A DNA stretch of 64,000 nucleotides from Candidatus Saccharimonadales bacterium (lineage in GTDB: Bacteria; Patescibacteriota; Saccharimonadia; Saccharimonadales; JACDBH01): positions 2,259 through 66,258 of the forward strand of contig JBGSWE010000006.1 in assembly GCA_041752595.1 (NCBI GenBank), in the 5' to 3' direction. Positions 1 through 64,000 of the stretch are shown one piece after another. The notes beneath the pieces were generated by a model. That model ran no database searches, had not been told where the DNA came from, and saw only the letters and a program-made list of their open reading frames with translations. The number at the start of each line of letters is the position of its first letter. Positions within the stretch are counted from its first letter, which is position 1. The translations under genes were made by a program, and so were the position numbers.

Positions 1-303
1 GCTCATGCCTTTTGGATTGGCTATGTACTCTGAAGCCGTCCATTCTATCTGATTATTTAGTGGCTGAGGTTCTTGATCGTTATAGTCTTGATTGTAATCT
101 GGTGAATCCGGTGTTTGGAATGGTTGTATTGGTTCTTGTTGTGGTTGTTCTATCGGTGTTTCTACAGCAGCTACAGCCTGTGCAGGAGCTTCTGTATATG
201 ATTCGGCAACAGGAATAGGCTGTGGTAATTCAGCAATAGTTTGTGTTGTTTCTCCGGGTCTTATGACTTGACCTGGTTCATTTTGCTGCGACCCATCTTG
301 CAT
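1..303 (-). CDS. hypothetical Pro/Gln/Glu-rich protein, N-terminal part only (ORF runs off the left edge)
   Basis: ATG at 303..301 opens a stop-free minus-strand frame down to base 1 (MQDGSQQNEPGQVIRPGETTQ...NNQIEWTASEYIANPKGMS). It is absent from the ORF track because it has no stop in the window. Low complexity, no recognisable domain. Confidence 0.35.
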   Translation of the reverse strand, partial: MQDGSQQNEPGQVIRPGETTQTIAELPQPIPVAESYTEAPAQAVAAVETPIEQPQQEPIQPFQTPDSPDYNQDYNDQEPQPLNNQIEWTASEYIANPKGMS

Positions 304-342
304 ATGGCTATTGTACACTAGATTTAAAATCTGTTTAAGGGG

Positions 343-371
343 ATGACAGGAGTTACTTTGACTGGTATAAT
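343..371 (+). promoter_or_regulatory. near-consensus sigma70-type promoter (ATGACA - 17 nt - TGgTATAAT)
   Basis: -35-like ATGACA at 343-348, a 17-nt spacer, and an extended -10 TG-n-TATAAT with TATAAT at 366-371. It points toward the tRNA genes. Confidence 0.3.
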
Positions 372-405
372 CTACATCTGTTATATAGGCTTTAGAAGCA
401 AAATA

Positions 406-440
406 CCAAACCAGGCTGCTTGTCAGCCGTTTGGGATTTT
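406..440 (+). terminator. stem-loop followed by a short T tract (terminator/attenuator-like)
   Basis: ccaaac(ca)ggctg at 406-418 pairs with cagccgtttgg at 424-434 around loop cttgt, followed by gATTTT at 435-440. Confidence 0.3.
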
Positions 441-529
441 GAAAGTAGTGAGCTTGGTTTGATAACAAAATTTATTGGACAAACTTGTTTTGCCAGTAAA
501 TAGGTTATCAAACCTTTACATCACGACGC

Positions 530-622
530 GGAGAGGTACCCAAGTGGCTGAAGGGGACGGTTTGCTAAATCGTTAGTGGGGCGAGAGTTCCAGCGAGGGT
601 TCGAATCCCTCTCTCTCCGCCA
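530..622 (+). tRNA. tRNA-Ser (anticodon GCT)
   Basis: Cloverleaf read by eye: acceptor GGAGAGG/TCTCTCC, anticodon loop tt-GCT-aa, long variable arm, T arm GAGGG-TTCGAAT-CCCTC, encoded CCA. Confidence 0.9.
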
Positions 623-642
623 GAAAATTGGCGCAAAAATAT

Positions 643-732
643 GGAGGAGTCGGATAGTGGTTGAGTCCAGTTGTCTTGAAAACAGCCAAGCCCGAGAGGG
701 TTTCGTGGGTTCGAATCCCACCTCCTCCGCCA
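643..732 (+). tRNA. tRNA-Ser (anticodon TGA)
   Basis: Acceptor GGAGGAG/CTCCTCC, anticodon loop ct-TGA-aa, long variable arm, T arm GTGGG-TTCGAAT-CCCAC, encoded CCA. Confidence 0.9.
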
Positions 733-741
733 AATAGACAG

Positions 742-766
742 TCCATCCCAAGGGATGGATTTTTTA
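742..766 (+). terminator. rho-independent terminator after the tRNA pair
   Basis: tccatccc / gggatgga inverted repeat followed by a T run (760-765). Confidence 0.5.
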
Positions 767-868
767 TTTGTTGATAGTGATTCGAACGGGAGTGCCACTG
801 ACACTCCCCGGTCCCAACGCACCTAGATTTGCCAGAGGCAAAGCGTGGGGTTTTGCGCTAGCAAAAGG

Positions 869-890
869 CGAATCCCACCTCCTCCGCCAA
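869..890 (+). repeat. 22-bp exact direct copy of the 3' end of tRNA-Ser(TGA)
   Basis: cgaatcccacctcctccgccaa occurs at 712-733 (inside the tRNA) and again at 869-890. No matching 5' acceptor strand precedes the second copy. Confidence 0.85.
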
Positions 891-963
891 TAAAAAATGA
901 TCTGCAATTAGTGGGTCATTTTTTATTGCAGATAAAATGACTTCGGGGTTGTATAGTTAAACT

Positions 964-1209
964 ATGAGTCCGAAACAAGAAAGTTCCCCAAACTATAAAG
1001 CCGTGAACTGGCAGAACCATAATAGGCGATTAACACTTGATGAATACCAAGAAATTGAGAGTCGTGTTGCAGGACTACACTTCTCTAAAGAAGGTTTTAT
1101 TAACGATCCTATAGCTATGCAAGGACTCTATGCGGCCGAAGCATTGCTCCGCGAACTACGCATATTGTCACTTGAAATGCCTTTTCCGGATACGGAATAC
1201 GGGGCCTGA
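964..1209 (+). CDS. hypothetical small protein (81 aa)
   Basis: ORF only. It overlaps the comFC 3' end convergently by 82 nt. No motif recognised. Confidence 0.25.
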   Translation: MSPKQESSPNYKAVNWQNHNRRLTLDEYQEIESRVAGLHFSKEGFINDPIAMQGLYAAEALLRELRILSLEMPFPDTEYGA

Positions 1210-1871
1210 GCAAAAATCACAGCGTCGACAGATTTTGCACCGGCTTGTTTTAGCGCCTTGGCGGCCGATTCTATTGTTGCACCAGTAGTTATCACATCAT
1301 CTACTAGCAAAACGTGTTTTTGGTTGACCGATCCTGGATTGATTACATTAAAAACACCTTCCATCTGAGATTGTCTTTGACTCCTAGTTGAACCAACCTG
1401 ACGAGCTTGACCCAAACGGGCTAGGGAAGGCGAAAATTGAAGTTTTGTAAGTATTGCTAAATTTTTTGCAATAACTCTCGCATGATCAAAACCGCGCTGA
1501 CGTGTATGGCTAGTAGCAGACGGTACGTTAATTATTACTACGTCGGGTGACATACTTGGAATAGTGTTCAGTAATTCCTTGGCTATGGTCTCTGCAGCCT
1601 CTACTGAATACTTAAATTTCATTTGGTGTATAAGTTGGCGTGAAATAAGTGAATATTCTGTTCTTACCCAGAGGTGACGAACGACAGTCTTGGGCCTACA
1701 CTTGCTACAAGTAGCTGAATTTCTTGATAAAGCATTGCACTTATAGCAGCGCTATGCAACTTCCGGCAGGGCGGATTCGACGCACCAAGCACAAATAAGC
1801 GAACCTTCTTGGCTACAACTCAAACAGTTAGACGGTGCTAGGGTGCGAAATATTTGTTCAATTAGTCTCAT
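1128..1871 (-). pseudogene. comFC: ComFC-family phosphoribosyltransferase-like competence protein, interrupted by an in-frame TAG
   Basis: ATG at 1871..1869 gives MRLIEQIFRTLAPSNCLSCSQEGSLICAWCVESALPEVA-(TAG at 1754..1752)-RCYKCNALSRNSATCSKCRPK... The same frame continues into track ORF 1128..1622. Cys-X2-Cys zinc-finger pairs and the PRTase motif VLLVDDVITTGAT are present. Confidence 0.7.
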
Positions 1872-1940
1872 AAACCTCCTTTAACTTCTTAGGTGAACAA
1901 GTGTTGTGTATATTATGTTGTGAATATGTATACAAAACCT

Positions 1941-1969
1941 TTGCACGGTGTTGCATATCTAGCTATACT
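1941..1969 (+). promoter_or_regulatory. candidate hsp20 promoter (TTGCAC - 17 nt - TATACT)
   Basis: TTGCAC at 1941-1946 and TATACT at 1964-1969. The SD-like AAGGGGAG lies 2016-2023, before the ATG at 2033. Confidence 0.35.
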
Positions 1970-2032
1970 AGTACTAAGATAAAAAAGCAAATCTTTTAGG
2001 GTAAACAAATTAGTTAAGGGGAGATAAATTAT

Positions 2033-2518
2033 ATGGCAAGACGGAATCACGACGATGACCTCTTGATGGAAGACGAACTGACTGCTGCTTTCTTGGGCGA
2101 TGACGAAATGCCAACCATGCAAGAAGAGCCAGTACAAGATAACCAAGGTACTTCAGGTCCTGCAGCAAGCGACTGGGACGACGAAGAGCCTGTTCCTGGT
2201 CAGTTGGCTGTTGATGTATACGAAACCAAAGACAAGCTAGTCGTAAAAGCTCGCACCGCTGGTGTAAACAAGAACGATTTAGATGTAAGCATTTCAGATA
2301 ACACTCTTAGCGTGCGCGGTACTTTGAGCGCAGGCAACGAAGATGACGTAGAAAACTACTTTGTACAGGAATGTTATTGGGGTGAATTCAGCCGATCAAT
2401 CGCATTACCAGTACCAGTTAAAGAAGAAGAAATCGAAGCTATGCTAAAAGACGGCGTACTTACTATTTCTTTTGCTAAGGTTAAGCAAGATACTGTCAAG
2501 AAGATCGAAATCCTCTAG
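2033..2518 (+). CDS. Hsp20/alpha-crystallin family small heat-shock protein
   Basis: Acidic N-terminus followed by an alpha-crystallin domain (LAVDVYETKDKLVVKARTAGV...LSVRGT...GEFSRSIALPVPV...DGVLTISFAK). Confidence 0.9.
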   Translation: MARRNHDDDLLMEDELTAAFLGDDEMPTMQEEPVQDNQGTSGPAASDWDDEEPVPGQLAVDVYETKDKLVVKARTAGVNKNDLDVSISDNTLSVRGTLSAGNEDDVENYFVQECYWGEFSRSIALPVPVKEEEIEAMLKDGVLTISFAKVKQDTVKKIEIL

Positions 2519-2555
2519 CGGCTTCTGCTGCTTGCACATTTCAGGCAAAAATCTA

Positions 2556-2607
2556 AAAATCCGGAACTCACTGTATCTAGAATACACTTCAAGTTCCGGA
2601 TTTTTTG
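2556..2607. terminator. bidirectional rho-independent terminator between convergent hsp20 and the pilin operon
   Basis: aaaaatccggaac ... gttccggatttttt: a 10-bp stem flanked by an A run and a T run. Confidence 0.7.
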
Positions 2608-2703
2608 TTTTCATCCAGAACTACACTATAGCTGATAACTCTTAGTTGTTTTGGTAGAGTTAGTGTGTCGCACAATTGCTGAAGCTGGCTAGGGTGGGGC
2701 TGA

Positions 2704-3156
2704 CTAGGCAGCTATTACGCGGCCAAGTACAAAGCGCACAATAGTTTGTGACAGTGCAACTATAATTAAACCTATGATTGCATAGAGGATGGTGTTTTTG
2801 GCACTTGATACGTTAGTACTATCGCCAGCAGAGGTAATATATTTGAATCCTCCAATTATGATCATGATTACCGCTACAACACCAACTATCACAGAAAATA
2901 GGTTGATAACGTCGCCAATAAGATCATTAATAGCTTGTGTGGCCTCTTCAGCCGACAGACCGGTGTTGCAAGTAGTTGTAACATCCAGATTAGCACCAGC
3001 GCAGAGACTGTTTTGAATTTCGGCAGTAGTAGCAGTAGAGGGTGGGGCGTCTGCCTCTTGTGGTGGGGTTGTGGACTGGGCAGAGACAGATGTCACACTT
3101 AAGATAACTGTTAATCCAGTCAATAAAGTGGCTGACAAAATTTTAGTAAATGACAT
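2704..3156 (-). CDS. T4SS pilin-like protein (TrbC/VirB2-like), paralog 7
   Basis: Signal peptide (..VTSVSAQS), a two-Cys loop (CAGANLDVTTTC) and a C-terminal TM-loop-TM with GGFKYITSAGDSTNVSSAKNTILYAIIGL. Confidence 0.75.
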   Translation of the reverse strand: MSFTKILSATLLTGLTVILSVTSVSAQSTTPPQEADAPPSTATTAEIQNSLCAGANLDVTTTCNTGLSAEEATQAINDLIGDVINLFSVIVGVVAVIMIIIGGFKYITSAGDSTNVSSAKNTILYAIIGLIIVALSQTIVRFVLGRVIAA

Positions 3157-3196
3157 AATGAACTTATTATATCATATTTTTGCTGAGTGTGAATAC

Positions 3197-3670
3197 CTAA
3201 GCAGTAACTCTAGAAAGTACAAACTTAACGATGAACTGAGACAAGGCTACTATGACTAGACCGATAAGCGCATAGAGGATAGTGTTTTTAGCTGTACCAA
3301 CCTTGTTGCTGTCACCAGCAGAGGTGATGTATAGGAAGCCACCAACGATAATCATGATTACCGCTACAACACCAACAACAACTGAGAAGATGTTTATAAC
3401 ATCTGCTATTAGGCTGTTAACGTTATCGCCGGCACCTGCAGTTGCAGTTGCACAATCTGTTCCGTCTGCGCTAAATTCTAAAGTTGAACCTTCACAAACA
3501 TTGCCTTGAATATCTGCTTGTGCACTTACGCTAACTGCTGACAAAGAAGGGACGGCAACCAATAGGCCAAAGGCTGCGACTGTAATTAGTTGTTTGATTT
3601 TTTGTAACACTGTTTTATTTCCTTGTTTAATTATATCTTTAACATTATTTATACATTGAAAGCATACCAA
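3197..3670 (-). CDS. T4SS pilin-like protein, paralog 6
   Basis: Same architecture (CEGSTLEFSADGTDC; GGFLYITSAGDSNKVGTAKNTILYALIGL). A GTG at 3610 preceded by AAGGAA is an alternative, more signal-peptide-like start. Confidence 0.7.
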   Translation of the reverse strand: MVCFQCINNVKDIIKQGNKTVLQKIKQLITVAAFGLLVAVPSLSAVSVSAQADIQGNVCEGSTLEFSADGTDCATATAGAGDNVNSLIADVINIFSVVVGVVAVIMIIVGGFLYITSAGDSNKVGTAKNTILYALIGLVIVALSQFIVKFVLSRVTA

Positions 3671-4138
3671 TTACAAGCTTGTGATTGCAAGTGTTGTAAT
3701 GATGCTTGCTTCAGGTGGTGGTGGAGAGGTGGCCTCTTTTAGAACAAACTGCACTATCACTTGTGCAAAAACCGCTATAACTAGACCTACTAATGCAAAA
3801 ACTATGGTGTTTTTGGCGCTACTAACCTTGTTGGAATCACCTGCAGACGTTACATATCTAAATCCACCAAAAATCACCATAATAACCGCAACCACACCTA
3901 CGATAACAGATAGAATGTTTATAACGTCGGCAATAATACTTTCGATAGTTGCGGCGGGTGTAGCATCCGAACTCACACAGCCACCCCCGGGATCGGCTTG
4001 CAGCCCAAGACCCTGGCAGGCGGCTGATTTATTAGCGTCACTCACCTGGGCAGAAACTCCACCAACCAACACGCTTAGCAGTAAGGTGACCGTTATTGCC
4101 AATGTTATTAAGATATTGCTTTTTAAACTATTTATCAT
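3671..4138 (-). CDS. T4SS pilin-like protein, paralog 5
   Basis: Signal peptide, CQGLGLQADPGGGC loop, GGFRYVTSAGDSNKVSSAKNTIVFALVGL, and a Pro-rich tail. Confidence 0.75.
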   Translation of the reverse strand: MINSLKSNILITLAITVTLLLSVLVGGVSAQVSDANKSAACQGLGLQADPGGGCVSSDATPAATIESIIADVINILSVIVGVVAVIMVIFGGFRYVTSAGDSNKVSSAKNTIVFALVGLVIAVFAQVIVQFVLKEATSPPPPEASIITTLAITSL

Positions 4139-4148
4139 TTTTGAACTC

Positions 4149-4529
4149 CTATAATCTTCCTATGACGAATATTATTATTGATTGTGATAGTACGGCTAAC
4201 AAGAGTCCGGCAACAGCATAAAGGATGGTGTTTTTGGCAGAATTAACTTTGTTGGCGTCACCAGCAGAGGTGGTGTACTTGAGCCCACCAATAATTACCA
4301 TGATAACCGCCGCAACACCTACAAATATCGAAACTATTTGGGCCGCTCTAAGAATTATGCCGTTTGAGCCTGTTACTGGATCTTCTTGTGGCTGGCATAC
4401 AGCGGAGTCTTGTACGCCGTTACTGCAAACCTGTTCAAATGGATCTAATTGCGCAGATACAGGTATAGAAATTGCCATAATTAATAACAAGCTTAGTGAC
4501 GATATTGCTACTAGAATTTGTTTTAACAT
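4149..4529 (-). CDS. T4SS pilin-like protein, paralog 4
   Basis: Signal peptide (..IPVSAQL), CSNGVQDSAVC loop, GGLKYTTSAGDANKVNSAKNTILYAVAGL. Confidence 0.75.
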   Translation of the reverse strand: MLKQILVAISSLSLLLIMAISIPVSAQLDPFEQVCSNGVQDSAVCQPQEDPVTGSNGIILRAAQIVSIFVGVAAVIMVIIGGLKYTTSAGDANKVNSAKNTILYAVAGLLLAVLSQSIIIFVIGRL

Positions 4530-4531
4530 GT

Positions 4532-4828
4532 TTATATTCTCTCAATCACAAATGTTACTATTGCAAACCCAGACAAAGTAATTGCAAGGCCTATACAAGC
4601 ATAGATTACTGAATCACGAGCTTTTTTAACGCCAGCTGGATCTCCTTGGGATATTGTTAGCTTAAATGCGCTAATAGCAATAACCAGCACAGCTACAGCA
4701 GCAGCTACGCCGAAAAATAACTGAAGCCCATCCGTTAAAACGGGTTGGGTCAACGAATCTTTTGGAATATTTACACTATCACGTGGTATTGAGACTGTTT
4801 GTGCAATGAATTTATGTATATTTATCAT
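4532..4828 (-). CDS. divergent pilin-like two-TM protein, paralog 3
   Basis: It lacks the Cys loop and an obvious cleavable signal but keeps the TM-loop-TM core (AFKLTISQGDPAGVKKARDSVIYACIGL). Confidence 0.55.
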   Translation of the reverse strand: MINIHKFIAQTVSIPRDSVNIPKDSLTQPVLTDGLQLFFGVAAAVAVLVIAISAFKLTISQGDPAGVKKARDSVIYACIGLAITLSGFAIVTFVIERI

Positions 4829-4843
4829 GATTTATTTATAATC

Positions 4844-5305
4844 TTAACTTGTTATTGAACTTGCAACAAAGGCAACTATTCCTGTAGCTAGTAGTGAAAT
4901 AACCAAACCAATAAGTGCGTTTTGTATTGTTTGCCTTGCCGATGCGGCATTATCCGGCTCACCCTGAGAAGTTATAAACTTAAAACCTCCAATAAGCACG
5001 AACACTAGCGCAACAATTGTAGCGACTCGTAATAAGATTTCGATTAGTGCTAAGGCTATCAAACCAGATGCTGCCTGCCAATCAATTTCTCCATCTGTGG
5101 TTGCTGGACCGATAATTGCACAACGGTCACCGTCTCTGGGGCCAATTTCGAGATATCTGTACCAAGTCGGGAAACCCAAAAATGATGCTGAGCCGTCACA
5201 GTCCGCTGCAACTTGAGCGTAAGTTTTTGCAGGCACTACAACAACGTTAGTAAAAACTAAACTGATGGTGATTATTGCAATAACAACCAGATATCTCTTT
5301 ATCAT
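4844..5305 (-). CDS. pilin-like protein, paralog 2
   Basis: Signal peptide, two Cys (DCDGS...DRCAI), FPTWYRYL motif, and the core GGFKFITSQGEPDNAASARQTIQNALIGL. Confidence 0.65.
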   Translation of the reverse strand: MIKRYLVVIAIITISLVFTNVVVVPAKTYAQVAADCDGSASFLGFPTWYRYLEIGPRDGDRCAIIGPATTDGEIDWQAASGLIALALIEILLRVATIVALVFVLIGGFKFITSQGEPDNAASARQTIQNALIGLVISLLATGIVAFVASSITS

Positions 5306-5727
5306 GTTAGCACCCCGCCTGGCACTAAGTAATTTAGGAATCCATACATAAATATAAAGAACAAAAGTGCAATGATTGAATTCCTAATGCGATCCTTGGC
5401 AGCAGAGACTTTTTGCGGATCGCTACCTGCAGAAGAGTACTGAATGCCTGCAAATATCAACGATCCAGCTATTACCACTCCTACAATACCGCTCAAAACG
5501 TTAATGAATAACACTATGTAATCAAGAATGCCGCAGTGATCATCACTACCTTCTGGGGCACCGGCTCTTATGTTATCTCCTTGACAGTCATTTTTTACAA
5601 GCTGTGGCTGATCGCTAGGTGGTGGCGTTGTTTGGGCCATAACTTGTAATGGCATTGCAACAAAAATCGCCCCAACAAGGAGGGAGATGCTAAGTAATGA
5701 AAGTTTTTGTATTTTTGATAACAACAT
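5302..5727 (-). CDS. pilin-like protein, paralog 1 (first gene of the minus-strand operon)
   Basis: Signal peptide (..QVMAQT), two Cys (DCQGDN...DDHCG), and the core AGIQYSSAGSDPQKVSAAKDRIRNSIIAL. ATGA overlap with the next gene. Confidence 0.65.
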   Translation of the reverse strand: MLLSKIQKLSLLSISLLVGAIFVAMPLQVMAQTTPPPSDQPQLVKNDCQGDNIRAGAPEGSDDHCGILDYIVLFINVLSGIVGVVIAGSLIFAGIQYSSAGSDPQKVSAAKDRIRNSIIALLFFIFMYGFLNYLVPGGVLT

Positions 5728-5821
5728 GTAACCGTATTCTACCTTAACAATTATTGAGCGTCAAAAGCTGTGATGTTCAGGTGCTGTAGATATAACCTAT
5801 ATGTGATATATTTAAGCGTAA

Positions 5822-8668
5822 ATGAACCGTATAAAAAAACTTGGGCTAGGTCTGTTCACGTTAAGTTTATTGTTTTCGCTGCTATCTTTAGTCGCTCCTA
5901 ATAAAACTTACGCCCAGGCCGGAGCTGGCGCATGGGTGGATGCCGGCCATATTACGAGTGGAGGGGTTACATACATTGACGTCAATCCTTTTGACGACAC
6001 CTGGAGCTACAGAGCTAGTGGCATTCAGGGAGGCTGTACAAGTGTTATTGAGGGCTTCGATAGTGGTGGAGGAAGAAACCCATTTTCACAAGATGGCTTT
6101 CTTAGCAGCGCAACTATAACTATTGCTGTGCAAGATGTAGTTAATGATAGATGTGATAGAACCTCCCAAACTATTCAACTTTCTAGCGCAAACCCAAATC
6201 AAAAGATAGGATTTAATTGGGTTGATGGTGGAACAATACAAAGCCCTATAGATGGCTCTAGTTATGTCCAAGACGCTACCAATACTAGCTTATTCATAGC
6301 AGAAACAGAAGGTAATTGTCGTAGTACGGTCACGGTTGTTGGAAATACAAGTGCAATATTTATAGGAAGGACTAATGCTCTTGGCGATTGTCAAGAACTT
6401 GGAAGATACGACGCCAACATTGGCCAACCAGCAAATCGCGCCTTAGCTGCTGGATCGGGCACACCGACAGGTGGCCCAGATGATGCAGCGGCCGTTGATG
6501 ATAATAGCTGTGAAAGCAAAAGCGGGGTAATGGGGTGGATACTTTGCCCTGTAATTACAGCTCTTGATGGCTTGTTTAACTGGATAGATACCCAGATACA
6601 AGCACTTTTAGAAATAGATGAATCCCGCTACACTGACGAGAACCTAAAACGAGCCTGGTCAAATATTCGTAATATCGCCTACCTAATCCTGATACCCATT
6701 ATGTTGGTTATGGTTATAGGTACTGCGCTTGGTTTTGAAATTTTTAGTGCCTATACAATCAAAAGGGCCTTGCCGCGCATGGTAATAGCGGTCATATTTA
6801 TTACACTTTCTTGGTACATAGTTACGTTTTTGATTGGACTATCAAACGTCGTTGGTACGGGTACTCTTGGGATAATTACAGCACCTTTTAGATCTATTCA
6901 GCCGGCAGCATGTCAAGATGGTCCATTAACACTAAGTTGTTTATTTAGTGCTCCGGGTTATAGCGACGGTGTAGGTGGTGGAGACATTTTACAATCAATT
7001 CTTTTACTTCCGCAGGCGGCGGCAGGAATAATTGGACTGGTCGTATTCTTGATTTTATATGGAGGAATGCTAATTATTGCGATTGGTGCAGGATTTCTTG
7101 TGTTGCTTGCCAGGCAGTTATTCCTGTTGGCGCTTATATTAGTTGCACCACTGGCAATTCTGGCTTGGATATTTCCTGGTAACGACGGTTTATGGAAGGC
7201 TTGGTGGAGCGTCCTGTCTAAGCTTCTTTTGATGTTCCCTTTAATCATGTTATTGATTGGTGTTGGTCGTATTTTTGCATTAATTATTAACGAGGCAGGA
7301 GGCGGAGGCTTAGAGGGAACACTTCTTAATCCTATCCTGAAGCTAGGGGCATACATACTACCCTACGCAGCCATACCTTTGACGTTTAAATTCGCTGGAG
7401 GATTGTTTGGCAACTTAGCAGGTGTTGTTAATAACAAAGAAAAGGGTCTCTTCGACCGTTACAGAAACTTACGAAATGCAGGTCTCAAAAAAGGTAATGA
7501 ATCATTGATGGATAGCAAGGGTAGATTCGGCTCAAATGATAGTAAGGTGGGTAATTCATACCGTAGAGCGGCAAGCTTTGGTAGACGAGGAAGCTTGAGC
7601 CCGTTTGCGGGTGGTAAGGCTAGGTGGCAAGATTACAATGAGCTTCACAGAGATAAAACAGCTGACGGCATGATTGAAGAAGGTGGTCAGCGAGGATTTA
7701 ATGATGATGACGCTTCAGATCTAGCAGCTAGAGGTTATGGCAGGAATGAATTTATTGAAAGATATCAGTTCCAGCAAGATCGTGATGGCAATTATGCAAC
7801 CGACGCAAGTGGAAATAGAGTGCGCAGGCATTCACTTCAAGAGGCTCAAGCAGCATTAGCAAGAACAGAGCAAGCAGTAGGAGCGAGAGTTGGAAGTTCG
7901 TCAATGACCGTTGCAGCACAGAAATTCCGTACCTCTATGACAAATACCGCCTACGAAGCAGGACCAGAGGGTCTAGAAGCTCTCCAGCGAGACCTCGTAA
8001 GATTACAAGGCCAGGGGCTAGTCACGGCTGTTGATGCTGCAGGATGGATGAAGGCAAACCGTGGTAGAGCAGACTATAGTGCGAATAGTTTTGGTGACAC
8101 AGTAGCTTTTGCAGCCGGCCAAAGACAAGACGGAACAGCATATACAGCAGATATGCAACTTGCAGGAGCCTTCAAAGGGGCTGATCCTCGAGAAGTTGTT
8201 GGCGGACATCAGCGAGCACTCGAATCATTTTCCATACAAGCTCAACGAAACCTGGATAGCGCACTACAATCTGGGAGCCAAGCTGAGACAGATAAGGCAC
8301 TTGCCGATGTTGCAAACGTATACGATATGCTAAGTAATGTATCTCCTAAAAAAGGAAATGAATTTGCCGACCGGGTCATGTCTCAAGGCGTCATACAAGT
8401 ACCTGTATGGGATTCTTCGGGTGAACGTATTGATGCATCTGGCAATCGAGTTGAAATCATTGATGCATCTGGCAATCGAGTTGCGAACACAGCTGCAGGT
8501 CCACCAGCATATCGTAAGGTTAATACCACTGTGAGAGAAATAATGAATGAAGCCAAGAACCGTCCTGCAGGGCCCAATGGTCAACAAACATTCCTCGATC
8601 GCAGACGTGAATTTAGCCAAGCAGAAAGACAGCAAAGAGAAGCTCAGGGCGCACCCGAAGAAAGTTAG
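5822..8668 (+). CDS. VirB6/TrbL-like polytopic T4SS membrane protein (948 aa) with Cys-rich ectodomain and long charged tail
   Basis: Signal peptide, a Cys-containing N-terminal domain of about 230 aa, a cluster of hydrophobic helices at roughly aa 280-530, then a hydrophilic C-terminal half. The assignment rests on position and topology, not on a diagnostic motif. Confidence 0.55.
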   Translation: MNRIKKLGLGLFTLSLLFSLLSLVAPNKTYAQAGAGAWVDAGHITSGGVTYIDVNPFDDTWSYRASGIQGGCTSVIEGFDSGGGRNPFSQDGFLSSATITIAVQDVVNDRCDRTSQTIQLSSANPNQKIGFNWVDGGTIQSPIDGSSYVQDATNTSLFIAETEGNCRSTVTVVGNTSAIFIGRTNALGDCQELGRYDANIGQPANRALAAGSGTPTGGPDDAAAVDDNSCESKSGVMGWILCPVITALDGLFNWIDTQIQALLEIDESRYTDENLKRAWSNIRNIAYLILIPIMLVMVIGTALGFEIFSAYTIKRALPRMVIAVIFITLSWYIVTFLIGLSNVVGTGTLGIITAPFRSIQPAACQDGPLTLSCLFSAPGYSDGVGGGDILQSILLLPQAAAGIIGLVVFLILYGGMLIIAIGAGFLVLLARQLFLLALILVAPLAILAWIFPGNDGLWKAWWSVLSKLLLMFPLIMLLIGVGRIFALIINEAGGGGLEGTLLNPILKLGAYILPYAAIPLTFKFAGGLFGNLAGVVNNKEKGLFDRYRNLRNAGLKKGNESLMDSKGRFGSNDSKVGNSYRRAASFGRRGSLSPFAGGKARWQDYNELHRDKTADGMIEEGGQRGFNDDDASDLAARGYGRNEFIERYQFQQDRDGNYATDASGNRVRRHSLQEAQAALARTEQAVGARVGSSSMTVAAQKFRTSMTNTAYEAGPEGLEALQRDLVRLQGQGLVTAVDAAGWMKANRGRADYSANSFGDTVAFAAGQRQDGTAYTADMQLAGAFKGADPREVVGGHQRALESFSIQAQRNLDSALQSGSQAETDKALADVANVYDMLSNVSPKKGNEFADRVMSQGVIQVPVWDSSGERIDASGNRVEIIDASGNRVANTAAGPPAYRKVNTTVREIMNEAKNRPAGPNGQQTFLDRRREFSQAERQQREAQGAPEES
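8429..8483 (+). repeat. in-frame tandem duplication (30-bp period) inside the VirB6-like tail
   Basis: attgatgcatctggcaatcgagttg at 8429-8453 and again at 8459-8483. It encodes IDASGNRVE-IIDASGNRVA. Confidence 0.9.
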
Positions 8669-8762
8669 AAAGTTTATAATATTGCATATTAGCGTATAAT
8701 ACAAAAGTATTTAGATGCTGTTGTGTTTAGGTATGTTCTTCCCTACGACAAAGGAGTTGGCA

Positions 8763-9179
8763 GTGACAGAAAGCGATAGTGCTACGGGTTTTGCTGCGTT
8801 TGGCTTTGCATCAATCGTTTTTACCTTGGTGTTTGGTATAGGTTTTGTGTTAACAGTAGTTCTGGCAAATCTTGTACATGCTTCATTTGATAATGATACA
8901 GTTCAGGTCTTTGCTGTGATTGGTGGATTACTGTTGGCATTTTGTGGACTACTACTCGGCCTGGTTATTTCATCGAAAAGCTACGAATATTTTAAAGTAA
9001 GAGTAGAAAACAGCTTGGCAGAAAAAACACTTGGATTATCTGTAGTAGTACTAGTTTTCGGAGTCTTTGCAGCTGCAATTTTTGCAGCCTTTGCACTCTA
9101 TGTTATGGTTATGATTGCAATAGTTGTAGCTGTGTTCTTGGTCTTCGTGCTGTTACTAGGTGCGTTGTTCGGAGCCTAG
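8763..9179 (+). CDS. small multi-TM membrane protein, function unknown
   Basis: Four hydrophobic segments. GTG at 8763 is preceded by AAGGAG (8751-8756). The track ORF starts at 8715. Confidence 0.5.
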   Translation: MTESDSATGFAAFGFASIVFTLVFGIGFVLTVVLANLVHASFDNDTVQVFAVIGGLLLAFCGLLLGLVISSKSYEYFKVRVENSLAEKTLGLSVVVLVFGVFAAAIFAAFALYVMVMIAIVVAVFLVFVLLLGALFGA

Positions 9180-9273
9180 TGCTACCTCAGTGGGCTAACT
9201 TTATTAGTCAAAAACCGGGAAATACCCGTCGGGTAAGCTTTTTGGATTTTATTCAAAATAACTTTCTTACCCG

Positions 9274-9313
9274 CAATACCCAAGTCTACAAAAAATTGTA
9301 GCTTTGGGTATTG
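9274..9313 (+). other. long imperfect stem-loop in the 205-bp intra-operon gap
   Basis: caatacccaagtctaca (9274-9290) pairs with tgtagctttgggtattg (9297-9313). A second stem cgggtaag (9230-9237) / cttacccg (9266-9273) lies immediately upstream. Confidence 0.5.
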
Positions 9314-9384
9314 TAATAAATATCATCAATAAGCTTAAGAGTCTTTATCTGTACATAGATGAGTAGTATACTAATGAGTAAATT

Positions 9385-10599
9385 ATGGCAACGTACAAGG
9401 TACTTCAAGACATTGAGGCTGATGATAAGTTATTAGGCCCACTCTCGCTCAAGCAGTTTATATTTGCAGCGATGTTTGTTGGTATCGGCGTAGCGATGTT
9501 TTTTATTGCTACCAGCCCAGCGCCAACATTTCTTAAGGCACCACTAATAGTTGTGTTATTTTTCCCAATGCTTTTAACCGGCTTTTTGGCGGCACCGATT
9601 AGCCGCGACCAGCCAAATGAAATTTGGCTACTGGCGAGGATTAGTTTTATGTTTAGACCACGCAAACGCATCTGGAACCAAGACGGTGTAAAAGAACTTG
9701 TAACAGTCACCGCACCAAAAAAAATTGTACATATATACACAAACAATTTATCTCAGTCAGAAGTTAGGAGCAGACTACAAGCGCTAGCTAATACTGTTGA
9801 TAGTCGTGGGTGGGCGGTCAAAAACGTTAACACTAATCTTTTTGCACAACCAGGCTACGCTGTTGATGGCGCTACTTCGGACAGATTAATATCGCCAATG
9901 TCTTTGCCCCAAGAGGTTTCAATTACAGACGTGACTGAGTCAGATGACATGCTTGATATCGCCAATAATTCTACAGCTGCACACCTAGATCAATTAGTTC
10001 AAGAATCTACTGCCGCTCAACGCCAACATGCATTATCGGCCATGAAACCAGCCGACCCCAAGGCCCAACCAACACCTAACGATTATTGGTTTATGAACCA
10101 GGCTGGGCCAACCCCGCAAATGCCTATGCCGACAGATTATTCAGTGTTCCAGGGTCAGCAAGTTGTGGCGCCCGGTACCGATGATTTGCAACCAACTGCA
10201 GAAGCCACCGCCGAAGAACAAGCACTAGTAAAAAAGATTGCTGCGGATAAGAAAGAGGCAAAATCTCATATCAAGGACCATATGCGTGTTTTGCAACCGA
10301 TTCATGATCATGACGGTAATCTTATCGACGCCGAAGAGCCTGAGCCAGAACCAAAACTTAACGAAGTAGATCCATATTTAGCTATGGCGGGCTTTGTTCC
10401 AAACAATCCAGTTCCTGTAGCACCAGTTCCGGTGGCAATAGATAATTCCGAACTACAAGATAAAACCCAGGTACCTGCAACCCCTAATCCTGCTATAATG
10501 GGGCTTGCTAGTAATGATGATTTAAACATTGCAACAATCGCCCGACAAGCAAAGCGCATCAGCGAAGAAGACGGCGAGGTTGTAATATCATTGCATTAA
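9385..10599 (+). CDS. PrgI/VirB3-like T4SS membrane protein with long Pro-rich C-terminal region
   Basis: The N-terminus YKVLQDIEADDKLLGPLSLKQFIFAAMFVGIGVAMFF followed by a second TM resembles the Gram-positive PrgI-family signature. It lies upstream of virB4, as VirB3 does in canonical systems. Confidence 0.55.
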   Translation: MATYKVLQDIEADDKLLGPLSLKQFIFAAMFVGIGVAMFFIATSPAPTFLKAPLIVVLFFPMLLTGFLAAPISRDQPNEIWLLARISFMFRPRKRIWNQDGVKELVTVTAPKKIVHIYTNNLSQSEVRSRLQALANTVDSRGWAVKNVNTNLFAQPGYAVDGATSDRLISPMSLPQEVSITDVTESDDMLDIANNSTAAHLDQLVQESTAAQRQHALSAMKPADPKAQPTPNDYWFMNQAGPTPQMPMPTDYSVFQGQQVVAPGTDDLQPTAEATAEEQALVKKIAADKKEAKSHIKDHMRVLQPIHDHDGNLIDAEEPEPEPKLNEVDPYLAMAGFVPNNPVPVAPVPVAIDNSELQDKTQVPATPNPAIMGLASNDDLNIATIARQAKRISEEDGEVVISLH

Positions 10600-10622
10600 A
10601 ACAAAGGGTGGGGAACTGCTAA

Positions 10623-11489
10623 ATGGATCCTAATAATCCAAATATGGCTTATGGCGCAACACAGGGAATGCAACCTGGGGTATCCTCGCAGCCTACAATG
10701 GGCACAACTGGCCAGCCTGGTGTACCAGGCATGAGCGTTACTCCGGTACCCCTAACAAACCCCAACAGTACCCAGAACACCTTACAGATTGCGGAAATTA
10801 GGGATGGCATCGTAATTATGAACGATGGCTCGTTTAGGTCTGTGCTGATGCTAAAAAGCGTTAACTTTGATCTGATGAGCCCACAAGAACGCGAAGGTGT
10901 AGAGTTTTCTTATCAAGGATTCTTAAATTCGCTATATTTTCCTATACAAATACTAGTGCGCTCGCAAAAAGTAGATATGCGACCATACCTAGAAAAACTC
11001 GACAAAATCCGCTCCGAACATGATAATATGCTGCTCGCGCTACTCATGGAAGATTATATTGATTTTATGAGTAATATTACCCAGCAAACAAACATTATGG
11101 ACAAGCGATTTTATGTGGTAATTCCATTTATTCCAACCTCTCTTGATGCGCAGAAGGCAGTAGAAGCCAGTAAGAACTTCTTGGGCAACCTTATGGGGGC
11201 GTTCCAAGGGGCAAAAGAACAACATGTTGTTATAAACGAATCTGAGCTTGAAGCCGCTAAGACCGAGCTAAGAAACCGTGTCCAGGCAGCTCTTGCCGGA
11301 CTTATGCAGTGCGGCGTACAGGGTTTGCCACTAGATACCCAGGAGTTAATTGAGCTTTATTATGACGCATATAATCCGGATACGGCTACCAGACAACAGC
11401 TTAAGAATTTTGGCGACCTAACCGCTCCCGTTATTACCAAGGGTGAGGGCGAAGCAGTTCAACCAAACTTAGAGAGAGAGCTGCTATGA
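10623..11489 (+). CDS. T4SS-associated protein resembling the N-terminal domain of Gram-positive VirB4 (ConE/Orf16-type) ATPases, without an ATPase domain
   Basis: A disordered Pro/Gly/Gln N-terminus, then LQIAEIRDGIVIMNDGSFRSVLMLKSVNFDLMSPQEREGVEFSYQGFLNSLYFPIQILV. This matches, from memory, the start of conjugative VirB4-like ATPases. No Walker motifs. Confidence 0.4.
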   Translation: MDPNNPNMAYGATQGMQPGVSSQPTMGTTGQPGVPGMSVTPVPLTNPNSTQNTLQIAEIRDGIVIMNDGSFRSVLMLKSVNFDLMSPQEREGVEFSYQGFLNSLYFPIQILVRSQKVDMRPYLEKLDKIRSEHDNMLLALLMEDYIDFMSNITQQTNIMDKRFYVVIPFIPTSLDAQKAVEASKNFLGNLMGAFQGAKEQHVVINESELEAAKTELRNRVQAALAGLMQCGVQGLPLDTQELIELYYDAYNPDTATRQQLKNFGDLTAPVITKGEGEAVQPNLERELL

Positions 11490-11587
11490 GCAAGTTTTCG
11501 TCTATCCCTTATTTCAACAGGGCTTTGCTGCCATCTTTGAAAATTGTTAATTGTGAATTGTTAATTGCTCCTGAAAGGATCGTCTGA
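11486..11587 (+). CDS. candidate 33-aa coupling ORF bridging two T4SS genes
   Basis: ATG 11486 overlaps the upstream stop (ATGA) and its TGA (11585-11587) overlaps the virB4 ATG (TGATG). Peptide: MSKFSSIPYFNRALLPSLKIVNCELLIAPERIV. It is below the ORF-track size cutoff. Confidence 0.25.
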   Translation: MSKFSSIPYFNRALLPSLKIVNCELLIAPERIV

Positions 11588-13497
11588 TGGCTTTTGGTAA
11601 GAAACAACTCCAGATAGATCCAGTTGCACAAGCACAGGCCCAGAGAATGCGCGAAGAAGCAGAGGTTAGTGCTGCTTTTCAAAAGGGTGTTGGCGCATTA
11701 CGTGATTTTATTGCTCCATCATCAATTGAATTCCAGAGTAGCCATTTCCGAATTGGTACCAGATACGCAAGGACTTATTACGTCTATGGTTACCCAAGAC
11801 AAATTTTTACAGGCTGGCTAAGCAGTATGGTTAATATTGACGAAGTCATAGACCTTAGCATGTACATATACCCTGTCGAAAGCCAAGTTGTATTAGAAAA
11901 CTTACGCAAAAAAGTAACACAGCTCGAGGCTGGCGTACAGATAGATGCCGAAAAAGGTAGAATAAGGGACCCCGGCAAGCAAGCGGCGATAATAGATGCT
12001 GAAGAAATGCGCGACAAGTTGCAGGTGGGCGAGGAAAGATTCTTCCGATTCGGATTATACTTTACTTTGTACGGTAATAGTCTCGAGGAGCTTGAGTTTG
12101 TTAGTCATAAAGTGGAGTCGATGCTTGGTCAACAACTAGTTTATAGCAAGCCTGCCACAGCCCAGCAAGAGCAAGGACTCAACAGTACGATTCCTCAATT
12201 TACAGATCAGTTACAAATTAGACGCAACATGAACACTGGCGCGCTTAGTACAACATTCCCGTTCACTAGTGCTGATCTTAGCCAAGATAACGGCATTTTG
12301 TATGGCATCAATATGCATAACTCTGGACTAGTTATTTTTGATAGGTTCAGCCTAGAAAACGGCAACTCGGTTGTGTTTGCAAAATCCGGAGCTGGTAAAA
12401 GCTTTACTGTAAAACTTGAGGCGCTAAGGTCGCTAATGTTTGGTACCGAAATTTTTATTATCGATCCAGAAAACGAATACCAGCGCATGGCCGAGGCGGT
12501 TGGTGGAGCCTATGTACGACTAAGCCTGAACAGTAATACCCGTATTAATCCGTTTGATTTGCCCCAGGTTGTCGATGCAGAAGAAGCCGATAATGCACTT
12601 AGAAGTAACTTAATTACTCTTCATGGTCTATTAAGATTAATGATGGGTGGCGCTCAGGCGCAAATGCAGAGTCAGGGCGGGGCAATAACGCCGGCACTTA
12701 CTCCTGTTGAGGAGTCCGACCTGGATGCAGCCCTTATCGAAACCTACGCTAGAGCTGGCATCACAAACGATCCATTAACTCACCAGTCGCCGCCGCCAAC
12801 AATTTCTGATCTTTATGACGTGTTACTTCATATGGGTAATACTGGCCCTCAGCTAGCCCAAAGACTACGTAAGTATACTAGCGGTACCTTTGCTGGTATT
12901 TTTAGCCAGCAGAGTAATATTAATATCAACAACCCGATGGTAGTTTTTAATATTCGCGATCTAGAGGATGAGCTAAGACCAGTTGCTATGTATATTGTAC
13001 TTAATTATATATGGAACAAAACCAAGAGTGATAAACGCAGACGCATCTTGATAGTTGATGAAGCTTGGCAACTCATGAAGTACGAAGATTCGGCTAACTT
13101 TTTGTTTAGTCTTGCCAAGCGGGCTCGCAAATACAACCTGGGAATAACTACAATAACTCAAGATGTTGAAGATTTTATGGGCAGTAGAATGGGCCGAGCT
13201 ATTGTAGCTAACGCTAGTATGCAGATACTGCTCAAACAGTCGGCCTCTGCTGTTGATGTACTTAGTTCGGTGTTTAAACTTACTAGCGAAGAACAAAAAC
13301 GCCTAAGCCAGTTCCCGGTTGGGCAGGGCTTGTTCTTTGCTGGCCAAAACCATGTCCATATACAAATTATTGCCAGCCAAACAGAGACTGGACTCATAAC
13401 AACCAACCCTCAACAAGTTGCCTCAATCGAAGCTGGCGAAATTAATCAGCCACAAGGTACAATAGACCTAGATAATAGGTTAGCCCCGGGAATGTAA
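11587..13497 (+). CDS. virB4: VirB4/TrbE/CagE-family T4SS ATPase
   Basis: Walker A FAKSGAGKSFTVK, Walker B RRILIVDEAWQLM, and a VirB4-type N-domain (IAPSSIEFQSSHFRIGTRYARTYYVYGYPRQIFTGWL). Confidence 0.85.
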   Translation: MAFGKKQLQIDPVAQAQAQRMREEAEVSAAFQKGVGALRDFIAPSSIEFQSSHFRIGTRYARTYYVYGYPRQIFTGWLSSMVNIDEVIDLSMYIYPVESQVVLENLRKKVTQLEAGVQIDAEKGRIRDPGKQAAIIDAEEMRDKLQVGEERFFRFGLYFTLYGNSLEELEFVSHKVESMLGQQLVYSKPATAQQEQGLNSTIPQFTDQLQIRRNMNTGALSTTFPFTSADLSQDNGILYGINMHNSGLVIFDRFSLENGNSVVFAKSGAGKSFTVKLEALRSLMFGTEIFIIDPENEYQRMAEAVGGAYVRLSLNSNTRINPFDLPQVVDAEEADNALRSNLITLHGLLRLMMGGAQAQMQSQGGAITPALTPVEESDLDAALIETYARAGITNDPLTHQSPPPTISDLYDVLLHMGNTGPQLAQRLRKYTSGTFAGIFSQQSNININNPMVVFNIRDLEDELRPVAMYIVLNYIWNKTKSDKRRRILIVDEAWQLMKYEDSANFLFSLAKRARKYNLGITTITQDVEDFMGSRMGRAIVANASMQILLKQSASAVDVLSSVFKLTSEEQKRLSQFPVGQGLFFAGQNHVHIQIIASQTETGLITTNPQQVASIEAGEINQPQGTIDLDNRLAPGM

Positions 13498-13507
13498 CAA
13501 AAATACC

Positions 13508-16429
13508 ATGTCTACCATATATGACGATCAAGATACTCGCACAAAAGCTGATGATGATGAGCTACGCCGAATTACGGGCATAGATCCGGCAGAAGAAAAA
13601 AAGATGGAAGACAGCGCCGTTCATGACGGTGGTGTCGCTGGTAACACTGAACAAAAAGGCTTAAAAGATCTAAGCAAAGACAACAAAGGTTCAGAGAAAG
13701 ATAAAAGTAATCAAGATGGTTCAAGTCTATACACGGGAGATGAAGAGCCCGGTAATAGAAGTTTGCGTAGCCGTATAGTCAACCGTAAATCAGCTATGGG
13801 GGCGGGTGCAGCGGGATTGTTGGTAGGGGGTAGTTTTGGAGTATTTACAGTTTTATCTGGTCCTGCTCAGGTTATTCAATTAGCACAGTTACTTAATGTA
13901 AACTTTGAGGTTGGTCGTAATTCCAGCGAAAGTCGTATAGGACGTATGTATGAGTTTTATCGTACACGAAACGATCCGAGTAAGCGCAATGTTAGTTACA
14001 CTATGGAAATTGTATCCAGTAAATACATCCGACAACTCGACGCTCAAGGAATTAAACTTAACTACGACACACCAAGTGGACGACAGAGCAGTAGACTTCA
14101 GTCAATTAGCCTGGATGAATCAAACCCCAACTCTAGTAGAATTATAGAAAACCTGCGAAATAAGGGCTATACGGTTGATGGCGGGAACATTAATGTTCGT
14201 CAATTTGACATAGGTGAAAGGCGCGATATTCTAAAACTTGCAGTTGACACACCTAGCAAGGGTACTGCATCAAATGCCATTAAAAAACGAATACTAAGTG
14301 CACGGGCCGGGGTAGGGTTTCATGTGCTGGGAGACAGAAGAAGACCCGTAACCGAACGCCTAATAGATTGGCGTACAGAAAGAAAAGTTGAAAGATCCGA
14401 AGATGTAAAAACAGGAATAGACGCAACAGACGGCCGAAACCTAACCGGAACAGAAGCTGAGGGCGAAAACGGAGAAACAGTAAGAGTAAATGACGATATT
14501 GCAAATGAGGCAAATAACGGTATTCAGGAAGCGGAGTTAGTTTCAGACCTAGCAGAACGAAATTCTTTGGCTGATCGATTCAAAAATACAATAACCCGAG
14601 CATCCGGCCCAGCAGCAGCAGCTAGTGCAGTAATTGGTAGTCTTTGTGTTGCAAGAAGTATTGGCAATGAAATACCGGCCTATCAGCAAGCAAATATCAT
14701 TTTACCGATGGTGCGCATGAGCATGAACGCAATAAGTATTGGTAGCCAGGTACAGAGTGGGCAAGACATTAGTCTGGATGAACTAGGGGCTTTTACAGAT
14801 GATTTTTATGATGAAGAAACCCAAAGCTCTATATGGGGAGCTGCAGCAATACAAGCCACTCAAGGAAAAGAAGTAACTGGACCCGATAGCGAAGTTAAGC
14901 CTTCGGGGGTTGGTGAAAAACCACAACTGTTCGATATTGTAGATCAAATACCGTTGTTGTCTACCGCTTGTGGCATTCAAGATGGTTTTGGGAATTTTGT
15001 AAGGTCTATACCGCTCGTGGGCGATGTTGTTAATGTATTTGATAGTGCAGTTGAGGGTTCAATTAACTTAGCTCTTGGGCCGTTTGGGCTTAGTATTGGT
15101 GAGCTTATGGAGCGACTGATTGCGTTTTTGTCGGGCGATCTAGTGGACACTTTTGCAAAAGGTGCAAAGCTAGGTAATTATCAAGCAATTGGCGGAAGGC
15201 TGGCCGCAAACGAAACCGAGATTGCAAGTGGCGGTGTTGCTCTAAGCGATCGACAAGCATCTATACTTAATGAACAATTCAGACAAGAGTATGCCCTAAA
15301 GCAAAAAAATAAAAGTTTTTTTGCTAGAGTGCTAGATTTAGAGGATTCTGGTAGCTTAATTTCTAAGACTATTGTGCAGAACCCCGATATTGCCTCAATA
15401 CCTTCAATAGCAAAGAGCATTGCTGTTTTACCGTCTAAATTATTCGCCTCCTTAGGTAATAGTACTGGTCGTTTAATGCCTATGGCGGGGGCGCAAACGT
15501 TTACGCCCAGTTATGACTTTGGTGTGCCTCAATACGGATTTGGTGCCGACGAATTAGATGATACAAACTATGCAAACCCATACGACAATGCCGATATTGT
15601 TGAAGGTCCGGGCGGTAGTAATTTGCGTACACTTAATGAGCGTTGGGGAGATTGTTTTGCCAGCCGTATAGATCCAGACCAGAACTATAATCTCATAACT
15701 AGTGATTCTGTAAATTACTTTACTGATGAATATAGGGAAGAATGTTCACCACCTGCAAGAGGTACACAGGATTACGTAACGTTTAAACGTTACCGTTTTT
15801 ATTTGCTTGATAGCATAACTGCCAAGACATTAGCCTGCTATGAAGGTCTAGACGAAGCAGCATGTACACAGCTTGGTTTTAACCAATCACTTGCTGCAAC
15901 AACTACTGCCAGTCCTGCAACAGGAAATGCAGCACAATATATTCCTGATTGTGCGGCTAACGGTGGCAACGCAGCAATTGCCTGTACCGCAATTAATGAG
16001 TTGCTTGGGGTGCCTTATAGCAGGGAGCAGAGAGCAGCACCAACAACCCCTGATCCAGTGCCGTTTTTAGATTGTAGCGCTTTTACGGGTATGGCAGTAT
16101 ATAGAACGTTTGGTGTTAATTTAGGGGGCATAGCATCCGTTCAATATAGACGTGACCCGAACTTCCAAAACATTAACGTACAAGACATTCAACCCGGTGA
16201 CTTTGTTGGTCGGGGTACAGTAGCGACTGGAGCTGGAGGAAATGGTCACATCGGTATTGTAGTTAGCTACAATAGAGCAACCGGTGCTTTAGTAACCGCT
16301 GAGACAGACGGTAGAAGTAATCCGAGCCGTATTGTTACTAATAAAGGTTTGCGAATAGATAATCTTGGCACTTATGAATGGGCAGTGCGTTACATCGGTC
16401 CAAGAAACTCACCGGTAACACAACTATGA
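13508..16429 (+). CDS. 973-aa membrane-anchored protein with C-terminal NlpC/P60 cysteine peptidase domain (PrgK/TcpG/VirB1-role candidate)
   Basis: Charged N-terminus, one TM (GAGAAGLLVGGSFGVFTVLSG) and a large domain I could not assign. The C-terminus carries LDCSAFTGMAVYRTFG ... GHIGIVVSY, the Cys/His pair of NlpC/P60. Confidence 0.6.
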   Translation: MSTIYDDQDTRTKADDDELRRITGIDPAEEKKMEDSAVHDGGVAGNTEQKGLKDLSKDNKGSEKDKSNQDGSSLYTGDEEPGNRSLRSRIVNRKSAMGAGAAGLLVGGSFGVFTVLSGPAQVIQLAQLLNVNFEVGRNSSESRIGRMYEFYRTRNDPSKRNVSYTMEIVSSKYIRQLDAQGIKLNYDTPSGRQSSRLQSISLDESNPNSSRIIENLRNKGYTVDGGNINVRQFDIGERRDILKLAVDTPSKGTASNAIKKRILSARAGVGFHVLGDRRRPVTERLIDWRTERKVERSEDVKTGIDATDGRNLTGTEAEGENGETVRVNDDIANEANNGIQEAELVSDLAERNSLADRFKNTITRASGPAAAASAVIGSLCVARSIGNEIPAYQQANIILPMVRMSMNAISIGSQVQSGQDISLDELGAFTDDFYDEETQSSIWGAAAIQATQGKEVTGPDSEVKPSGVGEKPQLFDIVDQIPLLSTACGIQDGFGNFVRSIPLVGDVVNVFDSAVEGSINLALGPFGLSIGELMERLIAFLSGDLVDTFAKGAKLGNYQAIGGRLAANETEIASGGVALSDRQASILNEQFRQEYALKQKNKSFFARVLDLEDSGSLISKTIVQNPDIASIPSIAKSIAVLPSKLFASLGNSTGRLMPMAGAQTFTPSYDFGVPQYGFGADELDDTNYANPYDNADIVEGPGGSNLRTLNERWGDCFASRIDPDQNYNLITSDSVNYFTDEYREECSPPARGTQDYVTFKRYRFYLLDSITAKTLACYEGLDEAACTQLGFNQSLAATTTASPATGNAAQYIPDCAANGGNAAIACTAINELLGVPYSREQRAAPTTPDPVPFLDCSAFTGMAVYRTFGVNLGGIASVQYRRDPNFQNINVQDIQPGDFVGRGTVATGAGGNGHIGIVVSYNRATGALVTAETDGRSNPSRIVTNKGLRIDNLGTYEWAVRYIGPRNSPVTQL

Positions 16430-17007
16430 GCAATCGATTTAATATAAGGGTTTTTATTGTAATAGTTATTTTGCTGTTATTAGGTATTGTTGGGTTTAAT
16501 TTTCTATCACGTTCTACAGTAAATGTTGTTGTAGAAACGGGAAACATAGTTGGTGAAACGCAGGTTATATTAAATGACAATAAGCTATACCCAACTGGAC
16601 AGGACGGCGCAACCTACAGAGGTAAAACCGGCATAGGCAACCACGACATCCAAGTTGTTTCTCCGGGTTACGAAGCTTATTCAACACAAATATCAACCTC
16701 TATTCTTTCAAATGAAACTGTTGTAGTAACCCTAAAACCAATTAGCCCGGAATTAATTGCGAAAGAACTGTATGGTTTTAGTGATTTAATAAACGTAAGT
16801 GGTGCGCGTTTTTTTGGTAATAATAGCTGGCTTGTTTTTTCTGTTTCAGATAAAGGTGTGGATGCGGAAGGTAGTATAGTGGTGGCAAAATTTGATGATG
16901 GTTTAAGAACATGGAGTATAGTGGACGAAGGAACAGATATCGATACTTCTCAAGATAAATACATCGATGCCCCTACTGATTTAATTAGTTTTTTGAGGGG
17001 TTATTAA
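16426..17007 (+). CDS. signal-anchored protein with PEGA-like beta-sandwich segment
   Basis: ATG 16426 overlaps the upstream TGA (ATGA). N-terminal TM, then GNHDIQVVSPGYEAYSTQISTSILSNETVVVTLKP, which resembles a PEGA domain. Confidence 0.45.
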   Translation: MSNRFNIRVFIVIVILLLLGIVGFNFLSRSTVNVVVETGNIVGETQVILNDNKLYPTGQDGATYRGKTGIGNHDIQVVSPGYEAYSTQISTSILSNETVVVTLKPISPELIAKELYGFSDLINVSGARFFGNNSWLVFSVSDKGVDAEGSIVVAKFDDGLRTWSIVDEGTDIDTSQDKYIDAPTDLISFLRGY

Positions 17008-17008
17008 T

Positions 17009-18859
17009 ATGTTTTGGTTAGCGTTAAAGAAAAATATCCGGCGACTAGCTGTTCTTTTAGTGCTGGTTGTTTTTTCGACTAACACAGTTGCCTTAGCGCT
17101 TACACCAGAACAAAAGAGGCTAATAGATTCAGGAGTGCGTGAATTTAATATAGAAGCTGATGCCGAGTGTAATACTACGGGTAGTGGGTCTAGTAGTGGG
17201 TCGGTTTATATGCTGGGTGACTCAATTACTGTCCGTTCTACACCCGCACTACAAACCGCTTTCCAAACCAACAATCAACCTCTGCAGAAAATCAACGCCG
17301 CTGTAGGTCGTTCAATTACAGCTCCGGGTGAGGGAACCGAGACTGGATTACAGGTTCTCTTGAGTGATGCATCCGATATCGCCGCCTCTGGATCTGTAGT
17401 TATTGCTCTTGGCACCAATCCTTCCGGTGCTAATGAAGACGGCGTTAGGCAAGTATTTAACGCAGTTAGAGCTTCTAATCCCTCGGCGAGAATATTTTGG
17501 GTGAACATATTTTCACCCGCCGCCATCAACAGGGAGTCATTTAATCAAACTTTGGTTACTCTATCTTCAAGTTTAGGTTTTACGGTTATAAATACTAACT
17601 CCGCTGGAATTGAGATGGTTAGTGACGACATACACCCAAGCACAAATGGCTCGGCAACTTTTGCCCAAACAGTTGCCGCAGGACTAAGTGGTGGCTCTAG
17701 TGTTGTGTCAGCAACTGGGTGTGCTTGTAGTTTAGGTGGTAGCTTGGGTGGTAGCCTAGATCGTAACACTCGCTATCAAGCTACCTGGGCTTACTTTATA
17801 GAAAAAGGTTTATCGCCTGAAGCTACTGCTGGACTTATGGGCAACCTAGAAGCTGAGTCAGGGATTGACCCTCAAAACACTCAAAATAACGCACCAGCAC
17901 CGGATGGTCCAGAAATACCGATTGATGCAATTCGTGGAAGGTTTGGTTATGGTATCGCCCAGTGGACAAGCGCCGGTAGACAAGACAACCTTATTGCCTT
18001 TGCGCGTCAAACAAATAGATCAACTGGTGACTTAGGCTTGCAGCTTGATTTCCTTTGGAAAGAACTTTCAGAAAGTTATACTGGTGTATTAACAGTATTA
18101 CAGACACCCGATGTCAGCTTAGCCGAATCATCTGCAGAAGTGTTATTGCGTTTTGAGATACCAGCCTCTGTACTCGGGGGTGCAGCAGAAAGACAGGCAA
18201 CAATTCTAGCTAGACAAAGGCTTGGTGAGGCAATATTTAATGAATTTTCCGGTCAGACAATTTCTAGCAGCACGGGTGCAGGTTGTAATACAAGCGGAGT
18301 AGCAATTGATCTCACCGATACAGACACAACCGATATTGTTTGTGGTGCTGGTACCGTAGATTCAGGCAACGCCCAAGGCTATAGAGATGGTCAGGTTATA
18401 CAAATAAGGTTGTGTCAGGTGGGCGGTACCAGAATAAACTCACAGCTTGCTGGTTCTATAGCTCGCATGTTGTCTGACGCATCATCAGCAGGAGTAGCAC
18501 TAGGAATTAACGGTGGATTTCGTGATATGCAGGGCCAAATAGATATATATAACAGTTGGTGCGGTAGAGCAGGCATTACCCCAACCCCGCCACCTTATCC
18601 TAAGACACAAAGGTCAGATTATCAGTCTTGTCCGGGTGGTGCCCCGCCAGGCTATTCAAACCACCAACAAGGTTTAGCCGTTGATTTAGAGTGTAATGGC
18701 CAGCTTATTGCTCAATCCTACACATCCGCTCAAAATAATCCATGTTTCCAGTGGCTAGTAGCTAATGCTAGTAAATATGGTCTTTATGAGTTTGGTAAAG
18801 GCCAAGACAGAACTCGAACAGGATATGAAGCCTGGCACTGGTCAGTGGATGGAAACTAA
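17009..18859 (+). CDS. secreted tri-domain cell-wall hydrolase: SGNH/GDSL esterase-like + phage-tail-lysozyme-like + M15 (VanY-type) peptidase-like
   Basis: Signal peptide. SGNH blocks VYMLGDSITV and DDIHPSTNG. Lysozyme-like GLMGNLEAESGIDPQN...GYGIAQWT. M15 signature GYSNHQQGLAVDL ... EAWHW. Confidence 0.65.
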   Translation: MFWLALKKNIRRLAVLLVLVVFSTNTVALALTPEQKRLIDSGVREFNIEADAECNTTGSGSSSGSVYMLGDSITVRSTPALQTAFQTNNQPLQKINAAVGRSITAPGEGTETGLQVLLSDASDIAASGSVVIALGTNPSGANEDGVRQVFNAVRASNPSARIFWVNIFSPAAINRESFNQTLVTLSSSLGFTVINTNSAGIEMVSDDIHPSTNGSATFAQTVAAGLSGGSSVVSATGCACSLGGSLGGSLDRNTRYQATWAYFIEKGLSPEATAGLMGNLEAESGIDPQNTQNNAPAPDGPEIPIDAIRGRFGYGIAQWTSAGRQDNLIAFARQTNRSTGDLGLQLDFLWKELSESYTGVLTVLQTPDVSLAESSAEVLLRFEIPASVLGGAAERQATILARQRLGEAIFNEFSGQTISSSTGAGCNTSGVAIDLTDTDTTDIVCGAGTVDSGNAQGYRDGQVIQIRLCQVGGTRINSQLAGSIARMLSDASSAGVALGINGGFRDMQGQIDIYNSWCGRAGITPTPPPYPKTQRSDYQSCPGGAPPGYSNHQQGLAVDLECNGQLIAQSYTSAQNNPCFQWLVANASKYGLYEFGKGQDRTRTGYEAWHWSVDGN

Positions 18860-18869
18860 TGGAGAAAAT

Positions 18870-19604
18870 ATGCGAAATATAGCAACAAAACGAAACGTTT
18901 TAATATTGTTTTCGGGCTTAATTATTGCCAGCTTAGTAATTTGGACATTATTTTTTAATACTAGCAGTGTAGTAAATCCCAATAAAGACAAAAACCTAAA
19001 CCCGGATGACGGTATTAGCTATGCTGTACTTTATGATTATGCTGAGGTTTTTAGCGTTATTGATGAAAATGAAGATGTACTAAGATCAATCCAAAAAGAC
19101 CTGTTGTTTTTTGCACGCAGCACAAGGCAGGAATTTTCAGATAATACTGTTTTGGTCGGTTTTACATTTGTTGATGAGGACGAAAATTATAAACAAAATG
19201 AAACTTCATTCTTTACTGGTTACTTTTATGGTCTGGAGGATAAAATTCAAGTAAGTTTAACCCCTTATGGCCGAGGAGTATATACGTTATCAATAACAAA
19301 TCTAAAGGATTCAACGAATATTGATGACTCTTTAAGTATGAATGGTCAAAGAAATCGTTTTATTATTACCCTACCGATAGAAAAGTCTTTTTACTCAATT
19401 AGGTATCAACTTACTGAAGATAGGATAGTAGTTAGTTTTTACGATGGTTACACACAGAAAGATATTGATGAAGTAATAGCGACCATAAATTCTGGATTTG
19501 GTGAAAACAATCTAGATGATGTTGTTTATAGCATAAATCGAGTTGGGATTGTTAATTTAGACCAGGTAGGCCAAAACCTTATTACTCCTTTGTTACAGCT
19601 TTAG
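18870..19604 (+). CDS. N-terminally anchored protein, last gene of the T4SS operon (VirB8/TcpC-role is speculation)
   Basis: ATG 18870 is preceded by GGAG (18861-18864). TM segment VLILFSGLIIASLVIWTLFF, then a soluble domain of about 210 aa with no recognisable motif. Confidence 0.45.
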   Translation: MRNIATKRNVLILFSGLIIASLVIWTLFFNTSSVVNPNKDKNLNPDDGISYAVLYDYAEVFSVIDENEDVLRSIQKDLLFFARSTRQEFSDNTVLVGFTFVDEDENYKQNETSFFTGYFYGLEDKIQVSLTPYGRGVYTLSITNLKDSTNIDDSLSMNGQRNRFIITLPIEKSFYSIRYQLTEDRIVVSFYDGYTQKDIDEVIATINSGFGENNLDDVVYSINRVGIVNLDQVGQNLITPLLQL

Positions 19605-20663
19605 CTAGCCCAGAGGAATAACTCTGCAGTTATTAAGGAATGTTTGAACCACTACATCGGCGTCGGTGGTGGTTATGAATGTTTGATATCTTTGCAGGTG
19701 ATCAGTTAGTAGGTGCCTACGCTTGCCGTCGAGTTCACTAAACACATCGTCTAGTAGCAATAGTGGTTTTTGGCCGCGTTGGTTTTCTAGTAGTTGTAGT
19801 TCAAAAACCTTAAGAGCTAGAAGGGTGGTGCGGGTTTCTCCGCGCGAGGCAACCTCGGCAGCAGGATGACCATTATAACTAACCAAAAAATCGTCTCTAT
19901 GTGGCCCGTAAGACGTAAATCCGCGTATTTTGTCTTGTTCAAGCGAGTTTTCTAGTGCCTGCATAAGTGTTGTTTCGTAGTTATCGATTGGTAATTTGCT
20001 AACATATTTAATACTCATGTCGGTTTTTTTATTGCCAGCAATTTCGTTATATAGGCTCGGTAGCGCTAGTTGAATTTCGTTTATAAGCTCGTTGCGGTGC
20101 CTGGCAATAACACCACCCAGCTCACTAAGCCTAAGGTTCCAAACAAAAAACTGTTCGCTTGGTGGATTATTGTGACTTTTTAATAAGGCATTTCGTTGAG
20201 TTAAGACTCTCCTATATTGCTTTCGCAGGTTCTTGAACTCGGGTATGGTTTGTTCTAGTAGGTTATCCATATAAAGCCTGCGTTGTTCTGGTTGACCATG
20301 CAAAAGCTGTAAATGATTAGGTTCAAAAAGTACTACTGGCAGTGTATTTTTAAGTGTTAGAATTTTATATGGTTTTTCTTCAAACACGTAGTTTTTGGTT
20401 AGACGACCGTTTTCTAATGAAATTTTTAGCGTTCTTATATCAGAATCATTTGCCGTGTCTATTCTTGACCAGTTTTTTTCAAACTGCACCAGCTCGTCGT
20501 CTTTAGCTCGATAAGACGATCCAATACACGACGTTAGAATTGCTTCTAACAAATTAGTTTTTCCACTACCGTTCGGGCCAACAATAATATTAACTCCCGC
20601 CTCAAACTCAAAAGAATCATCCACGTAGGAGCGAAAGTTTTGCAAACGGATACTTTGAATCAT
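19605..20663 (-). CDS. recF: DNA replication/repair protein RecF
   Basis: MIQSIRLQNFRSY..., Walker A GPNGSGKTNLLEAI, Walker B LLLLDDVFSELD. Synteny with dnaN-dnaA. Confidence 0.9.
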   Translation of the reverse strand: MIQSIRLQNFRSYVDDSFEFEAGVNIIVGPNGSGKTNLLEAILTSCIGSSYRAKDDELVQFEKNWSRIDTANDSDIRTLKISLENGRLTKNYVFEEKPYKILTLKNTLPVVLFEPNHLQLLHGQPEQRRLYMDNLLEQTIPEFKNLRKQYRRVLTQRNALLKSHNNPPSEQFFVWNLRLSELGGVIARHRNELINEIQLALPSLYNEIAGNKKTDMSIKYVSKLPIDNYETTLMQALENSLEQDKIRGFTSYGPHRDDFLVSYNGHPAAEVASRGETRTTLLALKVFELQLLENQRGQKPLLLLDDVFSELDGKRRHLLTDHLQRYQTFITTTDADVVVQTFLNNCRVIPLG

Positions 20664-20685
20664 TAGTCTTATTATAGCTCAGTCG

Positions 20686-21777
20686 CTATGAGCGAAGTGG
20701 CATGACTATGTGTTTATAGTCAGTGTTTTTTGGATCTGATAGTAATGATGGGTCAAGTTTTCCGTTGAACTGCAATGTAACTTTATCTCCGCTAAGCACA
20801 TGTAATGCGTCTAATAGATACCTTGAGTTAAGTGTAACCTCGCCGCTACCAACAACTTCTGCACTAGCACTGGCGGTATTTTCGCCGAGCTGTGAGGCGA
20901 TAGAATTAATACTAACTTGCTTAGACACTTCATCAACTTTAATAGTTACACTTCCGGCACTTTCGCGTGCAAACAGTGATGATACTTTAGTGATGTTTGT
21001 AAAATCTTCTTTAGAGAGTGTTGCTATAACTTCAAATTTACTAGGAATAAGCTTCCTATAATCTGGATATGCTCCGTCAATTAATCTAGAAACTAGCTCT
21101 ACTTCACCAACACGGAATAATACCTGTTGTTCGTCGTGAGTTATACTAACTGTTTCTTCGCCGTCACCCAAAATGCGCAGTAAATCTTGCATAGCTCCAG
21201 CAGGAATAAGTAAAGATACTTTGTCTTTGTTTTTTAGTAAGGCTTTTTCAGCTAGTCGATAACTGTCGGTTGCTACCAAATAAAGCATGTTATCAAAACT
21301 ATGCAGATAAACACCAGTTAGAACAGGTCGGGCTTCGTCGCTAGAAGCTGCCATTACTGTTTGTTGCAATCCTTTTTTAAGAACTGATGCTGTAATTTCA
21401 AAACTTGTACCTTTAGAAATCGCTGGCATAACCGGAAAATCGTCTGCTGCAATTCCGTTGATTGTAGATTTGTATTGGTCTGCTGTTATATGAAGTTTGT
21501 GCTCGTCTAGCTCAAGACTTATAACGCCACTTGGTAAGCTAGCTACAAAATCTTGCATAAGCCTAGCAGGAACAGTTATAGAGCCTTCTGATGAAACCTT
21601 TGATCCAATGTACTGAGTTATAGCAATGTCTAAATTAGTAGCAGAAACACTTAGTCGGTTGTCTACTGTCTTTAAAAGAACGTTACTTAGTATAGGAAGA
21701 GTGTTCCTAGTATTAGCAATTCGTGCGACTGCTCCGAGTGCTTTGCTTAGGTTTTCCTGGGTGACTTGTAATTTCAT
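20686..21777 (-). CDS. dnaN: DNA polymerase III beta sliding clamp
   Basis: The 363-aa length and three-domain pattern are typical (MKLQVTQENLSKAL...ILSNVLL...). It lies directly downstream of dnaA. Confidence 0.9.
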   Translation of the reverse strand: MKLQVTQENLSKALGAVARIANTRNTLPILSNVLLKTVDNRLSVSATNLDIAITQYIGSKVSSEGSITVPARLMQDFVASLPSGVISLELDEHKLHITADQYKSTINGIAADDFPVMPAISKGTSFEITASVLKKGLQQTVMAASSDEARPVLTGVYLHSFDNMLYLVATDSYRLAEKALLKNKDKVSLLIPAGAMQDLLRILGDGEETVSITHDEQQVLFRVGEVELVSRLIDGAYPDYRKLIPSKFEVIATLSKEDFTNITKVSSLFARESAGSVTIKVDEVSKQVSINSIASQLGENTASASAEVVGSGEVTLNSRYLLDALHVLSGDKVTLQFNGKLDPSLLSDPKNTDYKHIVMPLRS

Positions 21778-22065
21778 TAATTTATCCCTTTATTTGAATA
21801 GTTATCATATATATAAGCCCTGTGTATAGTGTGTACAACCAACGATTTAACAGATGTGAATGTGGTATAAGATTGTTCAAAAACTGTATACAAAAATGGT
21901 TGCAGTAGTGGGATAAAAACCGTCTTCTTGGATGATTTATGCACCGCCTTTTGTGGCATCGTTAGGTGCATGTGTACAAGCCTAGTAGTCTTCAAGACGT
22001 TTGTGTGCAGTCTATGCCCAGGCTTTCCACAGAGCCAAAACACATTATCAGAAATTAAGTATTTT

Positions 22066-23436
22066 TTAAGCATACAAACGCTCCTTAATTTCGCTAACGT
22101 GCTGGCGAATTATTGCATCAAAGGTAAGTTCTTTTTCAACCTTTTCTACTGAATGAATAGCCGTAGTGTGATCTTTGCGGCCAAGTTCGCGGGCAATCTT
22201 AGGAAAACTAAGATGCAGCTCACTGCGTAATATATACATTGCGATTTGGCGGGGAACTACTATATCTTTATCTCTTTTTGGTCCTAAAATGTCCTCCAAA
22301 GAAATTTGGAAATGCTTACTGACTCGTTCGACAACCTGGCGTGCGCTCAAGTGTTTTGGCCTAGTCTTGTTTGCACTTAATAGGCTAGACACGATAGCAA
22401 CATCAGGCTCTAGGTTTCGCATTTCACAAAAAGCAATTAGTTGATTAAGAGCCCCTTCAAGTTCACGAATATTTGTTTGAATATGGTTAGCTAAATAATC
22501 CACAACATCACTTGGCAAAATTATGCCAAGAACCTCTGCTTTAGATTGAACAATAGCACAGCGTGTTTCAAAGTCAGGGTTCTGCATATCAATGCTCATG
22601 CCCCATGCAAAACGGCTGCGCAAACGCTCTTCTAGTGTTGGGATATCTTTTGGTGGTTTGTCAGAACTAATAATTATCTGTTTGTTAGCTTGGTGTAGGG
22701 CGTTAAAGGTATGAAAAAATTCTTCCTGAGTTTTGTCTTTACCAGCAATAAACTGCATGTCATCAATTATTAACACATCAGCATTTCTATAGTATCCCGC
22801 AAAGTCGGTGTTTTTCTTGTACCTAACTGCGTCAATAAATTCCTGAACAAATTGCTCAGTCGACACGTAGACAATTCTTGCACCGGGATTCTTTTCTGCG
22901 ACTGCATTTCCAACCGCTTGAATCAGGTGAGTTTTGCCAATTCCTACACCACCATACAAAAATAGCGGATTATATTTGGTGCCAGGGTTTGCGGCAATTG
23001 CTTGGCAAGCAGCGTGGGCAAGTTCGTTACCAGAACCAACTATAAAACTATCAAAAGTGTATTTTTCGTTCAGACCCTGCCTGTAGCTATGGCTTAACGA
23101 GTTGCTCATATTTGGTCTTACTGGGTCAGAAGCAGTTACTGTATTTAGGCTCAGTGGTTCGTCGTAGCTTCGTTGTCGGTTAGCAGAAATATCGCTATGG
23201 ATTTTATACTCTACGCTCTCAGGATTAATATTGTTTTTGGCCAAAGTTTCAACTATTAGATCGTTGTATTTACGCTCTAGTTGTTGTTTTACAAAAACAT
23301 TCGGTACGCCAATTGTCAGGACTTCGTCTTTGAATCTAAGTAGCTTAGTGCTTTTAAACCAGGTTACGTAATTTCCGTGAGAAACAGACAGCTCGATTTC
23401 GCCTAAGACTGCCTGCCATAATCTATCGTCCTGCAC
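22066..23436 (-). CDS. dnaA: chromosomal replication initiator DnaA
   Basis: AAA+ Walker A GGVGIGKTHL, DVLIIDDMQF, and the C-terminal DNA-binding helix-turn-helix (...HTTAIHSVEKV). Confidence 0.95.
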   Translation of the reverse strand: MQDDRLWQAVLGEIELSVSHGNYVTWFKSTKLLRFKDEVLTIGVPNVFVKQQLERKYNDLIVETLAKNNINPESVEYKIHSDISANRQRSYDEPLSLNTVTASDPVRPNMSNSLSHSYRQGLNEKYTFDSFIVGSGNELAHAACQAIAANPGTKYNPLFLYGGVGIGKTHLIQAVGNAVAEKNPGARIVYVSTEQFVQEFIDAVRYKKNTDFAGYYRNADVLIIDDMQFIAGKDKTQEEFFHTFNALHQANKQIIISSDKPPKDIPTLEERLRSRFAWGMSIDMQNPDFETRCAIVQSKAEVLGIILPSDVVDYLANHIQTNIRELEGALNQLIAFCEMRNLEPDVAIVSSLLSANKTRPKHLSARQVVERVSKHFQISLEDILGPKRDKDIVVPRQIAMYILRSELHLSFPKIARELGRKDHTTAIHSVEKVEKELTFDAIIRQHVSEIKERLYA

Positions 23437-23721
23437 TTGTGTTAACCCCCAAAGAATTGCTGATACAACTAACTATACAAAAAAACAGGAGTTTTCCACA
23501 AGTATCTAGGTGAAAAATATAAAAAACTACATTTTCTTCAAAAACAGAGGCTTACTTATGCACAGTTTTTGCTAACACCTAAGAATCTGTGGAAATCCCT
23601 TGAGAAAAAGGGGATAAGCTGGTACAATTGCTTGGTTATCATTGTCAATTTGACATACCCTCTAGACAACATGCTCGAGCTGGTGTTATGTCGATCTAAT
23701 AAGTTCTAAGGATTCAATCAC
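23437..23721. promoter_or_regulatory. putative oriC / dnaA-rpmH divergent control region with DnaA-box-like 9-mers
   Basis: TTTTCCACA at 23492-23500, TTATGCACA at 23556-23564 and TGTGGAAAT at 23588-23596, each 1-2 mismatches from TTATCCACA. AT-rich stretch at 23512-23545. A further CTTTCCACA sits at 22023-22031 in the dnaA-dnaN spacer. Confidence 0.5.
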
Positions 23722-23859
23722 ATGCCAAAACGAACATTTCAACCCAAGAAACGCAAGCGCGCAAAAGAGCACGGTTTCTTTGCACGCATGAAAACCCGCG
23801 CCGGCAAAAACGTGCTCGCACGTCGCCGAATTAAGGGCCGCAAAAAACTAACAGCCTAA
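23722..23859 (+). CDS. rpmH: 50S ribosomal protein L34
   Basis: [45 protein letters not shown] (45 aa). It is below the ORF-track cutoff and was found by hand. Confidence 0.95.
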
Positions 23860-23885
23860 GACGCTAGTTTCATAGAAAATATTAA

Positions 23886-23920
23886 ATAGATGATAGGCTA
23901 CGGTTTATCATCTATTTTTT
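23886..23920 (+). terminator. rho-independent terminator after rpmH
   Basis: atagatgata ... tatcatctat stem followed by TTTTTT. Confidence 0.6.
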
Positions 23921-23943
23921 ATTGTCAATTATCCTATCAACTT

Positions 23944-23964
23944 TTATCTATTATCTATTATCTA
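23944..23964. repeat. three perfect tandem heptamers (TTATCTA)x3 upstream of rnpA
   Basis: ttatcta at 23944-23950, 23951-23957 and 23958-23964. Confidence 0.9.
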
Positions 23965-23979
23965 TAAACTACTATTAGA

Positions 23980-24321
23980 ATGCTTTCATACACAAATAGA
24001 TTTCATGGTTACGGCAGTGTCCGTAGAGCTTACCGACTAGGCAAGCCAGTTCGTAGTGGCATGGCAACTCTGCACATACTTCGCAACGAAAAAGTTAAGC
24101 GCACCAAGGTGGCGGTTGTAGTTAGTCGCAAGGTAGACAAGTCAGCGGTTAGACGCAACCGTATTCGTAGGCGTGTCTACGAGATAGTTAGAGCTGACTT
24201 GCCACGCATAGATCGCCCAACTGAAATTGTTATTACAGTTTATAGCGCCGAGTTAGCCACTTTGCCATCCGACCAACTAAAAGACCTTATCCACGAACTA
24301 TTCAACAAGGCCGAGCTCTAG
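23980..24321 (+). CDS. rnpA: ribonuclease P protein component
   Basis: A basic 113-aa protein (…VVVSRKVDKSAVRRNRIRRRVYE…) in the canonical position after rpmH. Confidence 0.85.
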   Translation: MLSYTNRFHGYGSVRRAYRLGKPVRSGMATLHILRNEKVKRTKVAVVVSRKVDKSAVRRNRIRRRVYEIVRADLPRIDRPTEIVITVYSAELATLPSDQLKDLIHELFNKAEL

Positions 24322-24384
24322 CGCACAAGCATCAAAACTGGTATCATATACAGATAACTGACCAGTGAAGGAGCAACAATTCTT

Positions 24385-25362
24385 ATGTTTACCACGCTCA
24401 TCGTTCAACCAATATTTAACCTGCTAGTACTCATATACGCGCTTTTGCCCGGCCACAATTTTGGCTTGGCTATCATTATATTTACGATAATTATTCGTTT
24501 GCTAATGTGGCCGCTCGTTAAAAAGCAGCTACATAACGCCAAGGCAATGCGCAAGCTTCAGCCAGAACTAAAGCGCATCAAAAAAGAATCCGGCGGCGAT
24601 AGACAACGCGAATCGGCTCTAGTTATGGAGCTATATAAAGAGCGCGGCGTTAATCCTTTTAGCTCAATTGGTCTATTGTTGGTTCAGCTCCCAATCCTTA
24701 TTGGATTGTATGCTGGGTTGCAAAAAATAATTGCCGATCCGTACAACATCGTTAACTTTGCTTATCCTTTTATTCAAAACCTGCCAAGCATTCAAGAGTT
24801 AGCAACCGACATTGGCATGCTAGACATGACTCTGTTTGGGTTTATCGATCTCAGCCGTGCAGCACTAGGCGATGGTGGGATTTATTGGCCAGCCATGGCA
24901 CTAGTAATCGGTAGTGCCGTCACTCAGTTTTACCAGAGCAAACAACTCATGCCAGACGACAAAGACGCCCGTAAGCTCCGCCAGATTTTACGAGACGCCG
25001 GCACCGGCCAACAAGCCGATTCAAGCGAAGTCAACGCAGCCGTTATGCGTAACACCAAGTTTTTTATACCGGTAATGATATTTTTCTTTACTGTTAATAT
25101 CGCCTCAGCCCTTAGTCTTTACTGGCTTACTAGTGGTTTGGTTGCAATGATTCAGCAGGCAAGAGTACTCAAGAAAGACGAAGTCGAGATAGAAACAGAC
25201 CTCCATAAAGATGACAAAAAGACGGTCAAAAAATCTGACAAGAAGAAGGTTACTTCAACAGCTCGAGTTATCAGTGTCCATACTGAAGGCGCTGAAGTAA
25301 AAGAAAAAGCAAAAACCACTACCAAAGCCAAAAAATCTAAAAGCAAAAAGAAAAGGAGGTAA
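24385..25362 (+). CDS. yidC: membrane protein insertase YidC (short Gram-positive type)
   Basis: LLMWPLVKKQLHNAKAMRKLQPELKRIK..., multiple TM segments and a Lys-rich C-terminal tail. Synteny rnpA-yidC-jag. Confidence 0.9.
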   Translation: MFTTLIVQPIFNLLVLIYALLPGHNFGLAIIIFTIIIRLLMWPLVKKQLHNAKAMRKLQPELKRIKKESGGDRQRESALVMELYKERGVNPFSSIGLLLVQLPILIGLYAGLQKIIADPYNIVNFAYPFIQNLPSIQELATDIGMLDMTLFGFIDLSRAALGDGGIYWPAMALVIGSAVTQFYQSKQLMPDDKDARKLRQILRDAGTGQQADSSEVNAAVMRNTKFFIPVMIFFFTVNIASALSLYWLTSGLVAMIQQARVLKKDEVEIETDLHKDDKKTVKKSDKKKVTSTARVISVHTEGAEVKEKAKTTTKAKKSKSKKKRR

Positions 25363-25364
25363 TT

Positions 25365-25883
25365 GTGGAAGAATCAATTCAATACGCTAAAAAATATCTA
25401 GAAGACCTACTCTCATTCTTTGGTCTTAACACAGAAGTCTATGCTACCGCCGACGAAGACGTAATCGAGCTTAATATTCCATCAACTCACCTAAACGGTT
25501 TTTTGATTGGCCAGCGTGGCGACACCGTAAGATCTTTGCAGTTTTTGGTCAGCCAGGCTCTACGCAACAACGGTTACGAATACGCCCGGGTTAACGTAGA
25601 TGTGGCAGATTACAAAAAGCAGCGCGCTGATCATCTTGCTGAGGTTGCCCAGGATTGGATAAAACAAGTTAAAGAAACAAATCAACCAATGTCACTAAAA
25701 CCAATGAGCCCAGCAGATCGACGCACCGTTCACAAAACCGCCTCAGAATCAGGAATTGCCACAGAATCAGTTGGCGAGGGCAGGGACAGGCATATTGTTT
25801 TGAAACCCAGTGGTGAAGCTCCAACAGAGTCCGCCGAATCTATAGAAGAGCCTGAAGTAGAAGAAGAAACCTCAGAAAAATAG
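25365..25883 (+). CDS. jag: Jag/KhpB-like RNA-binding protein (KH + R3H domains)
   Basis: GTG start. The R3H region is MSPADRRTVHKTASESGIATESVGEGRDRHIVLKP. It lies downstream of yidC. Confidence 0.8.
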   Translation: MEESIQYAKKYLEDLLSFFGLNTEVYATADEDVIELNIPSTHLNGFLIGQRGDTVRSLQFLVSQALRNNGYEYARVNVDVADYKKQRADHLAEVAQDWIKQVKETNQPMSLKPMSPADRRTVHKTASESGIATESVGEGRDRHIVLKPSGEAPTESAESIEEPEVEEETSEK

Positions 25884-26020
25884 CCTAAGAGTTCTCCAAA
25901 ATATGCAAAAATCATAACCAAAGGTAGTGGACCTTCATGCGACGCAATCAGTCCTGAATGCTGCCGTAGTTCTATTTGTGCAGCCTTTACAAAGTTTAGT
26001 CAAAGGTGTATACTTTTGGT

Positions 26021-26302
26021 ATGAGCAAATATGCAGTAATCAATTTAAAGACTGACCCTGAGCTAAAGAAGCTTGCTGCTAAGACGGCAGATAAGCTGGG
26101 TATTAGCGTGAGTGCAGTTTTAAATAATGAACTTCGACGCTTTGCCACTGAGCAGAGTGTTACTTTTGATGTGCCTGAAGTACCAAATACAAAGACAGCT
26201 AAAGAATTAGCTTCTTCAAAAAAGCAAATTGATGCAGGTGATTATCATAAGTTCAAAAGCAACAACAAGGCACTAGAATTTTTAGCCGATGAACTCGTAT
26301 GA
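26021..26302 (+). CDS. type II antitoxin, RelB/DinJ-like
   Basis: INLKTDPELKKLAAKTADKLGISVSAVLNNELRRF resembles a ribbon-helix-helix antitoxin. ATGA overlap with the toxin gene. The track start at 26006 is a GTG. Confidence 0.65.
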   Translation: MSKYAVINLKTDPELKKLAAKTADKLGISVSAVLNNELRRFATEQSVTFDVPEVPNTKTAKELASSKKQIDAGDYHKFKSNNKALEFLADELV

Positions 26303-26556
26303 AGATCTCCTACTCCAAAAATTTTATAAAACAGTCAAAAAAACTTAGTCCAAAGTTACGAAAACAACTAGTCCAGCGTATTACCATATTTAGTAACAAC
26401 CCACTTGATTCGCAGTTGAGGGATCATCAATTAAAGGGTAAGTACAAGCAATATCGCAGTATTGATATAACTGGTGATTTTAGGGCCTTATATTTGCTAA
26501 TTAGTGATGAAGCAATCTTTGATATAGTCGGAACCCATTCTCAATTGTATAGCTAA
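26299..26556 (+). CDS. type II toxin, RelE/YafQ-family mRNA interferase
   Basis: 85 aa. LRDHQLKGKYKQYRSIDITGDFRALY matches the YafQ/RelE H-x-L-x-G ... D-x-R signature. Confidence 0.7.
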   Translation: MKISYSKNFIKQSKKLSPKLRKQLVQRITIFSNNPLDSQLRDHQLKGKYKQYRSIDITGDFRALYLLISDEAIFDIVGTHSQLYS

Positions 26557-26699
26557 AAAGTTTGAGTCTAACTGCTGATCAGTTCACGTTTCCAGCGAAT
26601 TAATTCAGTTGTAGTTAGGTTCCAATACGACTGGACGCACTCTATACAAGTTAAATACTATGTTTTTAGTTCTTAAGCTTGTTCTGTCATACTATTGTT

Positions 26700-27584
26700 A
26701 TGAAAATAGCTGTAATTGGTGCGACTGGGTATATTGGCCATAATCTTATTAATAAATTACTCAAAGAAACAGATGCCGTTGTGGTGGCTATTGCCCCAAA
26801 CGTTTCTAAACTAGATATAGAACATGAACGGCTTTCTAAGGTAGATGTCGATGTTTTTGATACCTCCTATCTTAGGGAGGCGCTGCACGGTTGCGCAGTG
26901 GCCTATTATCTAATACATATGATGGCTCAGCACAAAATAGATTTTGCCGAGGCAGAATCAAGGGCTGCCAGCTCTTTTGCCGAGGCTGCCAGTATTGCAG
27001 GCGTGGACAGGGTTATTTATTTGGGTGGTCTCGGTAACGATGCCGATAACTTATCTAAGCATTTGGCTAGTCGACATAAAACTGGTGAGCTACTGCGTGG
27101 CGGTACGGTGCACCACGTTATAGAATTTAGAGCATCTATGGTTATAGGCAAGGGCAGTATATCTTATGACATTATTGCCAATTTAGTTCACAAGCTACCT
27201 ATTTTGACGCTTCCGGCTTGGTCCAAGACATTAACTCAGCCAATTGGGCTAGAAGATGCCCTGAAGTATCTTGTAGCAGCGATTGATGTGCAGATAAGTA
27301 AGCATGAGATTATAGAAATTGGTGGGCCAGAAGCTATGAGCTACAAAGAACTGATGAAACGATTCGCAAAGTGGAAGGGTACTAAGGCTTGGTTTGTAGA
27401 TATGCCGATTATACCTGTTAGCATCGCCGCCTGGTGGCTAAACTTGTTTACGCCTGGTAAGCACGCCAAGGTGGGCAGGGCAATGGTGGAGTCGCTTGGT
27501 AATCCTATGATTGTGACTAATGAGCGGAGTCATGAGTTATTTCCGGATATTCATCCTATTCCTATTGAAGAGACTTTTGTTTAA
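26700..27584 (+). CDS. NAD(P)H-binding SDR/NmrA-like protein
   Basis: MKIAVIGATGYIGHNLINKLL is a Rossmann motif. The track ORF begins 7 codons upstream. Confidence 0.65.
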   Translation: MKIAVIGATGYIGHNLINKLLKETDAVVVAIAPNVSKLDIEHERLSKVDVDVFDTSYLREALHGCAVAYYLIHMMAQHKIDFAEAESRAASSFAEAASIAGVDRVIYLGGLGNDADNLSKHLASRHKTGELLRGGTVHHVIEFRASMVIGKGSISYDIIANLVHKLPILTLPAWSKTLTQPIGLEDALKYLVAAIDVQISKHEIIEIGGPEAMSYKELMKRFAKWKGTKAWFVDMPIIPVSIAAWWLNLFTPGKHAKVGRAMVESLGNPMIVTNERSHELFPDIHPIPIEETFV

Positions 27585-27635
27585 AGGTTTTTGAACTTCT
27601 TTATATAGACAACAGGGGAGTGGGGAGATACCTAT

Positions 27636-28748
27636 CTATTTTCCTGATAGAACAGAGCTATATACTTCGAGTGTTTCTTTTGCCATCTTTTCCCAAGAAA
27701 AGCAAATAACTCGTGCTTCCCCATTAGTTCGTAATTTGTTCGCATAATCTGGTGAGGTTATGATGTCGCTTACCACTGCTGCCATATGCTTTGGATCATT
27801 TGGGTTAAAGTATGCAGCTGCATCTTCGTAAACTTCCGGCAAACATGTCGCATTACTGCTAGCAAGTGGCGCCCTGTGCACCATGGCTTCTAGACCTGGT
27901 AAACCAAAACCTTCTGACAAGCTTGGTAATACATAGCAGTCTGTATTTTCGTATAACCACTTTAGTCCCCCATCGCTTATAAAGCCTGGGATGATAATAT
28001 CTTTTCTAAATTCATGATTTTCTAGATCTTTAATAAGTTGGTCAAAATAATATTCTTTCTTCCCTGCCAAAACTAATTGCAAGTCCGGGTGCTTATCTTT
28101 TTTAAGTAAGGTAAATGCCTCAACCAAGCGCTCGATGTTCTTGTGTGGAAAGGGGCTACCAACATGCATGATAAACGGCTGCTTAACATCAGCTAACGGT
28201 TCGGACTTTATAGGCAAAGGGGGTTCGCTGGCTTCGTAGGTAACGGCTATTTTGTTTTTGGTAAATTTATGAAGTTTTATAATATCTTGTTTTACGTATT
28301 CGGTGCCGACAATAATAACTCTGGCAACTCGGTGACTATGCCACAAGGTCAAACGGTAGCCGGCCATACGTAGCCAATGTAGCGGCAAGGGCAAGCGCCC
28401 TGCCCGCGTGTAGCGCAGCATAGTTAAGTCGTGAGTTGTAGTTACGCGTTTGCCACTATAAAACATTGGTTCTTGTGGCGACATAGCAAAATGTACTAGG
28501 TCGGGCCTAAGCTTACTTAGAAACCGAGCATAGGTAAAATGATCAGCTGGGTTAAAGCTAAACTTTTTATAAGGGCAAGGTAGGGTGCTAAAATTCTTGG
28601 CACTTGGCTTCCAGTTATCCTTAGGATCAAGCAAAACCGTGTAGCGATTTTCTGTGTCTAAAGTCTGCAGGTGCTCGAGCAACCTATCAACATAACGCCC
28701 AGTAGAAGACGGACGAATTCTCGCATCAATGACTATATGCTTGGACAT
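27636..28748 (-). CDS. glycosyltransferase family 4 (GT-B)
   Basis: C-terminal signature PSLSEGFGLPGLEAMVHRAPLASSNATCLPEV. Confidence 0.8.
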   Translation of the reverse strand: MSKHIVIDARIRPSSTGRYVDRLLEHLQTLDTENRYTVLLDPKDNWKPSAKNFSTLPCPYKKFSFNPADHFTYARFLSKLRPDLVHFAMSPQEPMFYSGKRVTTTHDLTMLRYTRAGRLPLPLHWLRMAGYRLTLWHSHRVARVIIVGTEYVKQDIIKLHKFTKNKIAVTYEASEPPLPIKSEPLADVKQPFIMHVGSPFPHKNIERLVEAFTLLKKDKHPDLQLVLAGKKEYYFDQLIKDLENHEFRKDIIIPGFISDGGLKWLYENTDCYVLPSLSEGFGLPGLEAMVHRAPLASSNATCLPEVYEDAAAYFNPNDPKHMAAVVSDIITSPDYANKLRTNGEARVICFSWEKMAKETLEVYSSVLSGK

Positions 28749-28764
28749 TGATACAATTATACCA

Positions 28765-30087
28765 ATGAACCTTGTTAAGCGGACATCACTTTATATCTTT
28801 TACGGGCTTTTAGCCTATATGCCTCTCCATATCTTTTTGTCTACCTGGTTGGGTACTAGTTTTGGCATACTTGAGTTTACAAAGATTTTTAAAGACATAG
28901 TTCTAGTTATTGGGTTTTTGTTAGCGTTTGTTGCAAGTGTTAGGCAGCCTTGGTTTAAGTCATTACTAAAGGATAAGCTAGTTTGGTTGATTGGTGACTA
29001 TGCTGCCCTTACCCTGCTACTAGCAATAATAAAACCAAATGATCAAGACGCAGAACTACTTGGAGTTGTATATAATCTAAGATTTTTACTGTTCTTTCTT
29101 TATGGTTGGTTACTCGCTAGGTTATTCGAGCCGCAACAGATTGTAAAAACTGCCACCAAGCTAGTTTTGGCCGTAGGGGTAGTGGTGTTGCTATTTGGCG
29201 TCGTGCAGTACACATTACTTCCAGATAATGCCCTAACGAGCGTTGGTTACAGTCGGGCTAACGGCGTGTTGCCAGCCTTTTTTATAGATAACAAACCAGA
29301 TCTAGAACGAGTCATGTCTACTGTGCGTGATCCTAACTCGCTAGGCTCATACATAATTATTATTATTTCCATTGCCCTTAGTTATTTCCTGCTTAGCAAA
29401 AACAAAAACGTCAAACAAGTTGCGCTCGGGCTGTTGTTACTTGGCACGCTGTGTCTGTACTTTACATTTTCTCGTAGTGCTTGGCTGGGAATGTTTGTAG
29501 CCTTGGCGGTCCTAGCGGCGCTGATATTAAAAGAAAACAATAAACTAAGGTTAAACAAAAAATATATTATTGCCGCTTTTGTTACGGCGGTTATTGGACT
29601 TGCTTCTGTCTATGCTCTGCGTGATACATACCTTGTGCAAAACATTATTTTTCATAGTGATGAACAAACAGTGCTAGAAGATCCAAATGAACTAAGGATT
29701 AGGTTTTGGCAAGAATCAGTAGCCGCAGCGGTACTACAACCAGGCGGTTTTGGGCCGGGAACAGCAGGGCTAGCATCTATCAGAAACGAAAAACAAGGCA
29801 CTATCCTAAATGAAAACTACTACTTACAGATACTATATGAGGTTGGAATGCTCGGGTTGATACTATTTATCGCCATACTTATTTATGTGGCGGTGCGTTT
29901 ATATAGAGTTTCACACACCAGCCCATTAGTCCTGGCGCTACTTGCGTCATTAGCTGGCTTGATGCTAACTAATTTCCTGGTACACATCTGGACTAACGAA
30001 GCCGTAGCCTACACCTGGTGGGGCCTGACTGGATTAAGTATTATTGTCGTCAAACGTCGGAATCCTCGGCGGGCGCGAGTGCGTTAG
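28765..30087 (+). CDS. O-antigen ligase/polymerase-family (Wzy_C-like) polytopic membrane protein
   Basis: About 10-12 TM segments and the FTFSRSAWLG motif. The ATG at 28765 avoids overlapping the divergent GT4 gene. Confidence 0.65.
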   Translation: MNLVKRTSLYIFYGLLAYMPLHIFLSTWLGTSFGILEFTKIFKDIVLVIGFLLAFVASVRQPWFKSLLKDKLVWLIGDYAALTLLLAIIKPNDQDAELLGVVYNLRFLLFFLYGWLLARLFEPQQIVKTATKLVLAVGVVVLLFGVVQYTLLPDNALTSVGYSRANGVLPAFFIDNKPDLERVMSTVRDPNSLGSYIIIIISIALSYFLLSKNKNVKQVALGLLLLGTLCLYFTFSRSAWLGMFVALAVLAALILKENNKLRLNKKYIIAAFVTAVIGLASVYALRDTYLVQNIIFHSDEQTVLEDPNELRIRFWQESVAAAVLQPGGFGPGTAGLASIRNEKQGTILNENYYLQILYEVGMLGLILFIAILIYVAVRLYRVSHTSPLVLALLASLAGLMLTNFLVHIWTNEAVAYTWWGLTGLSIIVVKRRNPRRARVR

Positions 30088-31023
30088 AATGCTGTCTATA
30101 TATTCAACAGATACTTTGCGGTTTTGCTGATTAACTTTTCTGACTTTTACTGTTTTAAAGTGCAGCCTAAATGCTGCAAGACTACCACGCATAAATACGC
30201 CAAATTTGCGGCGTGCAATAGACGTTAGGGCCATGCGTCCAAATTGTAGAGCGAAGGGGATCATATATTTTAGGTAAAGTTTGAGCGGCATGTTGCGGGC
30301 ATAAAGTAGCAAGAAATTCTTAGCTGAATGATAACGGGCAAAATCACCCATTTTTGAACTTGTGCCACCAACGCCGTGATAAGCCTCGGCTTTTGGTGTG
30401 TAGCGAACTTTCCAGCCAGCCATCTGGGTACGGAAACTAATATCTACATCCTCAAAATAGGCAAAAAAGTCTTCATCAAATAAACCAATCTGGTTAAATA
30501 GCCCTGCTCTGTACAGGCTAGCTCCGCCAGATGCTCCAAATACTTCCTCGGCTTTATCATACTGTCCTTTATCTTGTTGATTGCGTCCACGAGGGAAAGG
30601 CAAACCCCAGATGGTATAAAAATCGCCAGTACTATCAATGTATTTTTTGTCTGTGCGCAGCAACTTGCCGGTGATTATGCCAGCTTTAGGATAAGAACTA
30701 GCCTCTTTAACTAATTCTTTGAGCCAGTTTCTATCTGCAACCGCATCATTATTAAACAGTGCTATAAATTCAGCACCCTGTTCCAGTGCATATTTGATGC
30801 CGCGGTTTACTCCACCAGCAAAGCCGGCGTTATCTGGGAATTCTAACAGAGTTACATTAGGAAATTTGGTTTTGACTAACTTAACTGAATTATCTGTAGA
30901 GCCATTCTCCACCACTATAACCTGGCATTTTTCTGTTTGATTTTCTAAAGACTCTAAACACGGGGCCAGCATATCTGCTCCGTTCCAGTTTGGGATAACT
31001 ACAAAGGTTGTGTTTTTAGCCAT
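30034..31023 (-). CDS. glycosyltransferase family 2
   Basis: FVVIPNWNGADML...VVENGSTDNS...NAGFAGGVNRG...FNNDAV. The pattern resembles rhamnosyltransferases. Confidence 0.8.
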   Translation of the reverse strand: MAKNTTFVVIPNWNGADMLAPCLESLENQTEKCQVIVVENGSTDNSVKLVKTKFPNVTLLEFPDNAGFAGGVNRGIKYALEQGAEFIALFNNDAVADRNWLKELVKEASSYPKAGIITGKLLRTDKKYIDSTGDFYTIWGLPFPRGRNQQDKGQYDKAEEVFGASGGASLYRAGLFNQIGLFDEDFFAYFEDVDISFRTQMAGWKVRYTPKAEAYHGVGGTSSKMGDFARYHSAKNFLLLYARNMPLKLYLKYMIPFALQFGRMALTSIARRKFGVFMRGSLAAFRLHFKTVKVRKVNQQNRKVSVEYIDSILTHSRPPRIPTFDDNNT

Positions 31024-31070
31024 AGTTCCTAGTTATTATAGGCCAGAACAGATATAATAATCTAATCTAG

Positions 31071-31871
31071 ATGAAACATATTGTGTCCAAACAAAATCGT
31101 GCGTTGCTGTCAGAGCTCGTACGCACAGACTTCAAACTCCGCTATCAGGGTTCTGTTCTTGGGTATGCCTGGTCGCTGTTGCGACCGCTATTTACGTTTG
31201 TTATTTTGTACATTGTATTTACTAAGTTTATTAGGCTCGGCGATAGTATTCCAAACTACCCACTGTATTTGCTACTTGGTATTATTTTGTGGCAGTTTTT
31301 TTCAGATATGACCAACCAAAGCCTAGCATCGATTGTTGCCAGGGGTGATTTGATTCGTAAGATTCGTATACCACGCTGGATGATAGTCTTAACCAGTAGT
31401 GTTTCTGCAGTAATTAACTTACTACTAAACCTTGTAGTATTTGGTGTGTTTATGGCAATCAATCAAGTACCGGTTGCTGTATCGGTTGTGTGGTTACCAA
31501 TTGCCCTGTTAGAGATCTACGTATTTGGGCTTGGGCTGTCATTGTTTTTATCTGCGGCTTATGTGAAGTACCGCGACCTCAGCTTTATTTGGGAAGTTGT
31601 TATACAAGCAGGATTTTATATGACACCAATTATCTACCCACTAAGTATAATTTCCAACCTAACCGTGCAGAAGTTATTGTTATTAAATCCTGTCGCTCAA
31701 GCAATTCAAGACGCCCGTAATGTTGTTGTTACCACCGAGACTATTACAATTGCAGAAGTTTGGGGAACTCCAGCCGCCCGGCTGATACCAGTGGCAATCA
31801 GTCTCATAGTTTTAGTGCTAGGAATTTTGTATTTTAAACGAGAAGCCAAATACTTCGCGGAGAACCTATAA
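31071..31871 (+). CDS. ABC-2 type polysaccharide/teichoic-acid exporter permease (Wzm/TagG-like)
   Basis: N-terminal LVRTDFKLRYQGSVLGYAWSLLRP, six TM segments, and the ATPase gene follows. Confidence 0.85.
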   Translation: MKHIVSKQNRALLSELVRTDFKLRYQGSVLGYAWSLLRPLFTFVILYIVFTKFIRLGDSIPNYPLYLLLGIILWQFFSDMTNQSLASIVARGDLIRKIRIPRWMIVLTSSVSAVINLLLNLVVFGVFMAINQVPVAVSVVWLPIALLEIYVFGLGLSLFLSAAYVKYRDLSFIWEVVIQAGFYMTPIIYPLSIISNLTVQKLLLLNPVAQAIQDARNVVVTTETITIAEVWGTPAARLIPVAISLIVLVLGILYFKREAKYFAENL

Positions 31872-33016
31872 TGGCAGACGTAGTTGTAAAAGTTGAGAAT
31901 GTTCATAAATCATTTAAACTGCCACATCAAAAACACAATTCAATCAAGGGACTGTTTCTGAATGCGTTTAAGGGTAGTGATAGGTACGAAAACCAAAAGG
32001 TGCTTAAGAACATAGATTTTGAAGTAAATAGAGGTGATTTTATTGCTATCGTTGGCCGTAATGGTTCGGGTAAGAGCACACTACTTAAGCTACTCGCGGG
32101 TATCTACACGCCTGACAGAGGCTTAATACACGTTAACGGAAAACTTATACCGTTCATTGAACTGGGAGTTGGCTTTAACCCCGAACTTACTGGCAGAGAA
32201 AATGTATTCCTTAACGGCGCTCTACTCGGTTTTAACCGCAAAGAAATGCTCGCAATGTATGATGATATTGTAAGTTTTTCTGAAATAGAAAAATTCATGG
32301 ACCAAAAACTCAAAAACTATTCTTCTGGTATGCAGGTGCGTCTTGCATTTTCTATTGCGATACGCGCTAGGGGTGACATTCTTTTGCTTGATGAAGTACT
32401 TGCGGTTGGTGACGCAGCTTTTCAACAAAAATGCTTTGATTATTTTGAACAATTGAAGCGCGAGAAAAAAACAGTTATATTTGTGTCGCATGACATGACA
32501 GCTGTTCGTAGATTTTGTAATAAAGCAATCTATGTAAGCAAAGGCGTTCTTACTCATGCAGGAACACCAGCTGAGGTATCAGATATTTATTCAGTAGATA
32601 ATATTGAAAATACGATTGACGGTTCACGCATCACAACCGAGGGAGTGGGTAATTATAAACTTTCTCCAAAAATAAAACATGAATCAGACAAAGAGGTAAT
32701 AATTGAATTTACATTCAAATCTCAAACAGACGAGGATTTATATATAGCACTCTCTATACTAAAAGATGGAAATTCAGTTGCTGAGATGAACTCTTTAGGC
32801 TATTTGAAGCTAAAGCAAAAAGGTGTTGCTGAGTTCAAAATAGATAAGACTCGGTTCAACGCCGGCGTATACGAATTAACCTGCATAATATGTAGGCAAA
32901 AAGATAAACACCTTATGTCAATAGGTACTAAAAACCTAACTTTCACCGTTAGCTCCGAAGACGATACTCGTGGAGCAGCTCTTTGGCTAGATAATACTTG
33001 GCATAAATTGAAATAA
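31871..33016 (+). CDS. ABC exporter ATP-binding protein (Wzt/TagH-like) with extra C-terminal domain
   Basis: Walker A GRNGSGKSTLLK, signature YSSGMQVRLAF, Walker B ILLLDEVLAVGD, plus about 130 additional C-terminal residues. Confidence 0.85.
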   Translation: MADVVVKVENVHKSFKLPHQKHNSIKGLFLNAFKGSDRYENQKVLKNIDFEVNRGDFIAIVGRNGSGKSTLLKLLAGIYTPDRGLIHVNGKLIPFIELGVGFNPELTGRENVFLNGALLGFNRKEMLAMYDDIVSFSEIEKFMDQKLKNYSSGMQVRLAFSIAIRARGDILLLDEVLAVGDAAFQQKCFDYFEQLKREKKTVIFVSHDMTAVRRFCNKAIYVSKGVLTHAGTPAEVSDIYSVDNIENTIDGSRITTEGVGNYKLSPKIKHESDKEVIIEFTFKSQTDEDLYIALSILKDGNSVAEMNSLGYLKLKQKGVAEFKIDKTRFNAGVYELTCIICRQKDKHLMSIGTKNLTFTVSSEDDTRGAALWLDNTWHKLK

Positions 33017-33020
33017 ATGA

Positions 33021-33797
33021 CTAAGAATAATCTTTAAACTCAAAATCAGCAGATTTTTTATGGTACCAAGTTTCTTTGTGGGATTTTTCTGTTCTCATTT
33101 TTGTGTAAGGGTGATTAGGGTCGCTATATAAATCCCAAGTTAAATGCAGCGCTTTTGATTTTTTGGTACGCGCCCATTTTTTGCCGATAACATCGTAGCA
33201 ATAACGGTGCATTTCACTATCAACAAGGGATAGATTGTTTAAGTTTTTCCATTTTATAAAGTCGGCAAACTCACCACCCCTTAAAATAAGTAAATGACCA
33301 CCCGTGTATGCTTCATAGTAATATTTATTAGAACGCATATCCGGAGGTATCCAGTTAGTAGATTCAGGAAAAGCCAAAATAGGGAGGTTTTTCATGTCTA
33401 GGCTTATTCCGCACGCAAATACATCAGAGTTCTTCTCGAGTATAGAGAGCTCCTCCGTTAACCAACTATTGTCTTTTGATATCAAATCACCATCAGTGAG
33501 GATAACGTATTTACGTTTACTAATTTTGGTTAGCTCCAGATTTACGATCGTATCGTATGCATTTCCAGTAATATTTTCACTAAATAGATAATACCTACTT
33601 ATGTACCCCTTTTTACCGTAATTTTCAACTAAGTTCTTGATATGATTTGTATTTGCGCTTGGATTCTCAATAATAACAATCTCGAGCCAGTCAGAAAATT
33701 TTGTTAGAAAACGAAGGCTTTTCTCGATAATTTCTATTTGATCAAAAACCAAAACGTAGCACAAAACTCTTTCTTTAGGCTTTTTTCTTAATAGCAT
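33021..33797 (-). CDS. hypothetical protein, GT-A-like glycosyltransferase fold suspected
   Basis: VLVFDQIEIIEKSL...VIIENPSANT...VILTDGDL follows the layout of a nucleotide-sugar-binding and DxD region. I could not assign a family. Confidence 0.35.
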   Translation of the reverse strand: MLLRKKPKERVLCYVLVFDQIEIIEKSLRFLTKFSDWLEIVIIENPSANTNHIKNLVENYGKKGYISRYYLFSENITGNAYDTIVNLELTKISKRKYVILTDGDLISKDNSWLTEELSILEKNSDVFACGISLDMKNLPILAFPESTNWIPPDMRSNKYYYEAYTGGHLLILRGGEFADFIKWKNLNNLSLVDSEMHRYCYDVIGKKWARTKKSKALHLTWDLYSDPNHPYTKMRTEKSHKETWYHKKSADFEFKDYS

Positions 33798-33886
33798 TAT
33801 CTGATTATAAGGTTTTTATCATATAATTAGGTATGGATAATAAAAAAACAATGAATTAATGACCTTAAGACCAAGAGAAAAATATT

Positions 33887-34963
33887 ATGAAAATAATTAA
33901 TGTTGCTAAAAGCTATCTACCTCCAGTTGAAGAATATAAGCAACTTGTTGACAAAATATGGGAAAACGGTCAACTAACTAATCAGGGGCCGCTTCTTCGT
34001 AAATTTGAGAAGGAGGCTAAAAATTATTTAAATCTAGACTCTTTTCATTTTGTTCAAAATGGAACTGTAGCACTACAGCTGGCTATTAGATCGTTGGGCA
34101 TAACTGAGGGTGAAATTATCACAACACCATTCTCTTACGTTGCTACTACATCAGCTATATTATGGGAGCGATGTACGCCCGTATTTGTAGACATTGAGCC
34201 CGAGAACTACTGCATTGATGCTGATAAAATAGAAGCCTCAATTACTCCAAACACCAAAGCTATACTAGCAGTACATGTATTTGGGTATGCATGCGATGTT
34301 GAAAAAATACAATTACTCGCAGAAAAGTACGGACTTAAAGTTATTTATGATGCTGCTCATGCGTTTGGTGTTAAGTATAAAGATAGGTCCTTATTATCAT
34401 ATGGAGACATCTCTACATGTAGTTTCCATGCGACTAAGTTATTTCACACTATAGAAGGTGGTTGTTTGGTAGTAAATTCTAAGGATGTTGATAGTAAAGT
34501 AGAATTAATGAAGAGGTTTGGCCATAATGGTGATGACCATATCATGCTTGGCATAAACGCTAAGGTTTCTGAGCTTCATGCAGCAATGGGGATATGTAAT
34601 CTTCCTGTAGTCGACAAGCTTATAGTTGAAAGAATGCGTATCTCACAGCTCTACGATAAATTGTTAAACGGTAGATTTAAACTACCTAGCAAACAGCAAG
34701 ACATTGACTATAACTATGCTTACTATCCTGTGCTACTTGATAATGAACAACAGCTTATAGAATGCCTGAATAGATTGGGGCTTCTCAATATTTACCCTAG
34801 ACGCTATTTTTATCCGTCCCTTAACCAGCTACCGTATTTAAAAGACTATAGACAAATATGTTCAATTTCAGAAAATATAGCAAGCCGTATCCTATGCTTA
34901 CCTCTATACAGTGACCTAGAAGACGAGGATATTAAAATTATTGTTAGGGAACTCTTGAAATGA
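33887..34963 (+). CDS. DegT/DnrJ/EryC1/StrS-family PLP-dependent sugar aminotransferase
   Basis: NGTVALQLAIRSLG..., SFHATKLFHTIEGG (PLP lysine context). The 358-aa length is typical of dTDP-4-keto-6-deoxyhexose aminotransferases. Confidence 0.85.
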   Translation: MKIINVAKSYLPPVEEYKQLVDKIWENGQLTNQGPLLRKFEKEAKNYLNLDSFHFVQNGTVALQLAIRSLGITEGEIITTPFSYVATTSAILWERCTPVFVDIEPENYCIDADKIEASITPNTKAILAVHVFGYACDVEKIQLLAEKYGLKVIYDAAHAFGVKYKDRSLLSYGDISTCSFHATKLFHTIEGGCLVVNSKDVDSKVELMKRFGHNGDDHIMLGINAKVSELHAAMGICNLPVVDKLIVERMRISQLYDKLLNGRFKLPSKQQDIDYNYAYYPVLLDNEQQLIECLNRLGLLNIYPRRYFYPSLNQLPYLKDYRQICSISENIASRILCLPLYSDLEDEDIKIIVRELLK

Positions 34964-35562
34964 TTCAGCGTGTCAGAAATAAGAAGATTAAAGATATAAT
35001 AAAAAACCATCCTGGTAAAATAAAACTCAATATAGGATGTGGTACGGACTATAAAGAGGGCTGGATTAATATTGATAATAATTCAGACAATAATATACAA
35101 AAGCTTGATCTTAACTGGGATATGCGTAATCCACTACCTTTTGAGCAAGACTCAATTGATTATATTTTCAATGAGCATTTTTTCGAACACCTAACACCAG
35201 AAGATGGAGTCAAAGTCATGGTCGATCTACGAAGAATACTTAAACCAGGAGGTACTCTTAGGATCGCTATGCCCGACCTAGAGGTAATTGTAAATAGTTA
35301 TCAAAACGTTCCACTAAATAAAGACCCAATAATTAAGGAGTTCAATATTGATTTTGTGAAAACTCGCGCTGAGTGGATTAATATGTCATTTAGATGGTGG
35401 GGGCATATGTGGCTTTATGACTGGGAGGAGCTTGATCGTCGTCTTAAGGAAGCAGGTTTCACAAAGATCATAAGATGTAAACTGAGTAAAAGTAATAATA
35501 AAGAACTTAACAAGCTTGAAATACGTTCAGGCTCATACCTAATTGCGGAAGCAGAAAAATGA
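34960..35562 (+). CDS. class I SAM-dependent methyltransferase
   Basis: LNIGCGTDYKEGWINIDN and LKPGGTLRIAMPD. ATGA overlap with the aminotransferase gene. Confidence 0.7.
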   Translation: MIQRVRNKKIKDIIKNHPGKIKLNIGCGTDYKEGWINIDNNSDNNIQKLDLNWDMRNPLPFEQDSIDYIFNEHFFEHLTPEDGVKVMVDLRRILKPGGTLRIAMPDLEVIVNSYQNVPLNKDPIIKEFNIDFVKTRAEWINMSFRWWGHMWLYDWEELDRRLKEAGFTKIIRCKLSKSNNKELNKLEIRSGSYLIAEAEK

Positions 35563-36842
35563 AAAATAACGTACTTGTTTTCCCCTGCGGTAGTGAGATT
35601 GGGCTTGAGCTTCACAAGTCACTGCAATATTCTACACATTTCCATCTGGTTGGCGCATCTTCGTTAGCTGATCATGGGAGTTATGTTTATGTGGACTATA
35701 TCGAGGGTTTACCCTTCATTGATAGCGACGACTTTATCTCTACTATTAACAAGATAGTAACCGACAGAGATATAAAGTATATTTTTCCTGCTCACGATAG
35801 CGTGGTGCTGAAATTAGCTCAGGCAAAAGCTGAGGGTAAACTTGCGTGTGAGGTAATTACTTCACACTTTGATACATGTGACGTAGCGCGGTCTAAAAAG
35901 AAAACATACGAAACTTTTGCAGATATTATTCCTGTTCCAAAGCTGTATCAAATAGAGGAACTGACAGAAGATATGTTCCCACTTTTTCTCAAGCCGGATA
36001 TAGGACAAGGATCAAAAGGTACTTATAAAGCTACAAATATTGAGGATGTGAAATTTTTCAAATCTAAAGACCCCTCCCTACTTATAATGGAATATTTACC
36101 AGGTAGTGAATATACAATTGATTGCTTTACAGATAAAAATGGTAAACTTTCATTTTGTGAGGGTCGTGAACGAACAAGAATTTCAAATGGAATTAGTGTC
36201 AACTCTGCGCGGGTTAATGATAGTAGGTTTAAAATACTTGCCGAAAAAATACAAGCAAAACTAAAGTTTAGAGGTGTTTGGTTTTTCCAGGTGAAAGAGA
36301 ATACCGATAAAGAGTTTGTTTTAATGGAGATAGCACCTCGTGTAGCGGGTACTATGGGGCTCACGCGTGCCAAGGGGGTAAATCTTGCGCTTCTAAGTCT
36401 TTTTGATGCCGAAGGTAGCGATGTAGAGCCGATTGAAAACAACCATAACTTAGTTATCGACAGAGCATTATATAACAGCTACAAGCACGACATAAAATAT
36501 CAGCATGTATATTTAGATTTTGACGACACCGTTATCGTTGACGGTAAGATAAATATTCTACTTATGGCATTTGTATTCCAATGTATAAATAAGGATATTC
36601 AAGTTCACCTAATAACAAGACATAAACAAGTACTGGAAGAAACCCTCGAAAAGTATAGAATAAGAAATATTTTTGACGAAATAATATGGATTCAAGATGA
36701 AAGAGAGAAGCATACATATATTGAAAATAAAGACGCTATATTTATTGATGACTCACATGCTGAGCGAAAAAAAGTATTTGAAGAGCATGGGATACCGGTT
36801 ATTGATCCGCACGCAGTAGAGAGTTTAATGGAAAATTTCTAA
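35559..36842 (+). CDS. ATP-grasp ligase fused to a HAD-like C-terminal domain
   Basis: ATP-grasp blocks (LFLKPDIGQGSKGTYKA, MEYLPGSEYTIDCF, FFQVKE...EIAPRVAGTMG). The C-terminus carries HAD motifs VYLDFDDTVIV and IFIDDSHAERKKV. Confidence 0.65.
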   Translation: MKNNVLVFPCGSEIGLELHKSLQYSTHFHLVGASSLADHGSYVYVDYIEGLPFIDSDDFISTINKIVTDRDIKYIFPAHDSVVLKLAQAKAEGKLACEVITSHFDTCDVARSKKKTYETFADIIPVPKLYQIEELTEDMFPLFLKPDIGQGSKGTYKATNIEDVKFFKSKDPSLLIMEYLPGSEYTIDCFTDKNGKLSFCEGRERTRISNGISVNSARVNDSRFKILAEKIQAKLKFRGVWFFQVKENTDKEFVLMEIAPRVAGTMGLTRAKGVNLALLSLFDAEGSDVEPIENNHNLVIDRALYNSYKHDIKYQHVYLDFDDTVIVDGKINILLMAFVFQCINKDIQVHLITRHKQVLEETLEKYRIRNIFDEIIWIQDEREKHTYIENKDAIFIDDSHAERKKVFEEHGIPVIDPHAVESLMENF

Positions 36843-36858
36843 TTCAAGGAGAGTAGTA

Positions 36859-37404
36859 ATGTCAGACATAAAAAAAGAAGTCTCAGCAATGGATAAAAAA
36901 TATTTCGAGCTATTGAGAGAAGATGTATCCAGCTTACTTAGTAAAGTAGGTGAAACATTTGATAAGGTGAACATTAGGGTGCTTGATATAGCACCACAAG
37001 ACCACGAAGGTGCAAATCCTTACTTTAAGCTAGCAACCGTTGAGACCCTGGATATTGATCCGAATTCGGGAGCTACATATATTGCGGACCTGTGTATTGA
37101 AAACTCAGATGTGATTCCAGCAGAAAACTTCGATGTAGTCATATGTACAGAAGTGCTCGAACATACCCTACAACCTTTTAAGGCGGTAGAAGAAATAAAA
37201 AGGATACTAAAAAAGGGTGGAGTTGCGGCAGTTTCTACGCCCTATAATTTCAGAATTCATGGACCACTTCCAGACTGTTGGAGGTTTACGGAGCATGGGC
37301 TACGCGAACTTTTTAAAGAATTTGAAATTATTTCATTAAATCAACTTGATGATGAGGATAGATTCCTCATGCCCATACACTACACTATGATTGTGAAGAA
37401 GTAG
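36859..37404 (+). CDS. class I SAM-dependent methyltransferase
   Basis: VLDIAPQ..., VVICTEVLEHTLQPFKAVEEIKRILKKGG. Confidence 0.65.
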   Translation: MSDIKKEVSAMDKKYFELLREDVSSLLSKVGETFDKVNIRVLDIAPQDHEGANPYFKLATVETLDIDPNSGATYIADLCIENSDVIPAENFDVVICTEVLEHTLQPFKAVEEIKRILKKGGVAAVSTPYNFRIHGPLPDCWRFTEHGLRELFKEFEIISLNQLDDEDRFLMPIHYTMIVKK

Positions 37405-37406
37405 TA

Positions 37407-38471
37407 ATGAAAAAAACGCCCAAAGTTTCTATTATCACCATAACCTATAATCATGCAGAGTATATTAGACAGGCTCTCGATAGTTTTGTAATGCAAGTAA
37501 CTGATTATGATTTTGAGGTCATAGTAGCGGATGATGCGTCTACTGACGGAACACAGGAAGTAATTGAAGAGTATAACAAAAAGTATCCTCATATAATAAG
37601 GCCAATATTACGAAAAAAAAATATAGGCGCATGGACGAACTTTATAGATGCAATTAGAGAAGCAAAGGGCGATTACATAGCACTTTGTGAAGGAGACGAT
37701 TATTGGACCGACGAAAATAAACTACAAATTCAATCCGAATTGCTAGACAAAAATCCGGATCTTGGTCTTTGCTTCCATCCGGTAAACGTAATTTACCAAG
37801 ATAATTCAAAGAAGTCATTTATTTACCCAGTAATATCAGAAAGTATCAATTTTACGGTTGAAGAGTTGCTTGCAAGAAATTATATTCAAACAAATTCAGT
37901 TATGTATAGAAGACAAGATTATTCGAAACTTGCAAAAGTGATGATGCCCGGGGACTGGTATCTTCATCTTTTCCATGCATATTATGGTGGAATTGGTTTT
38001 ACGGATCGTGTCATGTCTGTATACCGGAAACATCCTGGTGGAATGTGGTGGGATTCAGAAAATGACCTTAGTAAATTATGGAGTAAACACGGTACTAGCC
38101 ATATGGCATTTTGGGATGAGGTAATGAGGCTACATGGAAATAACCTAACAAATCAAAAGACAATAAATAACGGCATCATTAACCTATTTGATGCTATGGT
38201 TGAAGCCGATAAAAGTCAAGATAACAGCAACCTTATTGATATCATCGCGGCGTATCCGCGATTTACAAAAGTATATATTGAGAATTTAGTTAAAGCTAAG
38301 ATAGATTTTAAAAAACATGCAAAAGAACAGGCAGATATTATTGAACATTACGTCACGAAATATAAACAACAAGAAAAGCAAATTGCTGAATTTAATAAAA
38401 TGGTAAATTCTTCCCTATTTAAGAAGGCGCTCTTATACGCAAAGAAATTACCAAAACACATAAAAAAATAA
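37407..38471 (+). CDS. glycosyltransferase family 2
   Basis: VSIITITYNHAEYIRQALDSF...VIVADDASTDGT...CEGDDYW. Confidence 0.8.
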   Translation: MKKTPKVSIITITYNHAEYIRQALDSFVMQVTDYDFEVIVADDASTDGTQEVIEEYNKKYPHIIRPILRKKNIGAWTNFIDAIREAKGDYIALCEGDDYWTDENKLQIQSELLDKNPDLGLCFHPVNVIYQDNSKKSFIYPVISESINFTVEELLARNYIQTNSVMYRRQDYSKLAKVMMPGDWYLHLFHAYYGGIGFTDRVMSVYRKHPGGMWWDSENDLSKLWSKHGTSHMAFWDEVMRLHGNNLTNQKTINNGIINLFDAMVEADKSQDNSNLIDIIAAYPRFTKVYIENLVKAKIDFKKHAKEQADIIEHYVTKYKQQEKQIAEFNKMVNSSLFKKALLYAKKLPKHIKK

Positions 38472-38483
38472 TTTAACACCTAA

Positions 38484-41048
38484 CTAATCGGTATTACTAA
38501 AATATTTCAAGTAGGTATTTTGAGTATACTTATTCATCATGGATTGTGAATATAAACCCATATTTTGCAGATCACTATTTTTTGTAGACTTGTTTAAGAG
38601 TTTTTCAAGGGCATTTGCAAACTGACCAATATCATCAGAAATAAATAATCCATTCTTACCATCTACAAGCTGTTCTTCCATACCGGCGCTGTCATTGCGT
38701 AACACTACATGACCCATTAGCATTCCTTCTGCAACATACAATGCAAAGGTTTCGTTCAAAGAACAGCAAATTACAACATTACACTTACTACTAATATCTA
38801 GAGCTTGGTCCCTAGGAACTGGTGGATAAATGTGCAATCTATCTCCTAATGTTGAAATGCCTATGCTTTTAATTTGTTGTGAAACGTAATCGTCCTTAAT
38901 TGAGACAAGGTGAAGGTCGTAGTCTCTATAATTCTTGGGATTTTTAGCTTCGTACCTCAGTTTGAATTCATTAAATGCAGCTAGTGCTATTAATTGACCT
39001 TTCCTGCCATCTGATGGTGTGCCAGATATGTAGAAATTAAGTTTCTCGTATTCACTTGCTACTCTAGATTTACGGTATTTAGCAGGTACATTAACATTTA
39101 ATGGTACACTAACTACCCTGTCGGTATTAAATAGCCGATCGTAGAATTTTTTCACACGGACTGAAGGCACATATACTAGAAGCTTTTCTTTATTTATAAG
39201 ACTACCAATTTTTTTAATCTCTTTCTTAGATTCTATTTCTGGCTTAACTACTTTTAGCTGTTCCTCGTCTTCATGAATGAACCAGTGTAGCTTAGAAATT
39301 TTGTCATGTATAAGCATGTTTATTGCAACTTCGCGGTAGTTATCATAAATAGCAACCGTATTCATAAATACGAAATCATTTTTCTTTAAGGCCAATTGAG
39401 CAGCAGTAAGGCTGTAGTTCATTAGTGCAGCCTTTTCAACGCGAACTCCTTTTGCGGTAAGTTTAGATAATATCTCAGGTTCTATATCAGGAGTAATAAT
39501 CCGTATGCGCTTAGGATTATATTTTTCAACAAACTCATCTATTATCTGTAGCAATACAAGTGGTGCGCCAGTATTATCTATAGGGTGTGATAAAAATATG
39601 TAGTCACCAGTTGTGACCACTCGTTTTTTTAACTGATTCTTAACTATATGTCCTGCAAGTCTTGCCGATTTTTTTATCCCTTTTTTACGTGCATAAGCGA
39701 TGACTTTTCTTGGGTTTTTTACGGCTCCTACAATTCGACTTTCTGGCTTAAGGGCATCATTAACCACATCACTGGCTGGTAAACCTGATAATCCACTATT
39801 AATTTTGAACTCTTTCTCTTTATGATAGGGAAGAGCATGGGAAGAAATAACTTCTGAAAGTTCTTTTGTAACATTATGCCAATAATATTTATTTTTAAGT
39901 GAAATTACAGCTCGTTTTTTATCTTCTAACTCACTATTTTTCTTGTAAATATTTTCAATCGACTGAACTATAGTTTTGCTGTCCATATTGTTAAGATAAA
40001 ATGCTGCATCTTCACGAATAAGTTCATCACCAAGCGGATCTCCGCCGTTGGTAAGGGTTACTACCTCGCCCCATATATAGTCCATAACTCTAGTGCGCCA
40101 TGCAAAGATGTTTTCATCGCCTGGTTGATTCAGGCTAATTACAAAGTCCGCATTCTGATACCAGTTAATTCGAGAGTCGTAGTCCACCCAATCAACTAAG
40201 AATAAAGATTTATTTAAAATCTTATGTTTTTTAGCATACTCTTGTGCTTTCGTATACTGCCTTAACAGATCGGGATTATCATTAAACGGGTTCTTTCCCC
40301 CAACGAGTATAAATTTGAAATCGCGTTGCTTCTTAGAGAGTACTTCCACTGCATCTAATAACTCATCAACACGAAACCATGGGTATAAACCACCAAACCA
40401 GAGGACTATTTTATCACTAGATTTAATGCCAAGTTCTAAATAAGGGTTAATAGTAGCTGTTGCAGAAACATCATGTATACCAAAAGGTACTACTTTGATG
40501 CGATCTTGTCTGTAGGACATGGGATTAATGATGCCTAAACTTCCTAGTACTCCAGTATAAAATACCTTCTGTACATCATTGGCGCAGATAAAGTAATCAC
40601 CTCTTTTAAGCACCTTATTGTGTCTCGCTACATCCTGTTGATAGTTACCATATTCACCCAGCATGTTAGTAGTATCGCGTGCAGAGACTTCGACATATAT
40701 AGGCACATATACATCAAGTACAAGTTGGACACTATCTTTAATGTTATCAACGACAAATACAGAAGGGTCACCCATACAATAACTCATAATTACAGTGTCA
40801 TATGTGTTAATTAGATTCACAAAATCTTCATCTAGATCCCAATTCAGCAGACCAATTCCATCCAGTTTCGACTTTTCTTGGGGGAAGGAGTTGTGTATTG
40901 CAATATCTACACCTATTCCATTTTTACTAAGTCCTTTCGCGAGTCCCCAAGCCCTCATACCACCGCCCTCAATCTTTTGATATTGTGGCGTTGGTATTGG
41001 TCCGTAGGAAATTACAAGACAGGACTTGTGTTTTTTATCTATATTCAC
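38484..41048 (-). CDS. 854-aa protein with two GT-B (GT4/GT1-like) glycosyltransferase modules
   Basis: The first half has VLWFGGLYPWFRVDELLDAV...FILVGG. The second half has DNTGAPLVLLQIIDEF... and FALYVAEGMLMGHVVLRNDSAGMEEQLVDGKNGLF. Confidence 0.6.
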   Translation of the reverse strand: MNIDKKHKSCLVISYGPIPTPQYQKIEGGGMRAWGLAKGLSKNGIGVDIAIHNSFPQEKSKLDGIGLLNWDLDEDFVNLINTYDTVIMSYCMGDPSVFVVDNIKDSVQLVLDVYVPIYVEVSARDTTNMLGEYGNYQQDVARHNKVLKRGDYFICANDVQKVFYTGVLGSLGIINPMSYRQDRIKVVPFGIHDVSATATINPYLELGIKSSDKIVLWFGGLYPWFRVDELLDAVEVLSKKQRDFKFILVGGKNPFNDNPDLLRQYTKAQEYAKKHKILNKSLFLVDWVDYDSRINWYQNADFVISLNQPGDENIFAWRTRVMDYIWGEVVTLTNGGDPLGDELIREDAAFYLNNMDSKTIVQSIENIYKKNSELEDKKRAVISLKNKYYWHNVTKELSEVISSHALPYHKEKEFKINSGLSGLPASDVVNDALKPESRIVGAVKNPRKVIAYARKKGIKKSARLAGHIVKNQLKKRVVTTGDYIFLSHPIDNTGAPLVLLQIIDEFVEKYNPKRIRIITPDIEPEILSKLTAKGVRVEKAALMNYSLTAAQLALKKNDFVFMNTVAIYDNYREVAINMLIHDKISKLHWFIHEDEEQLKVVKPEIESKKEIKKIGSLINKEKLLVYVPSVRVKKFYDRLFNTDRVVSVPLNVNVPAKYRKSRVASEYEKLNFYISGTPSDGRKGQLIALAAFNEFKLRYEAKNPKNYRDYDLHLVSIKDDYVSQQIKSIGISTLGDRLHIYPPVPRDQALDISSKCNVVICCSLNETFALYVAEGMLMGHVVLRNDSAGMEEQLVDGKNGLFISDDIGQFANALEKLLNKSTKNSDLQNMGLYSQSMMNKYTQNTYLKYFSNTD

Positions 41049-41087
41049 TGTAATTATTCTAACAGATTACAAGCTACATTCTAAACG

Positions 41088-42800
41088 CTATAGTGTTGGT
41101 TGGTTTGATGCGTGATTGCTTCTCCATGAACCAAACCCTGGATTCCAAACATGGAATTCAATTTTACCACTTCCTGAGCCTTTAAGACCAACAAGTACAC
41201 CTTCGTCTGTACCATTTCCATCTACATCAGCAAACACAACCTTACCATTTTCAGAGTTGACCTGGGGCATGTTTGAGGCAATATGGGACTGCCAAGACCA
41301 TTGTCCTGGATTCCAAACATGGAATTCAATTTTACCACTTCCAGTATTGTTCTTTGCGATTAATATTGCCTCATCATCATTGTCGCCGTCTAAATCTGCA
41401 AGTGCTACACTCATTACATTTTTAGATATAACTGGGTGGTTTGTGGCTATTTGATATATCCACTGCTGCATATTTGGGTTCCATCCATGGAGCTCAATCA
41501 TTCCACTACCAGTGCCTTCATACAAAACCAAGATAGCTTCGTCTTTGCGATCTCCGTTAAGGTCACCCATAATTATATCCGATTTAGTACTATCAACGAG
41601 TGATGCATTTGTGGCACTTTGTGATGCATATCTCTGCATATCTCTAGCCCAAATATGTGATTCTATTTTGTTAGTAGAAGTATTCTGTAAGCCAAAGAGT
41701 ATTGGTACGTCAGTTTCGCCACCATCTATGTTTCCGAACTCTATCTTTGAGCCGGCAGATATACCAGGCTGATTAGAAGCAATATGAGCTTTCCATGAAC
41801 CATATCCAGGATTCCATATGTGTGATTCAACACATCCACTTCCAGAACCAGAATTAATCATAAAGGTAGCAAGGTCTTGTCTGGAATCGTACTTACGGAA
41901 TTGAACGTCAACGGATACGCTCTCGTTTCCTCCATAACATATACCTGTTCTTGTAGAGCCAAACCATAGCTCAAAAAATCTCACAAAGTTATAACTACCC
42001 GTATAATATCGTCCAGTTGTTCCATAAGCAGGTAATCCAAATAATCCGCTGGGATTATTGTATGTATGCGGTGTATAGCAGTACAGAGACGACGTAGCCG
42101 CATTAGCAATAAAATGGGTTCTATATAGAACATTGTCCTGGTCGTAGAATCTTACGTTCTGACCCGGATACAAATTAGGCTTGTAGTAATTTTTTTCAGT
42201 TCCACACGTCCAACTTGTGCTGGTATACCACCAGCTATTATTACCCCGGGCACGTTCATAATGAAATCTTAGCACCCATGTACCATTATCAATTTGATAG
42301 AAAAAGCTCGATGAAGATTCACAATCACCGCTAGTAGGACACGCATAACCCATTGCTTGGTTGAGCTGCCATGAAGTAGGGTTAGAAGCAGTAGTAAGAC
42401 TTTGCTCCTTTTGCATTGTGGCTAAAATGACCTGAGGATTAATGCCATAGATTTGTGATGCATAAAAAATAATATGCGACGCAGGTATTGAGCTGCCGCA
42501 TGGAGCTCCAATTGATTGGTATATCGCTTTTGCTTGAGTGCCGGCTAGGTCACAATCAATAACGAAACTCAAATTAGCTAGTCCCGCACCCTTACCAGAT
42601 AGAAAACTCTGTATACCTTCCTTTGTCATCGAGTTAGAGTTTAGAAAAATGCTATTATCAATTATCCGACCCCCATCTTGAGCAGCACTGACTTGCTGAT
42701 TACTTAAAAAGGAGGTAAATATAGTCAAAACAAAAACTAATATTGTAAGTATAAGGAGTTTATTTTTCATGTCCATGTTAATACTATTACGAAAAGTCAT
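41088..42800 (-). CDS. secreted protein: N-terminal domain of unknown function plus about 5 FG-GAP/VCBS-like repeats
   Basis: Signal/anchor segment. The N-domain contains GINPQVILATMQKEQSL. The C-terminus carries repeats of the type DLDGDNDDEAILIAKNNTGSGKIEFHVWNPGQWSWQSHIASN. Confidence 0.55.
   Translation of the reverse strand: MTFRNSINMDMKNKLLILTILVFVLTIFTSFLSNQQVSAAQDGGRIIDNSIFLNSNSMTKEGIQSFLSGKGAGLANLSFVIDCDLAGTQAKAIYQSIGAPCGSSIPASHIIFYASQIYGINPQVILATMQKEQSLTTASNPTSWQLNQAMGYACPTSGDCESSSSFFYQIDNGTWVLRFHYERARGNNSWWYTSTSWTCGTEKNYYKPNLYPGQNVRFYDQDNVLYRTHFIANAATSSLYCYTPHTYNNPSGLFGLPAYGTTGRYYTGSYNFVRFFELWFGSTRTGICYGGNESVSVDVQFRKYDSRQDLATFMINSGSGSGCVESHIWNPGYGSWKAHIASNQPGISAGSKIEFGNIDGGETDVPILFGLQNTSTNKIESHIWARDMQRYASQSATNASLVDSTKSDIIMGDLNGDRKDEAILVLYEGTGSGMIELHGWNPNMQQWIYQIATNHPVISKNVMSVALADLDGDNDDEAILIAKNNTGSGKIEFHVWNPGQWSWQSHIASNMPQVNSENGKVVFADVDGNGTDEGVLVGLKGSGSGKIEFHVWNPGFGSWRSNHASNQPTL
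41137..41342. repeat. 38-bp perfect direct repeat inside the FG-GAP repeat gene
   Basis: cctggattccaaacatggaattcaattttaccacttcc at 41137-41174 and 41305-41342 (168-bp spacing, one protein repeat). Confidence 0.9.
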
Positions 42801-42802
42801 AA

Positions 42803-43399
42803 CTAAAACCTTATTTGTATTTCAGTGTTACTAAATTCACTACCATCTGGCATTGTACCAAAAACATCGAGCCTGCCCTCAGTAGCAGAGGTTGAGTAGT
42901 TGACTCTCCCAGCAAACTTTCCCGAAACTACGTTAAGTTGCCCTTGAGTAATTACCCCACTGACGTTATCAATTAGGCGATAAGATACAGTCGTTAAAGA
43001 ACTTGTTCCACTAATTTCAGTCCCATTACTAAGGCTTTGGCCATTGAAAGGGCTGTGTACTACAATTTCTCCCGTAGAAGAAGCTGTCCATTTTGCAGAA
43101 TCGTCTTGAGTAGTAGCGTCGCCTTCAAGGTCTTCGACACTGCCTGTTCCTTCATTTTCACTGAAAGTATTACCCGGTTCACGCATGTCACCATTACTAA
43201 ATTCTTCTTGTGCACTGGGAGCGGTACTTGTTGTTTTATCAATCGTATCGTTAATAGTTGGTTCTTTTTTATAAAAATTTATAACTTTTGTTTTTTCTAG
43301 AGCGAATAGAACACCTGCGATTATAAGTAGTAAAAGCAAACTAAAAAGGATGATTTTTTTAGTAGTGATTTTTTTCTTCTTAAATCGTGACTTTGCCAT
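42803..43399 (-). CDS. membrane-anchored protein with Gmad2-type Ig-like domain
   Basis: N-terminal TM, then IVVHSPFNGQSLSNGTEISGTS...VSYRLIDNVSGVITQGQL...GKFAGRVNY...GRLDVFGTMPDGS. Confidence 0.5.
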   Translation of the reverse strand: MAKSRFKKKKITTKKIILFSLLLLLIIAGVLFALEKTKVINFYKKEPTINDTIDKTTSTAPSAQEEFSNGDMREPGNTFSENEGTGSVEDLEGDATTQDDSAKWTASSTGEIVVHSPFNGQSLSNGTEISGTSSLTTVSYRLIDNVSGVITQGQLNVVSGKFAGRVNYSTSATEGRLDVFGTMPDGSEFSNTEIQIRF

Positions 43400-43535
43400 A
43401 GACTAATTTTATATTTTTATTTTGTTAATAGGTACTTTAACCATAACCTAAATTGAATATTAATACAATAGAATATAGGAGTTATTTGGCCTTAATAAAA
43501 TAAATAAGATTTATAACTTCATTGATATTGAACTA

Positions 43536-45245
43536 TTAGTGTAGCCATTTCGGTAGTCGTTCTTTATAGGTTAGGTATATTAATATGTTTGATATTAGGT
43601 ATAGTGTAACCATAATCACTACTCCTAAGCTGCTTTGTAAATCATTAAACCAAAGCTCTTCTTTAAAATTATAGCTATATAACGCAACTATTAATAAATG
43701 AATGCCATTGGCCACGATCACTATAAAAATCCAAAAAAAATGTTTTAAACGAGTTAAATAATAAACTCCAAACGCACTGAGGAGCACAATACTTGCTTGA
43801 GCAAAATGAAACGATGCAATCGCTCGCGATCCACGCCACCCAACAATAAGAGCAGCTAAAATAATTGGTACAAAAATGAGCACCATCATTCCTTTCCTTC
43901 TTCTTTCTTTGATTAGGCCAAGAATTGTTGGAATGAATAACCCCAATCCCAACGAACCTGGAATTGAGAATAGTCCAACAGCCCATATTCTTCTCATAAT
44001 ATCTTGGCCTCCGCTATAGATTAAGTCATAAGGAGTAAAGTAGTAAAATAGAGTATCAAAACGAATAGAGATTATCTCAACTGGTGAAGTTTGTAAAAAC
44101 TCATTTATTATTTCGCTTTTCTGACTTGGTTGCGGGAGGCCACGAAGAGACAGTGGGTATAGTATAAAACTACTCGGTTTTTTATAAATTACAGTTGAAG
44201 CAATTAACCAAGGTAATGCCATTAATGCACTTAATCCTCCAAACAAAAGCGTATCCCTAAATCTCTTACGAAATAGTAAGAATAAAACACTTGCAGCAAT
44301 ATATAGCATCGCAAGGTCATGAGTGTAATAAGCAAGCCCACCAACTACTCCAGCTAAAATGGTGTATCGAAGACGATTTTTTATTAGCAGAATCCACATA
44401 GTTAGTACAAAAAAGGCAACTAGCGACTTTGGCCAACTGAAAAAGGAGTTATACAGAAAGAACTGGCTCGAAATAAGTAACAAACAAGTTATTATTGCCG
44501 ATTTTTTATTGAAAATTAAAGCAATTAAATAAAATGCAGGCAATATAAAGAGTGCATTTAAAATATGCGAAAGAATTTGAAACTTTATGTATGTATAGTT
44601 TTCATCATTTGAGCTACTGTCCCATAAATAGGCTACTGGAAGATTGTCGCCGATTATGGTGAAATAACTTGCCGCAACCGATCCCATTAACGGTGTCCGC
44701 TGGAAAAAGTGAACACCCCACTCGTCAATGAAAGAATCTTTTGCAGGATCTGATCTATTAACAATAAACTGAGCCTGACGATATGGAACATAATTATCGT
44801 TTGCATTTGTTTTTGCTAGATTTAAAATCTTTACATTAAACACTTCATAATTTCTGCCCGACAAAGGAACAGGGTCGGGAATTTGTGAGCTATAATTACC
44901 ATCAAATTTTAACCCTACGAAAGTACATGTAAAAATAGTCATTAAAAAAAAGATAATCAAAGGAAATCTAAAGGAAAATAATTCCTTGAAAAGACTTTGT
45001 CTTATAAATAATGCAACACCTAAAATGATTGCAGTGCAACCTATTAGTTGTAAGGTCGCGGAACTTACATTAAATACATAACCAGTAATTGAAAGTATGC
45101 TCAAAAAGCCTATGCTAAAAACATAGGAAAATATAAGCATCAAGCCCCTTTGCTTCTTAAATAAATTACTATTTTTTGATACTACAAATCCTGGTATAAG
45201 AAGAGACACATGTATAAACAAAAAAAATAACAGAAGCTGTATCAT
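43536..45245 (-). CDS. polytopic membrane protein, possible GT-C-type (ArnT/PMT-like) glycosyltransferase
   Basis: More than 12 hydrophobic helices with one large loop. It neighbours a polyprenyl-phosphate GT2 gene. No diagnostic motif seen. Confidence 0.35.
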   Translation of the reverse strand: MIQLLLFFLFIHVSLLIPGFVVSKNSNLFKKQRGLMLIFSYVFSIGFLSILSITGYVFNVSSATLQLIGCTAIILGVALFIRQSLFKELFSFRFPLIIFFLMTIFTCTFVGLKFDGNYSSQIPDPVPLSGRNYEVFNVKILNLAKTNANDNYVPYRQAQFIVNRSDPAKDSFIDEWGVHFFQRTPLMGSVAASYFTIIGDNLPVAYLWDSSSNDENYTYIKFQILSHILNALFILPAFYLIALIFNKKSAIITCLLLISSQFFLYNSFFSWPKSLVAFFVLTMWILLIKNRLRYTILAGVVGGLAYYTHDLAMLYIAASVLFLLFRKRFRDTLLFGGLSALMALPWLIASTVIYKKPSSFILYPLSLRGLPQPSQKSEIINEFLQTSPVEIISIRFDTLFYYFTPYDLIYSGGQDIMRRIWAVGLFSIPGSLGLGLFIPTILGLIKERRRKGMMVLIFVPIILAALIVGWRGSRAIASFHFAQASIVLLSAFGVYYLTRLKHFFWIFIVIVANGIHLLIVALYSYNFKEELWFNDLQSSLGVVIMVTLYLISNILIYLTYKERLPKWLH

Positions 45246-45354
45246 TGTTAATTTTTATTGTAACAGACGTAAATAGTTTGTTAGTAAATTAAGTGAAATA
45301 TAATTATCAACAATATTCTTTAATAAATTAGGAAAACAATAATAAAATCTATAA

Positions 45355-46101
45355 CTATAGTTCATTTAATTTCTTTCTATAGTCACCACGTGATAACCAT
45401 TTTTCTAATAAACAATACAAAATAATATAAAAATATCGGCTACCCATCTCTTTGATCTTCAAATTAGATGTGCCTGCCTTTCGGTTAGTCCAATAGTTTG
45501 GGACAACAGCATAGGTATAGCCACGCACAATGGTTTTTAGGGGTAACTCTACTGTTAGGTTAAAGTGATGACTAAGGAATGGTTTGAGACCCTCGAGAGT
45601 ATCTTTTTTGTATAACTTGAATGCATTGGTTGTGTCGTTGTAGCGAATACCAAACAAAATTCTAATTAGCGTATTTGTGAATCTGTTTAAAAATATCTTA
45701 TTCTTAGGGTAATCAATGGTTTTCCCACCTTTGATAAACCTTGAGCCAAAAACAGCATCGTAATGACCTTGTTGCATTTTGCGGTAGTATTTGACCAAAT
45801 CAACAGGTCTATCAGACATGTCAGCCATTACAATTGCAACGCAGTCTCCAGTAAAATGCTCTAAGCCGTTACGAACATTGAATCCAAAACCATGAGGCGG
45901 CACATTATTCACATAACGAACTTCCTTAATCTGCTTAGTGAGACGCTTCAGAATTTCTTCTGTGCCATCCTTACTACTGTCGTTGCTTATTAGTATCTCG
46001 TGAGGTATTTTTTCTTTCGCAAGCTGTTTATGAAATGCTAAGACTGTTTCTTCTATAGACTCTTCTTCGTTATATGCGGGTATTACAAGCGATAATTTCA
46101 T
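45355..46101 (-). CDS. GT2 polyprenyl-phosphate glycosyltransferase (GtrB/ArnC/DPM1-like)
   Basis: LSLVIPAYNEEESIEETV...ILISNDSSKDGT...AIVMADMSD. The 248-aa size matches the lipid-phosphate sugar transferase subgroup. Confidence 0.7.
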   Translation of the reverse strand: MKLSLVIPAYNEEESIEETVLAFHKQLAKEKIPHEILISNDSSKDGTEEILKRLTKQIKEVRYVNNVPPHGFGFNVRNGLEHFTGDCVAIVMADMSDRPVDLVKYYRKMQQGHYDAVFGSRFIKGGKTIDYPKNKIFLNRFTNTLIRILFGIRYNDTTNAFKLYKKDTLEGLKPFLSHHFNLTVELPLKTIVRGYTYAVVPNYWTNRKAGTSNLKIKEMGSRYFYIILYCLLEKWLSRGDYRKKLNEL

Positions 46102-46116
46102 TATAAGGTCCTTAAA

Positions 46117-47184
46117 TTATGACAGAATTGATTCAAGTTGGGTTTCGTTATCACGGATCCATTCGTATATTTCCTGAACTGTGTCTTTAGCATCTTTTTG
46201 CCAGCTAAGACCAGATTTATCTAAAAACCTAGTGCTATCTGTTATAAAGAATCTAAGATCGGCCGGACGGTCTTCTTTAACAGAAGCAATCTCAATTTTG
46301 TTGCCCGTAATTTCTTCACATAACTTAGTTAGTTCCTTTAGTGAAACGCTGTTTTTTAACCCGCCCCCAATGTTGTAAACCTGATCTGTATAATTATCAA
46401 AATTCTGGAGCTGATGCTTAATTGATTGATAAAGGTCTTCAATATGAATAAAGTCTCGTACTTGTTTGCCCTCTCCGCCATAACCTATGTAGCTAAGCGA
46501 CTTTTTGAAATAATGCTTTGCAACCCATAGTACAAATACGCCCTGGTCTATCTTGCCCATTTGCCATGGTCCTGTAATAACACCGCAACGGTCAATAATT
46601 GTCTTCATGCCGTATGTGTCGGCATATTCTTGGATAACTAATTCTGATGCAAGTTTAGTAACACCATATAAAGAGCGAGGTTTATCTAGTGGAAATTGCT
46701 CACTTATTCCTTCGGCCGAAGCTCCAGGAGTTGTTTGCTGATCGGTGATGTCAAAACGGTTTTCGCTCTCAGTGAAATCGAGCTCGTTAATATATGAGAT
46801 TGGGTAGACTCGACTAGTTGATAGGAATAGAAACTTTGCATCAAGCGAACGAGCAAATTCGAGGCAGTTCAAAGTTGCAACCAAGTTTGTGTTTAGCAGA
46901 TACTCAGGCGAAGATCCAATACCTGCAAGTACAGAAGGTTCGGCAGAGCATTCAATAATTAAATCAAATGACTCAGGTGGAAAATCTTCTTTGTTACGTA
47001 TATCGCCGTGTAAAAACTCAATACCCGCTGCTTTAAAACGGGGTATAGATAGCTCCGAGCCACGACGTTTTAGATTATCCATACAGGTGATCTGTAGGTC
47101 GGGATAATCGGCCTTTAATTTAAGGGCTAGATTAGAACCAACAAAACCCGCACCTCCAGTTATAAGGATAGTTTTAAAATTCAC
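46117..47184 (-). CDS. NAD-dependent epimerase/dehydratase (extended SDR)
   Basis: GTG start sharing one base with the upstream TAG. ILITGGAGFVGSNLA, YGVTKLASE (YxxxK), GGEGKQVRDFIHIEDL. Confidence 0.75.
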   Translation of the reverse strand: MNFKTILITGGAGFVGSNLALKLKADYPDLQITCMDNLKRRGSELSIPRFKAAGIEFLHGDIRNKEDFPPESFDLIIECSAEPSVLAGIGSSPEYLLNTNLVATLNCLEFARSLDAKFLFLSTSRVYPISYINELDFTESENRFDITDQQTTPGASAEGISEQFPLDKPRSLYGVTKLASELVIQEYADTYGMKTIIDRCGVITGPWQMGKIDQGVFVLWVAKHYFKKSLSYIGYGGEGKQVRDFIHIEDLYQSIKHQLQNFDNYTDQVYNIGGGLKNSVSLKELTKLCEEITGNKIEIASVKEDRPADLRFFITDSTRFLDKSGLSWQKDAKDTVQEIYEWIRDNETQLESILS

Positions 47185-48398
47185 TATGCTTCGCCAGTAG
47201 GATTTAGTGCTTGTTCGTCAATTTCTGTTGCTTGTTGCTCAAGAAGGTTTGCAAGCTCCCTGAGCTCTTGTGCGCGAGCACGAGTTTCACTTGCAATTGA
47301 AGAGACTAAAGAATTCGTTGGTTTAGCGGGTAAATGAAGCATTCGCTTGCTAGTAACCTCAACTGCGCCACACATTTCTTTAAGTATGTCGTTAATATCA
47401 TATTCAAACTCCCAGTCAGGGTAATGTTCCTTGAATTTAGAGACATCAGAAACGTACCACATGTGGTCGCCAATGCGGTTTTCATCACTAAGTTCATAAT
47501 TGGCTTTTCGATCCAAAAGTATTTCAATCTTTTCTATAGCTTCAAGCATTGAAATGTTGGAGTTACGAGCTCCGCCAATATTATATACTTCACCCATGCG
47601 TGGATTCTGGTAGAAGTGCCAAAAAGCATTAACTAAGTCATGCGAATGTATATTATCTCTAACCTGCTTACCTTTATAACCAAAAATAGTGTATTTTTTG
47701 CCACTAGCGATACATTTTATGAGATAAGCCAAGAATCCATGTAATTCTGCACCAGAATGAGAGGGACCAGTTAAACACCCACCCCTAAACACTGCAGTTT
47801 TAAAGCCGAAGTATTTTCCATACTCCTGAACCATAACATCAGCCGCAACTTTAGACGCACCAAAAATAGAATGCTTTGTATTATCAATACTCATACTCTC
47901 ATCAATGCCTGTAAAGAAATGGTGGTCTTCAGTAAGCTCCCAGCGTTTATCAAGTTCGACCAAGGGGAGACTGTTAGGGGTATCGCCATACACCTTATTT
48001 GTTGAAGTAAAGATAAAAACCGCGTCAGGGCAATGTTGGCGCATATTTTCAAGCATTACTAAGGTACCGGTAGCATTAACGCTAAAATCAGTAAAAGGTT
48101 CTTTAGCGGCCCAATCATGTGAAGGCTGTGCAGCGGTGTGAATAATGATGTCGAATTTATGCTTCTTAAATATTTTAGATATTGCTTCATTATCGCGAAT
48201 ATCTGCTGCATAGTGCGTATAAGATGAGCCTAATTCTTTGGTTACTTTCTTTTTGTTCCATTCAGTACTGGCTTCTTCACCAAAGAAATAACTGCGCATA
48301 TCGTTATCGATACCGACAATGTCAAAACCTTTTTGAGCGAAGAATTTTGCTGCTTCTGAGCCAATCAAACCTGCAGAACCAGTAATTAGTGCTTTCAT
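47184..48398 (-). CDS. NAD-dependent epimerase/dehydratase with about 60-aa coiled C-terminal extension
   Basis: [24 protein letters not shown] (YxxxK-equivalent context), [15 protein letters not shown]. Confidence 0.7.
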
Positions 48399-48557
48399 AT
48401 AACTCCCGAATTAGTATGTATATAGCTCAGTACAGTATAAATTTACAGATCACTCACGTCAAACTGTTGCTAAAAATTACTACATAACTAAATTGAATGT
48501 ATGAAAAAAATAGATTAAAATAGGTATAATAAATGCGTTTGTTCTAAGGAGCTTTGA

Positions 48558-49883
48558 ATGAAAGTTGCGATTGTTGGTACTGGTTATGTTGGGCTACCAA
48601 CAGCGGTAAGCTTTGCAGAGCACGGTAACGATGTTACTTGTATAGACGTCGACGAGAAAAAGATTGACCAACTAAATAGGGGAATTCCTACCATTCATGA
48701 ATATGGTCTGCCAGAGGCATTAAGGCAAAGGGTTGAGGCGGGTAACCTGCATTTTACAACTGATTACAGAGAAGGTTTAGTTGGAGCTGCAGCTGTTTTC
48801 TGTGCTGTTGGTACCCCTGAAACAGCCGACGGTTCGCCGGATATGAAGTATGTATATGGAGTTGCCGAAAAAGTAGGAAAAACTGTAACAGAATCAATTG
48901 TGTTTATAACTAAAAGTACTGTGCCCGTAGGTACTGCTCGAGAAGTAGGCAGGATAACAGCGTCAGTTACTGATATAGAGATTCCTGTTGTTTCTAATCC
49001 AGAGTTTATGGCTGAGGGAAGTGCTCTAGAAGATGTTAGACACCCTTCAAGAATTGTTATCGGAACTGACTCAGATGAAGCTCGTGAAGTAATGCTTGAA
49101 CTATATAGACCATATGTAAGAAACGGCTATCCTATACGTGTTATGAGTCCAGAGTCCGCAGAACTAACAAAATATATGTCTAATGGATTTTTGGCTAACA
49201 AAACATCATTTATGAATGAGGGCGCTACACTTGCTCGTTTGCTTGGTGCTGATTTTGAAGATGTTCGACGAGCAATGGGGGATGATCCTCGTATAGGTAA
49301 TAAGAATATGTATGTTGGCCCAGGTTGGGGTGGTAGTTGTTTTCCAAAAGACAGCCAATCACTTGTTTGGCAAGCTAGGCGACTTGGTTTTGATTTTAAA
49401 ACTATGCGTGCAGCCGATGAGGCAAATGATATAAAAATGATGGAAGCACCAAGTCGAGTACTAGAATATTTTGGTGGAGATATAAGGGGCAAAAAAGTTG
49501 CACTATGGGGTCTGGCATTTAAGAAAAATACTGATGATATGCGAGTTTCGCCGGCGGTAGAGATTTTGAATAAATTACTCGAAGAAGGTGCAATTGTTTC
49601 AGCGTTTGATCCTGCCGCTATGGATAATGCCCAACAAGCATACCAAGGGGATGATAGAGTAACGTTTAGTAAGAGTAAGTACGATGTGCTAGAAGGTGCT
49701 GATGCATTAGTTATTGCAACAGACTGGGAAGAGTTTACTAACCCTGATGTGGGTGAAATGAAGATTAGAATGGAATCCCCAGTAATATTTGACTGGAGAA
49801 ACCTTATTGATCCTGAGCTTATGCGCAAGCATAATGTCTATTATGAATCTAATGGTCGTCCAGTAGTTGTACCAAATGCCTAA
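48558..49883 (+). CDS. ugd: UDP-glucose 6-dehydrogenase
   Basis: MKVAIVGTGYVGL, NPEFMAEGSAL, GWGGSCFPKD (catalytic Cys). Confidence 0.9.
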   Translation: MKVAIVGTGYVGLPTAVSFAEHGNDVTCIDVDEKKIDQLNRGIPTIHEYGLPEALRQRVEAGNLHFTTDYREGLVGAAAVFCAVGTPETADGSPDMKYVYGVAEKVGKTVTESIVFITKSTVPVGTAREVGRITASVTDIEIPVVSNPEFMAEGSALEDVRHPSRIVIGTDSDEAREVMLELYRPYVRNGYPIRVMSPESAELTKYMSNGFLANKTSFMNEGATLARLLGADFEDVRRAMGDDPRIGNKNMYVGPGWGGSCFPKDSQSLVWQARRLGFDFKTMRAADEANDIKMMEAPSRVLEYFGGDIRGKKVALWGLAFKKNTDDMRVSPAVEILNKLLEEGAIVSAFDPAAMDNAQQAYQGDDRVTFSKSKYDVLEGADALVIATDWEEFTNPDVGEMKIRMESPVIFDWRNLIDPELMRKHNVYYESNGRPVVVPNA

Positions 49884-50739
49884 AATAATCTTGGTTACGG
49901 GTGGGGCAGGTCATGTCGGCTCACATATAATTGAACAATTGCTTAAAGATAGTGAAAATAAAGTTATATCTCTCGATAACTATTTTACTGGTACTAAATA
50001 CAACCATATTAAGGGGGCTGAATATCGTAAGGGACACACCAAAGATATAGATAAGTTAATCCCAGAAACACCAGACGTAATTTATCACTTAGGTGAGTAT
50101 GCTCGGATTGCTCCGTCATTTGATGACGTTGAGCAAGTATATGACATGAATATTCTCGGTACATTTGCAGTATTAGAATTTTGTCGTCAGCGTAAAGTGG
50201 GGAAGTTAGTTTATTCGGCATCAAGCACCAAATTTGCAATAGAGGGCAATGGCCGTCACCAGAACCCTTATTCATTTTCTAAAGCAACGAATGTTGATTT
50301 AGTTAATAATTATGGTGATTGGTATGGATTACCTTATGCAATTTGCTACTTTTATAATGCATTTGGACCAAGAGAAAAAGGCGATGGAAAGTACGCTACA
50401 CTTATAGCTAAATTCCAAAAACAATATTTAGAAGGCGAACCATTTACAATAGTTAAACCTGGTACACAAAAGCGAAACTTTACTTACGTTGGTGACCTAG
50501 CTCGGGGAATTATTTTGGTTGGAGAAAAGGGTAATGGCGATGGCTATGCTCTTAATAACACAAAAGGATTTTCTATACTCGAGATCGCTAAAGCATTCGG
50601 CGGTGAAATAAAGTATATAGAAGGTTACCCTGGCAGGAGTGAATCGGGCGATTCCCCGACAAAAGCCCGTGAAGAGTTGGGTTGGGAAACCACCGTAGAA
50701 GTAATCGATTACATAAAAGAATTTATCAAAAATACTTAA
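49876..50739 (+). CDS. NAD-dependent epimerase/dehydratase (UDP-glucuronate decarboxylase-like)
   Basis: ILVTGGAGHVGSHI, YSFSKATNV (YxxxK), GTQKRNFTYVGDL. It directly follows ugd. Confidence 0.65.
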   Translation: MPKIILVTGGAGHVGSHIIEQLLKDSENKVISLDNYFTGTKYNHIKGAEYRKGHTKDIDKLIPETPDVIYHLGEYARIAPSFDDVEQVYDMNILGTFAVLEFCRQRKVGKLVYSASSTKFAIEGNGRHQNPYSFSKATNVDLVNNYGDWYGLPYAICYFYNAFGPREKGDGKYATLIAKFQKQYLEGEPFTIVKPGTQKRNFTYVGDLARGIILVGEKGNGDGYALNNTKGFSILEIAKAFGGEIKYIEGYPGRSESGDSPTKAREELGWETTVEVIDYIKEFIKNT

Positions 50740-51254
50740 TCACGCGGCTCAACTACGGCAGCCATTTGATGTTTTCCATCTCCTACTCTAAAAAATTCAA
50801 TCACTCTAAAGCCAGCAAATTCAAGCATTTCAATGAACTCAGATGGAGTATATTGCTTACAATGGTACATAGGTAAAGGATTACTTTTTGCTCCTGGAGA
50901 AGCGGTTGGAATATTTTTGTAGTTTTGATAACGAGTCCAAGGGTGATTATCCATAGTAGGCCACTCCCTATCATCGGGAGTAGAAATTATGGCTACATTA
51001 CAGTGTGTCTTTATCCATTTAAGTAACGGGAGTGGTGACCATAGTAAATGCTCTATAGTTTCAATAAAGTAGCAAACATCGTAATGCTTTTCTGGCAGCA
51101 CCCAACCAGCGCTGTCTATATTTGCCTTATGAAAAATTACATTTTTAGGCTTCCAGGCGGGTAAATAGGATTTATGATCTACGCAAGTAACTGAGTTGAA
51201 AAAACGAGACATTCCAATTTCTAATGCACCTTGAAAACTACCAATTCCTATCAT
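50736..51254 (-). CDS. methyltransferase-like protein (SAM-MTase fold suspected)
   Basis: IGIGSFQGALEIG...VTCVD...VCYFIETIEHL...AIISTP follows the class I methyltransferase block order. Confidence 0.4.
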   Translation of the reverse strand: MIGIGSFQGALEIGMSRFFNSVTCVDHKSYLPAWKPKNVIFHKANIDSAGWVLPEKHYDVCYFIETIEHLLWSPLPLLKWIKTHCNVAIISTPDDREWPTMDNHPWTRYQNYKNIPTASPGAKSNPLPMYHCKQYTPSEFIEMLEFAGFRVIEFFRVGDGKHQMAAVVEPRD

Positions 51255-51526
51255 TTGATCAGCTTCTTTAGGTATATAGGACCAGGTTCTTTCGATATAT
51301 CACTATTCCATGTATGTTGAAGGTCGGAATATTCTGCATCGCTGCTTTTGTTTTCTTTTGTTATTTTGTTTGTGGCTGTAGCAAGGTATTCTAGGGCTTT
51401 TGCTTTAGTAACATTTTCTCGGTTTTTATTAGTATGAGCTTGTTTTTTTATAGACTTAGTTTTTATGACTGCCTTTCTACCTATATTTTTCAGCTTTTGT
51501 ACACTACTCATTCCACTACTCCTCAA
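51251..51526 (-). CDS. hypothetical Lys-rich protein (91 aa)
   Basis: ORF only. ATGA overlaps at both ends place it in the operon. Confidence 0.3.
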   Translation of the reverse strand: MRSSGMSSVQKLKNIGRKAVIKTKSIKKQAHTNKNRENVTKAKALEYLATATNKITKENKSSDAEYSDLQHTWNSDISKEPGPIYLKKLIK

Positions 51527-51948
51527 AGTTCTGTATTAAAAACAATTTTCTTATATAAAACGTATGTCCAAGTGATTGTAAGGCCAAGTGCAAACATTTT
51601 AGCAATATACTCACTGAAACCCATAGACTCTAATGACCATACTATTCCTAGAGTAATACTGTAATTAAATAAGAGCAAGCAACCATATAGAAACATCTGC
51701 TTAGGTACCATGCCGCTACTTGCTTCGAAACTCCAATATCTATTTAGACTAAAGTTATATGCAATTGAAGTCCAGTAAGCTATTGTCACAGCAAAAACTA
51801 ACCGAATTGATAAGATATTTCTAAGTATAAATAGTATCAAGAAATCTATTGCTACTGTGCTAAATCCAATAATTAAGTATCGTTTGAAACTTTTTGATTT
51901 CACGGCCCGTTTACCCAAGCCATGGGCAGTTTTAATATGTTCCCGCAT
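51523..51948 (-). CDS. GtrA-family membrane protein (lipid-linked sugar translocation)
   Basis: RYLIIGFSTVAIDFLILFIL...AYNFSLNRYWSF. The start is moved to the Met at 51948 to avoid a 47-nt overlap with rfbA. Confidence 0.7.
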   Translation of the reverse strand: MREHIKTAHGLGKRAVKSKSFKRYLIIGFSTVAIDFLILFILRNILSIRLVFAVTIAYWTSIAYNFSLNRYWSFEASSGMVPKQMFLYGCLLLFNYSITLGIVWSLESMGFSEYIAKMFALGLTITWTYVLYKKIVFNTEL

Positions 51949-51952
51949 TGAC

Positions 51953-52813
51953 CTATTGTAATAAACTAAACAGATATTTGCCATAACCACTCTTAACAAG
52001 TGGTTCAGCGATTTGTTGGAGTTGTTCTTTGTTTATGAAGCCTTGGTGGTAGGCGACTTCTTCTATGCATCCTAGTTTTAATCCTGTGCGCTTTTCTACT
52101 ACGCGGATATATTCTGAGGCGTCATTCATAGATTCGAACGTACCAGTGTCTAGCCAGGCAGTGCCGCGGTCCATGACTTGAACTTTAAGTTTGCCTCGGT
52201 TTAGATATTCTTCGTTAACACTGGTTATTTCTAGCTCACCACGGTGACTCGGCTTAATATTTTTGGCAATTTCTATGACGTCGTTATCGTAAAAATATAG
52301 GCCAACAACAGCGTAGTCAGATTTTGGTTGAGCTGGCTTTTCTTCAATAGAAACAGCCTGCATTTGATCGTCAAACTCTACTACTCCATACCTCTCAGGA
52401 TCGGATACCTGATAGGCAAAAACAACGCCGCCGTTTGGGTCTACGCATTCTTTAAGGCTGTCGCCAAAACCGTGTCCGTGGAAGATATTGTCACCAAGAA
52501 CAAGAGCAACTGAATCACTACCTATAAACTCTTCACCAATCAAGAAGGCTTGGGCAAGGCCATCTGGAGTGGGCTGTATGGCATACTGCAATGATATGCC
52601 AAGGTCACTACCGTCACCTAGAAGGCGCTGGAACTGAGGTTGATCGTCTGGAGTGGTAATAATCAGGATTTCTTTAATACCAGCCATCATAAGCGTACTG
52701 AGTGGGTAGTAAACCATTGGCTTATCGTAAATAGGCATTAGTTGTTTGGAGATGCCTTTTGTGATTGGGTAGAGGCGCGTGCCAGATCCGCCAGCTAAAA
52801 TAATTCCTTTCAT
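51953..52813 (-). CDS. rfbA: glucose-1-phosphate thymidylyltransferase
   Basis: [46 protein letters not shown] is the canonical RmlA N-terminus. Confidence 0.92.
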
Positions 52814-52831
52814 ATAACAATAATACCTTAT

Positions 52832-53284
52832 TTACTTCTTATGGCCCAAGGCTTGATTAATGCGCGTAGAAGAATCACGCTTTTCTACTTCATGACTGCC
52901 AACACCAAAGAGCATAGTAATATTACAGTCAATGCAGGCCTGAGTTTCATTTTCTGGTAGGGCGTGCTTGTTGGGGTCTCTGTCGCCACCATTTGCACAA
53001 ACCAGCTCATCATCAGGGTACATCTCTCTTATTTTTCGAAGTGTTCGTGACTGCCCCAAGTCTTCGTCGACAGATAACATAACTTCATCTACATCGCGCA
53101 GAGCACTAATAAGACGCATTCGGTTTTGCTCGTCCAGAATGACCTTACCCTTCTTGAGCATCTGGGCTTTGTCGTTGTTTATTACTACTATCAAATAGTC
53201 TCCAAGTGCCTTGCCGGCCTCAATATAATCTAAATGACCTCCATGCAGTGGATTGAAGTAGCCGCTGATAATAACTCTCTTCAT
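52832..53284 (-). CDS. cytidylyl/adenylyltransferase-family protein (TagD / RfaE domain II-like)
   Basis: VIISGYFNPLHGGHLDYIEAGKALGDYLIVVINND contains the HxGH nucleotidyltransferase motif. Confidence 0.7.
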   Translation of the reverse strand: MKRVIISGYFNPLHGGHLDYIEAGKALGDYLIVVINNDKAQMLKKGKVILDEQNRMRLISALRDVDEVMLSVDEDLGQSRTLRKIREMYPDDELVCANGGDRDPNKHALPENETQACIDCNITMLFGVGSHEVEKRDSSTRINQALGHKK

Positions 53285-53370
53285 ATCTGATACCTCCGCA
53301 CCACATCAGCCTGCCAGCCAGCACAGCTGACTGCACCACAGATGTTTTTGGCGCACAATATAATTTTTGT

Positions 53371-53399
53371 TAGTAAATGCTCATTCATCGTATTTACTA
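53371..53399. promoter_or_regulatory. 8-bp perfect inverted repeat TAGTAAAT-N13-ATTTACTA in the divergent rfb control region
   Basis: tagtaaat at 53371-53378 and atttacta at 53392-53399, nested inside gcgcacaat (53351-53359) / attgcgc (53408-53414). Confidence 0.4.
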
Positions 53400-53532
53400 T
53401 ACGTCTCATTGCGCTTTCCAACCAAGAAATTATATTCTGCATCTAAATGCAAAGGTCTCAGAGCTCCAACCATCTGTTGTAAAATTTCCACCGATACAAA
53501 ATAAATGAAACTACAACATATTTTATGACTAG

Positions 53533-54546
<1,014 letters not shown>

Positions 54547-54547
54547 A

Positions 54548-55105
54548 ATGGCAGAAGCATTAGCAGTACGAGAGATAAATATTCCAGGTTTTTTTGTTGT
54601 CGACTTAGCGGTTCATGCTGATACGCGCGGTTCGTTCAAGGAAAACTATCACAAAGCAAAAATGGAAGAACTAGGACTGCCAGAATTCGAAATAATTCAA
54701 AACAACATATCTTTTAATAAAGAAGTTGGTGTTACTAGGGGCCTTCATGCTGAGCCGTGGGAAAAATTCATATCTATTGGAAACGGTAAGATATTCGGAG
54801 CTTGGGTAGATTTACGTGCTGGTGATAGTTTTGGTCAAACATTCACACTGGAAATGACTCCAGATAAAGCGGTTTATGTCCCGCGAGGGGTTGCCAACGG
54901 TTACCAAACCCTAACAGAAGACGTCGTATACTCTTATTTAGTAAATGAACACTGGTCTCCTGAGGCTAAAAAAAAGTACACGTTCTTAAATTTATTTGAT
55001 AAACACGTAGCAATAGATTGGCCGATTCCAGAAGCAGAAGCGATCACTTCTGAAGATGATAAAAATCATCCGACTCTAGAAAATGTAACCCCTATGGTTG
55101 TTTAA
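54548..55105 (+). CDS. rfbC: dTDP-4-dehydrorhamnose 3,5-epimerase family protein
   Basis: RGSFKENY...GLHAEPWEKFISI...VPRGVANGYQTL is a cupin epimerase pattern. Positioned between rfbB and rfbD. Confidence 0.75.
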   Translation: MAEALAVREINIPGFFVVDLAVHADTRGSFKENYHKAKMEELGLPEFEIIQNNISFNKEVGVTRGLHAEPWEKFISIGNGKIFGAWVDLRAGDSFGQTFTLEMTPDKAVYVPRGVANGYQTLTEDVVYSYLVNEHWSPEAKKKYTFLNLFDKHVAIDWPIPEAEAITSEDDKNHPTLENVTPMVV

Positions 55106-55954
55106 GTGGACAACACCAAGATTTTTATTGTTGGCGCTAATGGACAGCTTGGCACGGCGCTTAAAGCAAAGTATCCCGATGCTCAATTTGCTGATATTAA
55201 CGAATTAGATATTACAAACAAAGAATCGGTTGAGGCATTTGATTGGACCGGAATAGAAGTAATTTTAAATGCAGCAGCTTACACAAATGTTGATGGCGCT
55301 GAGTCACCAGAGGGCCGCCCAATTGCTTGGTCAGTTAATGCAGATGCGGTAGCCAACCTGGTTGCTGTAGCTGCTCAATATGATGCGACATTAGTACATA
55401 TTTCTACAGACTATGTGTTTGATGGCACAAATGAACTGCATACTGAGGACGAAGCTTTTGCGCCACTTAGTGTTTACGGCGCAAGTAAAGCGGCTGGTGA
55501 TATTGCAGTTTCATTGGCTCCAAAGTTTTATATTTTACGTACATCATGGGTAATTGGCGAAGGCAAGAATTTTGTCCGCACTATGCTAGAGCTTGGCAAA
55601 AAAGGTGTAAATCCAACGGTTGTGGGCGACCAGATTGGCCGGCTTACATTCACGTCTGAGCTTGTTAAGGCCATTGATCATTTGCTTACGACCAACCCAT
55701 CGTTTGGAACATATAACGTTAGTAACAGCGGTGAATCTGTAAGTTGGGCAGATATAACTAGGGCTATTTATAAAGAAGCAAGTCTAGAAAATACCGTTAC
55801 TGATACGACGACAGACGAATATTATGCCGGCAAAGAAGGCATAGCCCCTCGGCCACTACAAAGTACCTTGGATTTACGAAAGATTCAGTTAACCGGTTTT
55901 GATAGTACAGACTGGCACGAAGATTTGAAATCATATATAGAAAAGGAAGCATAA
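55106..55954 (+). CDS. rfbD: dTDP-4-dehydrorhamnose reductase
   Basis: GTG start. IFIVGANGQLG, NAAAYTNVD, ISTDYVFDG, YGASKAAGD. Confidence 0.88.
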   Translation: MDNTKIFIVGANGQLGTALKAKYPDAQFADINELDITNKESVEAFDWTGIEVILNAAAYTNVDGAESPEGRPIAWSVNADAVANLVAVAAQYDATLVHISTDYVFDGTNELHTEDEAFAPLSVYGASKAAGDIAVSLAPKFYILRTSWVIGEGKNFVRTMLELGKKGVNPTVVGDQIGRLTFTSELVKAIDHLLTTNPSFGTYNVSNSGESVSWADITRAIYKEASLENTVTDTTTDEYYAGKEGIAPRPLQSTLDLRKIQLTGFDSTDWHEDLKSYIEKEA

Positions 55955-56724
55955 TGAAAAAGCTCATTGCTTTTGATTTAGACGGAACGCTCGCTCCAAG
56001 TAAGTCACATTTTGACGACAGGATGGTGGCTTTGTTTGATAGATTGCTTGAAAAGTTTGATGTTTGCGTGATATCAGGGGCAAAGTATGAATTGTTTCAG
56101 CGTCAGTTTTTGACACAAATAACTAGAGAACCTCATTTGCTGTCACGATTGCATCTGTTGCCAACAACTGGTACACGCTACTACAGGTTCCAGGACGGCG
56201 AATGGAAGCTGCAGTATGCGGAAGATTTTACATTAGAAGACAAAGCAAAAATTATTAAGGCGCTAGAAGATGGCTGGGCTGAGGCTGGTACTAAAGTAGA
56301 AAAGACTTATGGACCGACTATTGAAGATCGGGACAGTCAGATTACATTGTCGCCACTTGGCCAAGAAGTAGTGGCAGAGTTGGGTGACAGGGGACTACAG
56401 ATCAAAGCCACCTGGGATCCTGATATGAAAATTCGTATGAAGGTCGCTGACGTAGTATCTAAAAAGCTACCTGATTTTAATGTGAAAGTGGCAGGACTAA
56501 CCTCGATTGATGTAACTATACCCGGTGTTGATAAAGCCTATGGTATACAAAAGCTTATGGATATAACTAGTTTCAAAAAAGAAGATATCCTATTTTTTGG
56601 TGATAAAATTGTGCCTGGCGGTAACGATTATCCGGTTGAGGAAATGGGTATAGACTGTATTGCTGTGCGCGATTGGCCAGATACAACTTATGCTATTGAA
56701 GGTATTGTTTCTATTACAGACTAG
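55954..56724 (+). CDS. HAD-IIB family hydrolase / phosphomannomutase-like
   Basis: AFDLDGTLAPSKS (HAD motif I), VISGAKYE, FFGDKIVPGGNDY (motif IV). Confidence 0.65.
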   Translation: MKKLIAFDLDGTLAPSKSHFDDRMVALFDRLLEKFDVCVISGAKYELFQRQFLTQITREPHLLSRLHLLPTTGTRYYRFQDGEWKLQYAEDFTLEDKAKIIKALEDGWAEAGTKVEKTYGPTIEDRDSQITLSPLGQEVVAELGDRGLQIKATWDPDMKIRMKVADVVSKKLPDFNVKVAGLTSIDVTIPGVDKAYGIQKLMDITSFKKEDILFFGDKIVPGGNDYPVEEMGIDCIAVRDWPDTTYAIEGIVSITD

Positions 56725-56782
56725 ATTTTCAGTTGTAACAGATTTGGCGAGAAGGGCTAAAGACTTATCTAGACGAGCAAGC

Positions 56783-57532
56783 CTAGGCAGCTGTAGCATC
56801 TGCTGCACTTTGCTCAAAAAGCACTAGATCATCTGGTGTGTTGAGGTTAAAGAACTCATGATCGGTTGTATGGCAGTACAACACCTGCTGGTCTATGAGG
56901 CTACGCACAAAGCTCTCCCAATTGTCATGCTGGGCCATTTCAGGCAGAACAGCTTGCTCAAAAATAAAGGTTCCAGTGCCAAAGTGTGATGCCTGTGCAA
57001 GCGACTCCTCGTGACTACGAGCTAAGCTTTGGGCGGTATTGTTGCCATCAAGCGTAAAGCCAAAATCTGGTTTTGTGGCAATAAAACTACTCACAACCAA
57101 GCTAGCTGCTTTAGCGGCCTTACGGTGATTTGCTGCAAATTGTTCTGCGTCTAGGCCGCGGACAACTTCGTCACCACTTGTGATAGCAAAGCTACTGGTT
57201 ATAGCATGCTCTTCTATTGCCTGAAAAATAGCAGGTACAACACCAAGCGGAAGCGGCTGATGAGAGATCTTAATAGGCAGGTCTGGGTAGTTTGCCCCGT
57301 AATAATCAGCAACCTGTGCACCATGTACGGATGTGGCTAGGATAATTTGCGGTGCCGTTGCAAACGGCTCAAGAACGTAATCTCCAACGCGTTTTGAGGC
57401 AACCTCAAGCAGATGCTTGGGTACAAGATCGTTTGTTCTCTCTGCCATACGGCTGGATTTGCCACCGCACAGAACAATAACAGGGATATCAAAGGCTGGG
57501 ATAGCTGCAGGCGATTGTTCTTGTTGTGACAT
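56783..57532 (-). CDS. sugar-phosphate nucleotidyltransferase-like protein
   Basis: VIVLCGGKSSRMAERTNDLVPKHLL carries the G-x-G-x-R signature of NTP-transferases. Confidence 0.55.
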   Translation of the reverse strand: MSQQEQSPAAIPAFDIPVIVLCGGKSSRMAERTNDLVPKHLLEVASKRVGDYVLEPFATAPQIILATSVHGAQVADYYGANYPDLPIKISHQPLPLGVVPAIFQAIEEHAITSSFAITSGDEVVRGLDAEQFAANHRKAAKAASLVVSSFIATKPDFGFTLDGNNTAQSLARSHEESLAQASHFGTGTFIFEQAVLPEMAQHDNWESFVRSLIDQQVLYCHTTDHEFFNLNTPDDLVLFEQSAADATAA

Positions 57533-57608
57533 GGCTATTACCTTATCTTAGGCTAGCATATTATTTACTTCATGTTACAATACAATATATATTTGAATTA
57601 AGCAACCT

Positions 57609-58301
57609 ATGATTGAACTACATAGCCCCAATTTACCGGCGAGTATCGAAGGCCAAGACTTTGCCGAGGAGCCTACTTATGGTGGCGATAGCTCTACCCC
57701 AATTACGCTGCGTGATTTGCCACGTCTTGCATTGCCAGCTGTTGAGCTGCTCTATGTTGAACGTCCAGACATAGTGATAGCTAACGACAAGGGTGCTCGC
57801 TTGTTTGCGTTTGCGATATTTCAAACCTGGAAGGCTCAGTATCCGTACGAAAAGTTCCCGGGAGTGGGCGGTGGCATAGATTTTCTGCGGGTGAGTAGAG
57901 ATGACAACTCAGACACACAGCCAGCTCATCGGCTAAAGACAACCATTGAACGGTCTGGTCATAAAGAACAAGCCCCACGACTTCTTTTTTTGGATGATTG
58001 GGTACAAACTGGCGATACTATAAGAAGATTTATTAAAATTGCCGGGACTATGGGTGTGGGTAGAGAAAATATAACTTTTGTCACCATGTGTGGACGTGGG
58101 ACTGACGAAGTTAAGCACCATGTTATGGACGGCAGTGTTGATCCAAGGAACTCAATGTGGAATCCTTTTCCGGAATATACAGGCGTTGATTATCAAGATG
58201 GTCAGCCGTATTTACTTGATAGAACTATGGCGCTGCAGGCCAGGGCAAAGATAAAGAGTGGAGTTGAAGCCGCAACCTATCCTGAACAAATGAGTGCTTA
58301 A
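57609..58301 (+). CDS. phosphoribosyltransferase-like protein
   Basis: RLLFLDDWVQTGDTIRRF resembles the PRPP-binding motif. Otherwise unassigned. Confidence 0.4.
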   Translation: MIELHSPNLPASIEGQDFAEEPTYGGDSSTPITLRDLPRLALPAVELLYVERPDIVIANDKGARLFAFAIFQTWKAQYPYEKFPGVGGGIDFLRVSRDDNSDTQPAHRLKTTIERSGHKEQAPRLLFLDDWVQTGDTIRRFIKIAGTMGVGRENITFVTMCGRGTDEVKHHVMDGSVDPRNSMWNPFPEYTGVDYQDGQPYLLDRTMALQARAKIKSGVEAATYPEQMSA

Positions 58302-58406
58302 TAATTTAGAGTATTTTCGTGACCATTAATGAATAGATGACCGATTCTGGCAGGTTTGTTTGTTGGGTTGTTAACATCTATATTGTTTTTTTAGAACACT
58401 GAGCGT

Positions 58407-60233
58407 TTATTCTACAGTGACGGATTTGGCGAGATTGCGGGGTTTGTCTATGTCACGGCCTAGTTCTTTGGCGGCGTAGTATGCAAACAGATGTGTGACG
58501 GTAGCAGCTAAGATTGGTTGTAAGGGTTCTATAGTTTTAGGAATTACAATTATATCGTCTGCTAAGCCAGCGGCTTCGGAATTTATGTCGTCTACTACTG
58601 CGATAATTGGGCCAGAACGTGATCTAATTTCTTGCATATTACTAGCGGATTTTTCTGCGATGTCTGAACTTAGTGCTAAGGCAAAAGTAGGGAAATTTTC
58701 GTCGATAAGGGCCAATGGGCCGTGTTTCATTTCGCCGCCAGCAAAGCCTTCGGCGTGGATGTAGCTTACTTCTTTAATTTTAAGAGCTCCTTCGAGCGCA
58801 ACTGGGTAGAGATAGCGCCTGCCAATGTATAGGAAGTCGCGGTGATGGGCATATTTTTTGGCTAGTTTAGCAATGTCCTTTTCGGTAGCCAAAATATGTT
58901 CGAGCTGACTTGGTAGCTCGTCAAGCGCTTTAACAATGGCGTCAAAACCCGAGTAATTTTTGGAAAGATGCAGTGCGATAAGGTAAAGTACAGTAACCTG
59001 GGCGATAAAAGCCTTAGTACTGGCAACAGCCTTTTCGGGACCGGCATGACAATAAACACCCGCATCGGTTAGGCGCGCAAGTGTAGAGCCAGGGGCGTTT
59101 ACAACACCGAGTAGTAAGATTCCTGTGCCTTCTAGCTTATTAAGGGCGGCTATGGCGTCTGCGGTTTCTCCCGACTGCGATACAACCAACACAGCTGTAC
59201 TGCGACTAAGCGGTTCATTGCGGTAGCGGAACTCGCTAGCTTGCTGCACTTCAACAGGAATACCGGCGATTTCTTCTAGTAAATATTCACCTACCATACC
59301 TGCGTAATATGACGTACCGCAGGCAATAATTATTATGCGGTCGATATAGCCAAGTTGGTTAGTTACGGACTCTAGGCCTCCCAATTTAATTAAACCATCC
59401 TCTACGCGTAAGCGACCGAGCATTGCTGAACGTACAGTCTGTGGTGCCTCATGGATTTCTTTAAGCATAAAGTCTGGGTAGTCACCTAAGCTTACAGATT
59501 CTGCTTCGAGCTCAAGCGCCTCAGCTGGGCGCTCTACAATAGAATCATCTGATAGATTAATGATGTCGTATCCAGAAGCGGTGATTACAGCAGCCTCATT
59601 ATCTTCTAAAAATACGATTTGTTTTACTCTGCCTGCCATCGGCAAACCATCTGATCCTAGGTACATCTCACCGTCTTCGCCAATACCAATCGCTAGCGGA
59701 CTTGAGAGTTTAGCCGCAAATAATTGATTAGGAGCATGAGGTGAAATTAATGCAACGGCGTAGGCACCACGAAGTAACTTAATAGCTGTAAGGAATGCCT
59801 TTTGAACGTCATTGGATTTTTGATAATGATAATCAACCAAGTTTGGAATTACCTCTGTATCGGTGTCTGATTTGAATTCATAACCCTTTTTTATTAGAAA
59901 TTTCTTTATTTCTTGGTAGTTCTCAATAATGCCGTTATGCACAACGGTGAATTCATAATTATGACTAGTTTGCGGGTGTGCGTTGCGTTCCAGGGGTCTA
60001 CCGTGAGTTGCCCACCTCGTATGTCCAATTCCTAGGCTACCTTTAGCTTTTGATTCAGCGTGTGCTTTTCTAAGTGCTTCTACACGCCCCACTACACGGA
60101 TATTGGTTAGCTGGCCTTCATCGCATAACACGAGGCCTGCCGAGTCATAGCCACGGTACTCAAGTGTTTGTAATCCATCTAATAAATAGTCTGCTGCTTG
60201 ATTCTTACCTATGTATCCTACAATTCCGCACAT
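58407..60233 (-). CDS. glmS: glutamine--fructose-6-phosphate aminotransferase (isomerising)
   Basis: MCGIVGYIG N-terminal nucleophile, two SIS domains, C-terminal ...NLAKSVTVE. Confidence 0.95.
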   Translation of the reverse strand: MCGIVGYIGKNQAADYLLDGLQTLEYRGYDSAGLVLCDEGQLTNIRVVGRVEALRKAHAESKAKGSLGIGHTRWATHGRPLERNAHPQTSHNYEFTVVHNGIIENYQEIKKFLIKKGYEFKSDTDTEVIPNLVDYHYQKSNDVQKAFLTAIKLLRGAYAVALISPHAPNQLFAAKLSSPLAIGIGEDGEMYLGSDGLPMAGRVKQIVFLEDNEAAVITASGYDIINLSDDSIVERPAEALELEAESVSLGDYPDFMLKEIHEAPQTVRSAMLGRLRVEDGLIKLGGLESVTNQLGYIDRIIIIACGTSYYAGMVGEYLLEEIAGIPVEVQQASEFRYRNEPLSRSTAVLVVSQSGETADAIAALNKLEGTGILLLGVVNAPGSTLARLTDAGVYCHAGPEKAVASTKAFIAQVTVLYLIALHLSKNYSGFDAIVKALDELPSQLEHILATEKDIAKLAKKYAHHRDFLYIGRRYLYPVALEGALKIKEVSYIHAEGFAGGEMKHGPLALIDENFPTFALALSSDIAEKSASNMQEIRSRSGPIIAVVDDINSEAAGLADDIIVIPKTIEPLQPILAATVTHLFAYYAAKELGRDIDKPRNLAKSVTVE

Positions 60234-60313
60234 GTAATTATCCTGTTTAAGTACTACTTAAGTTTGGAGTTCATTGGGGAATTAATAAACGTTGTATTTA
60301 CAACGCCTTATTT

Positions 60314-60440
60314 TTATTTAATTTTGTCTTTTACAAACTCATCAATTTTACTGTGGAAGTTTTGGGTGGAAAACTTGTCTGAAAACTTTGAAATCTCGGC
60401 ATGGTTATAAGTATTTGTTTTAAAGTTTTTTAGTAAATAG
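60314..60440 (-). pseudogene. remnant of a GT4 glycosyltransferase 3' end (about 42 codons)
   Basis: The minus-strand frame reads ..LLKNFKTNTYNHAEISKFSDKFSTQNFHSKIDEFVKDKIK*. It aligns with the C-terminus of the intact GT4 gene at 61622..62722 (..ALKNFKPNAYDHKDISKFADKFSTKNFLTNIEEFIETKTQTLS*). The two DNA copies are clearly homologous. Confidence 0.7.
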
Positions 60441-60455
60441 ACTCCAATCCAAAAC

Positions 60456-61589
60456 TTATACATGTTCCCAATAATTATCTTTATTTATAGTCGTAAACGA
60501 AATTTCAGGATAGGCCGTTTTGAAGCCCCCAGGTATTTTGGCGGTTTTTTTCCACTTACATTCAAACGCTCTGGTAGTTGAGCCTATTTCTTCGATCAAG
60601 TCGACTTCTTGGCGATCCCTTGACCGCCAGTAGTAGTTCCGAACATATGTATTTTGAGCTTGGTGAAGTTTGAGCCTTTCTAGCAGTATGAAGTTTTCCC
60701 ACAATGCTCCTGTATCATTTCGAAGTTCTATTTCTCTGAAATCGTCTATAAGGGCGTTGCGCATTCCTAGGTCGTAAAAATACACTTTCCTGAGACGTCC
60801 AATAAGCGTCCTTTTATTTTTGCGGTATTGAGGACGTCTAAAAACAATAAATGCTTTTTCTAACAAGTCTATATAACGCATAACTGTCTCTTTGCTGACC
60901 TCTAGATGGCTTGCAAGCTCGTTATAGCTCACATCATTACCAACTTGATGCGCTAATAGCCTCAATAAATTATCAATAACTGTTTGGTCATAAATGGTTC
61001 CTAGCGCAAAGGCATCACGATAAAGATAGCGATTAGCAATATCACGGGCACGTGCCGCAGCTTGTTCGGCGCTGAGGTTCCAAAGACCAGGGTATCCGCC
61101 ATATATGAGCAATTTCTCGATTTTTGCATCAGCTTCGATTAGATTTGAGGCCACTTCTTTGAGTCTGAGTGGGTATAGAATAAATTCGTTTGACCGCCCT
61201 GTTAGAGGCTCCTTGATTTTATTGGCAAGATCAAGACTGGAGCTTCCTGTCAGAAGTAACTTTATGCCGGGAATATTGTCATGGATTAGTTTTGCGGTTA
61301 TGCCAATGTTTTCAACACGTTGAGCCTCGTCAATGACCACAAAGTCCACATTTGATACAACGGCTTGAAGATTTGCCAGGGACTGGTTTTGTAATCGTTG
61401 AACAACTGACGGATCGTCGCAATCCAAATATAGTCCGTTATGTGCACTAGCCAGCATTTTTTTGGCTAGTGTTGTTTTGCCAACTTGTCGTGCACCATAA
61501 AGTACCGTAACGAATCCCCCTTCTAGGGACTCTATCAATTGATCTTCTATATAGCGAATAATCATAACAAGTAGTATAAACAACGTCAT
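60456..61589 (-). CDS. AAA+ ATPase (AAA_14 / DUF4143-type ATP-binding protein)
   Basis: Walker A GARQVGKTTLAKK, Walker B FVVIDEAQRV, and a C-terminal DUF4143-like region. The Met at 61565 (MIIRYIEDQL...) is a likely better start, because 61589 lies inside a 19-bp stem. Confidence 0.75.
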   Translation of the reverse strand: MTLFILLVMIIRYIEDQLIESLEGGFVTVLYGARQVGKTTLAKKMLASAHNGLYLDCDDPSVVQRLQNQSLANLQAVVSNVDFVVIDEAQRVENIGITAKLIHDNIPGIKLLLTGSSSLDLANKIKEPLTGRSNEFILYPLRLKEVASNLIEADAKIEKLLIYGGYPGLWNLSAEQAAARARDIANRYLYRDAFALGTIYDQTVIDNLLRLLAHQVGNDVSYNELASHLEVSKETVMRYIDLLEKAFIVFRRPQYRKNKRTLIGRLRKVYFYDLGMRNALIDDFREIELRNDTGALWENFILLERLKLHQAQNTYVRNYYWRSRDRQEVDLIEEIGSTTRAFECKWKKTAKIPGGFKTAYPEISFTTINKDNYWEHV

Positions 61590-61625
61590 TATCGAGTGTC
61601 AAGTAGCGATAATGACGTTGTTTAT
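61576..61625. repeat. 19-bp perfect inverted repeat (stem-loop) spanning the GT4 stop codon and the longest ATPase start
   Basis: ataaacaacgtcattatcg at 61576-61594, loop 61595-61606, cgataatgacgttgtttat at 61607-61625. Confidence 0.9.
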
Positions 61626-62722
61626 GATAGTGTTTGTGTTTTTGTTTCGATAAACTCTTCAATATTAGTAAGGAAGTTTTTGGTGGAAAACTTGTCTGCA
61701 AACTTAGAAATATCTTTATGATCATAAGCGTTTGGCTTAAAGTTTTTTAGTGCTTCTACTAGTGACTCGACGGTTTGACCATTAAAAAACTCGCCAGTTT
61801 TACCTGGGATTACAAAATCTAGTGCACCGCCGGCCTTATAGGCAATTACTGGTGTGCCAGCTGCCATGGCTTCTACTGGTGAGATACCAAAATCTTCGAA
61901 ACTAGGGAAGATAAAGGCTTCGGATGAGCTTGCGTATTTGACTAGTTCGTCGTGATCTAGTCGACCGGTGAAGGTAATTGTCGGGCCTGCAAGTTTTTTT
62001 AGATCTTCTGTAATTGGTCCTGAGCCAATAATTGTTAAGGGGAGTTTGAGTTGGTTGCAGGATTCTATTGCAATATCGAAGCGTTTTTGAGGGACGTGAC
62101 GACCCCAGGTTACAAAGCCTTTACGGGCCTTTAATTTACTACTAACAAGTTTGCCAAATATTTCAGTGTTGACTGGTGGAAAAATTGCGATAGAGTCGCG
62201 GTTATAGTACTTTTTGATGTCTGATTGAATATGCGACGAATTTGCAATAAAATGATCAACTTTTTGGGCGGCTGCATAATCCCTCTTCTTTAGTGGCCCT
62301 ACAAGGGCCTTTAAGCCCAAACGTGCCAACCACACAGGCTTAAAACCTGGGTTATCCAGGTAGGCTTGGTGGTGGCGCCAGTAAAAGTGGACTGGAGTAT
62401 GACAATAAGAAATGTGGGTTACGTTATCGGAATGTGCGAATTTGGCCTCGCCGTTGCCAGTTATAGAAATTATTAGGTCATAGTTTTTAAAATCTAATTT
62501 ACGAAACCACCACTGGCGCGGTAAAGGCAGGAATTTTCTTAACTGTTTAAATGGTGGGTGCTGCAAGTAACCCGTGACTACTTTGTTATTAAGGCGCTCA
62601 CGCCACTCGTCTGAACAGTAGGATGTGTAGATTGGGGCATCGGGATAGAGTTTATGAAATTCTTCTACTACCAGTTCAGCACCACCGCCGTATATCCAAT
62701 CGACTACCAGGGCGACCCGCAC
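61622..62722 (-). CDS. glycosyltransferase family 4
   Basis: GTG start. C-terminal EDFGISPVEAMAAGTPVIAYKAGGALDFVIPGKTG. Confidence 0.8.
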   Translation of the reverse strand: MRVALVVDWIYGGGAELVVEEFHKLYPDAPIYTSYCSDEWRERLNNKVVTGYLQHPPFKQLRKFLPLPRQWWFRKLDFKNYDLIISITGNGEAKFAHSDNVTHISYCHTPVHFYWRHHQAYLDNPGFKPVWLARLGLKALVGPLKKRDYAAAQKVDHFIANSSHIQSDIKKYYNRDSIAIFPPVNTEIFGKLVSSKLKARKGFVTWGRHVPQKRFDIAIESCNQLKLPLTIIGSGPITEDLKKLAGPTITFTGRLDHDELVKYASSSEAFIFPSFEDFGISPVEAMAAGTPVIAYKAGGALDFVIPGKTGEFFNGQTVESLVEALKNFKPNAYDHKDISKFADKFSTKNFLTNIEEFIETKTQTLS

Positions 62723-62724
62723 TA

Positions 62725-64000
62725 CTAAGCGCCTCTGCCAAATATTACAACTGCGAAAGTGCGGATGATAATAACTAAGTCACTCCAAAAACTCCAGTTT
62801 TGAACGTAGAATATATCTAGTTTGCGGCGTTCGTCGAAGCTGATGTCTTTGCGGCCGGATATTTGAGCGAGCCCAGTCAGGCCTGATTTAACAGACAGAA
62901 TTGCATGGCGCTGTTTATACTCTTTGAGCTCTTGTGGAATCAGTGCACGTGGGCCAACCAGGCTAATATCACCCCTAAGTACGTTATAAAGCTGAGGTAA
63001 TTCATCTAGGCTGGTGGCGCGCAGGAAACGGCCAAGGCCGGTGATACGAGGGTCGTTATCGAACTGCTCTTTGTTGGCCCTGAATTGCTTGGCTAAATCT
63101 GGCCGGCCCATTAGGATAAAGTCCTCTTCTGGGGTGCCCTTACCATATTTGCTGTTCATTGAACGGAATTTATAAACGGTAAATTCGCGGTTATAACGAG
63201 TTAGGCGGGTTTGCTTGAAGAACACTTTGCCGCGAGGTTCTGATGCCTTACTTATAATTGCAATAACTAAGAATATTGGCGATAAAATAATTAGTGATAA
63301 GGAAGAGATAAATATATCAAACAGACGTTTTACGATGCGTCCCCAGCCAGTTAGGGCGGTTTGGTGCACGGCAATTACGGGAATCGAGTAAAACAGATCA
63401 ACATCAATGTTACCGACAAAAAGTTCATTGTTGCCGGGTACGAATTTGAAGGCAATGTGGTTTTGTTGGGCAAAGGCTAATATTTGACTGTTTTTATCGG
63501 CTGACGAGTACAGCTCGGTTTGAATAATGCTATTGATGCCACGATCTTTTAGTTCTGCTACAGCGGTTTCGAAATCGGTAAAATGACGGTATTTGTGTGA
63601 GAATTTATCGGTACCAACTACGCCGACAATCTTGTAGCCAGTAATCTTGGTGTTGGCGATGGCTTCTATAAACCGGGCAGTGATAGCGGTGTCGCCAATG
63701 ATTAGAACGTTATTAACACCTATACCGTAATGAAATAGGCTTCTTTTGATGCCTCGAGCGATAGTACGAAATAGTAGCAAAAAGGCAAAAGCTAAACCTA
63801 GTCCATATACAGGCACTAATCTAGCCGGAAAAATACTAGTGTTACTGACGTATTCGTAGCCAATTGCCACTAAGATGCCTAAGAAACAACCAACTAGAAG
63901 GCGGCCAAATTCCGAAAAGCGGTTTTCGTAGGTGTTTTTATTGTATAAACCAAGTAAACCAAAAATAATCAGCCAGATCGGTAATATATATAAGAATGCG
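62725..64000 (-). CDS. polyprenyl-phosphate sugar phosphotransferase (WbaP/bacterial sugar transferase family), N-terminus beyond the window
   Basis: LFDIFISSLSLIILSPIFLVIAI...FKQTRLTRYNREFTVYKFRSM...DELPQLYNVLRGDISLVGPRA. The frame stays open and hydrophobic from 63871 to the window edge. Confidence 0.85.
   Translation of the reverse strand, partial: AFLYILPIWLIIFGLLGLYNKNTYENRFSEFGRLLVGCFLGILVAIGYEYVSNTSIFPARLVPVYGLGLAFAFLLLFRTIARGIKRSLFHYGIGVNNVLIIGDTAITARFIEAIANTKITGYKIVGVVGTDKFSHKYRHFTDFETAVAELKDRGINSIIQTELYSSADKNSQILAFAQQNHIAFKFVPGNNELFVGNIDVDLFYSIPVIAVHQTALTGWGRIVKRLFDIFISSLSLIILSPIFLVIAIISKASEPRGKVFFKQTRLTRYNREFTVYKFRSMNSKYGKGTPEEDFILMGRPDLAKQFRANKEQFDNDPRITGLGRFLRATSLDELPQLYNVLRGDISLVGPRALIPQELKEYKQRHAILSVKSGLTGLAQISGRKDISFDERRKLDIFYVQNWSFWSDLVIIIRTFAVVIFGRGA

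Follow-up and report, generated by a model that had tools for sequence, protein, structure and literature searches.

A tandem array of seven pilin genes in a Saccharimonadales bacterium, a probable pilin cassette of a chromosomal type IV secretion system

The stretch of DNA analysed here (64,000 nucleotides, hereafter the window) comes from a Candidatus Saccharimonadales bacterium and contains seven intact, consecutive ORFs on the minus strand at positions 2704–5727, which raise the question of why a type IV secretion system (T4SS) locus should carry so many related genes, and whether these are different parts of one structure or alternative versions of the same part. A sequence-only reading proposed that they encode tandem T4SS pilin paralogs, and this is borne out by a Pfam scan, in which all seven match the T4SS_pilin family PF18895 with 30.4–54.1 bits, above the gathering score of 26.6 bits. 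The genes are listed from the first to the last, by paralog class:

5302..5727, minus strand: pilin class 1, first gene; 141 aa; signal peptide and TM hairpin; PF18895 34.8 bits
4844..5305, minus strand: pilin class 2; 153 aa; PF18895 30.8 bits
4532..4828, minus strand: pilin class 3; 98 aa; bare two-TM hairpin; PF18895 30.4 bits
4149..4529, minus strand: pilin class 4; 126 aa; signal peptide; PF18895 31.3 bits
3671..4138, minus strand: pilin class 5; 155 aa; loop CQGLGLQADPGGGC; PF18895 42.3 bits
3197..3610, minus strand: pilin class 6, copy a; 137 aa from the GTG at 3610; loop CEGSTLEFSADGTDC; PF18895 48.8 bits
2704..3156, minus strand: pilin class 6, copy b, the extra seventh gene; 150 aa; loop CAGANLDVTTTC; PF18895 54.1 bits

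Hydrophobicity analysis recovers three hydrophobic segments (signal peptide, TM1, and TM2) in six of the seven genes, and two in the gene at 4532–4828. Regions of the n-h-c type, ending in V/S-x-A before Q and predicted to be processed, are found in six of the sequences. In the array proteins, a short polar or charged loop connects two hydrophobic helices, as indicated by the hydrophobic segments and, for the 2704 gene, by the AF2 model, a helical hairpin (H43-82 and H87-123) with a pLDDT of about 90. The ectodomain contains exactly two cysteines in six of the genes and none in 4532–4828, whose sole cysteine sits in TM2, and whose extension upstream is ruled out by an in-frame TAA two codons before the ATG. 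These counts agree with the earlier description, which had denied that gene both a Cys loop and a signal peptide, and the general plan of signal peptide, variable ectodomain, and TM-loop-TM core within a T4SS locus is supported by the profiles, hydrophobicity, and AF2.

The label “VirB2/TrbC-like” holds at the level of the superfamily, given the match of the core to PF18895, but not as membership of the TrbC/VirB2 family PF04956, whose 27.9-bit cut-off is reached by none of the seven genes in the Pfam scan. The 2704 and 3197 genes have sub-threshold matches of 25.5 and 25.6 bits (E about 1.5e-5), the other five have none, and a precomputed PF04956 hit is present on many homologues of classes 5 and 6. 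The Mbov_0395 pilin-like conjugal transfer protein family (NF045849, cut-off 40) is matched by the 2704 gene with 42.1 bits, and the other six score 21.5–39.5 bits, below the cut-off. A profile search of the PDB returned no match, and neither did Foldseek against the PDB at E <= 0.001 (best E = 1.6). The conjugation pilus of A. pernix (8dfu) ranked 13th, with E = 4.1 and a TM-score of 0.58 (normalised by target length), although helical hairpins are not discriminating in such a comparison.

The equivalent genes of TM7x were described as a “secreted protein array” by McLean et al. (2020), who put forward the original reading: like pertussis toxin S1–S5 with Ptl, the products would be effector or toxin subunits that are secreted through Sec and leave through the T4SS. 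The N-terminal signal peptides and the T4SS genes alongside would suit this reading, but in six genes two more hydrophobic helices follow the signal peptide, the products match the T4SS_pilin profile, the similarity to Ptx S1 cited by those authors amounts to 11% identity, and later papers, including that on Southlakia epibionticum (PMC10633639), reclassify the proteins as pilins. The Pfam and NCBIfam scans found no toxin or enzyme domain in the array proteins. An array of pertussis-toxin-like secreted subunits is largely refuted by the missing toxin domain and the two TM helices, and is the least probable of the readings by far.

The neighbourhood of the array is that of a secretion system. 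The pilin genes are divergent to a VirB6-like gene, which is followed by PrgI/VirB3, VirB4, and a cell-wall hydrolase, the last three all at most 14 kb from the array, with recF-dnaN-dnaA adjoining:

5822..8668, plus strand: VirB6-like polytopic membrane protein; 948 aa; first gene of the divergent T4SS operon
9385..10599, plus strand: PrgI/VirB3-like protein; PF12666 43.9 bits
11587..13497, plus strand: VirB4-like ATPase; PF19044 TraG P-loop 93.4 bits, PF12846 AAA_10
17009..18859, plus strand: cell-wall hydrolase with a VirB1-like role; lysozyme PF18013 92.5 bits, VanY PF02557 72.6 bits, GDSL

The local Pfam scan found no family in 5822..8668. Its homologs carry precomputed PF19590, and it occupies the position of SEML1_0013, for which Wang et al. 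report a match to TrbL/VirB6 (PMC10633639). VirB5 was not identified at the T4SS locus of the window. The seven genes probably represent the pilin cassette of the chromosomal monoderm-type (MPF-FATA-like) T4SS that in Saccharibacteria is located beside the replication origin.

In S. epibionticum ML1, a cultured relative, the pilin array SEML1_0014–0019 lies within the T4SS locus SEML1_0003–0022 (Wang et al. 2023, Cell; PMC10633639), which resembles the window in mirror image, with recF, hydrolase, VirB4, PrgI, VirB6-like, pilin, Hsp20, ComF-like PRTase, and tRNA-Ser genes. Both have abutting or overlapping small genes with a long gap before the last (83 nt in S. epibionticum; 60 and 40 nt in the window), and the same six pilin classes by position. 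The differences lie in the number of genes (seven in the window, where the terminal class is duplicated, versus six), in class 1, which has a short ectodomain with two cysteines in the window, and in the interval between the array and PrgI, occupied by one large VirB6-like gene in the window and by SEML1_0011 and SEML1_0013 in S. epibionticum. All six pilins of the latter belong to PF18895, and each was individually scored GD/ES/ES, that is, essential, by Tn-seq (PMC10633639), with 11–15 insertion sites per gene; for the upstream genes, polar effects may account for part of the apparent essentiality. Essentiality of the pilins for epibiotic growth is known for S. epibionticum only.

Tandem pilin arrays had also been presented as unusual, a view that is outdated, since they are the rule in Saccharibacteria loci and have already been published. 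The main text of Quinonero-Coronel et al. (2025, Microb Genom; PMC12102498) describes 441 VirB2 arrays of 2–11 pilin genes in Patescibacteria, commonest in Saccharimonadia and Microgenomatia; identity within arrays averages about 25% and reaches at most 54%. The window array fits this description, with 26–52% identity to its first gene, and in both cases the genes lie close to dnaA. The terms “ortholog”, “disulfide”, and “signal peptide” are absent from that main text, which does not appear to describe an internal promoter. The array is a new example of the published VirB2-like pilin clusters of the Saccharibacteria, and not a new kind.

The VirB2/TrbC/TraA pilins of Gram-negative bacteria (PF04956) share with the array proteins a cleavable signal peptide (predicted in the window), two helices, and a short charged loop, and are encoded beside homologues of VirB3, VirB4, and VirB6. 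The window system differs from these in being monoderm, in having six or seven paralogs rather than one, and in the conserved Cys pair of the N-terminal ectodomain; its profile matches are sub-threshold, and no structural match is significant. A VirB2-like pilin has also been proposed for the Gram-positive MPF-FATA type, the PrgF of pCF10, placed on a VirB6 pentamer (ter Beek et al. 2025 preprint, 10.64898/2025.12.18.695078). Both the window and pCF10 encode a T4SS of the monoderm kind and a hairpin of two TM segments around a charged loop, with VirB6-like, PrgI, and VirB4 genes as neighbours. The hhalign probability between PrgF and the window profile is just 18%, with 64 columns aligned in register, and PrgF has no PF18895 match at E <= 1, with weak Maff2 and DUF4134 matches only. 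PrgF is also unlike the array in that it is a single functional copy with neither signal peptide nor ectodomain, and in this it resembles class 3 only.

The comparison covered 79 related Saccharibacteria loci, with 47 genomes used for orthology, 36 arrays for architecture and gene spacing, and 48 arrays for promoter motifs. Pilin arrays of 5–8 genes (mode 6), divergent to the VirB6-like gene, are present in almost every one of the 79 loci, and six paralog classes recur in a fixed order, which in the window reads 1-2-3-4-5-6-6. Reciprocal best hits fall on the corresponding position in 46/47 genomes for position 1, 47/47 for position 2, and 37/47 for position 3. These comparisons show an ancient cassette in which six paralog classes follow one another in constant order. 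All classes are intact and kept in dozens of genomes, contrary to an array of inactivated copies around one expressed gene.

Each class retains its own loop motif across relatives. Class 1 has a short ectodomain with two cysteines (C48 and C65) in the window, and a large Cys-rich ectodomain (median 105 aa) in other genomes. The start of the class 2 gene overlaps the class 1 stop by 4 nt; its Cys-Cys loop spans 25 residues, with the conserved motif FLGFPTWYRYL in the window gene, and class 2 has invariant Cys columns and the highest loop identity of all classes (0.37). Class 3 is without a signal peptide in 30/36 arrays and without cysteine in 33/36. The class 4 gene has “DPFEQVC...AVC” after the signal peptide, with a Cys loop of nine residues, and the class 5 loop conforms to C-x-G-x-G-L across orthologues, the window gene ending in an unusual C-terminal tail, TSPPPPEASIITTLAITSL. 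Exactly two ectodomain cysteines are found in 30/36 arrays for class 2, 34/36 for class 4, 36/36 for class 5, and 33/36 for class 6. Cysteine column identity is 0.79–1.0 in nine of the ten columns, and the low score of the remaining one, C1 of class 6 (0.29), is attributed to misalignment. The cysteine pairs are near-invariant while the ectodomains vary. Diversification had been assigned to the Cys loop; the ectodomain is indeed variable, but it varies as a whole, and not in the loop alone.

The gene at 3197 most likely starts at the GTG at 3610 rather than at the TTG at 3670, to judge from the AAGGA ribosome-binding site preceding the GTG, a 137-aa product of the same length in the protein database (P0122), and the leader before the GTG, also found in a related locus (L011). 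This start removes two spurious N-terminal cysteines and opens a spacer of 60 nt. Copy 6a finds its best match in the last gene of six-gene arrays. The extra copies of seven- and eight-gene arrays belong mostly to class 6, represented in the window by 2704 and 3197, and copy-number change, from one to three between genomes, is almost exclusive to this class.

A recent duplication of the four distal genes had been suggested, partly from 26 identical nucleotides shared by the 2704 and 3197 genes. The exact match, GTTGGTGTTGTAGCGGTAATCATGAT, is real, lies within TM1, and covers a run of eight identical codons (permutation p = 0.0025), which is at most a short conversion tract or a local codon constraint. 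Synonymous differences in the core amount to a fraction of 0.65–0.76 across all pairs (0.75 for 2704/3197), so that recent duplication is not supported, given the saturation of synonymous sites between all the paralogs. Core dN/dS values are 0.04–0.27, with saturated dS.

These data bear on the idea of a repertoire for surface or host-range variation, proposed for the trwL genes of Bartonella Trw and for Anaplasma virB2, and suggested for CPR bacteria, in which the genes would be equivalent, alternative major pilins with loops diversifying under host or immune selection. The ectodomains are the least conserved regions (loop identity 0.17–0.37, versus 0.40–0.80 in the TM core, which is most conserved in class 6, at 0.69–0.80), class 6 varies in copy number, and the two window copies of this class have unlike loops on cores that are 80% identical. 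The main text of Quinonero-Coronel et al. also favours the analogy with host-range or antigenic variation, and suggests versatility toward different host strains (PMC12102498). Against this, the six classes keep a constant order, reciprocal best hits are near-universal, and the architecture is not uniform, a signal peptide being absent from class 3 and a large ectodomain present in class 1. The classes also retain their own loop motifs, show no recent amplification, as dS is saturated, and are each scored essential in S. epibionticum (PMC10633639). The seven genes are the only pilin genes in the window, where no silent, partial, or pseudogene copies were found. A fast-turnover repertoire is unlikely, rapid surface variation through gene turnover is unsupported by the reciprocal best hits at positions 1–3, and the host-range analogy is not supported for classes 1–5 by the present comparison. 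The Bartonella Trw and Anaplasma/Ehrlichia virB2 arrays resemble the window in their tandem VirB2-like genes and in serving host-interaction T4SSs rather than conjugation, but have been described as amplifications particular to certain lineages and tied to host-range or antigenic variation (cited in PMC12102498), whereas the window classes are ancient, with a fixed order, differing architecture, and saturated dS. A recently amplified, near-redundant array of this type is rejected on the saturated dS and the retention of the classes across 47 genomes.

The spacing of the genes separates class 6 from the others. Classes 1–5 abut or overlap, with median gaps of -4, -4, -4, and 9.5 nt between successive genes in 36 arrays, followed by 71 nt before the last gene, a gap of at least 30 nt in 35/36 arrays. 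The last spacer contains TGnTATAA in 31 of 48 arrays (0.6 expected), and the full pattern of -35 and extended -10 in 27 of 48 (0.15 expected); its distance from the start codon is about 33 nt. In the window, the spacers before 6a and 6b (60 and 40 nt) each hold a promoter-like site, and a putative promoter of the operon lies in the 94 bp that separate the array from the divergent VirB6-like gene:

5736..5764, minus strand: putative operon promoter; TTGACG-17-TAGAAT; consensus scan 10/12, pattern match only
3647..3676, minus strand: putative internal promoter of class 6a; TTGTAA-17-TATAAA with TG directly upstream; in the 60-nt spacer
3166..3193, minus strand: putative internal promoter of class 6b; TTCACA-16-TGaTATAAT; consensus scan 11/12 with TG

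The putative 6a promoter is homologous to the conserved spacer promoter of related arrays. That of 6b ends about 9–10 nt before the ATG, versus a median of 33 in other arrays, and its mRNA would be nearly leaderless.

The array is best read as encoding a T4SS pilus or conduit with one candidate major pilin class, transcribed separately, and five minor pilins expressed together, the promoter motifs and gene spacing suggesting class 6 as major and classes 1–5 as minor. The heteropolymeric filament with minor pilins, one of the options offered by the sequence-only reading, is the alternative that best fits the fixed class order, the abutting classes 1–5, and the separate class 6 promoter.

A related possibility, rather doubtful but less so than the variation repertoire, is a short hetero-oligomeric conduit or stalk through the membrane and wall, or a part of the T4SS channel, that would dock directly on the host envelope, where epibiont and host are tightly joined, with no extended pilus. 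Cryo-ET of Saccharibacteria showed no T4SS pilus; the filaments seen in N. lyticus were assigned to type IV pili, and no filament has been attributed to a T4SS in the Saccharibacteria. Host-attached cells may need no long filament, a defined complex would be in keeping with five equimolar types of subunit, and the 2704 protein matches the Mycoplasma ICE family NF045849 above its cut-off. The wall-less bacteria of that family are not known to have pili. The signal peptide, hairpin, and charged loop, however, also define filament-forming VirB2, the separately promoted and duplicated class 6 suggests that many copies of one subunit are needed, and a conduit would be the same kind of structure as in the favoured explanation, with another length and geometry.

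In the favoured arrangement of major and minor pilins, Sec/YidC would insert six of the seven pilins, with loss of the signal peptide, after which the short charged loop (TSAGD..K..AKN) would face the cytoplasm, and the N and C termini of the mature proteins the exterior. By analogy with VirB2, VirB4 would pull subunits from the membrane and stack them on the VirB6-like platform, so that the charged loop would line the lumen of the assembled filament and the N-terminal ectodomain, putatively stapled by a disulfide, would lie outside. Class 6 (2704 and 3197) would be the abundant structural subunit, and classes 1–5 co-expressed, low-copy, non-redundant subunits that may initiate, cap, or adapt the filament. 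The best candidates for contact with the host cell are class 1, whose Cys-rich ectodomain is variable, and class 2, whose FLGFPTWYKYL loop is conserved. The resulting pilin structure may underpin an essential role of the T4SS in epibiotic growth.

Beyond the last gene, where the array faces the convergent Hsp20 gene, a hairpin is probably a bidirectional terminator, as suggested by its flanks and predicted folding:

2559..2601, unstranded: hairpin with A-tract and T-tract flanks; RNAfold -24.5 kcal/mol for a 61-nt segment

On the minus strand, the ORF listing shows an uninterrupted run of seven genes from 2704 to 5727, separated by gaps of -4, 15, 2, 10, 0 and 40 nt, and every one of them scores above the 26.6-bit gathering threshold of the Pfam family PF18895 (T4SS_pilin). 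This confirms the tandem array of seven pilin paralogs described in the sequence-only reading, including the positions of the cysteines. There is good support for regarding these genes as T4SS_pilin-family paralogs of a conserved Saccharibacteria cassette. The cut-off of PF04956 (TrbC/VirB2; 27.9 bits) was reached by none of the seven, with 25.5 and 25.6 bits in the two promoter-distal genes only, while that of NF045849, an NCBIfam family of pilin-like conjugal transfer proteins of Mycoplasma ICEs, was reached by the 2704 gene alone.

Pilin genes of the array (minus strand), named by their lower coordinate in the window, with the class assigned from related loci and the PF18895 score
2704: class 6, copy b; 54.1 bits
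3197: class 6, copy a; 48.8 bits
3671: class 5; 42.3 bits
4149: class 4; 31.3 bits
4532: class 3; 30.4 bits
4844: class 2; 30.8 bits
5302: class 1; 34.8 bits

Six of the genes encode three hydrophobic segments (signal peptide, TM1 and TM2) and the 4532 gene encodes two; a longer ORF is ruled out for the latter by an in-frame TAA two codons 5' of its ATG. The start of the 3197 gene should be GTG 3610 rather than TTG 3670, given the AAGGA ribosome-binding site, the presence in the protein database of a product of the same length (137 aa), and the almost identical leader of a related locus (L011), which ends in GTG. From this start, the mature part of the product contains exactly two cysteines.

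The array forms part of a chromosomal T4SS locus, and its surroundings are as follows.

Features surrounding the array
530-622 (gct) and 643-732 (tga): tandem tRNA-Ser genes, on the far flank of the array
1128-1622, minus strand: ComF-like phosphoribosyltransferase
2033-2518: Hsp20, on the flank opposite the VirB6-like gene
Divergent from the array: VirB6-like polytopic protein of 948 aa, homologues of which carry a precomputed PF19590
Downstream of the VirB6-like gene: PrgI/VirB3 (PF12666)
Between PrgI/VirB3 and VirB4: 288-aa protein
After the 288-aa protein: VirB4 (TraG P-loop and AAA_10)
Between VirB4 and the hydrolase: 973-aa protein, then a PEGA protein
After the PEGA protein, before recF: lysozyme/VanY/GDSL hydrolase
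19605-23436: recF, dnaN and dnaA, directly after the T4SS operon

Given that recF, dnaN and dnaA adjoin its operon, the whole T4SS lies at the replication origin, a position on record in the literature for the T4SSs of the CPR. In Southlakia epibionticum ML1, the order from SEML1_0003 to SEML1_0022 is that of the window in mirror image (Wang et al. 2023, supplement, PMC10633639), and the tRNA-Ser, ComF-like phosphoribosyltransferase and Hsp20 genes are ordered as in SEML1_0020-0022, so that the synteny reaches beyond the T4SS. The local Pfam scan, including a relaxed scan, assigned no family to the VirB6-like protein itself, which had no exact record in the look-up and a nearest relative 49% identical. 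PHROGs and the relaxed Pfam scan returned nothing useful for the unannotated T4SS neighbours, and neither a T4CP (VirD4) nor a relaxase was found among the window proteins scanned, a subset of the window ORFs.

Arrays of this kind have already been published. The six PF18895 genes of S. epibionticum (SEML1_0014-0019) each scored GD/ES/ES in Tn-seq (Wang et al. 2023, PMC10633639), and a 2025 review describes six VirB2-like pilins, conserved in structure and divergent in sequence, with a possible pilus in a monoderm. In 383 CPR assemblies, Quinonero-Coronel et al. (2025, PMC12102498) count 441 arrays with 2-11 pilin genes each, the Saccharimonadia being especially represented, and liken them to the VirB2 arrays of Bartonella and Anaplasma. 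The array of this genome therefore adds no category, and is a further example.

Recent duplication, which had been suggested from a 26-nt identity common to the 2704 and 3197 genes, is not supported for the paralogs of the array. Synonymous differences are saturated in every pair, including 2704/3197 (pS 0.75), and the dN/dS of the core ranges from 0.04 to 0.27, which points to old paralogs under purifying selection. The 26-nt run is real, spans eight identical codons (permutation p = 0.0025), and represents at most a short conversion tract. The only records recovered by exact-protein look-ups were two short Logan contigs, each of them 100% identical to the window.

The organization of the array becomes clearer in a set of 79 related loci retrieved with the alignment of the VirB6-like protein, all from metagenome-assembled genomes labelled mostly as Saccharibacteria or Saccharimonadales, with a few other or generic labels. 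An HMM built from the seven window proteins, searched against all the ORFs of these loci, recovered five to eight pilin genes (mode 6), immediately next to the VirB6-like gene and divergent from it, in nearly all loci in which the upstream sequence reached far enough. Counting positions from the divergent promoter, the first three genes of the array and positions 1, 2 and 3 were best hits of each other in 46/47, 47/47 and 37/47 genomes, respectively, the fourth corresponded mostly to position 4, and the last two both corresponded to the last gene of the six-gene arrays. The classification of every pilin confirms this, with 1,2,3,4,5,6,6 for the window. The added copies of seven- and eight-gene arrays elsewhere are also mostly of class 6, although expansion is not strictly limited to this class, given that the class 1 gene of L003 is duplicated 636 nt upstream (7733-8746), L064 reads 1,2,2,3,5,5,6, and L081 ends in 6,5.

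The classes differ in architecture. In the 36 six-gene arrays, the class 1 ectodomain is large (median 105 aa) and cysteine-rich, class 3 has no signal peptide in 30 arrays and no cysteine in 33, and exactly two ectodomain cysteines are found in classes 2, 4, 5 and 6 (30/36, 34/36, 36/36 and 33/36). The loop motifs are C..SFLGFPTWYKYL...C in class 2, FDP..VC....AVC in class 4, C-x-G-x-G-L...C in class 5, and L-C-x-G-x-N-L...C in class 6. Between paralogs the loops could not be aligned, and even the core is saturated at synonymous sites; column identity among orthologues was therefore used rather than per-site dN/dS of the loop. Pairwise identity was 0.79-1.0 in nine of the ten cysteine columns (the tenth, C1 of class 6, scored 0.29, attributed to a misaligned column), and 0.17-0.37 in the ectodomain and loop columns versus 0.40-0.80 in the TM-loop-TM core, with class 6 having the most conserved core (0.69-0.80).

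The sequence-only reading had taken the diversification of the loop to fit either a heteropolymeric filament with several minor pilins or surface variation under host or immune selection, and its interpretation is partly supported. A rapidly varying repertoire is unlikely for classes 1-5, though ectodomain divergence and the changes in the copy number of class 6 leave room for host adaptation. The comparison argues against a variable repertoire and for a set of six fixed parts, one class of which is transcribed separately and can be amplified.

The spacing of the genes bears on this separate transcription. The median gaps between successive genes of the six-gene arrays are -4, -4, -4 and 9.5 nt, and the gap before the last gene has a median of 71 nt (IQR 65-78) and reaches 30 nt or more in 35 of the 36 arrays; the corresponding gap of S. 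epibionticum measures 83 nt (Wang et al. 2023, PMC10633639). The spacers share CTTGA...TGTGGTATAAGT, with AAGAAAGGT and then the start codon approximately 30 nt further on. The motif TGnTATAA occurs in 31/48 spacers, versus 0.6 expected from the background of the loci, and the full TTGnnn-N13-16-TGnTATAA in 27/48, versus 0.15 expected. We regard this element as a putative conserved internal promoter before the terminal class 6. Both class 6 genes of the window are preceded by a spacer of this type, and the window contains the following sites.

Promoter-like sites (motif matches) and hairpin
5764-5736, minus strand: TTGACG-17-TAGAAT, ahead of the first array gene
3676-3647, minus strand: TTGTAA-17-TATAAA, before the 3197 gene
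3193-3166, minus strand: TTCACA-16-TGaTATAAT, before the 2704 gene
2559-2601: predicted hairpin with A and T tracts (-24.5 kcal/mol), 3' of the last array gene

The site before the 2704 gene stops just 9 nt short of its ATG, and no Shine-Dalgarno sequence is visible in window 3166-3196. In related arrays, the equivalent spacer provides about 33 nt, including AAGAAAGGT. Translation of this copy may proceed from an mRNA with almost no leader.

The AF2 model of the mature 2704 protein, obtained with a 67-sequence alignment, has two long helices (43-82 and 87-123; pLDDT about 90) and an ectodomain of low confidence. Foldseek found no significant match to this model in the PDB (the conjugation pilus subunit of Aeropyrum pernix ranked 13th, E = 4.1), and a PDB profile search returned only a designed protein (E = 0.86). 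The hairpin of pCF10 PrgF, a protein for which a role as a Gram-positive VirB2 assembling on a VirB6 pentamer was recently put forward (10.64898/2025.12.18.695078), was aligned in register by hhalign as a weak match of only 18% probability. The predicted fold is compatible with a VirB2-like pilin, and non-discriminating. The same arrays were earlier read as Sec-secreted effectors by analogy with the pertussis toxin (McLean et al. 2020), a toxin-subunit reading that the pair of TM helices and the match to the pilin profile both contradict.

By analogy with the VirB2 paradigm, the pilins would be inserted through Sec and, following the cleavage of their signal peptides, would enter a membrane pool, from which VirB4 would extract them for stacking on the VirB6-like platform; the loop would then line the lumen and the ectodomain would point to the outside. 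Class 6 is the candidate major subunit, and thus the one to tag or image, on the basis of its own conserved putative promoter, most conserved core, and predominance among the extra copies. Classes 1-5 are read as co-expressed, non-redundant minor subunits, given their fixed order, abutting or overlapping genes, differing architecture, and essential score in each case in S. epibionticum. The product may be a pilus of some length or only a short conduit; in the cryo-ET of N. lyticus, no T4SS filament was assigned.

A more specific arrangement, which we consider improbable, is that classes 1-5, in roughly equal amounts, join one-of-each on the VirB6-like platform as a heteropentamer that makes up the first layer, or tip, replacing the apparently missing VirB5 pentamer, with class 6 polymerising beneath, and host recognition residing in the cysteine-rich ectodomain of class 1 and the FLGFPTWYKYL loop of class 2. 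If true, this would be a monoderm T4SS pilus tip made entirely of diverged pilin paralogs. The comparison points to the ectodomains of classes 1 and 2 as those to test for host binding. The T4SS of the Saccharibacteria is essential for epibiotic growth and, to our knowledge, its pilus has never been seen; the six ordered classes, conserved cysteine pairs and putative internal promoter may help work on this system.

The class 2 ectodomain (window 4990-5190) contains a cysteine-bounded loop of approximately 25 residues with FLGFPTWY(K/R)YL, which is better conserved than any other extracellular element of the array, has orthologues in L016, L020, L025, L031, L034, L042 and L061 (in the position-1 gene of the last), and is a candidate site of assembly or binding. 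In the class 5 pilin (window 3674-3730, in the 3671-4138 gene), TM2 is followed by a C-terminal tail of 19 residues, TSPPPPEASIITTLAITSL, which is absent from the other six paralogs. All six predicted signal peptides of the window end in A-Q (VSAQ, YAQ, MAQ), a feature found near the signal-peptide end in only about 15-50% of the orthologues in related genomes, depending on the class, while the 4532 gene, which lacks the signal peptide, begins MINIHKFIAQT, as if the cleavage motif had been kept and the hydrophobic region lost.

A very hydrophobic ORF of 154 aa with no family match lies at window 8715-9179, between the VirB6-like gene and PrgI, whereas S. epibionticum has SEML1_0011, a second large VirB6-like protein, and SEML1_0012, a non-essential protein of 278 aa, in this position. 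The remainder of the window contains chromosomal housekeeping and polysaccharide genes. Between 32000 and 46000, the G+C content is 0.34-0.37, versus about 0.42-0.45 elsewhere, and this block, which carries glycosyltransferase, PMT_2 and FG-GAP genes (38484-45245), may be an acquired surface-polysaccharide island.

Follow-up and report, generated by a model that had tools for sequence, protein, structure and literature searches.

A predicted three-domain peptidoglycan hydrolase with an OatA-like SGNH module in the type IV secretion cluster of a Saccharimonadales bacterium

Classic conjugative type IV secretion systems (T4SSs) of monoderm bacteria move DNA and have cell-wall hydrolases whose target is the wall of the donor itself. 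PrgK of pCF10, TraG of pIP501, CwlT of ICEBs1 and TcpG of pCW3 are encoded next to VirB4 and PrgI and combine an N-terminal anchor or signal with glycan- and peptide-cleaving modules. Saccharibacteria, in turn, are ultrasmall parasitic bacteria. The T4SSs of Patescibacteria are homologous to the monoderm conjugation machinery (PMC12102498), but the saccharibacterial system is reportedly devoid of a recognizable relaxase and essential for epibiotic growth (PMC10633639); it has been reported as the first T4SS essential for survival of its own carrier bacterium (PMC12857230). Wang 2023 found no recognizable coupling protein (PMC10633639), whereas a FEMS review lists a VirD4-like component (PMC12857230).

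In Candidatus Southlakia epibionticum ML1, the stretch that begins with the gene for VirB4 and leads up to recF codes for a large protein, a hydrolase, a PEGA protein and a small one (PMC10633639). The genes SEML1_0005–0007 of this region were scored essential by Tn-seq (PMC10633639, PMC12102498), SEML1_0005 being the one that codes for the PEGA protein (PMC10633639). SEML1_0006 is a three-domain exported peptidoglycan (PG) hydrolase which comprises a glucosaminidase, a Phage_lysozyme2 and a cysteine peptidase domain, but no SGNH domain; an M15B peptidase domain is located at the C-terminus of the large neighbor. Since the orthologous slot of ML1 already contains an essential three-domain hydrolase, three activities in one such protein are not exceptional, and the assumption of the preliminary description of the locus studied here, that T4SS hydrolases normally have one or two activities, is not supported; PrgK, too, is called a multidomain hydrolase in the title of its paper.

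The DNA analyzed (the window) is a stretch of 64,000 nucleotides from a Candidatus Saccharimonadales bacterium. The gene at positions 17009..18859 of the forward strand codes for a putative exported protein of 616 amino acids with three PG-modifying modules, which occupies the slot equivalent to that of VirB1/PrgK. It starts with ATG, and a Shine-Dalgarno-like GAGGGG is located 8–13 nt 5' of the start. All of the motifs by which the protein had been noticed, GDSITV, DDIHPS, GLMGNLEAESG, GYGIAQW, SNHQQGLAVDL and EAWHW, are contained in this single open reading frame, whose coordinates had been given exactly. Upstream, seven tandem paralogs of T4SS (VirB2-like) pilins, identified by T4SS_pilin matches, are encoded on the reverse strand (2704..5727). 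The other genes of the cluster are located on the forward strand and code for a PrgI/VirB3-like protein (9385..10599; domain search), a VirB4-type ATPase (11587..13497; domain search and synteny), a large VirB4-adjacent protein of 973 aa with a C-terminus that is probably NlpC/P60-like (13508..16429), and a PEGA-like exported protein of 209 aa (16378..17007; domain search and synteny). The latter is followed by the hydrolase gene and by a gene for a conserved protein of 279 aa (or 259 aa; 18765..19604), which overlaps the 3' end of the hydrolase gene and is the last of the cluster before recF-dnaN-dnaA.

The hydrolase gene is located two genes 3' of virB4, with junctions that are 1-nt or overlapping; a single nucleotide (1 nt) separates the stop codon of the PEGA-like gene from the start codon of the hydrolase gene. 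Within the extent of each locus, the order PrgI, TraC-like protein, VirB4, large protein, hydrolase and recF/dnaN/dnaA is kept in 10/10 Saccharibacteria-type loci. The hydrolase gene belongs to the Saccharibacteria T4SS cluster, and its earlier placement inside a T4SS operon was correct.

The N-terminal segment (aa 1–31; 17009..17101, forward strand) resembles a signal peptide or membrane anchor, as judged by eye, from hydropathy and from a predicted helix at aa 2–29. Basic residues (K7, K8, R11, R12) precede a single hydrophobic core (aa 13–23) and an A28-L29-A30 sequence, and every full-length homolog has a hydrophobic N-terminus. The signal peptide proposed earlier is in agreement with this inspection by eye and hydropathy. 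Ten cysteines are conserved in the family, compatible with an extracytoplasmic location. Between domains, a disordered linker (17693..17758, forward strand) carries an invariant C238-x-C240 (GCxCS) motif, according to the homolog alignment and the AlphaFold model. The full-length model shows three folded domains joined by disordered linkers; with a pTM of 0.39, it does not predict how they are oriented towards each other. Foldseek supports all three folds, and the proposed catalytic residues of all three modules are invariant in 18–19 of the 19 homologs aligned. These data confirm that the hydrolase consists of three separately folded domains, an SGNH esterase fold, a phi29-gp13-type lysozyme and an M15B zinc peptidase, as had been proposed from motifs. 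The protein combines an N-terminal signal or anchor, recognized by inspection, with predicted glycan-cleaving and peptide-cleaving domains, as is typical of monoderm T4SS hydrolases.

The SGNH domain (aa 64–228; 17198..17692, forward strand) was delimited by Pfam, domain modelling, Foldseek, profile comparison and alignment. Its Pfam match to Lipase_GDSL_2 (PF13472; E = 1.2e-6, 29.6 bits) is slightly under the gathering cutoff of 32.9 bits, but an ortholog with 59% identity clears both GDSL cutoffs, with 33.7 bits for PF13472 and 24.5 bits for PF00657. The domain modelled alone (pLDDT 94.9, pTM 0.91) is a compact three-layer alpha/beta/alpha SGNH fold of about 165 aa without insertion, and 43 PDB entries, nearly all of them SGNH enzymes, were matched in Foldseek at E ≤ 1e-3. 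Blocks I (G70-D71-S72), II (V99-G100-R101), III (G135-x-N137) and V (D206-x-x-H209), which in SGNH hydrolases carry the Ser-His-Asp triad and the oxyanion hole, are present. Among the 19 homologs, conservation of G70-D71-S72, G100, G135-x-N137 and D206-x-x-H209 is 90% or higher, up to invariance, and GDS, G-T-N and the His are also kept in 64 further, more distant SGNH relatives. PG O-acetyl-handling enzymes and carbohydrate esterases are the top structural and profile neighbors. Among solved structures, the C-terminal domain of Staphylococcus aureus OatA (SaOatA-C) is the best profile match, over its full length (E = 5e-12; runner-up, 3.5e-7), and superimposes with a TM score of 0.80 and an RMSD of 2.8 Å (PDB 6WN9/6VJP). 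The two domains share a size of about 160–170 aa as well as the GDS, VGR, GTN and DxxH sequences of blocks I, II, III and V.

The lysozyme-like domain (PF18013; aa 252–418; 17762..18262, forward strand), identified by Pfam, Foldseek, alignment and profile comparison, matches Phage_lysozyme2 with E = 3.5e-26 and 92.5 bits (gathering cutoff, 28.2). Its fold is that of the phi29 tail-tip enzyme gp13 (PDB 3CSQ/3CSR; TM score of 0.74 to 3csr), which is also the sole solved relative of the lysozyme profile at E ≤ 0.01, with a marginal E value of 8e-4. E283, invariant in 19/19 homologs, aligns with gp13 Glu45, the proposed catalytic residue (PMC10394673), and Q292 aligns with the substrate-stabilizing Gln54. 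E281 was rejected as catalytic residue because it is not conserved, being kept in just 14/19 homologs. In both gp13 and the hydrolase, which are modular proteins, the lysozyme precedes a peptidase, but gp13 is a virion protein composed of lysozyme and M23 domains, without an SGNH module.

The C-terminal M15B (LdcB/VanY-type) zinc peptidase domain (aa 436–616; 18314..18856, forward strand) was likewise identified by Pfam, Foldseek, alignment and profile comparison. It opens with an N-terminal beta-hairpin subdomain and contains a conserved Pro/Cys-rich insertion at about aa 523–541. The Pfam match to VanY (E = 3.3e-20) scores 72.6 bits, as compared to a gathering cutoff of 25. The zinc ligands H552, D559 and H610, the catalytic E607 and R505 are invariant in 19/19 homologs and align with the LdcB motifs; the module shares the H-x6-D...H ligands, the conserved Arg and the E-x-x-H glutamate with the LD-carboxypeptidase LdcB and the DD-carboxypeptidase VanY. 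The profile matches LdcB/VanY at 1e-12 to 1e-10. However, the NCBIfam cutoffs are far from being reached (LdcB NF041194, 34.5 vs 275 bits; VanY NF000472/3, 25.4 vs 425 and 23.6 vs 400 bits), which places the module in the superfamily but outside these specific families. In contrast to LdcB and VanY, which are housekeeping or resistance enzymes, it is part of a T4SS hydrolase and has the additional beta-hairpin and insertion. Assignment as an L-Ala-D-Glu endopeptidase of the Ply500/LysB4 type is less likely, the matches being much weaker than those to LdcB/VanY, although the insertion could alter specificity. As the module is closest to LdcB/VanY carboxypeptidases, the trimming of peptide stems suggested in the preliminary description fits the predicted activity. 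Carboxypeptidases of this type leave the wall mesh unopened, so that the designation of the protein as a complete toolkit for breaching PG was overstated.

As compared to ML1, the hydrolase of the window carries SGNH in place of glucosaminidase and has M15B within its own chain, while the NlpC/P60-like end apparently resides on the large neighbor. Relatives show VanY, CHAP, M23, Amidase_3 or glucosaminidase modules, with or without SGNH and sometimes distributed over two adjacent genes, and the C-terminus of their large neighbor carries VanY or M23 instead, indicating that the two proteins exchange catalytic modules. Hydrolases of different loci are 33–59% identical, whereas the VirB4 proteins of the same loci share 81–86% identity; the hydrolase slot is the most variable part of the saccharibacterial T4SS. 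The question whether the fusion is conserved or split in relatives thus has two answers: the slot is conserved, but the modules are swapped and sometimes split between genes. The slot itself is already known, and its SGNH-containing domain set differs from that of ML1; the presence of an SGNH module in the hydrolase slot of Saccharibacteria appears to be the new, previously undescribed part of the finding.

Relatives of the SGNH module were collected by an exhaustive HMMER search of 1.84 billion representatives; a word-indexed homolog search had yielded 2 matches. The 64 nearest relatives are fused to Phage_lysozyme2 (43 proteins), M23 (36 proteins) and further partners including SLT, glucosaminidase and amidase domains. 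None of the 64 has an AT3, MBOAT or lipase-type partner, and Pfam detected no AT3 domain in the hydrolase either. At E ≤ 1e-10, the family of such fusions between OatA-C-like SGNH domains and PG hydrolases numbers about 160 cluster representatives, and no description of this sizeable family was found in the searchable literature. OatA-C is a transferase fused to an AT3 membrane domain which supplies the acetyl group, whereas the SGNH module has no donor domain and PG hydrolases as partners. Because these partners are almost exclusively PG hydrolases and never acetyl-donor domains, and OatA-C is the closest relative, the module probably removes O-acetyl groups from MurNAc ahead of the lysozyme. 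The connection to O-acetylated PG made in the preliminary description is strengthened by the same observations. The chemistry proposed here matches that of the O-acetylpeptidoglycan esterase Ape1, an SGNH enzyme that frees the MurNAc 6-O-acetyl group so that a glycan cleaver can act; in Neisseria, Ape1 cooperates with the lytic transglycosylase LtgA (PMC7083599). Ape1 is, however, only distantly related to the SGNH module (Foldseek E values of 2e-4 to 1e-3; profile E values of 0.008 to 0.6), with matches that span only part of the 350–380-aa Ape1 chains; it is larger and has an inserted carbohydrate-binding (CBM-like) domain which the SGNH module lacks. Moreover, Ape1 and its glycan cleaver are non-covalent partners, whereas SGNH and lysozyme are united in one chain in the hydrolase.

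We consider it fairly probable that the protein is the cell-wall hydrolase component of the monoderm-type T4SS of Saccharibacteria, a counterpart of VirB1, PrgK and CwlT, acting as follows. It would be exported via its N-terminal signal or anchor, and its three flexibly linked modules would work on PG at the site of passage of the T4SS with its pilus. The OatA-C-like SGNH module would hydrolyze MurNAc 6-O-acetyl groups, a modification which blocks lysozymes, so that the gp13-type lysozyme module, presumably with Glu283 as catalytic residue, could next cut the glycan strand. The M15B peptidase (H552/D559/H610, E607) would take the terminal D-Ala off stem peptides and thereby prevent re-crosslinking of the opened wall region; alternatively, it may cut within the stems, if the conserved insertion has changed its specificity. 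Two observations fit this scheme less well: the closest characterized relatives of the SGNH module, OatA-C and PatB, are transferases, the former having the V-G-R of Block II in common with it, and a third module of the carboxypeptidase type has no obvious part in breaching a wall.

As to the wall that is attacked, chances are about even, with a slight lean in favor, that the targets include the wall of the host where the epibiont contacts it. The preliminary description had suggested that the enzyme may be tuned to a host wall; the rapid exchange of modules, set against the 81–86% identity of VirB4, lends this idea only indirect support. A quite conceivable, if less probable, alternative is that the hydrolase is purely self-directed like PrgK, TraG, CwlT and TcpG, opening a local gap in the bacterium's own wall for T4SS and pilus assembly, with the SGNH module deacetylating its own PG. 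The location beside VirB4, which is that of the hydrolases of monoderm conjugation systems, and the homology of the two machineries mentioned above would be consistent with such a role, and a Sec-type N-terminus would bring the protein to its own wall first. On the other hand, modules are swapped freely among close relatives of presumably similar wall chemistry, while VirB4 keeps 81–86% identity. ML1 has neither an OatA-type AT3-SGNH fusion nor an MBOAT protein, only an OpgC-like AT3 being found, so that O-acetylation of its own wall is not evident. No AT3 or MBOAT gene was detected among the 40 ORFs scanned in the window, a result confined to these 64 kb and uninformative for the genome.

The SGNH module might itself be an O-acetyltransferase like OatA-C or PatB, for example shielding the bacterium's wall from its own lysozyme, but we regard this as unlikely. 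OatA C-terminal domains are its best matches in both sequence and structure, and V99-G100-R101 fits the (V/I)(G/S)(R/V) motif of OatA Block II. The Val/Ile of this motif is invariant in OatA and promotes transfer (PMC5697884). Among the close homologs of the hydrolase, however, the position is occupied by Gly in 11/19 and by Val in 5/19, and it is variable in the wider family. Position Ser+4 is Asp in SaOatA; we take this residue to be Asp457 (Ser453+4), the water-coordinating aspartate that limits hydrolysis. In the SGNH-module family, the position is occupied by Gly or Arg and never by Asp. A review reports a water-coordinating Asp in OatA, given without residue number. Fusion to an AT3 or MBOAT acetyl donor is absent from the 64 relatives as described above, and we know of no extracytoplasmic acetyl donor. 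Acetylated MurNAc, furthermore, would block the lysozyme fused in the same protein.

Saccharibacteria are unable to make fatty acids, and the SGNH module could be imagined as a lipase or lysophospholipase directed at the membrane lipids of the host, either to attack or to harvest them. One homolog is named "lysophospholipase L1-like esterase" at JGI, an earlier genome paper took saccharibacterial SGNH hydrolases as lipid-related (PMC6031116), and TesA-type thioesterases occur among the weak profile matches (about 1e-4). The nearest structures and profiles are nevertheless PG O-acetyl-handling enzymes and carbohydrate esterases, and the subfamily is fused almost without exception to PG-active enzymes; on this evidence from neighbors and fusion partners the reading was rejected as improbable.

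Single modules of the hydrolase recur on mobile elements. On the Enterococcus plasmid pHG52, a "phage tail tip lysozyme" protein composed of Phage_lysozyme2 and NlpC/P60 is encoded directly after VirB4, in the gene order PrgI, VirB4, Phage_lysozyme2+NlpC/P60, and 69/85 plasmid matches are located on plasmids typed as conjugative; none of the plasmid matches contains an SGNH or M15B module. In the plasmid and phage collections searched, no record covers at least 80% of the hydrolase, and the restriction to single-module matches makes it less likely that the gene stems from a prophage or plasmid. That the gene is a phage tail lysin or endolysin remnant near the T4SS by chance, as its PF18013 phage-tail lysozyme family and the 352 phage records matching the lysozyme module might suggest, is very improbable given this coverage, the strict retention of the slot within the T4SS cluster of Saccharibacteria-type loci and the absence of phage genes among the neighbors scanned.

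Returning to the reading of the hydrolase as a T4SS component with the host wall among its targets, we propose, tentatively and as less likely than not, that the SGNH module is an esterase derived from OatA and removes the O-acetyl "lysozyme shield" of host PG. The fused muramidase could then make an opening in the host wall beneath the T4SS, and presence or absence of SGNH together with the swapping of peptidase cassettes would be a determinant of host range in Saccharibacteria. OatA confers lysozyme resistance, and the fusion of a lysozyme with a relative of this resistance enzyme offers a concrete idea of how an epibiont could pass a lysozyme-resistant Gram-positive wall; the same idea would account for the cassette differences between lineages of Saccharibacteria. 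If it is true, the presence of SGNH and the peptidase cassette would track host wall chemistry, for example the OatA status of the parasitized Actinomycetota. Beyond the organism, fusions of OatA-C-like SGNH domains with PG hydrolases may serve as enzybiotic parts against O-acetylated walls.

The open reading frame at 17009–18859 (plus strand, ATG start) encodes a putative hydrolase of 616 aa and contains all the motifs quoted in the preliminary description. A Shine-Dalgarno-like GAGGGG is located 8–13 nt 5' of the ATG, and just 1 nt lies between the ATG and the stop codon of the gene before it. Pfam searches assigned Phage_lysozyme2 (PF18013; aa 256–397, E 3.5e-26), VanY (PF02557; aa 475–612, E 3.3e-20) and Lipase_GDSL_2 (aa 69–215, E 1.2e-6), the last with 29.6 bits, slightly under the gathering score of 32.9 bits; the ortholog of the related locus L002 (59% identical) passed both GDSL cutoffs. 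AlphaFold2, supplied with a 19-sequence alignment of the whole protein, predicted three well-folded domains and disordered linkers at aa 42–63, 229–250 and 419–430, and the SGNH domain modelled by itself reached a pLDDT of 94.9 and a pTM of 0.91. Foldseek searches of the PDB matched the N-terminal domain to SGNH enzymes, the middle domain to phi29 gp13 (TM 0.74) and the C-terminal domain to VanY_B and LdcB. Pfam, fold prediction and structural comparison thus bear out the proposed union of three domains in one protein. At the N-terminus are K7 K8 R11 R12, a core at aa 13–23 that is the protein's sole strongly hydrophobic stretch, and A28-L29-A30; this region may serve either as a Sec signal peptide or as an anchor that is not cleaved off.

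Across 19 aligned three-domain homologs (41–60% identity), residues G70-D71-S72 of SGNH Block I, G100 of Block II, G135-x-N137 of Block III and D206-x-x-H209 of Block V, E283 of the lysozyme module, and R505, H552, D559, E607 and H610 of the M15 module are either invariant or conserved to 90% or more. E281, beside E283, is kept in just 14 of the 19 sequences and hence is not conserved. When aligned with phi29 gp13, E283 corresponds to Glu45 and the invariant Q292 to Gln54, which PMC10394673, after Xiang 2008, names as the proposed catalytic and the substrate-stabilising residue, respectively. All three domains and the catalytic residues of each module, on which the preliminary description had made its reading depend, are therefore present. 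The ten cysteines of the protein are all kept in 18–19 of the 19 sequences, which fits an exported, disulfide-bonded protein. The disordered linker that joins the SGNH domain to the lysozyme domain (17693–17758) contains an invariant GCxCS motif (C238-x-C240; 17720–17728), which, together with the conserved C54, brackets the SGNH domain; the wider SGNH-lysozyme family also shows a CxC at this junction in its consensus. Candidate roles for the motif are disulfide stapling, metal binding and tethering.

An exhaustive phmmer search with the SGNH domain against 1.84 billion representatives retrieved 575 relatives (159 at E <= 1e-10), nearly all residing in proteins of 500–1200 aa. Pfam partners among the best 64 of the 575 were Phage_lysozyme2 (43), Peptidase_M23 (36), SLT/SLT_2 (8), Beta-lactamase2 (6), Amidase_2/Amidase_3 (5), Glucosaminidase (4), GH3 (3) and Peptidase_C39_2 (1); neither an acetyl-donor domain of the AT3 or MBOAT type nor a lipase-type partner occurred among these 64. 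Their commonest architecture is SGNH + Phage_lysozyme2 + M23, i.e., a phi29-gp13-like two-domain enzyme plus an SGNH module, and a few carry Beta-lactamase2 or GH3 domains instead. Among solved structures, the SGNH profile matched the C-terminal domain of the Staphylococcus aureus peptidoglycan O-acetyltransferase OatA (OatA-C) best and over its full length (E 5e-12; second match, 3.5e-7), with PatB at 5e-5 and Ape1 at 0.008 to 0.6; Foldseek aligned the module with OatA-C at a TM of 0.80 and an RMSD of 2.8 Å. The module therefore belongs to the SGNH clade that handles the MurNAc 6-O-acetyl group.

OatA-C works as a transferase, its esterase activity being weak, and the Block II V-G-R is common to OatA-C and the window protein. 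Four points favour hydrolysis rather than transfer by the SGNH module, because an acetyl-donor domain is lacking, because the Block II Val is not conserved in the homologs, because the Ser+4 position is not Asp, and because acetylation of MurNAc would block the fused lysozyme. In SpOatA, replacement of the Block II Val by Gly or Ala lowered transfer 5–10-fold and slightly raised hydrolysis. The window SGNH family has Gly or Arg, never Asp, at Ser+4, where SaOatA has an Asp that we take to be the water-coordinating Asp457, which restrains hydrolysis. A water-coordinating Asp of OatA has been described in a review, without a residue number. Neisseria offers an earlier example in which a de-O-acetylase (Ape1) and a glycan cleaver (LtgA) are paired non-covalently (PMC7083599).

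The profile of the M15 domain is closest to LdcB of Bacillus anthracis, Streptococcus pneumoniae and B. subtilis and to VanY_B (E 3e-12 to 2e-10), whereas matches to the L-Ala-D-Glu endolysin peptidases Ply500 and LysB4 are far weaker (E 0.007 to 0.03). The module falls far short of the scores that NCBIfam requires for LdcB and VanY proper, and its family conserves a Pro/Cys-rich insertion (PTPPPYPK...DY..C) that LdcB lacks; a changed specificity is possible. A carboxypeptidase trims stems and does not open the wall mesh. The module would most plausibly remove the terminal D-Ala needed to re-crosslink an opened patch.

Upstream of the hydrolase gene, seven tandem, divergent, VirB2-like T4SS-pilin paralogs are encoded at 2704–5727 (minus strand); six such paralogs are reported for Candidatus Southlakia epibionticum ML1. 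The plus strand encodes, in order, proteins of 948 and 154 aa, a PrgI/VirB3-like protein, a 288-aa protein, a VirB4-type ATPase, a 973-aa protein, a 209-aa PEGA-like protein, the hydrolase and a 279-aa protein, directly followed by recF, dnaN and dnaA (19605–23436, minus strand). This presumed replication-origin region adjoins the cluster in every Saccharibacteria-type locus reaching that far. Judged in each locus as far as it extends, the order PrgI, 288-aa protein, VirB4, large protein, hydrolase, small protein, recF, dnaN, dnaA is kept in loci L002–L006, L010 and L011, and likewise in L012–L014. An identical hydrolase is encoded by one NCBI MAG contig and one Logan assembly, and several relatives come from MAGs titled Candidatus Saccharibacteria or Saccharimonadales. 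The conserved downstream gene begins inside the hydrolase gene, sharing 95 nt with it (18765–18859) if the longest ORF start is used, or 35 nt under the Logan gene call (259 aa), which suggests translational coupling; its 279-aa (or 259-aa) product has an N-terminal transmembrane-like segment and gave no Pfam match. The rest of the window (24–64 kb) comprises surface-polysaccharide biosynthesis genes, coding for GT1, GT2 and GT4 glycosyltransferases, a Wzy_C ligase, PMT_2, UDP-glucose dehydrogenase, epimerases, a DegT aminotransferase, an ABC transporter ATPase, GlmS and Bac_transf; the GC content falls to 0.34–0.37 at about 32–46 kb. Three MAGs labelled 'uncultured Gammaproteobacteria' (L007, at 6617–7792; L008; L009) each encode a protein with a VanY domain (391 aa in L007). 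Compared with aa 439–616 of the window protein, the domain is about 53% identical in both L007 and L009; for L008 the figure is 44%, across a longer stretch. T4SS synteny is absent from these loci and recF is just 26–28% identical, and the protein could reflect mis-binning, another lineage or horizontal module transfer.

Whether the fusion is conserved or split in relatives has a double answer. SGNH, lysozyme and VanY are retained together in about 20 homologs; seven relatives of 438–480 aa lack the SGNH module, their other two modules being 45–58% identical. In L011, the large protein upstream carries VanY at its C-terminal end and the gene after it codes for SGNH + lysozyme only; L010 also has VanY at the end of its large protein, followed by SGNH with weak glucosaminidase and NlpC/P60 matches. 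L003 has M23 at the end of the large protein, and other occupants of the hydrolase position are SGNH + lysozyme + CHAP, lysozyme + M23, and SGNH + lysozyme + Amidase_3. The large neighbour in the window (13508–16429, plus strand; 973 aa) has a C-terminal DCS...GH motif with a weak NlpC/P60 structure match (E 0.02), and its C-terminus is 49% identical to that of the L010 hydrolase. By lineage, the catalytic C-terminus of the large protein is NlpC/P60-like (window), VanY (L010, L011), M23 (L003) or M15B (ML1). These differing domain sets indicate that the two neighbouring genes draw on one pool of catalytic modules, reshuffled between lineages. Between loci, VirB4 is 81–86% identical, the hydrolase down to 33–59%.

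The notion that T4SS-associated hydrolases normally have one or two activities proved too narrow. For strain ML1, the tables supplementing Wang et al. 2023 assign glucosaminidase, phage-tail lysozyme and cysteine peptidase domains to SEML1_0006 (643 aa) and a C-terminal M15B domain to SEML1_0007 (1113 aa), identify SEML1_0005 as a PEGA protein, and score all three as essential; a VirB1-like component of the Saccharibacterial T4SS locus is listed in a 2025 review (PMC12857230). A multi-domain, even three-domain, hydrolase at this position was therefore already known. Homology between the Patescibacteria T4SS and monoderm conjugation machinery has been described. Many monoderm plasmid hydrolases use the same lysozyme module as the window protein for glycan cleavage: 69 of the 85 plasmid matches to this module are on plasmids typed conjugative, mostly of Firmicutes genera, and Enterococcus plasmid pHG52 encodes PrgI, then VirB4, then a 606-aa Phage_lysozyme2 + NlpC/P60 protein.

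We consider it fairly probable that the Saccharibacterial T4SS has this protein as its wall-hydrolase component. Exported by Sec, it would act where the T4SS and pilus cross the peptidoglycan, the SGNH module first as de-O-acetylase, the lysozyme next as muramidase and the M15 module last as stem-trimming peptidase. Gene position and gene ancestry speak for the cell's own wall as the only target. The free swapping of modules while the T4SS machine stays conserved, the absence of an OatA-type enzyme from ML1 and the requirement of epibiotic growth for the T4SS argue for a host wall among the targets of such a component. Our literature searches across 8 million full texts found no report tying an SGNH domain to a Saccharibacterial T4SS hydrolase; one paper mentions Saccharibacterial SGNH hydrolases, treating them as lipid enzymes. 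The interest of the protein lies mainly in its OatA-like SGNH module and in the cassette-like evolution of the position it occupies in the T4SS cluster, rather than in the number of its domains.
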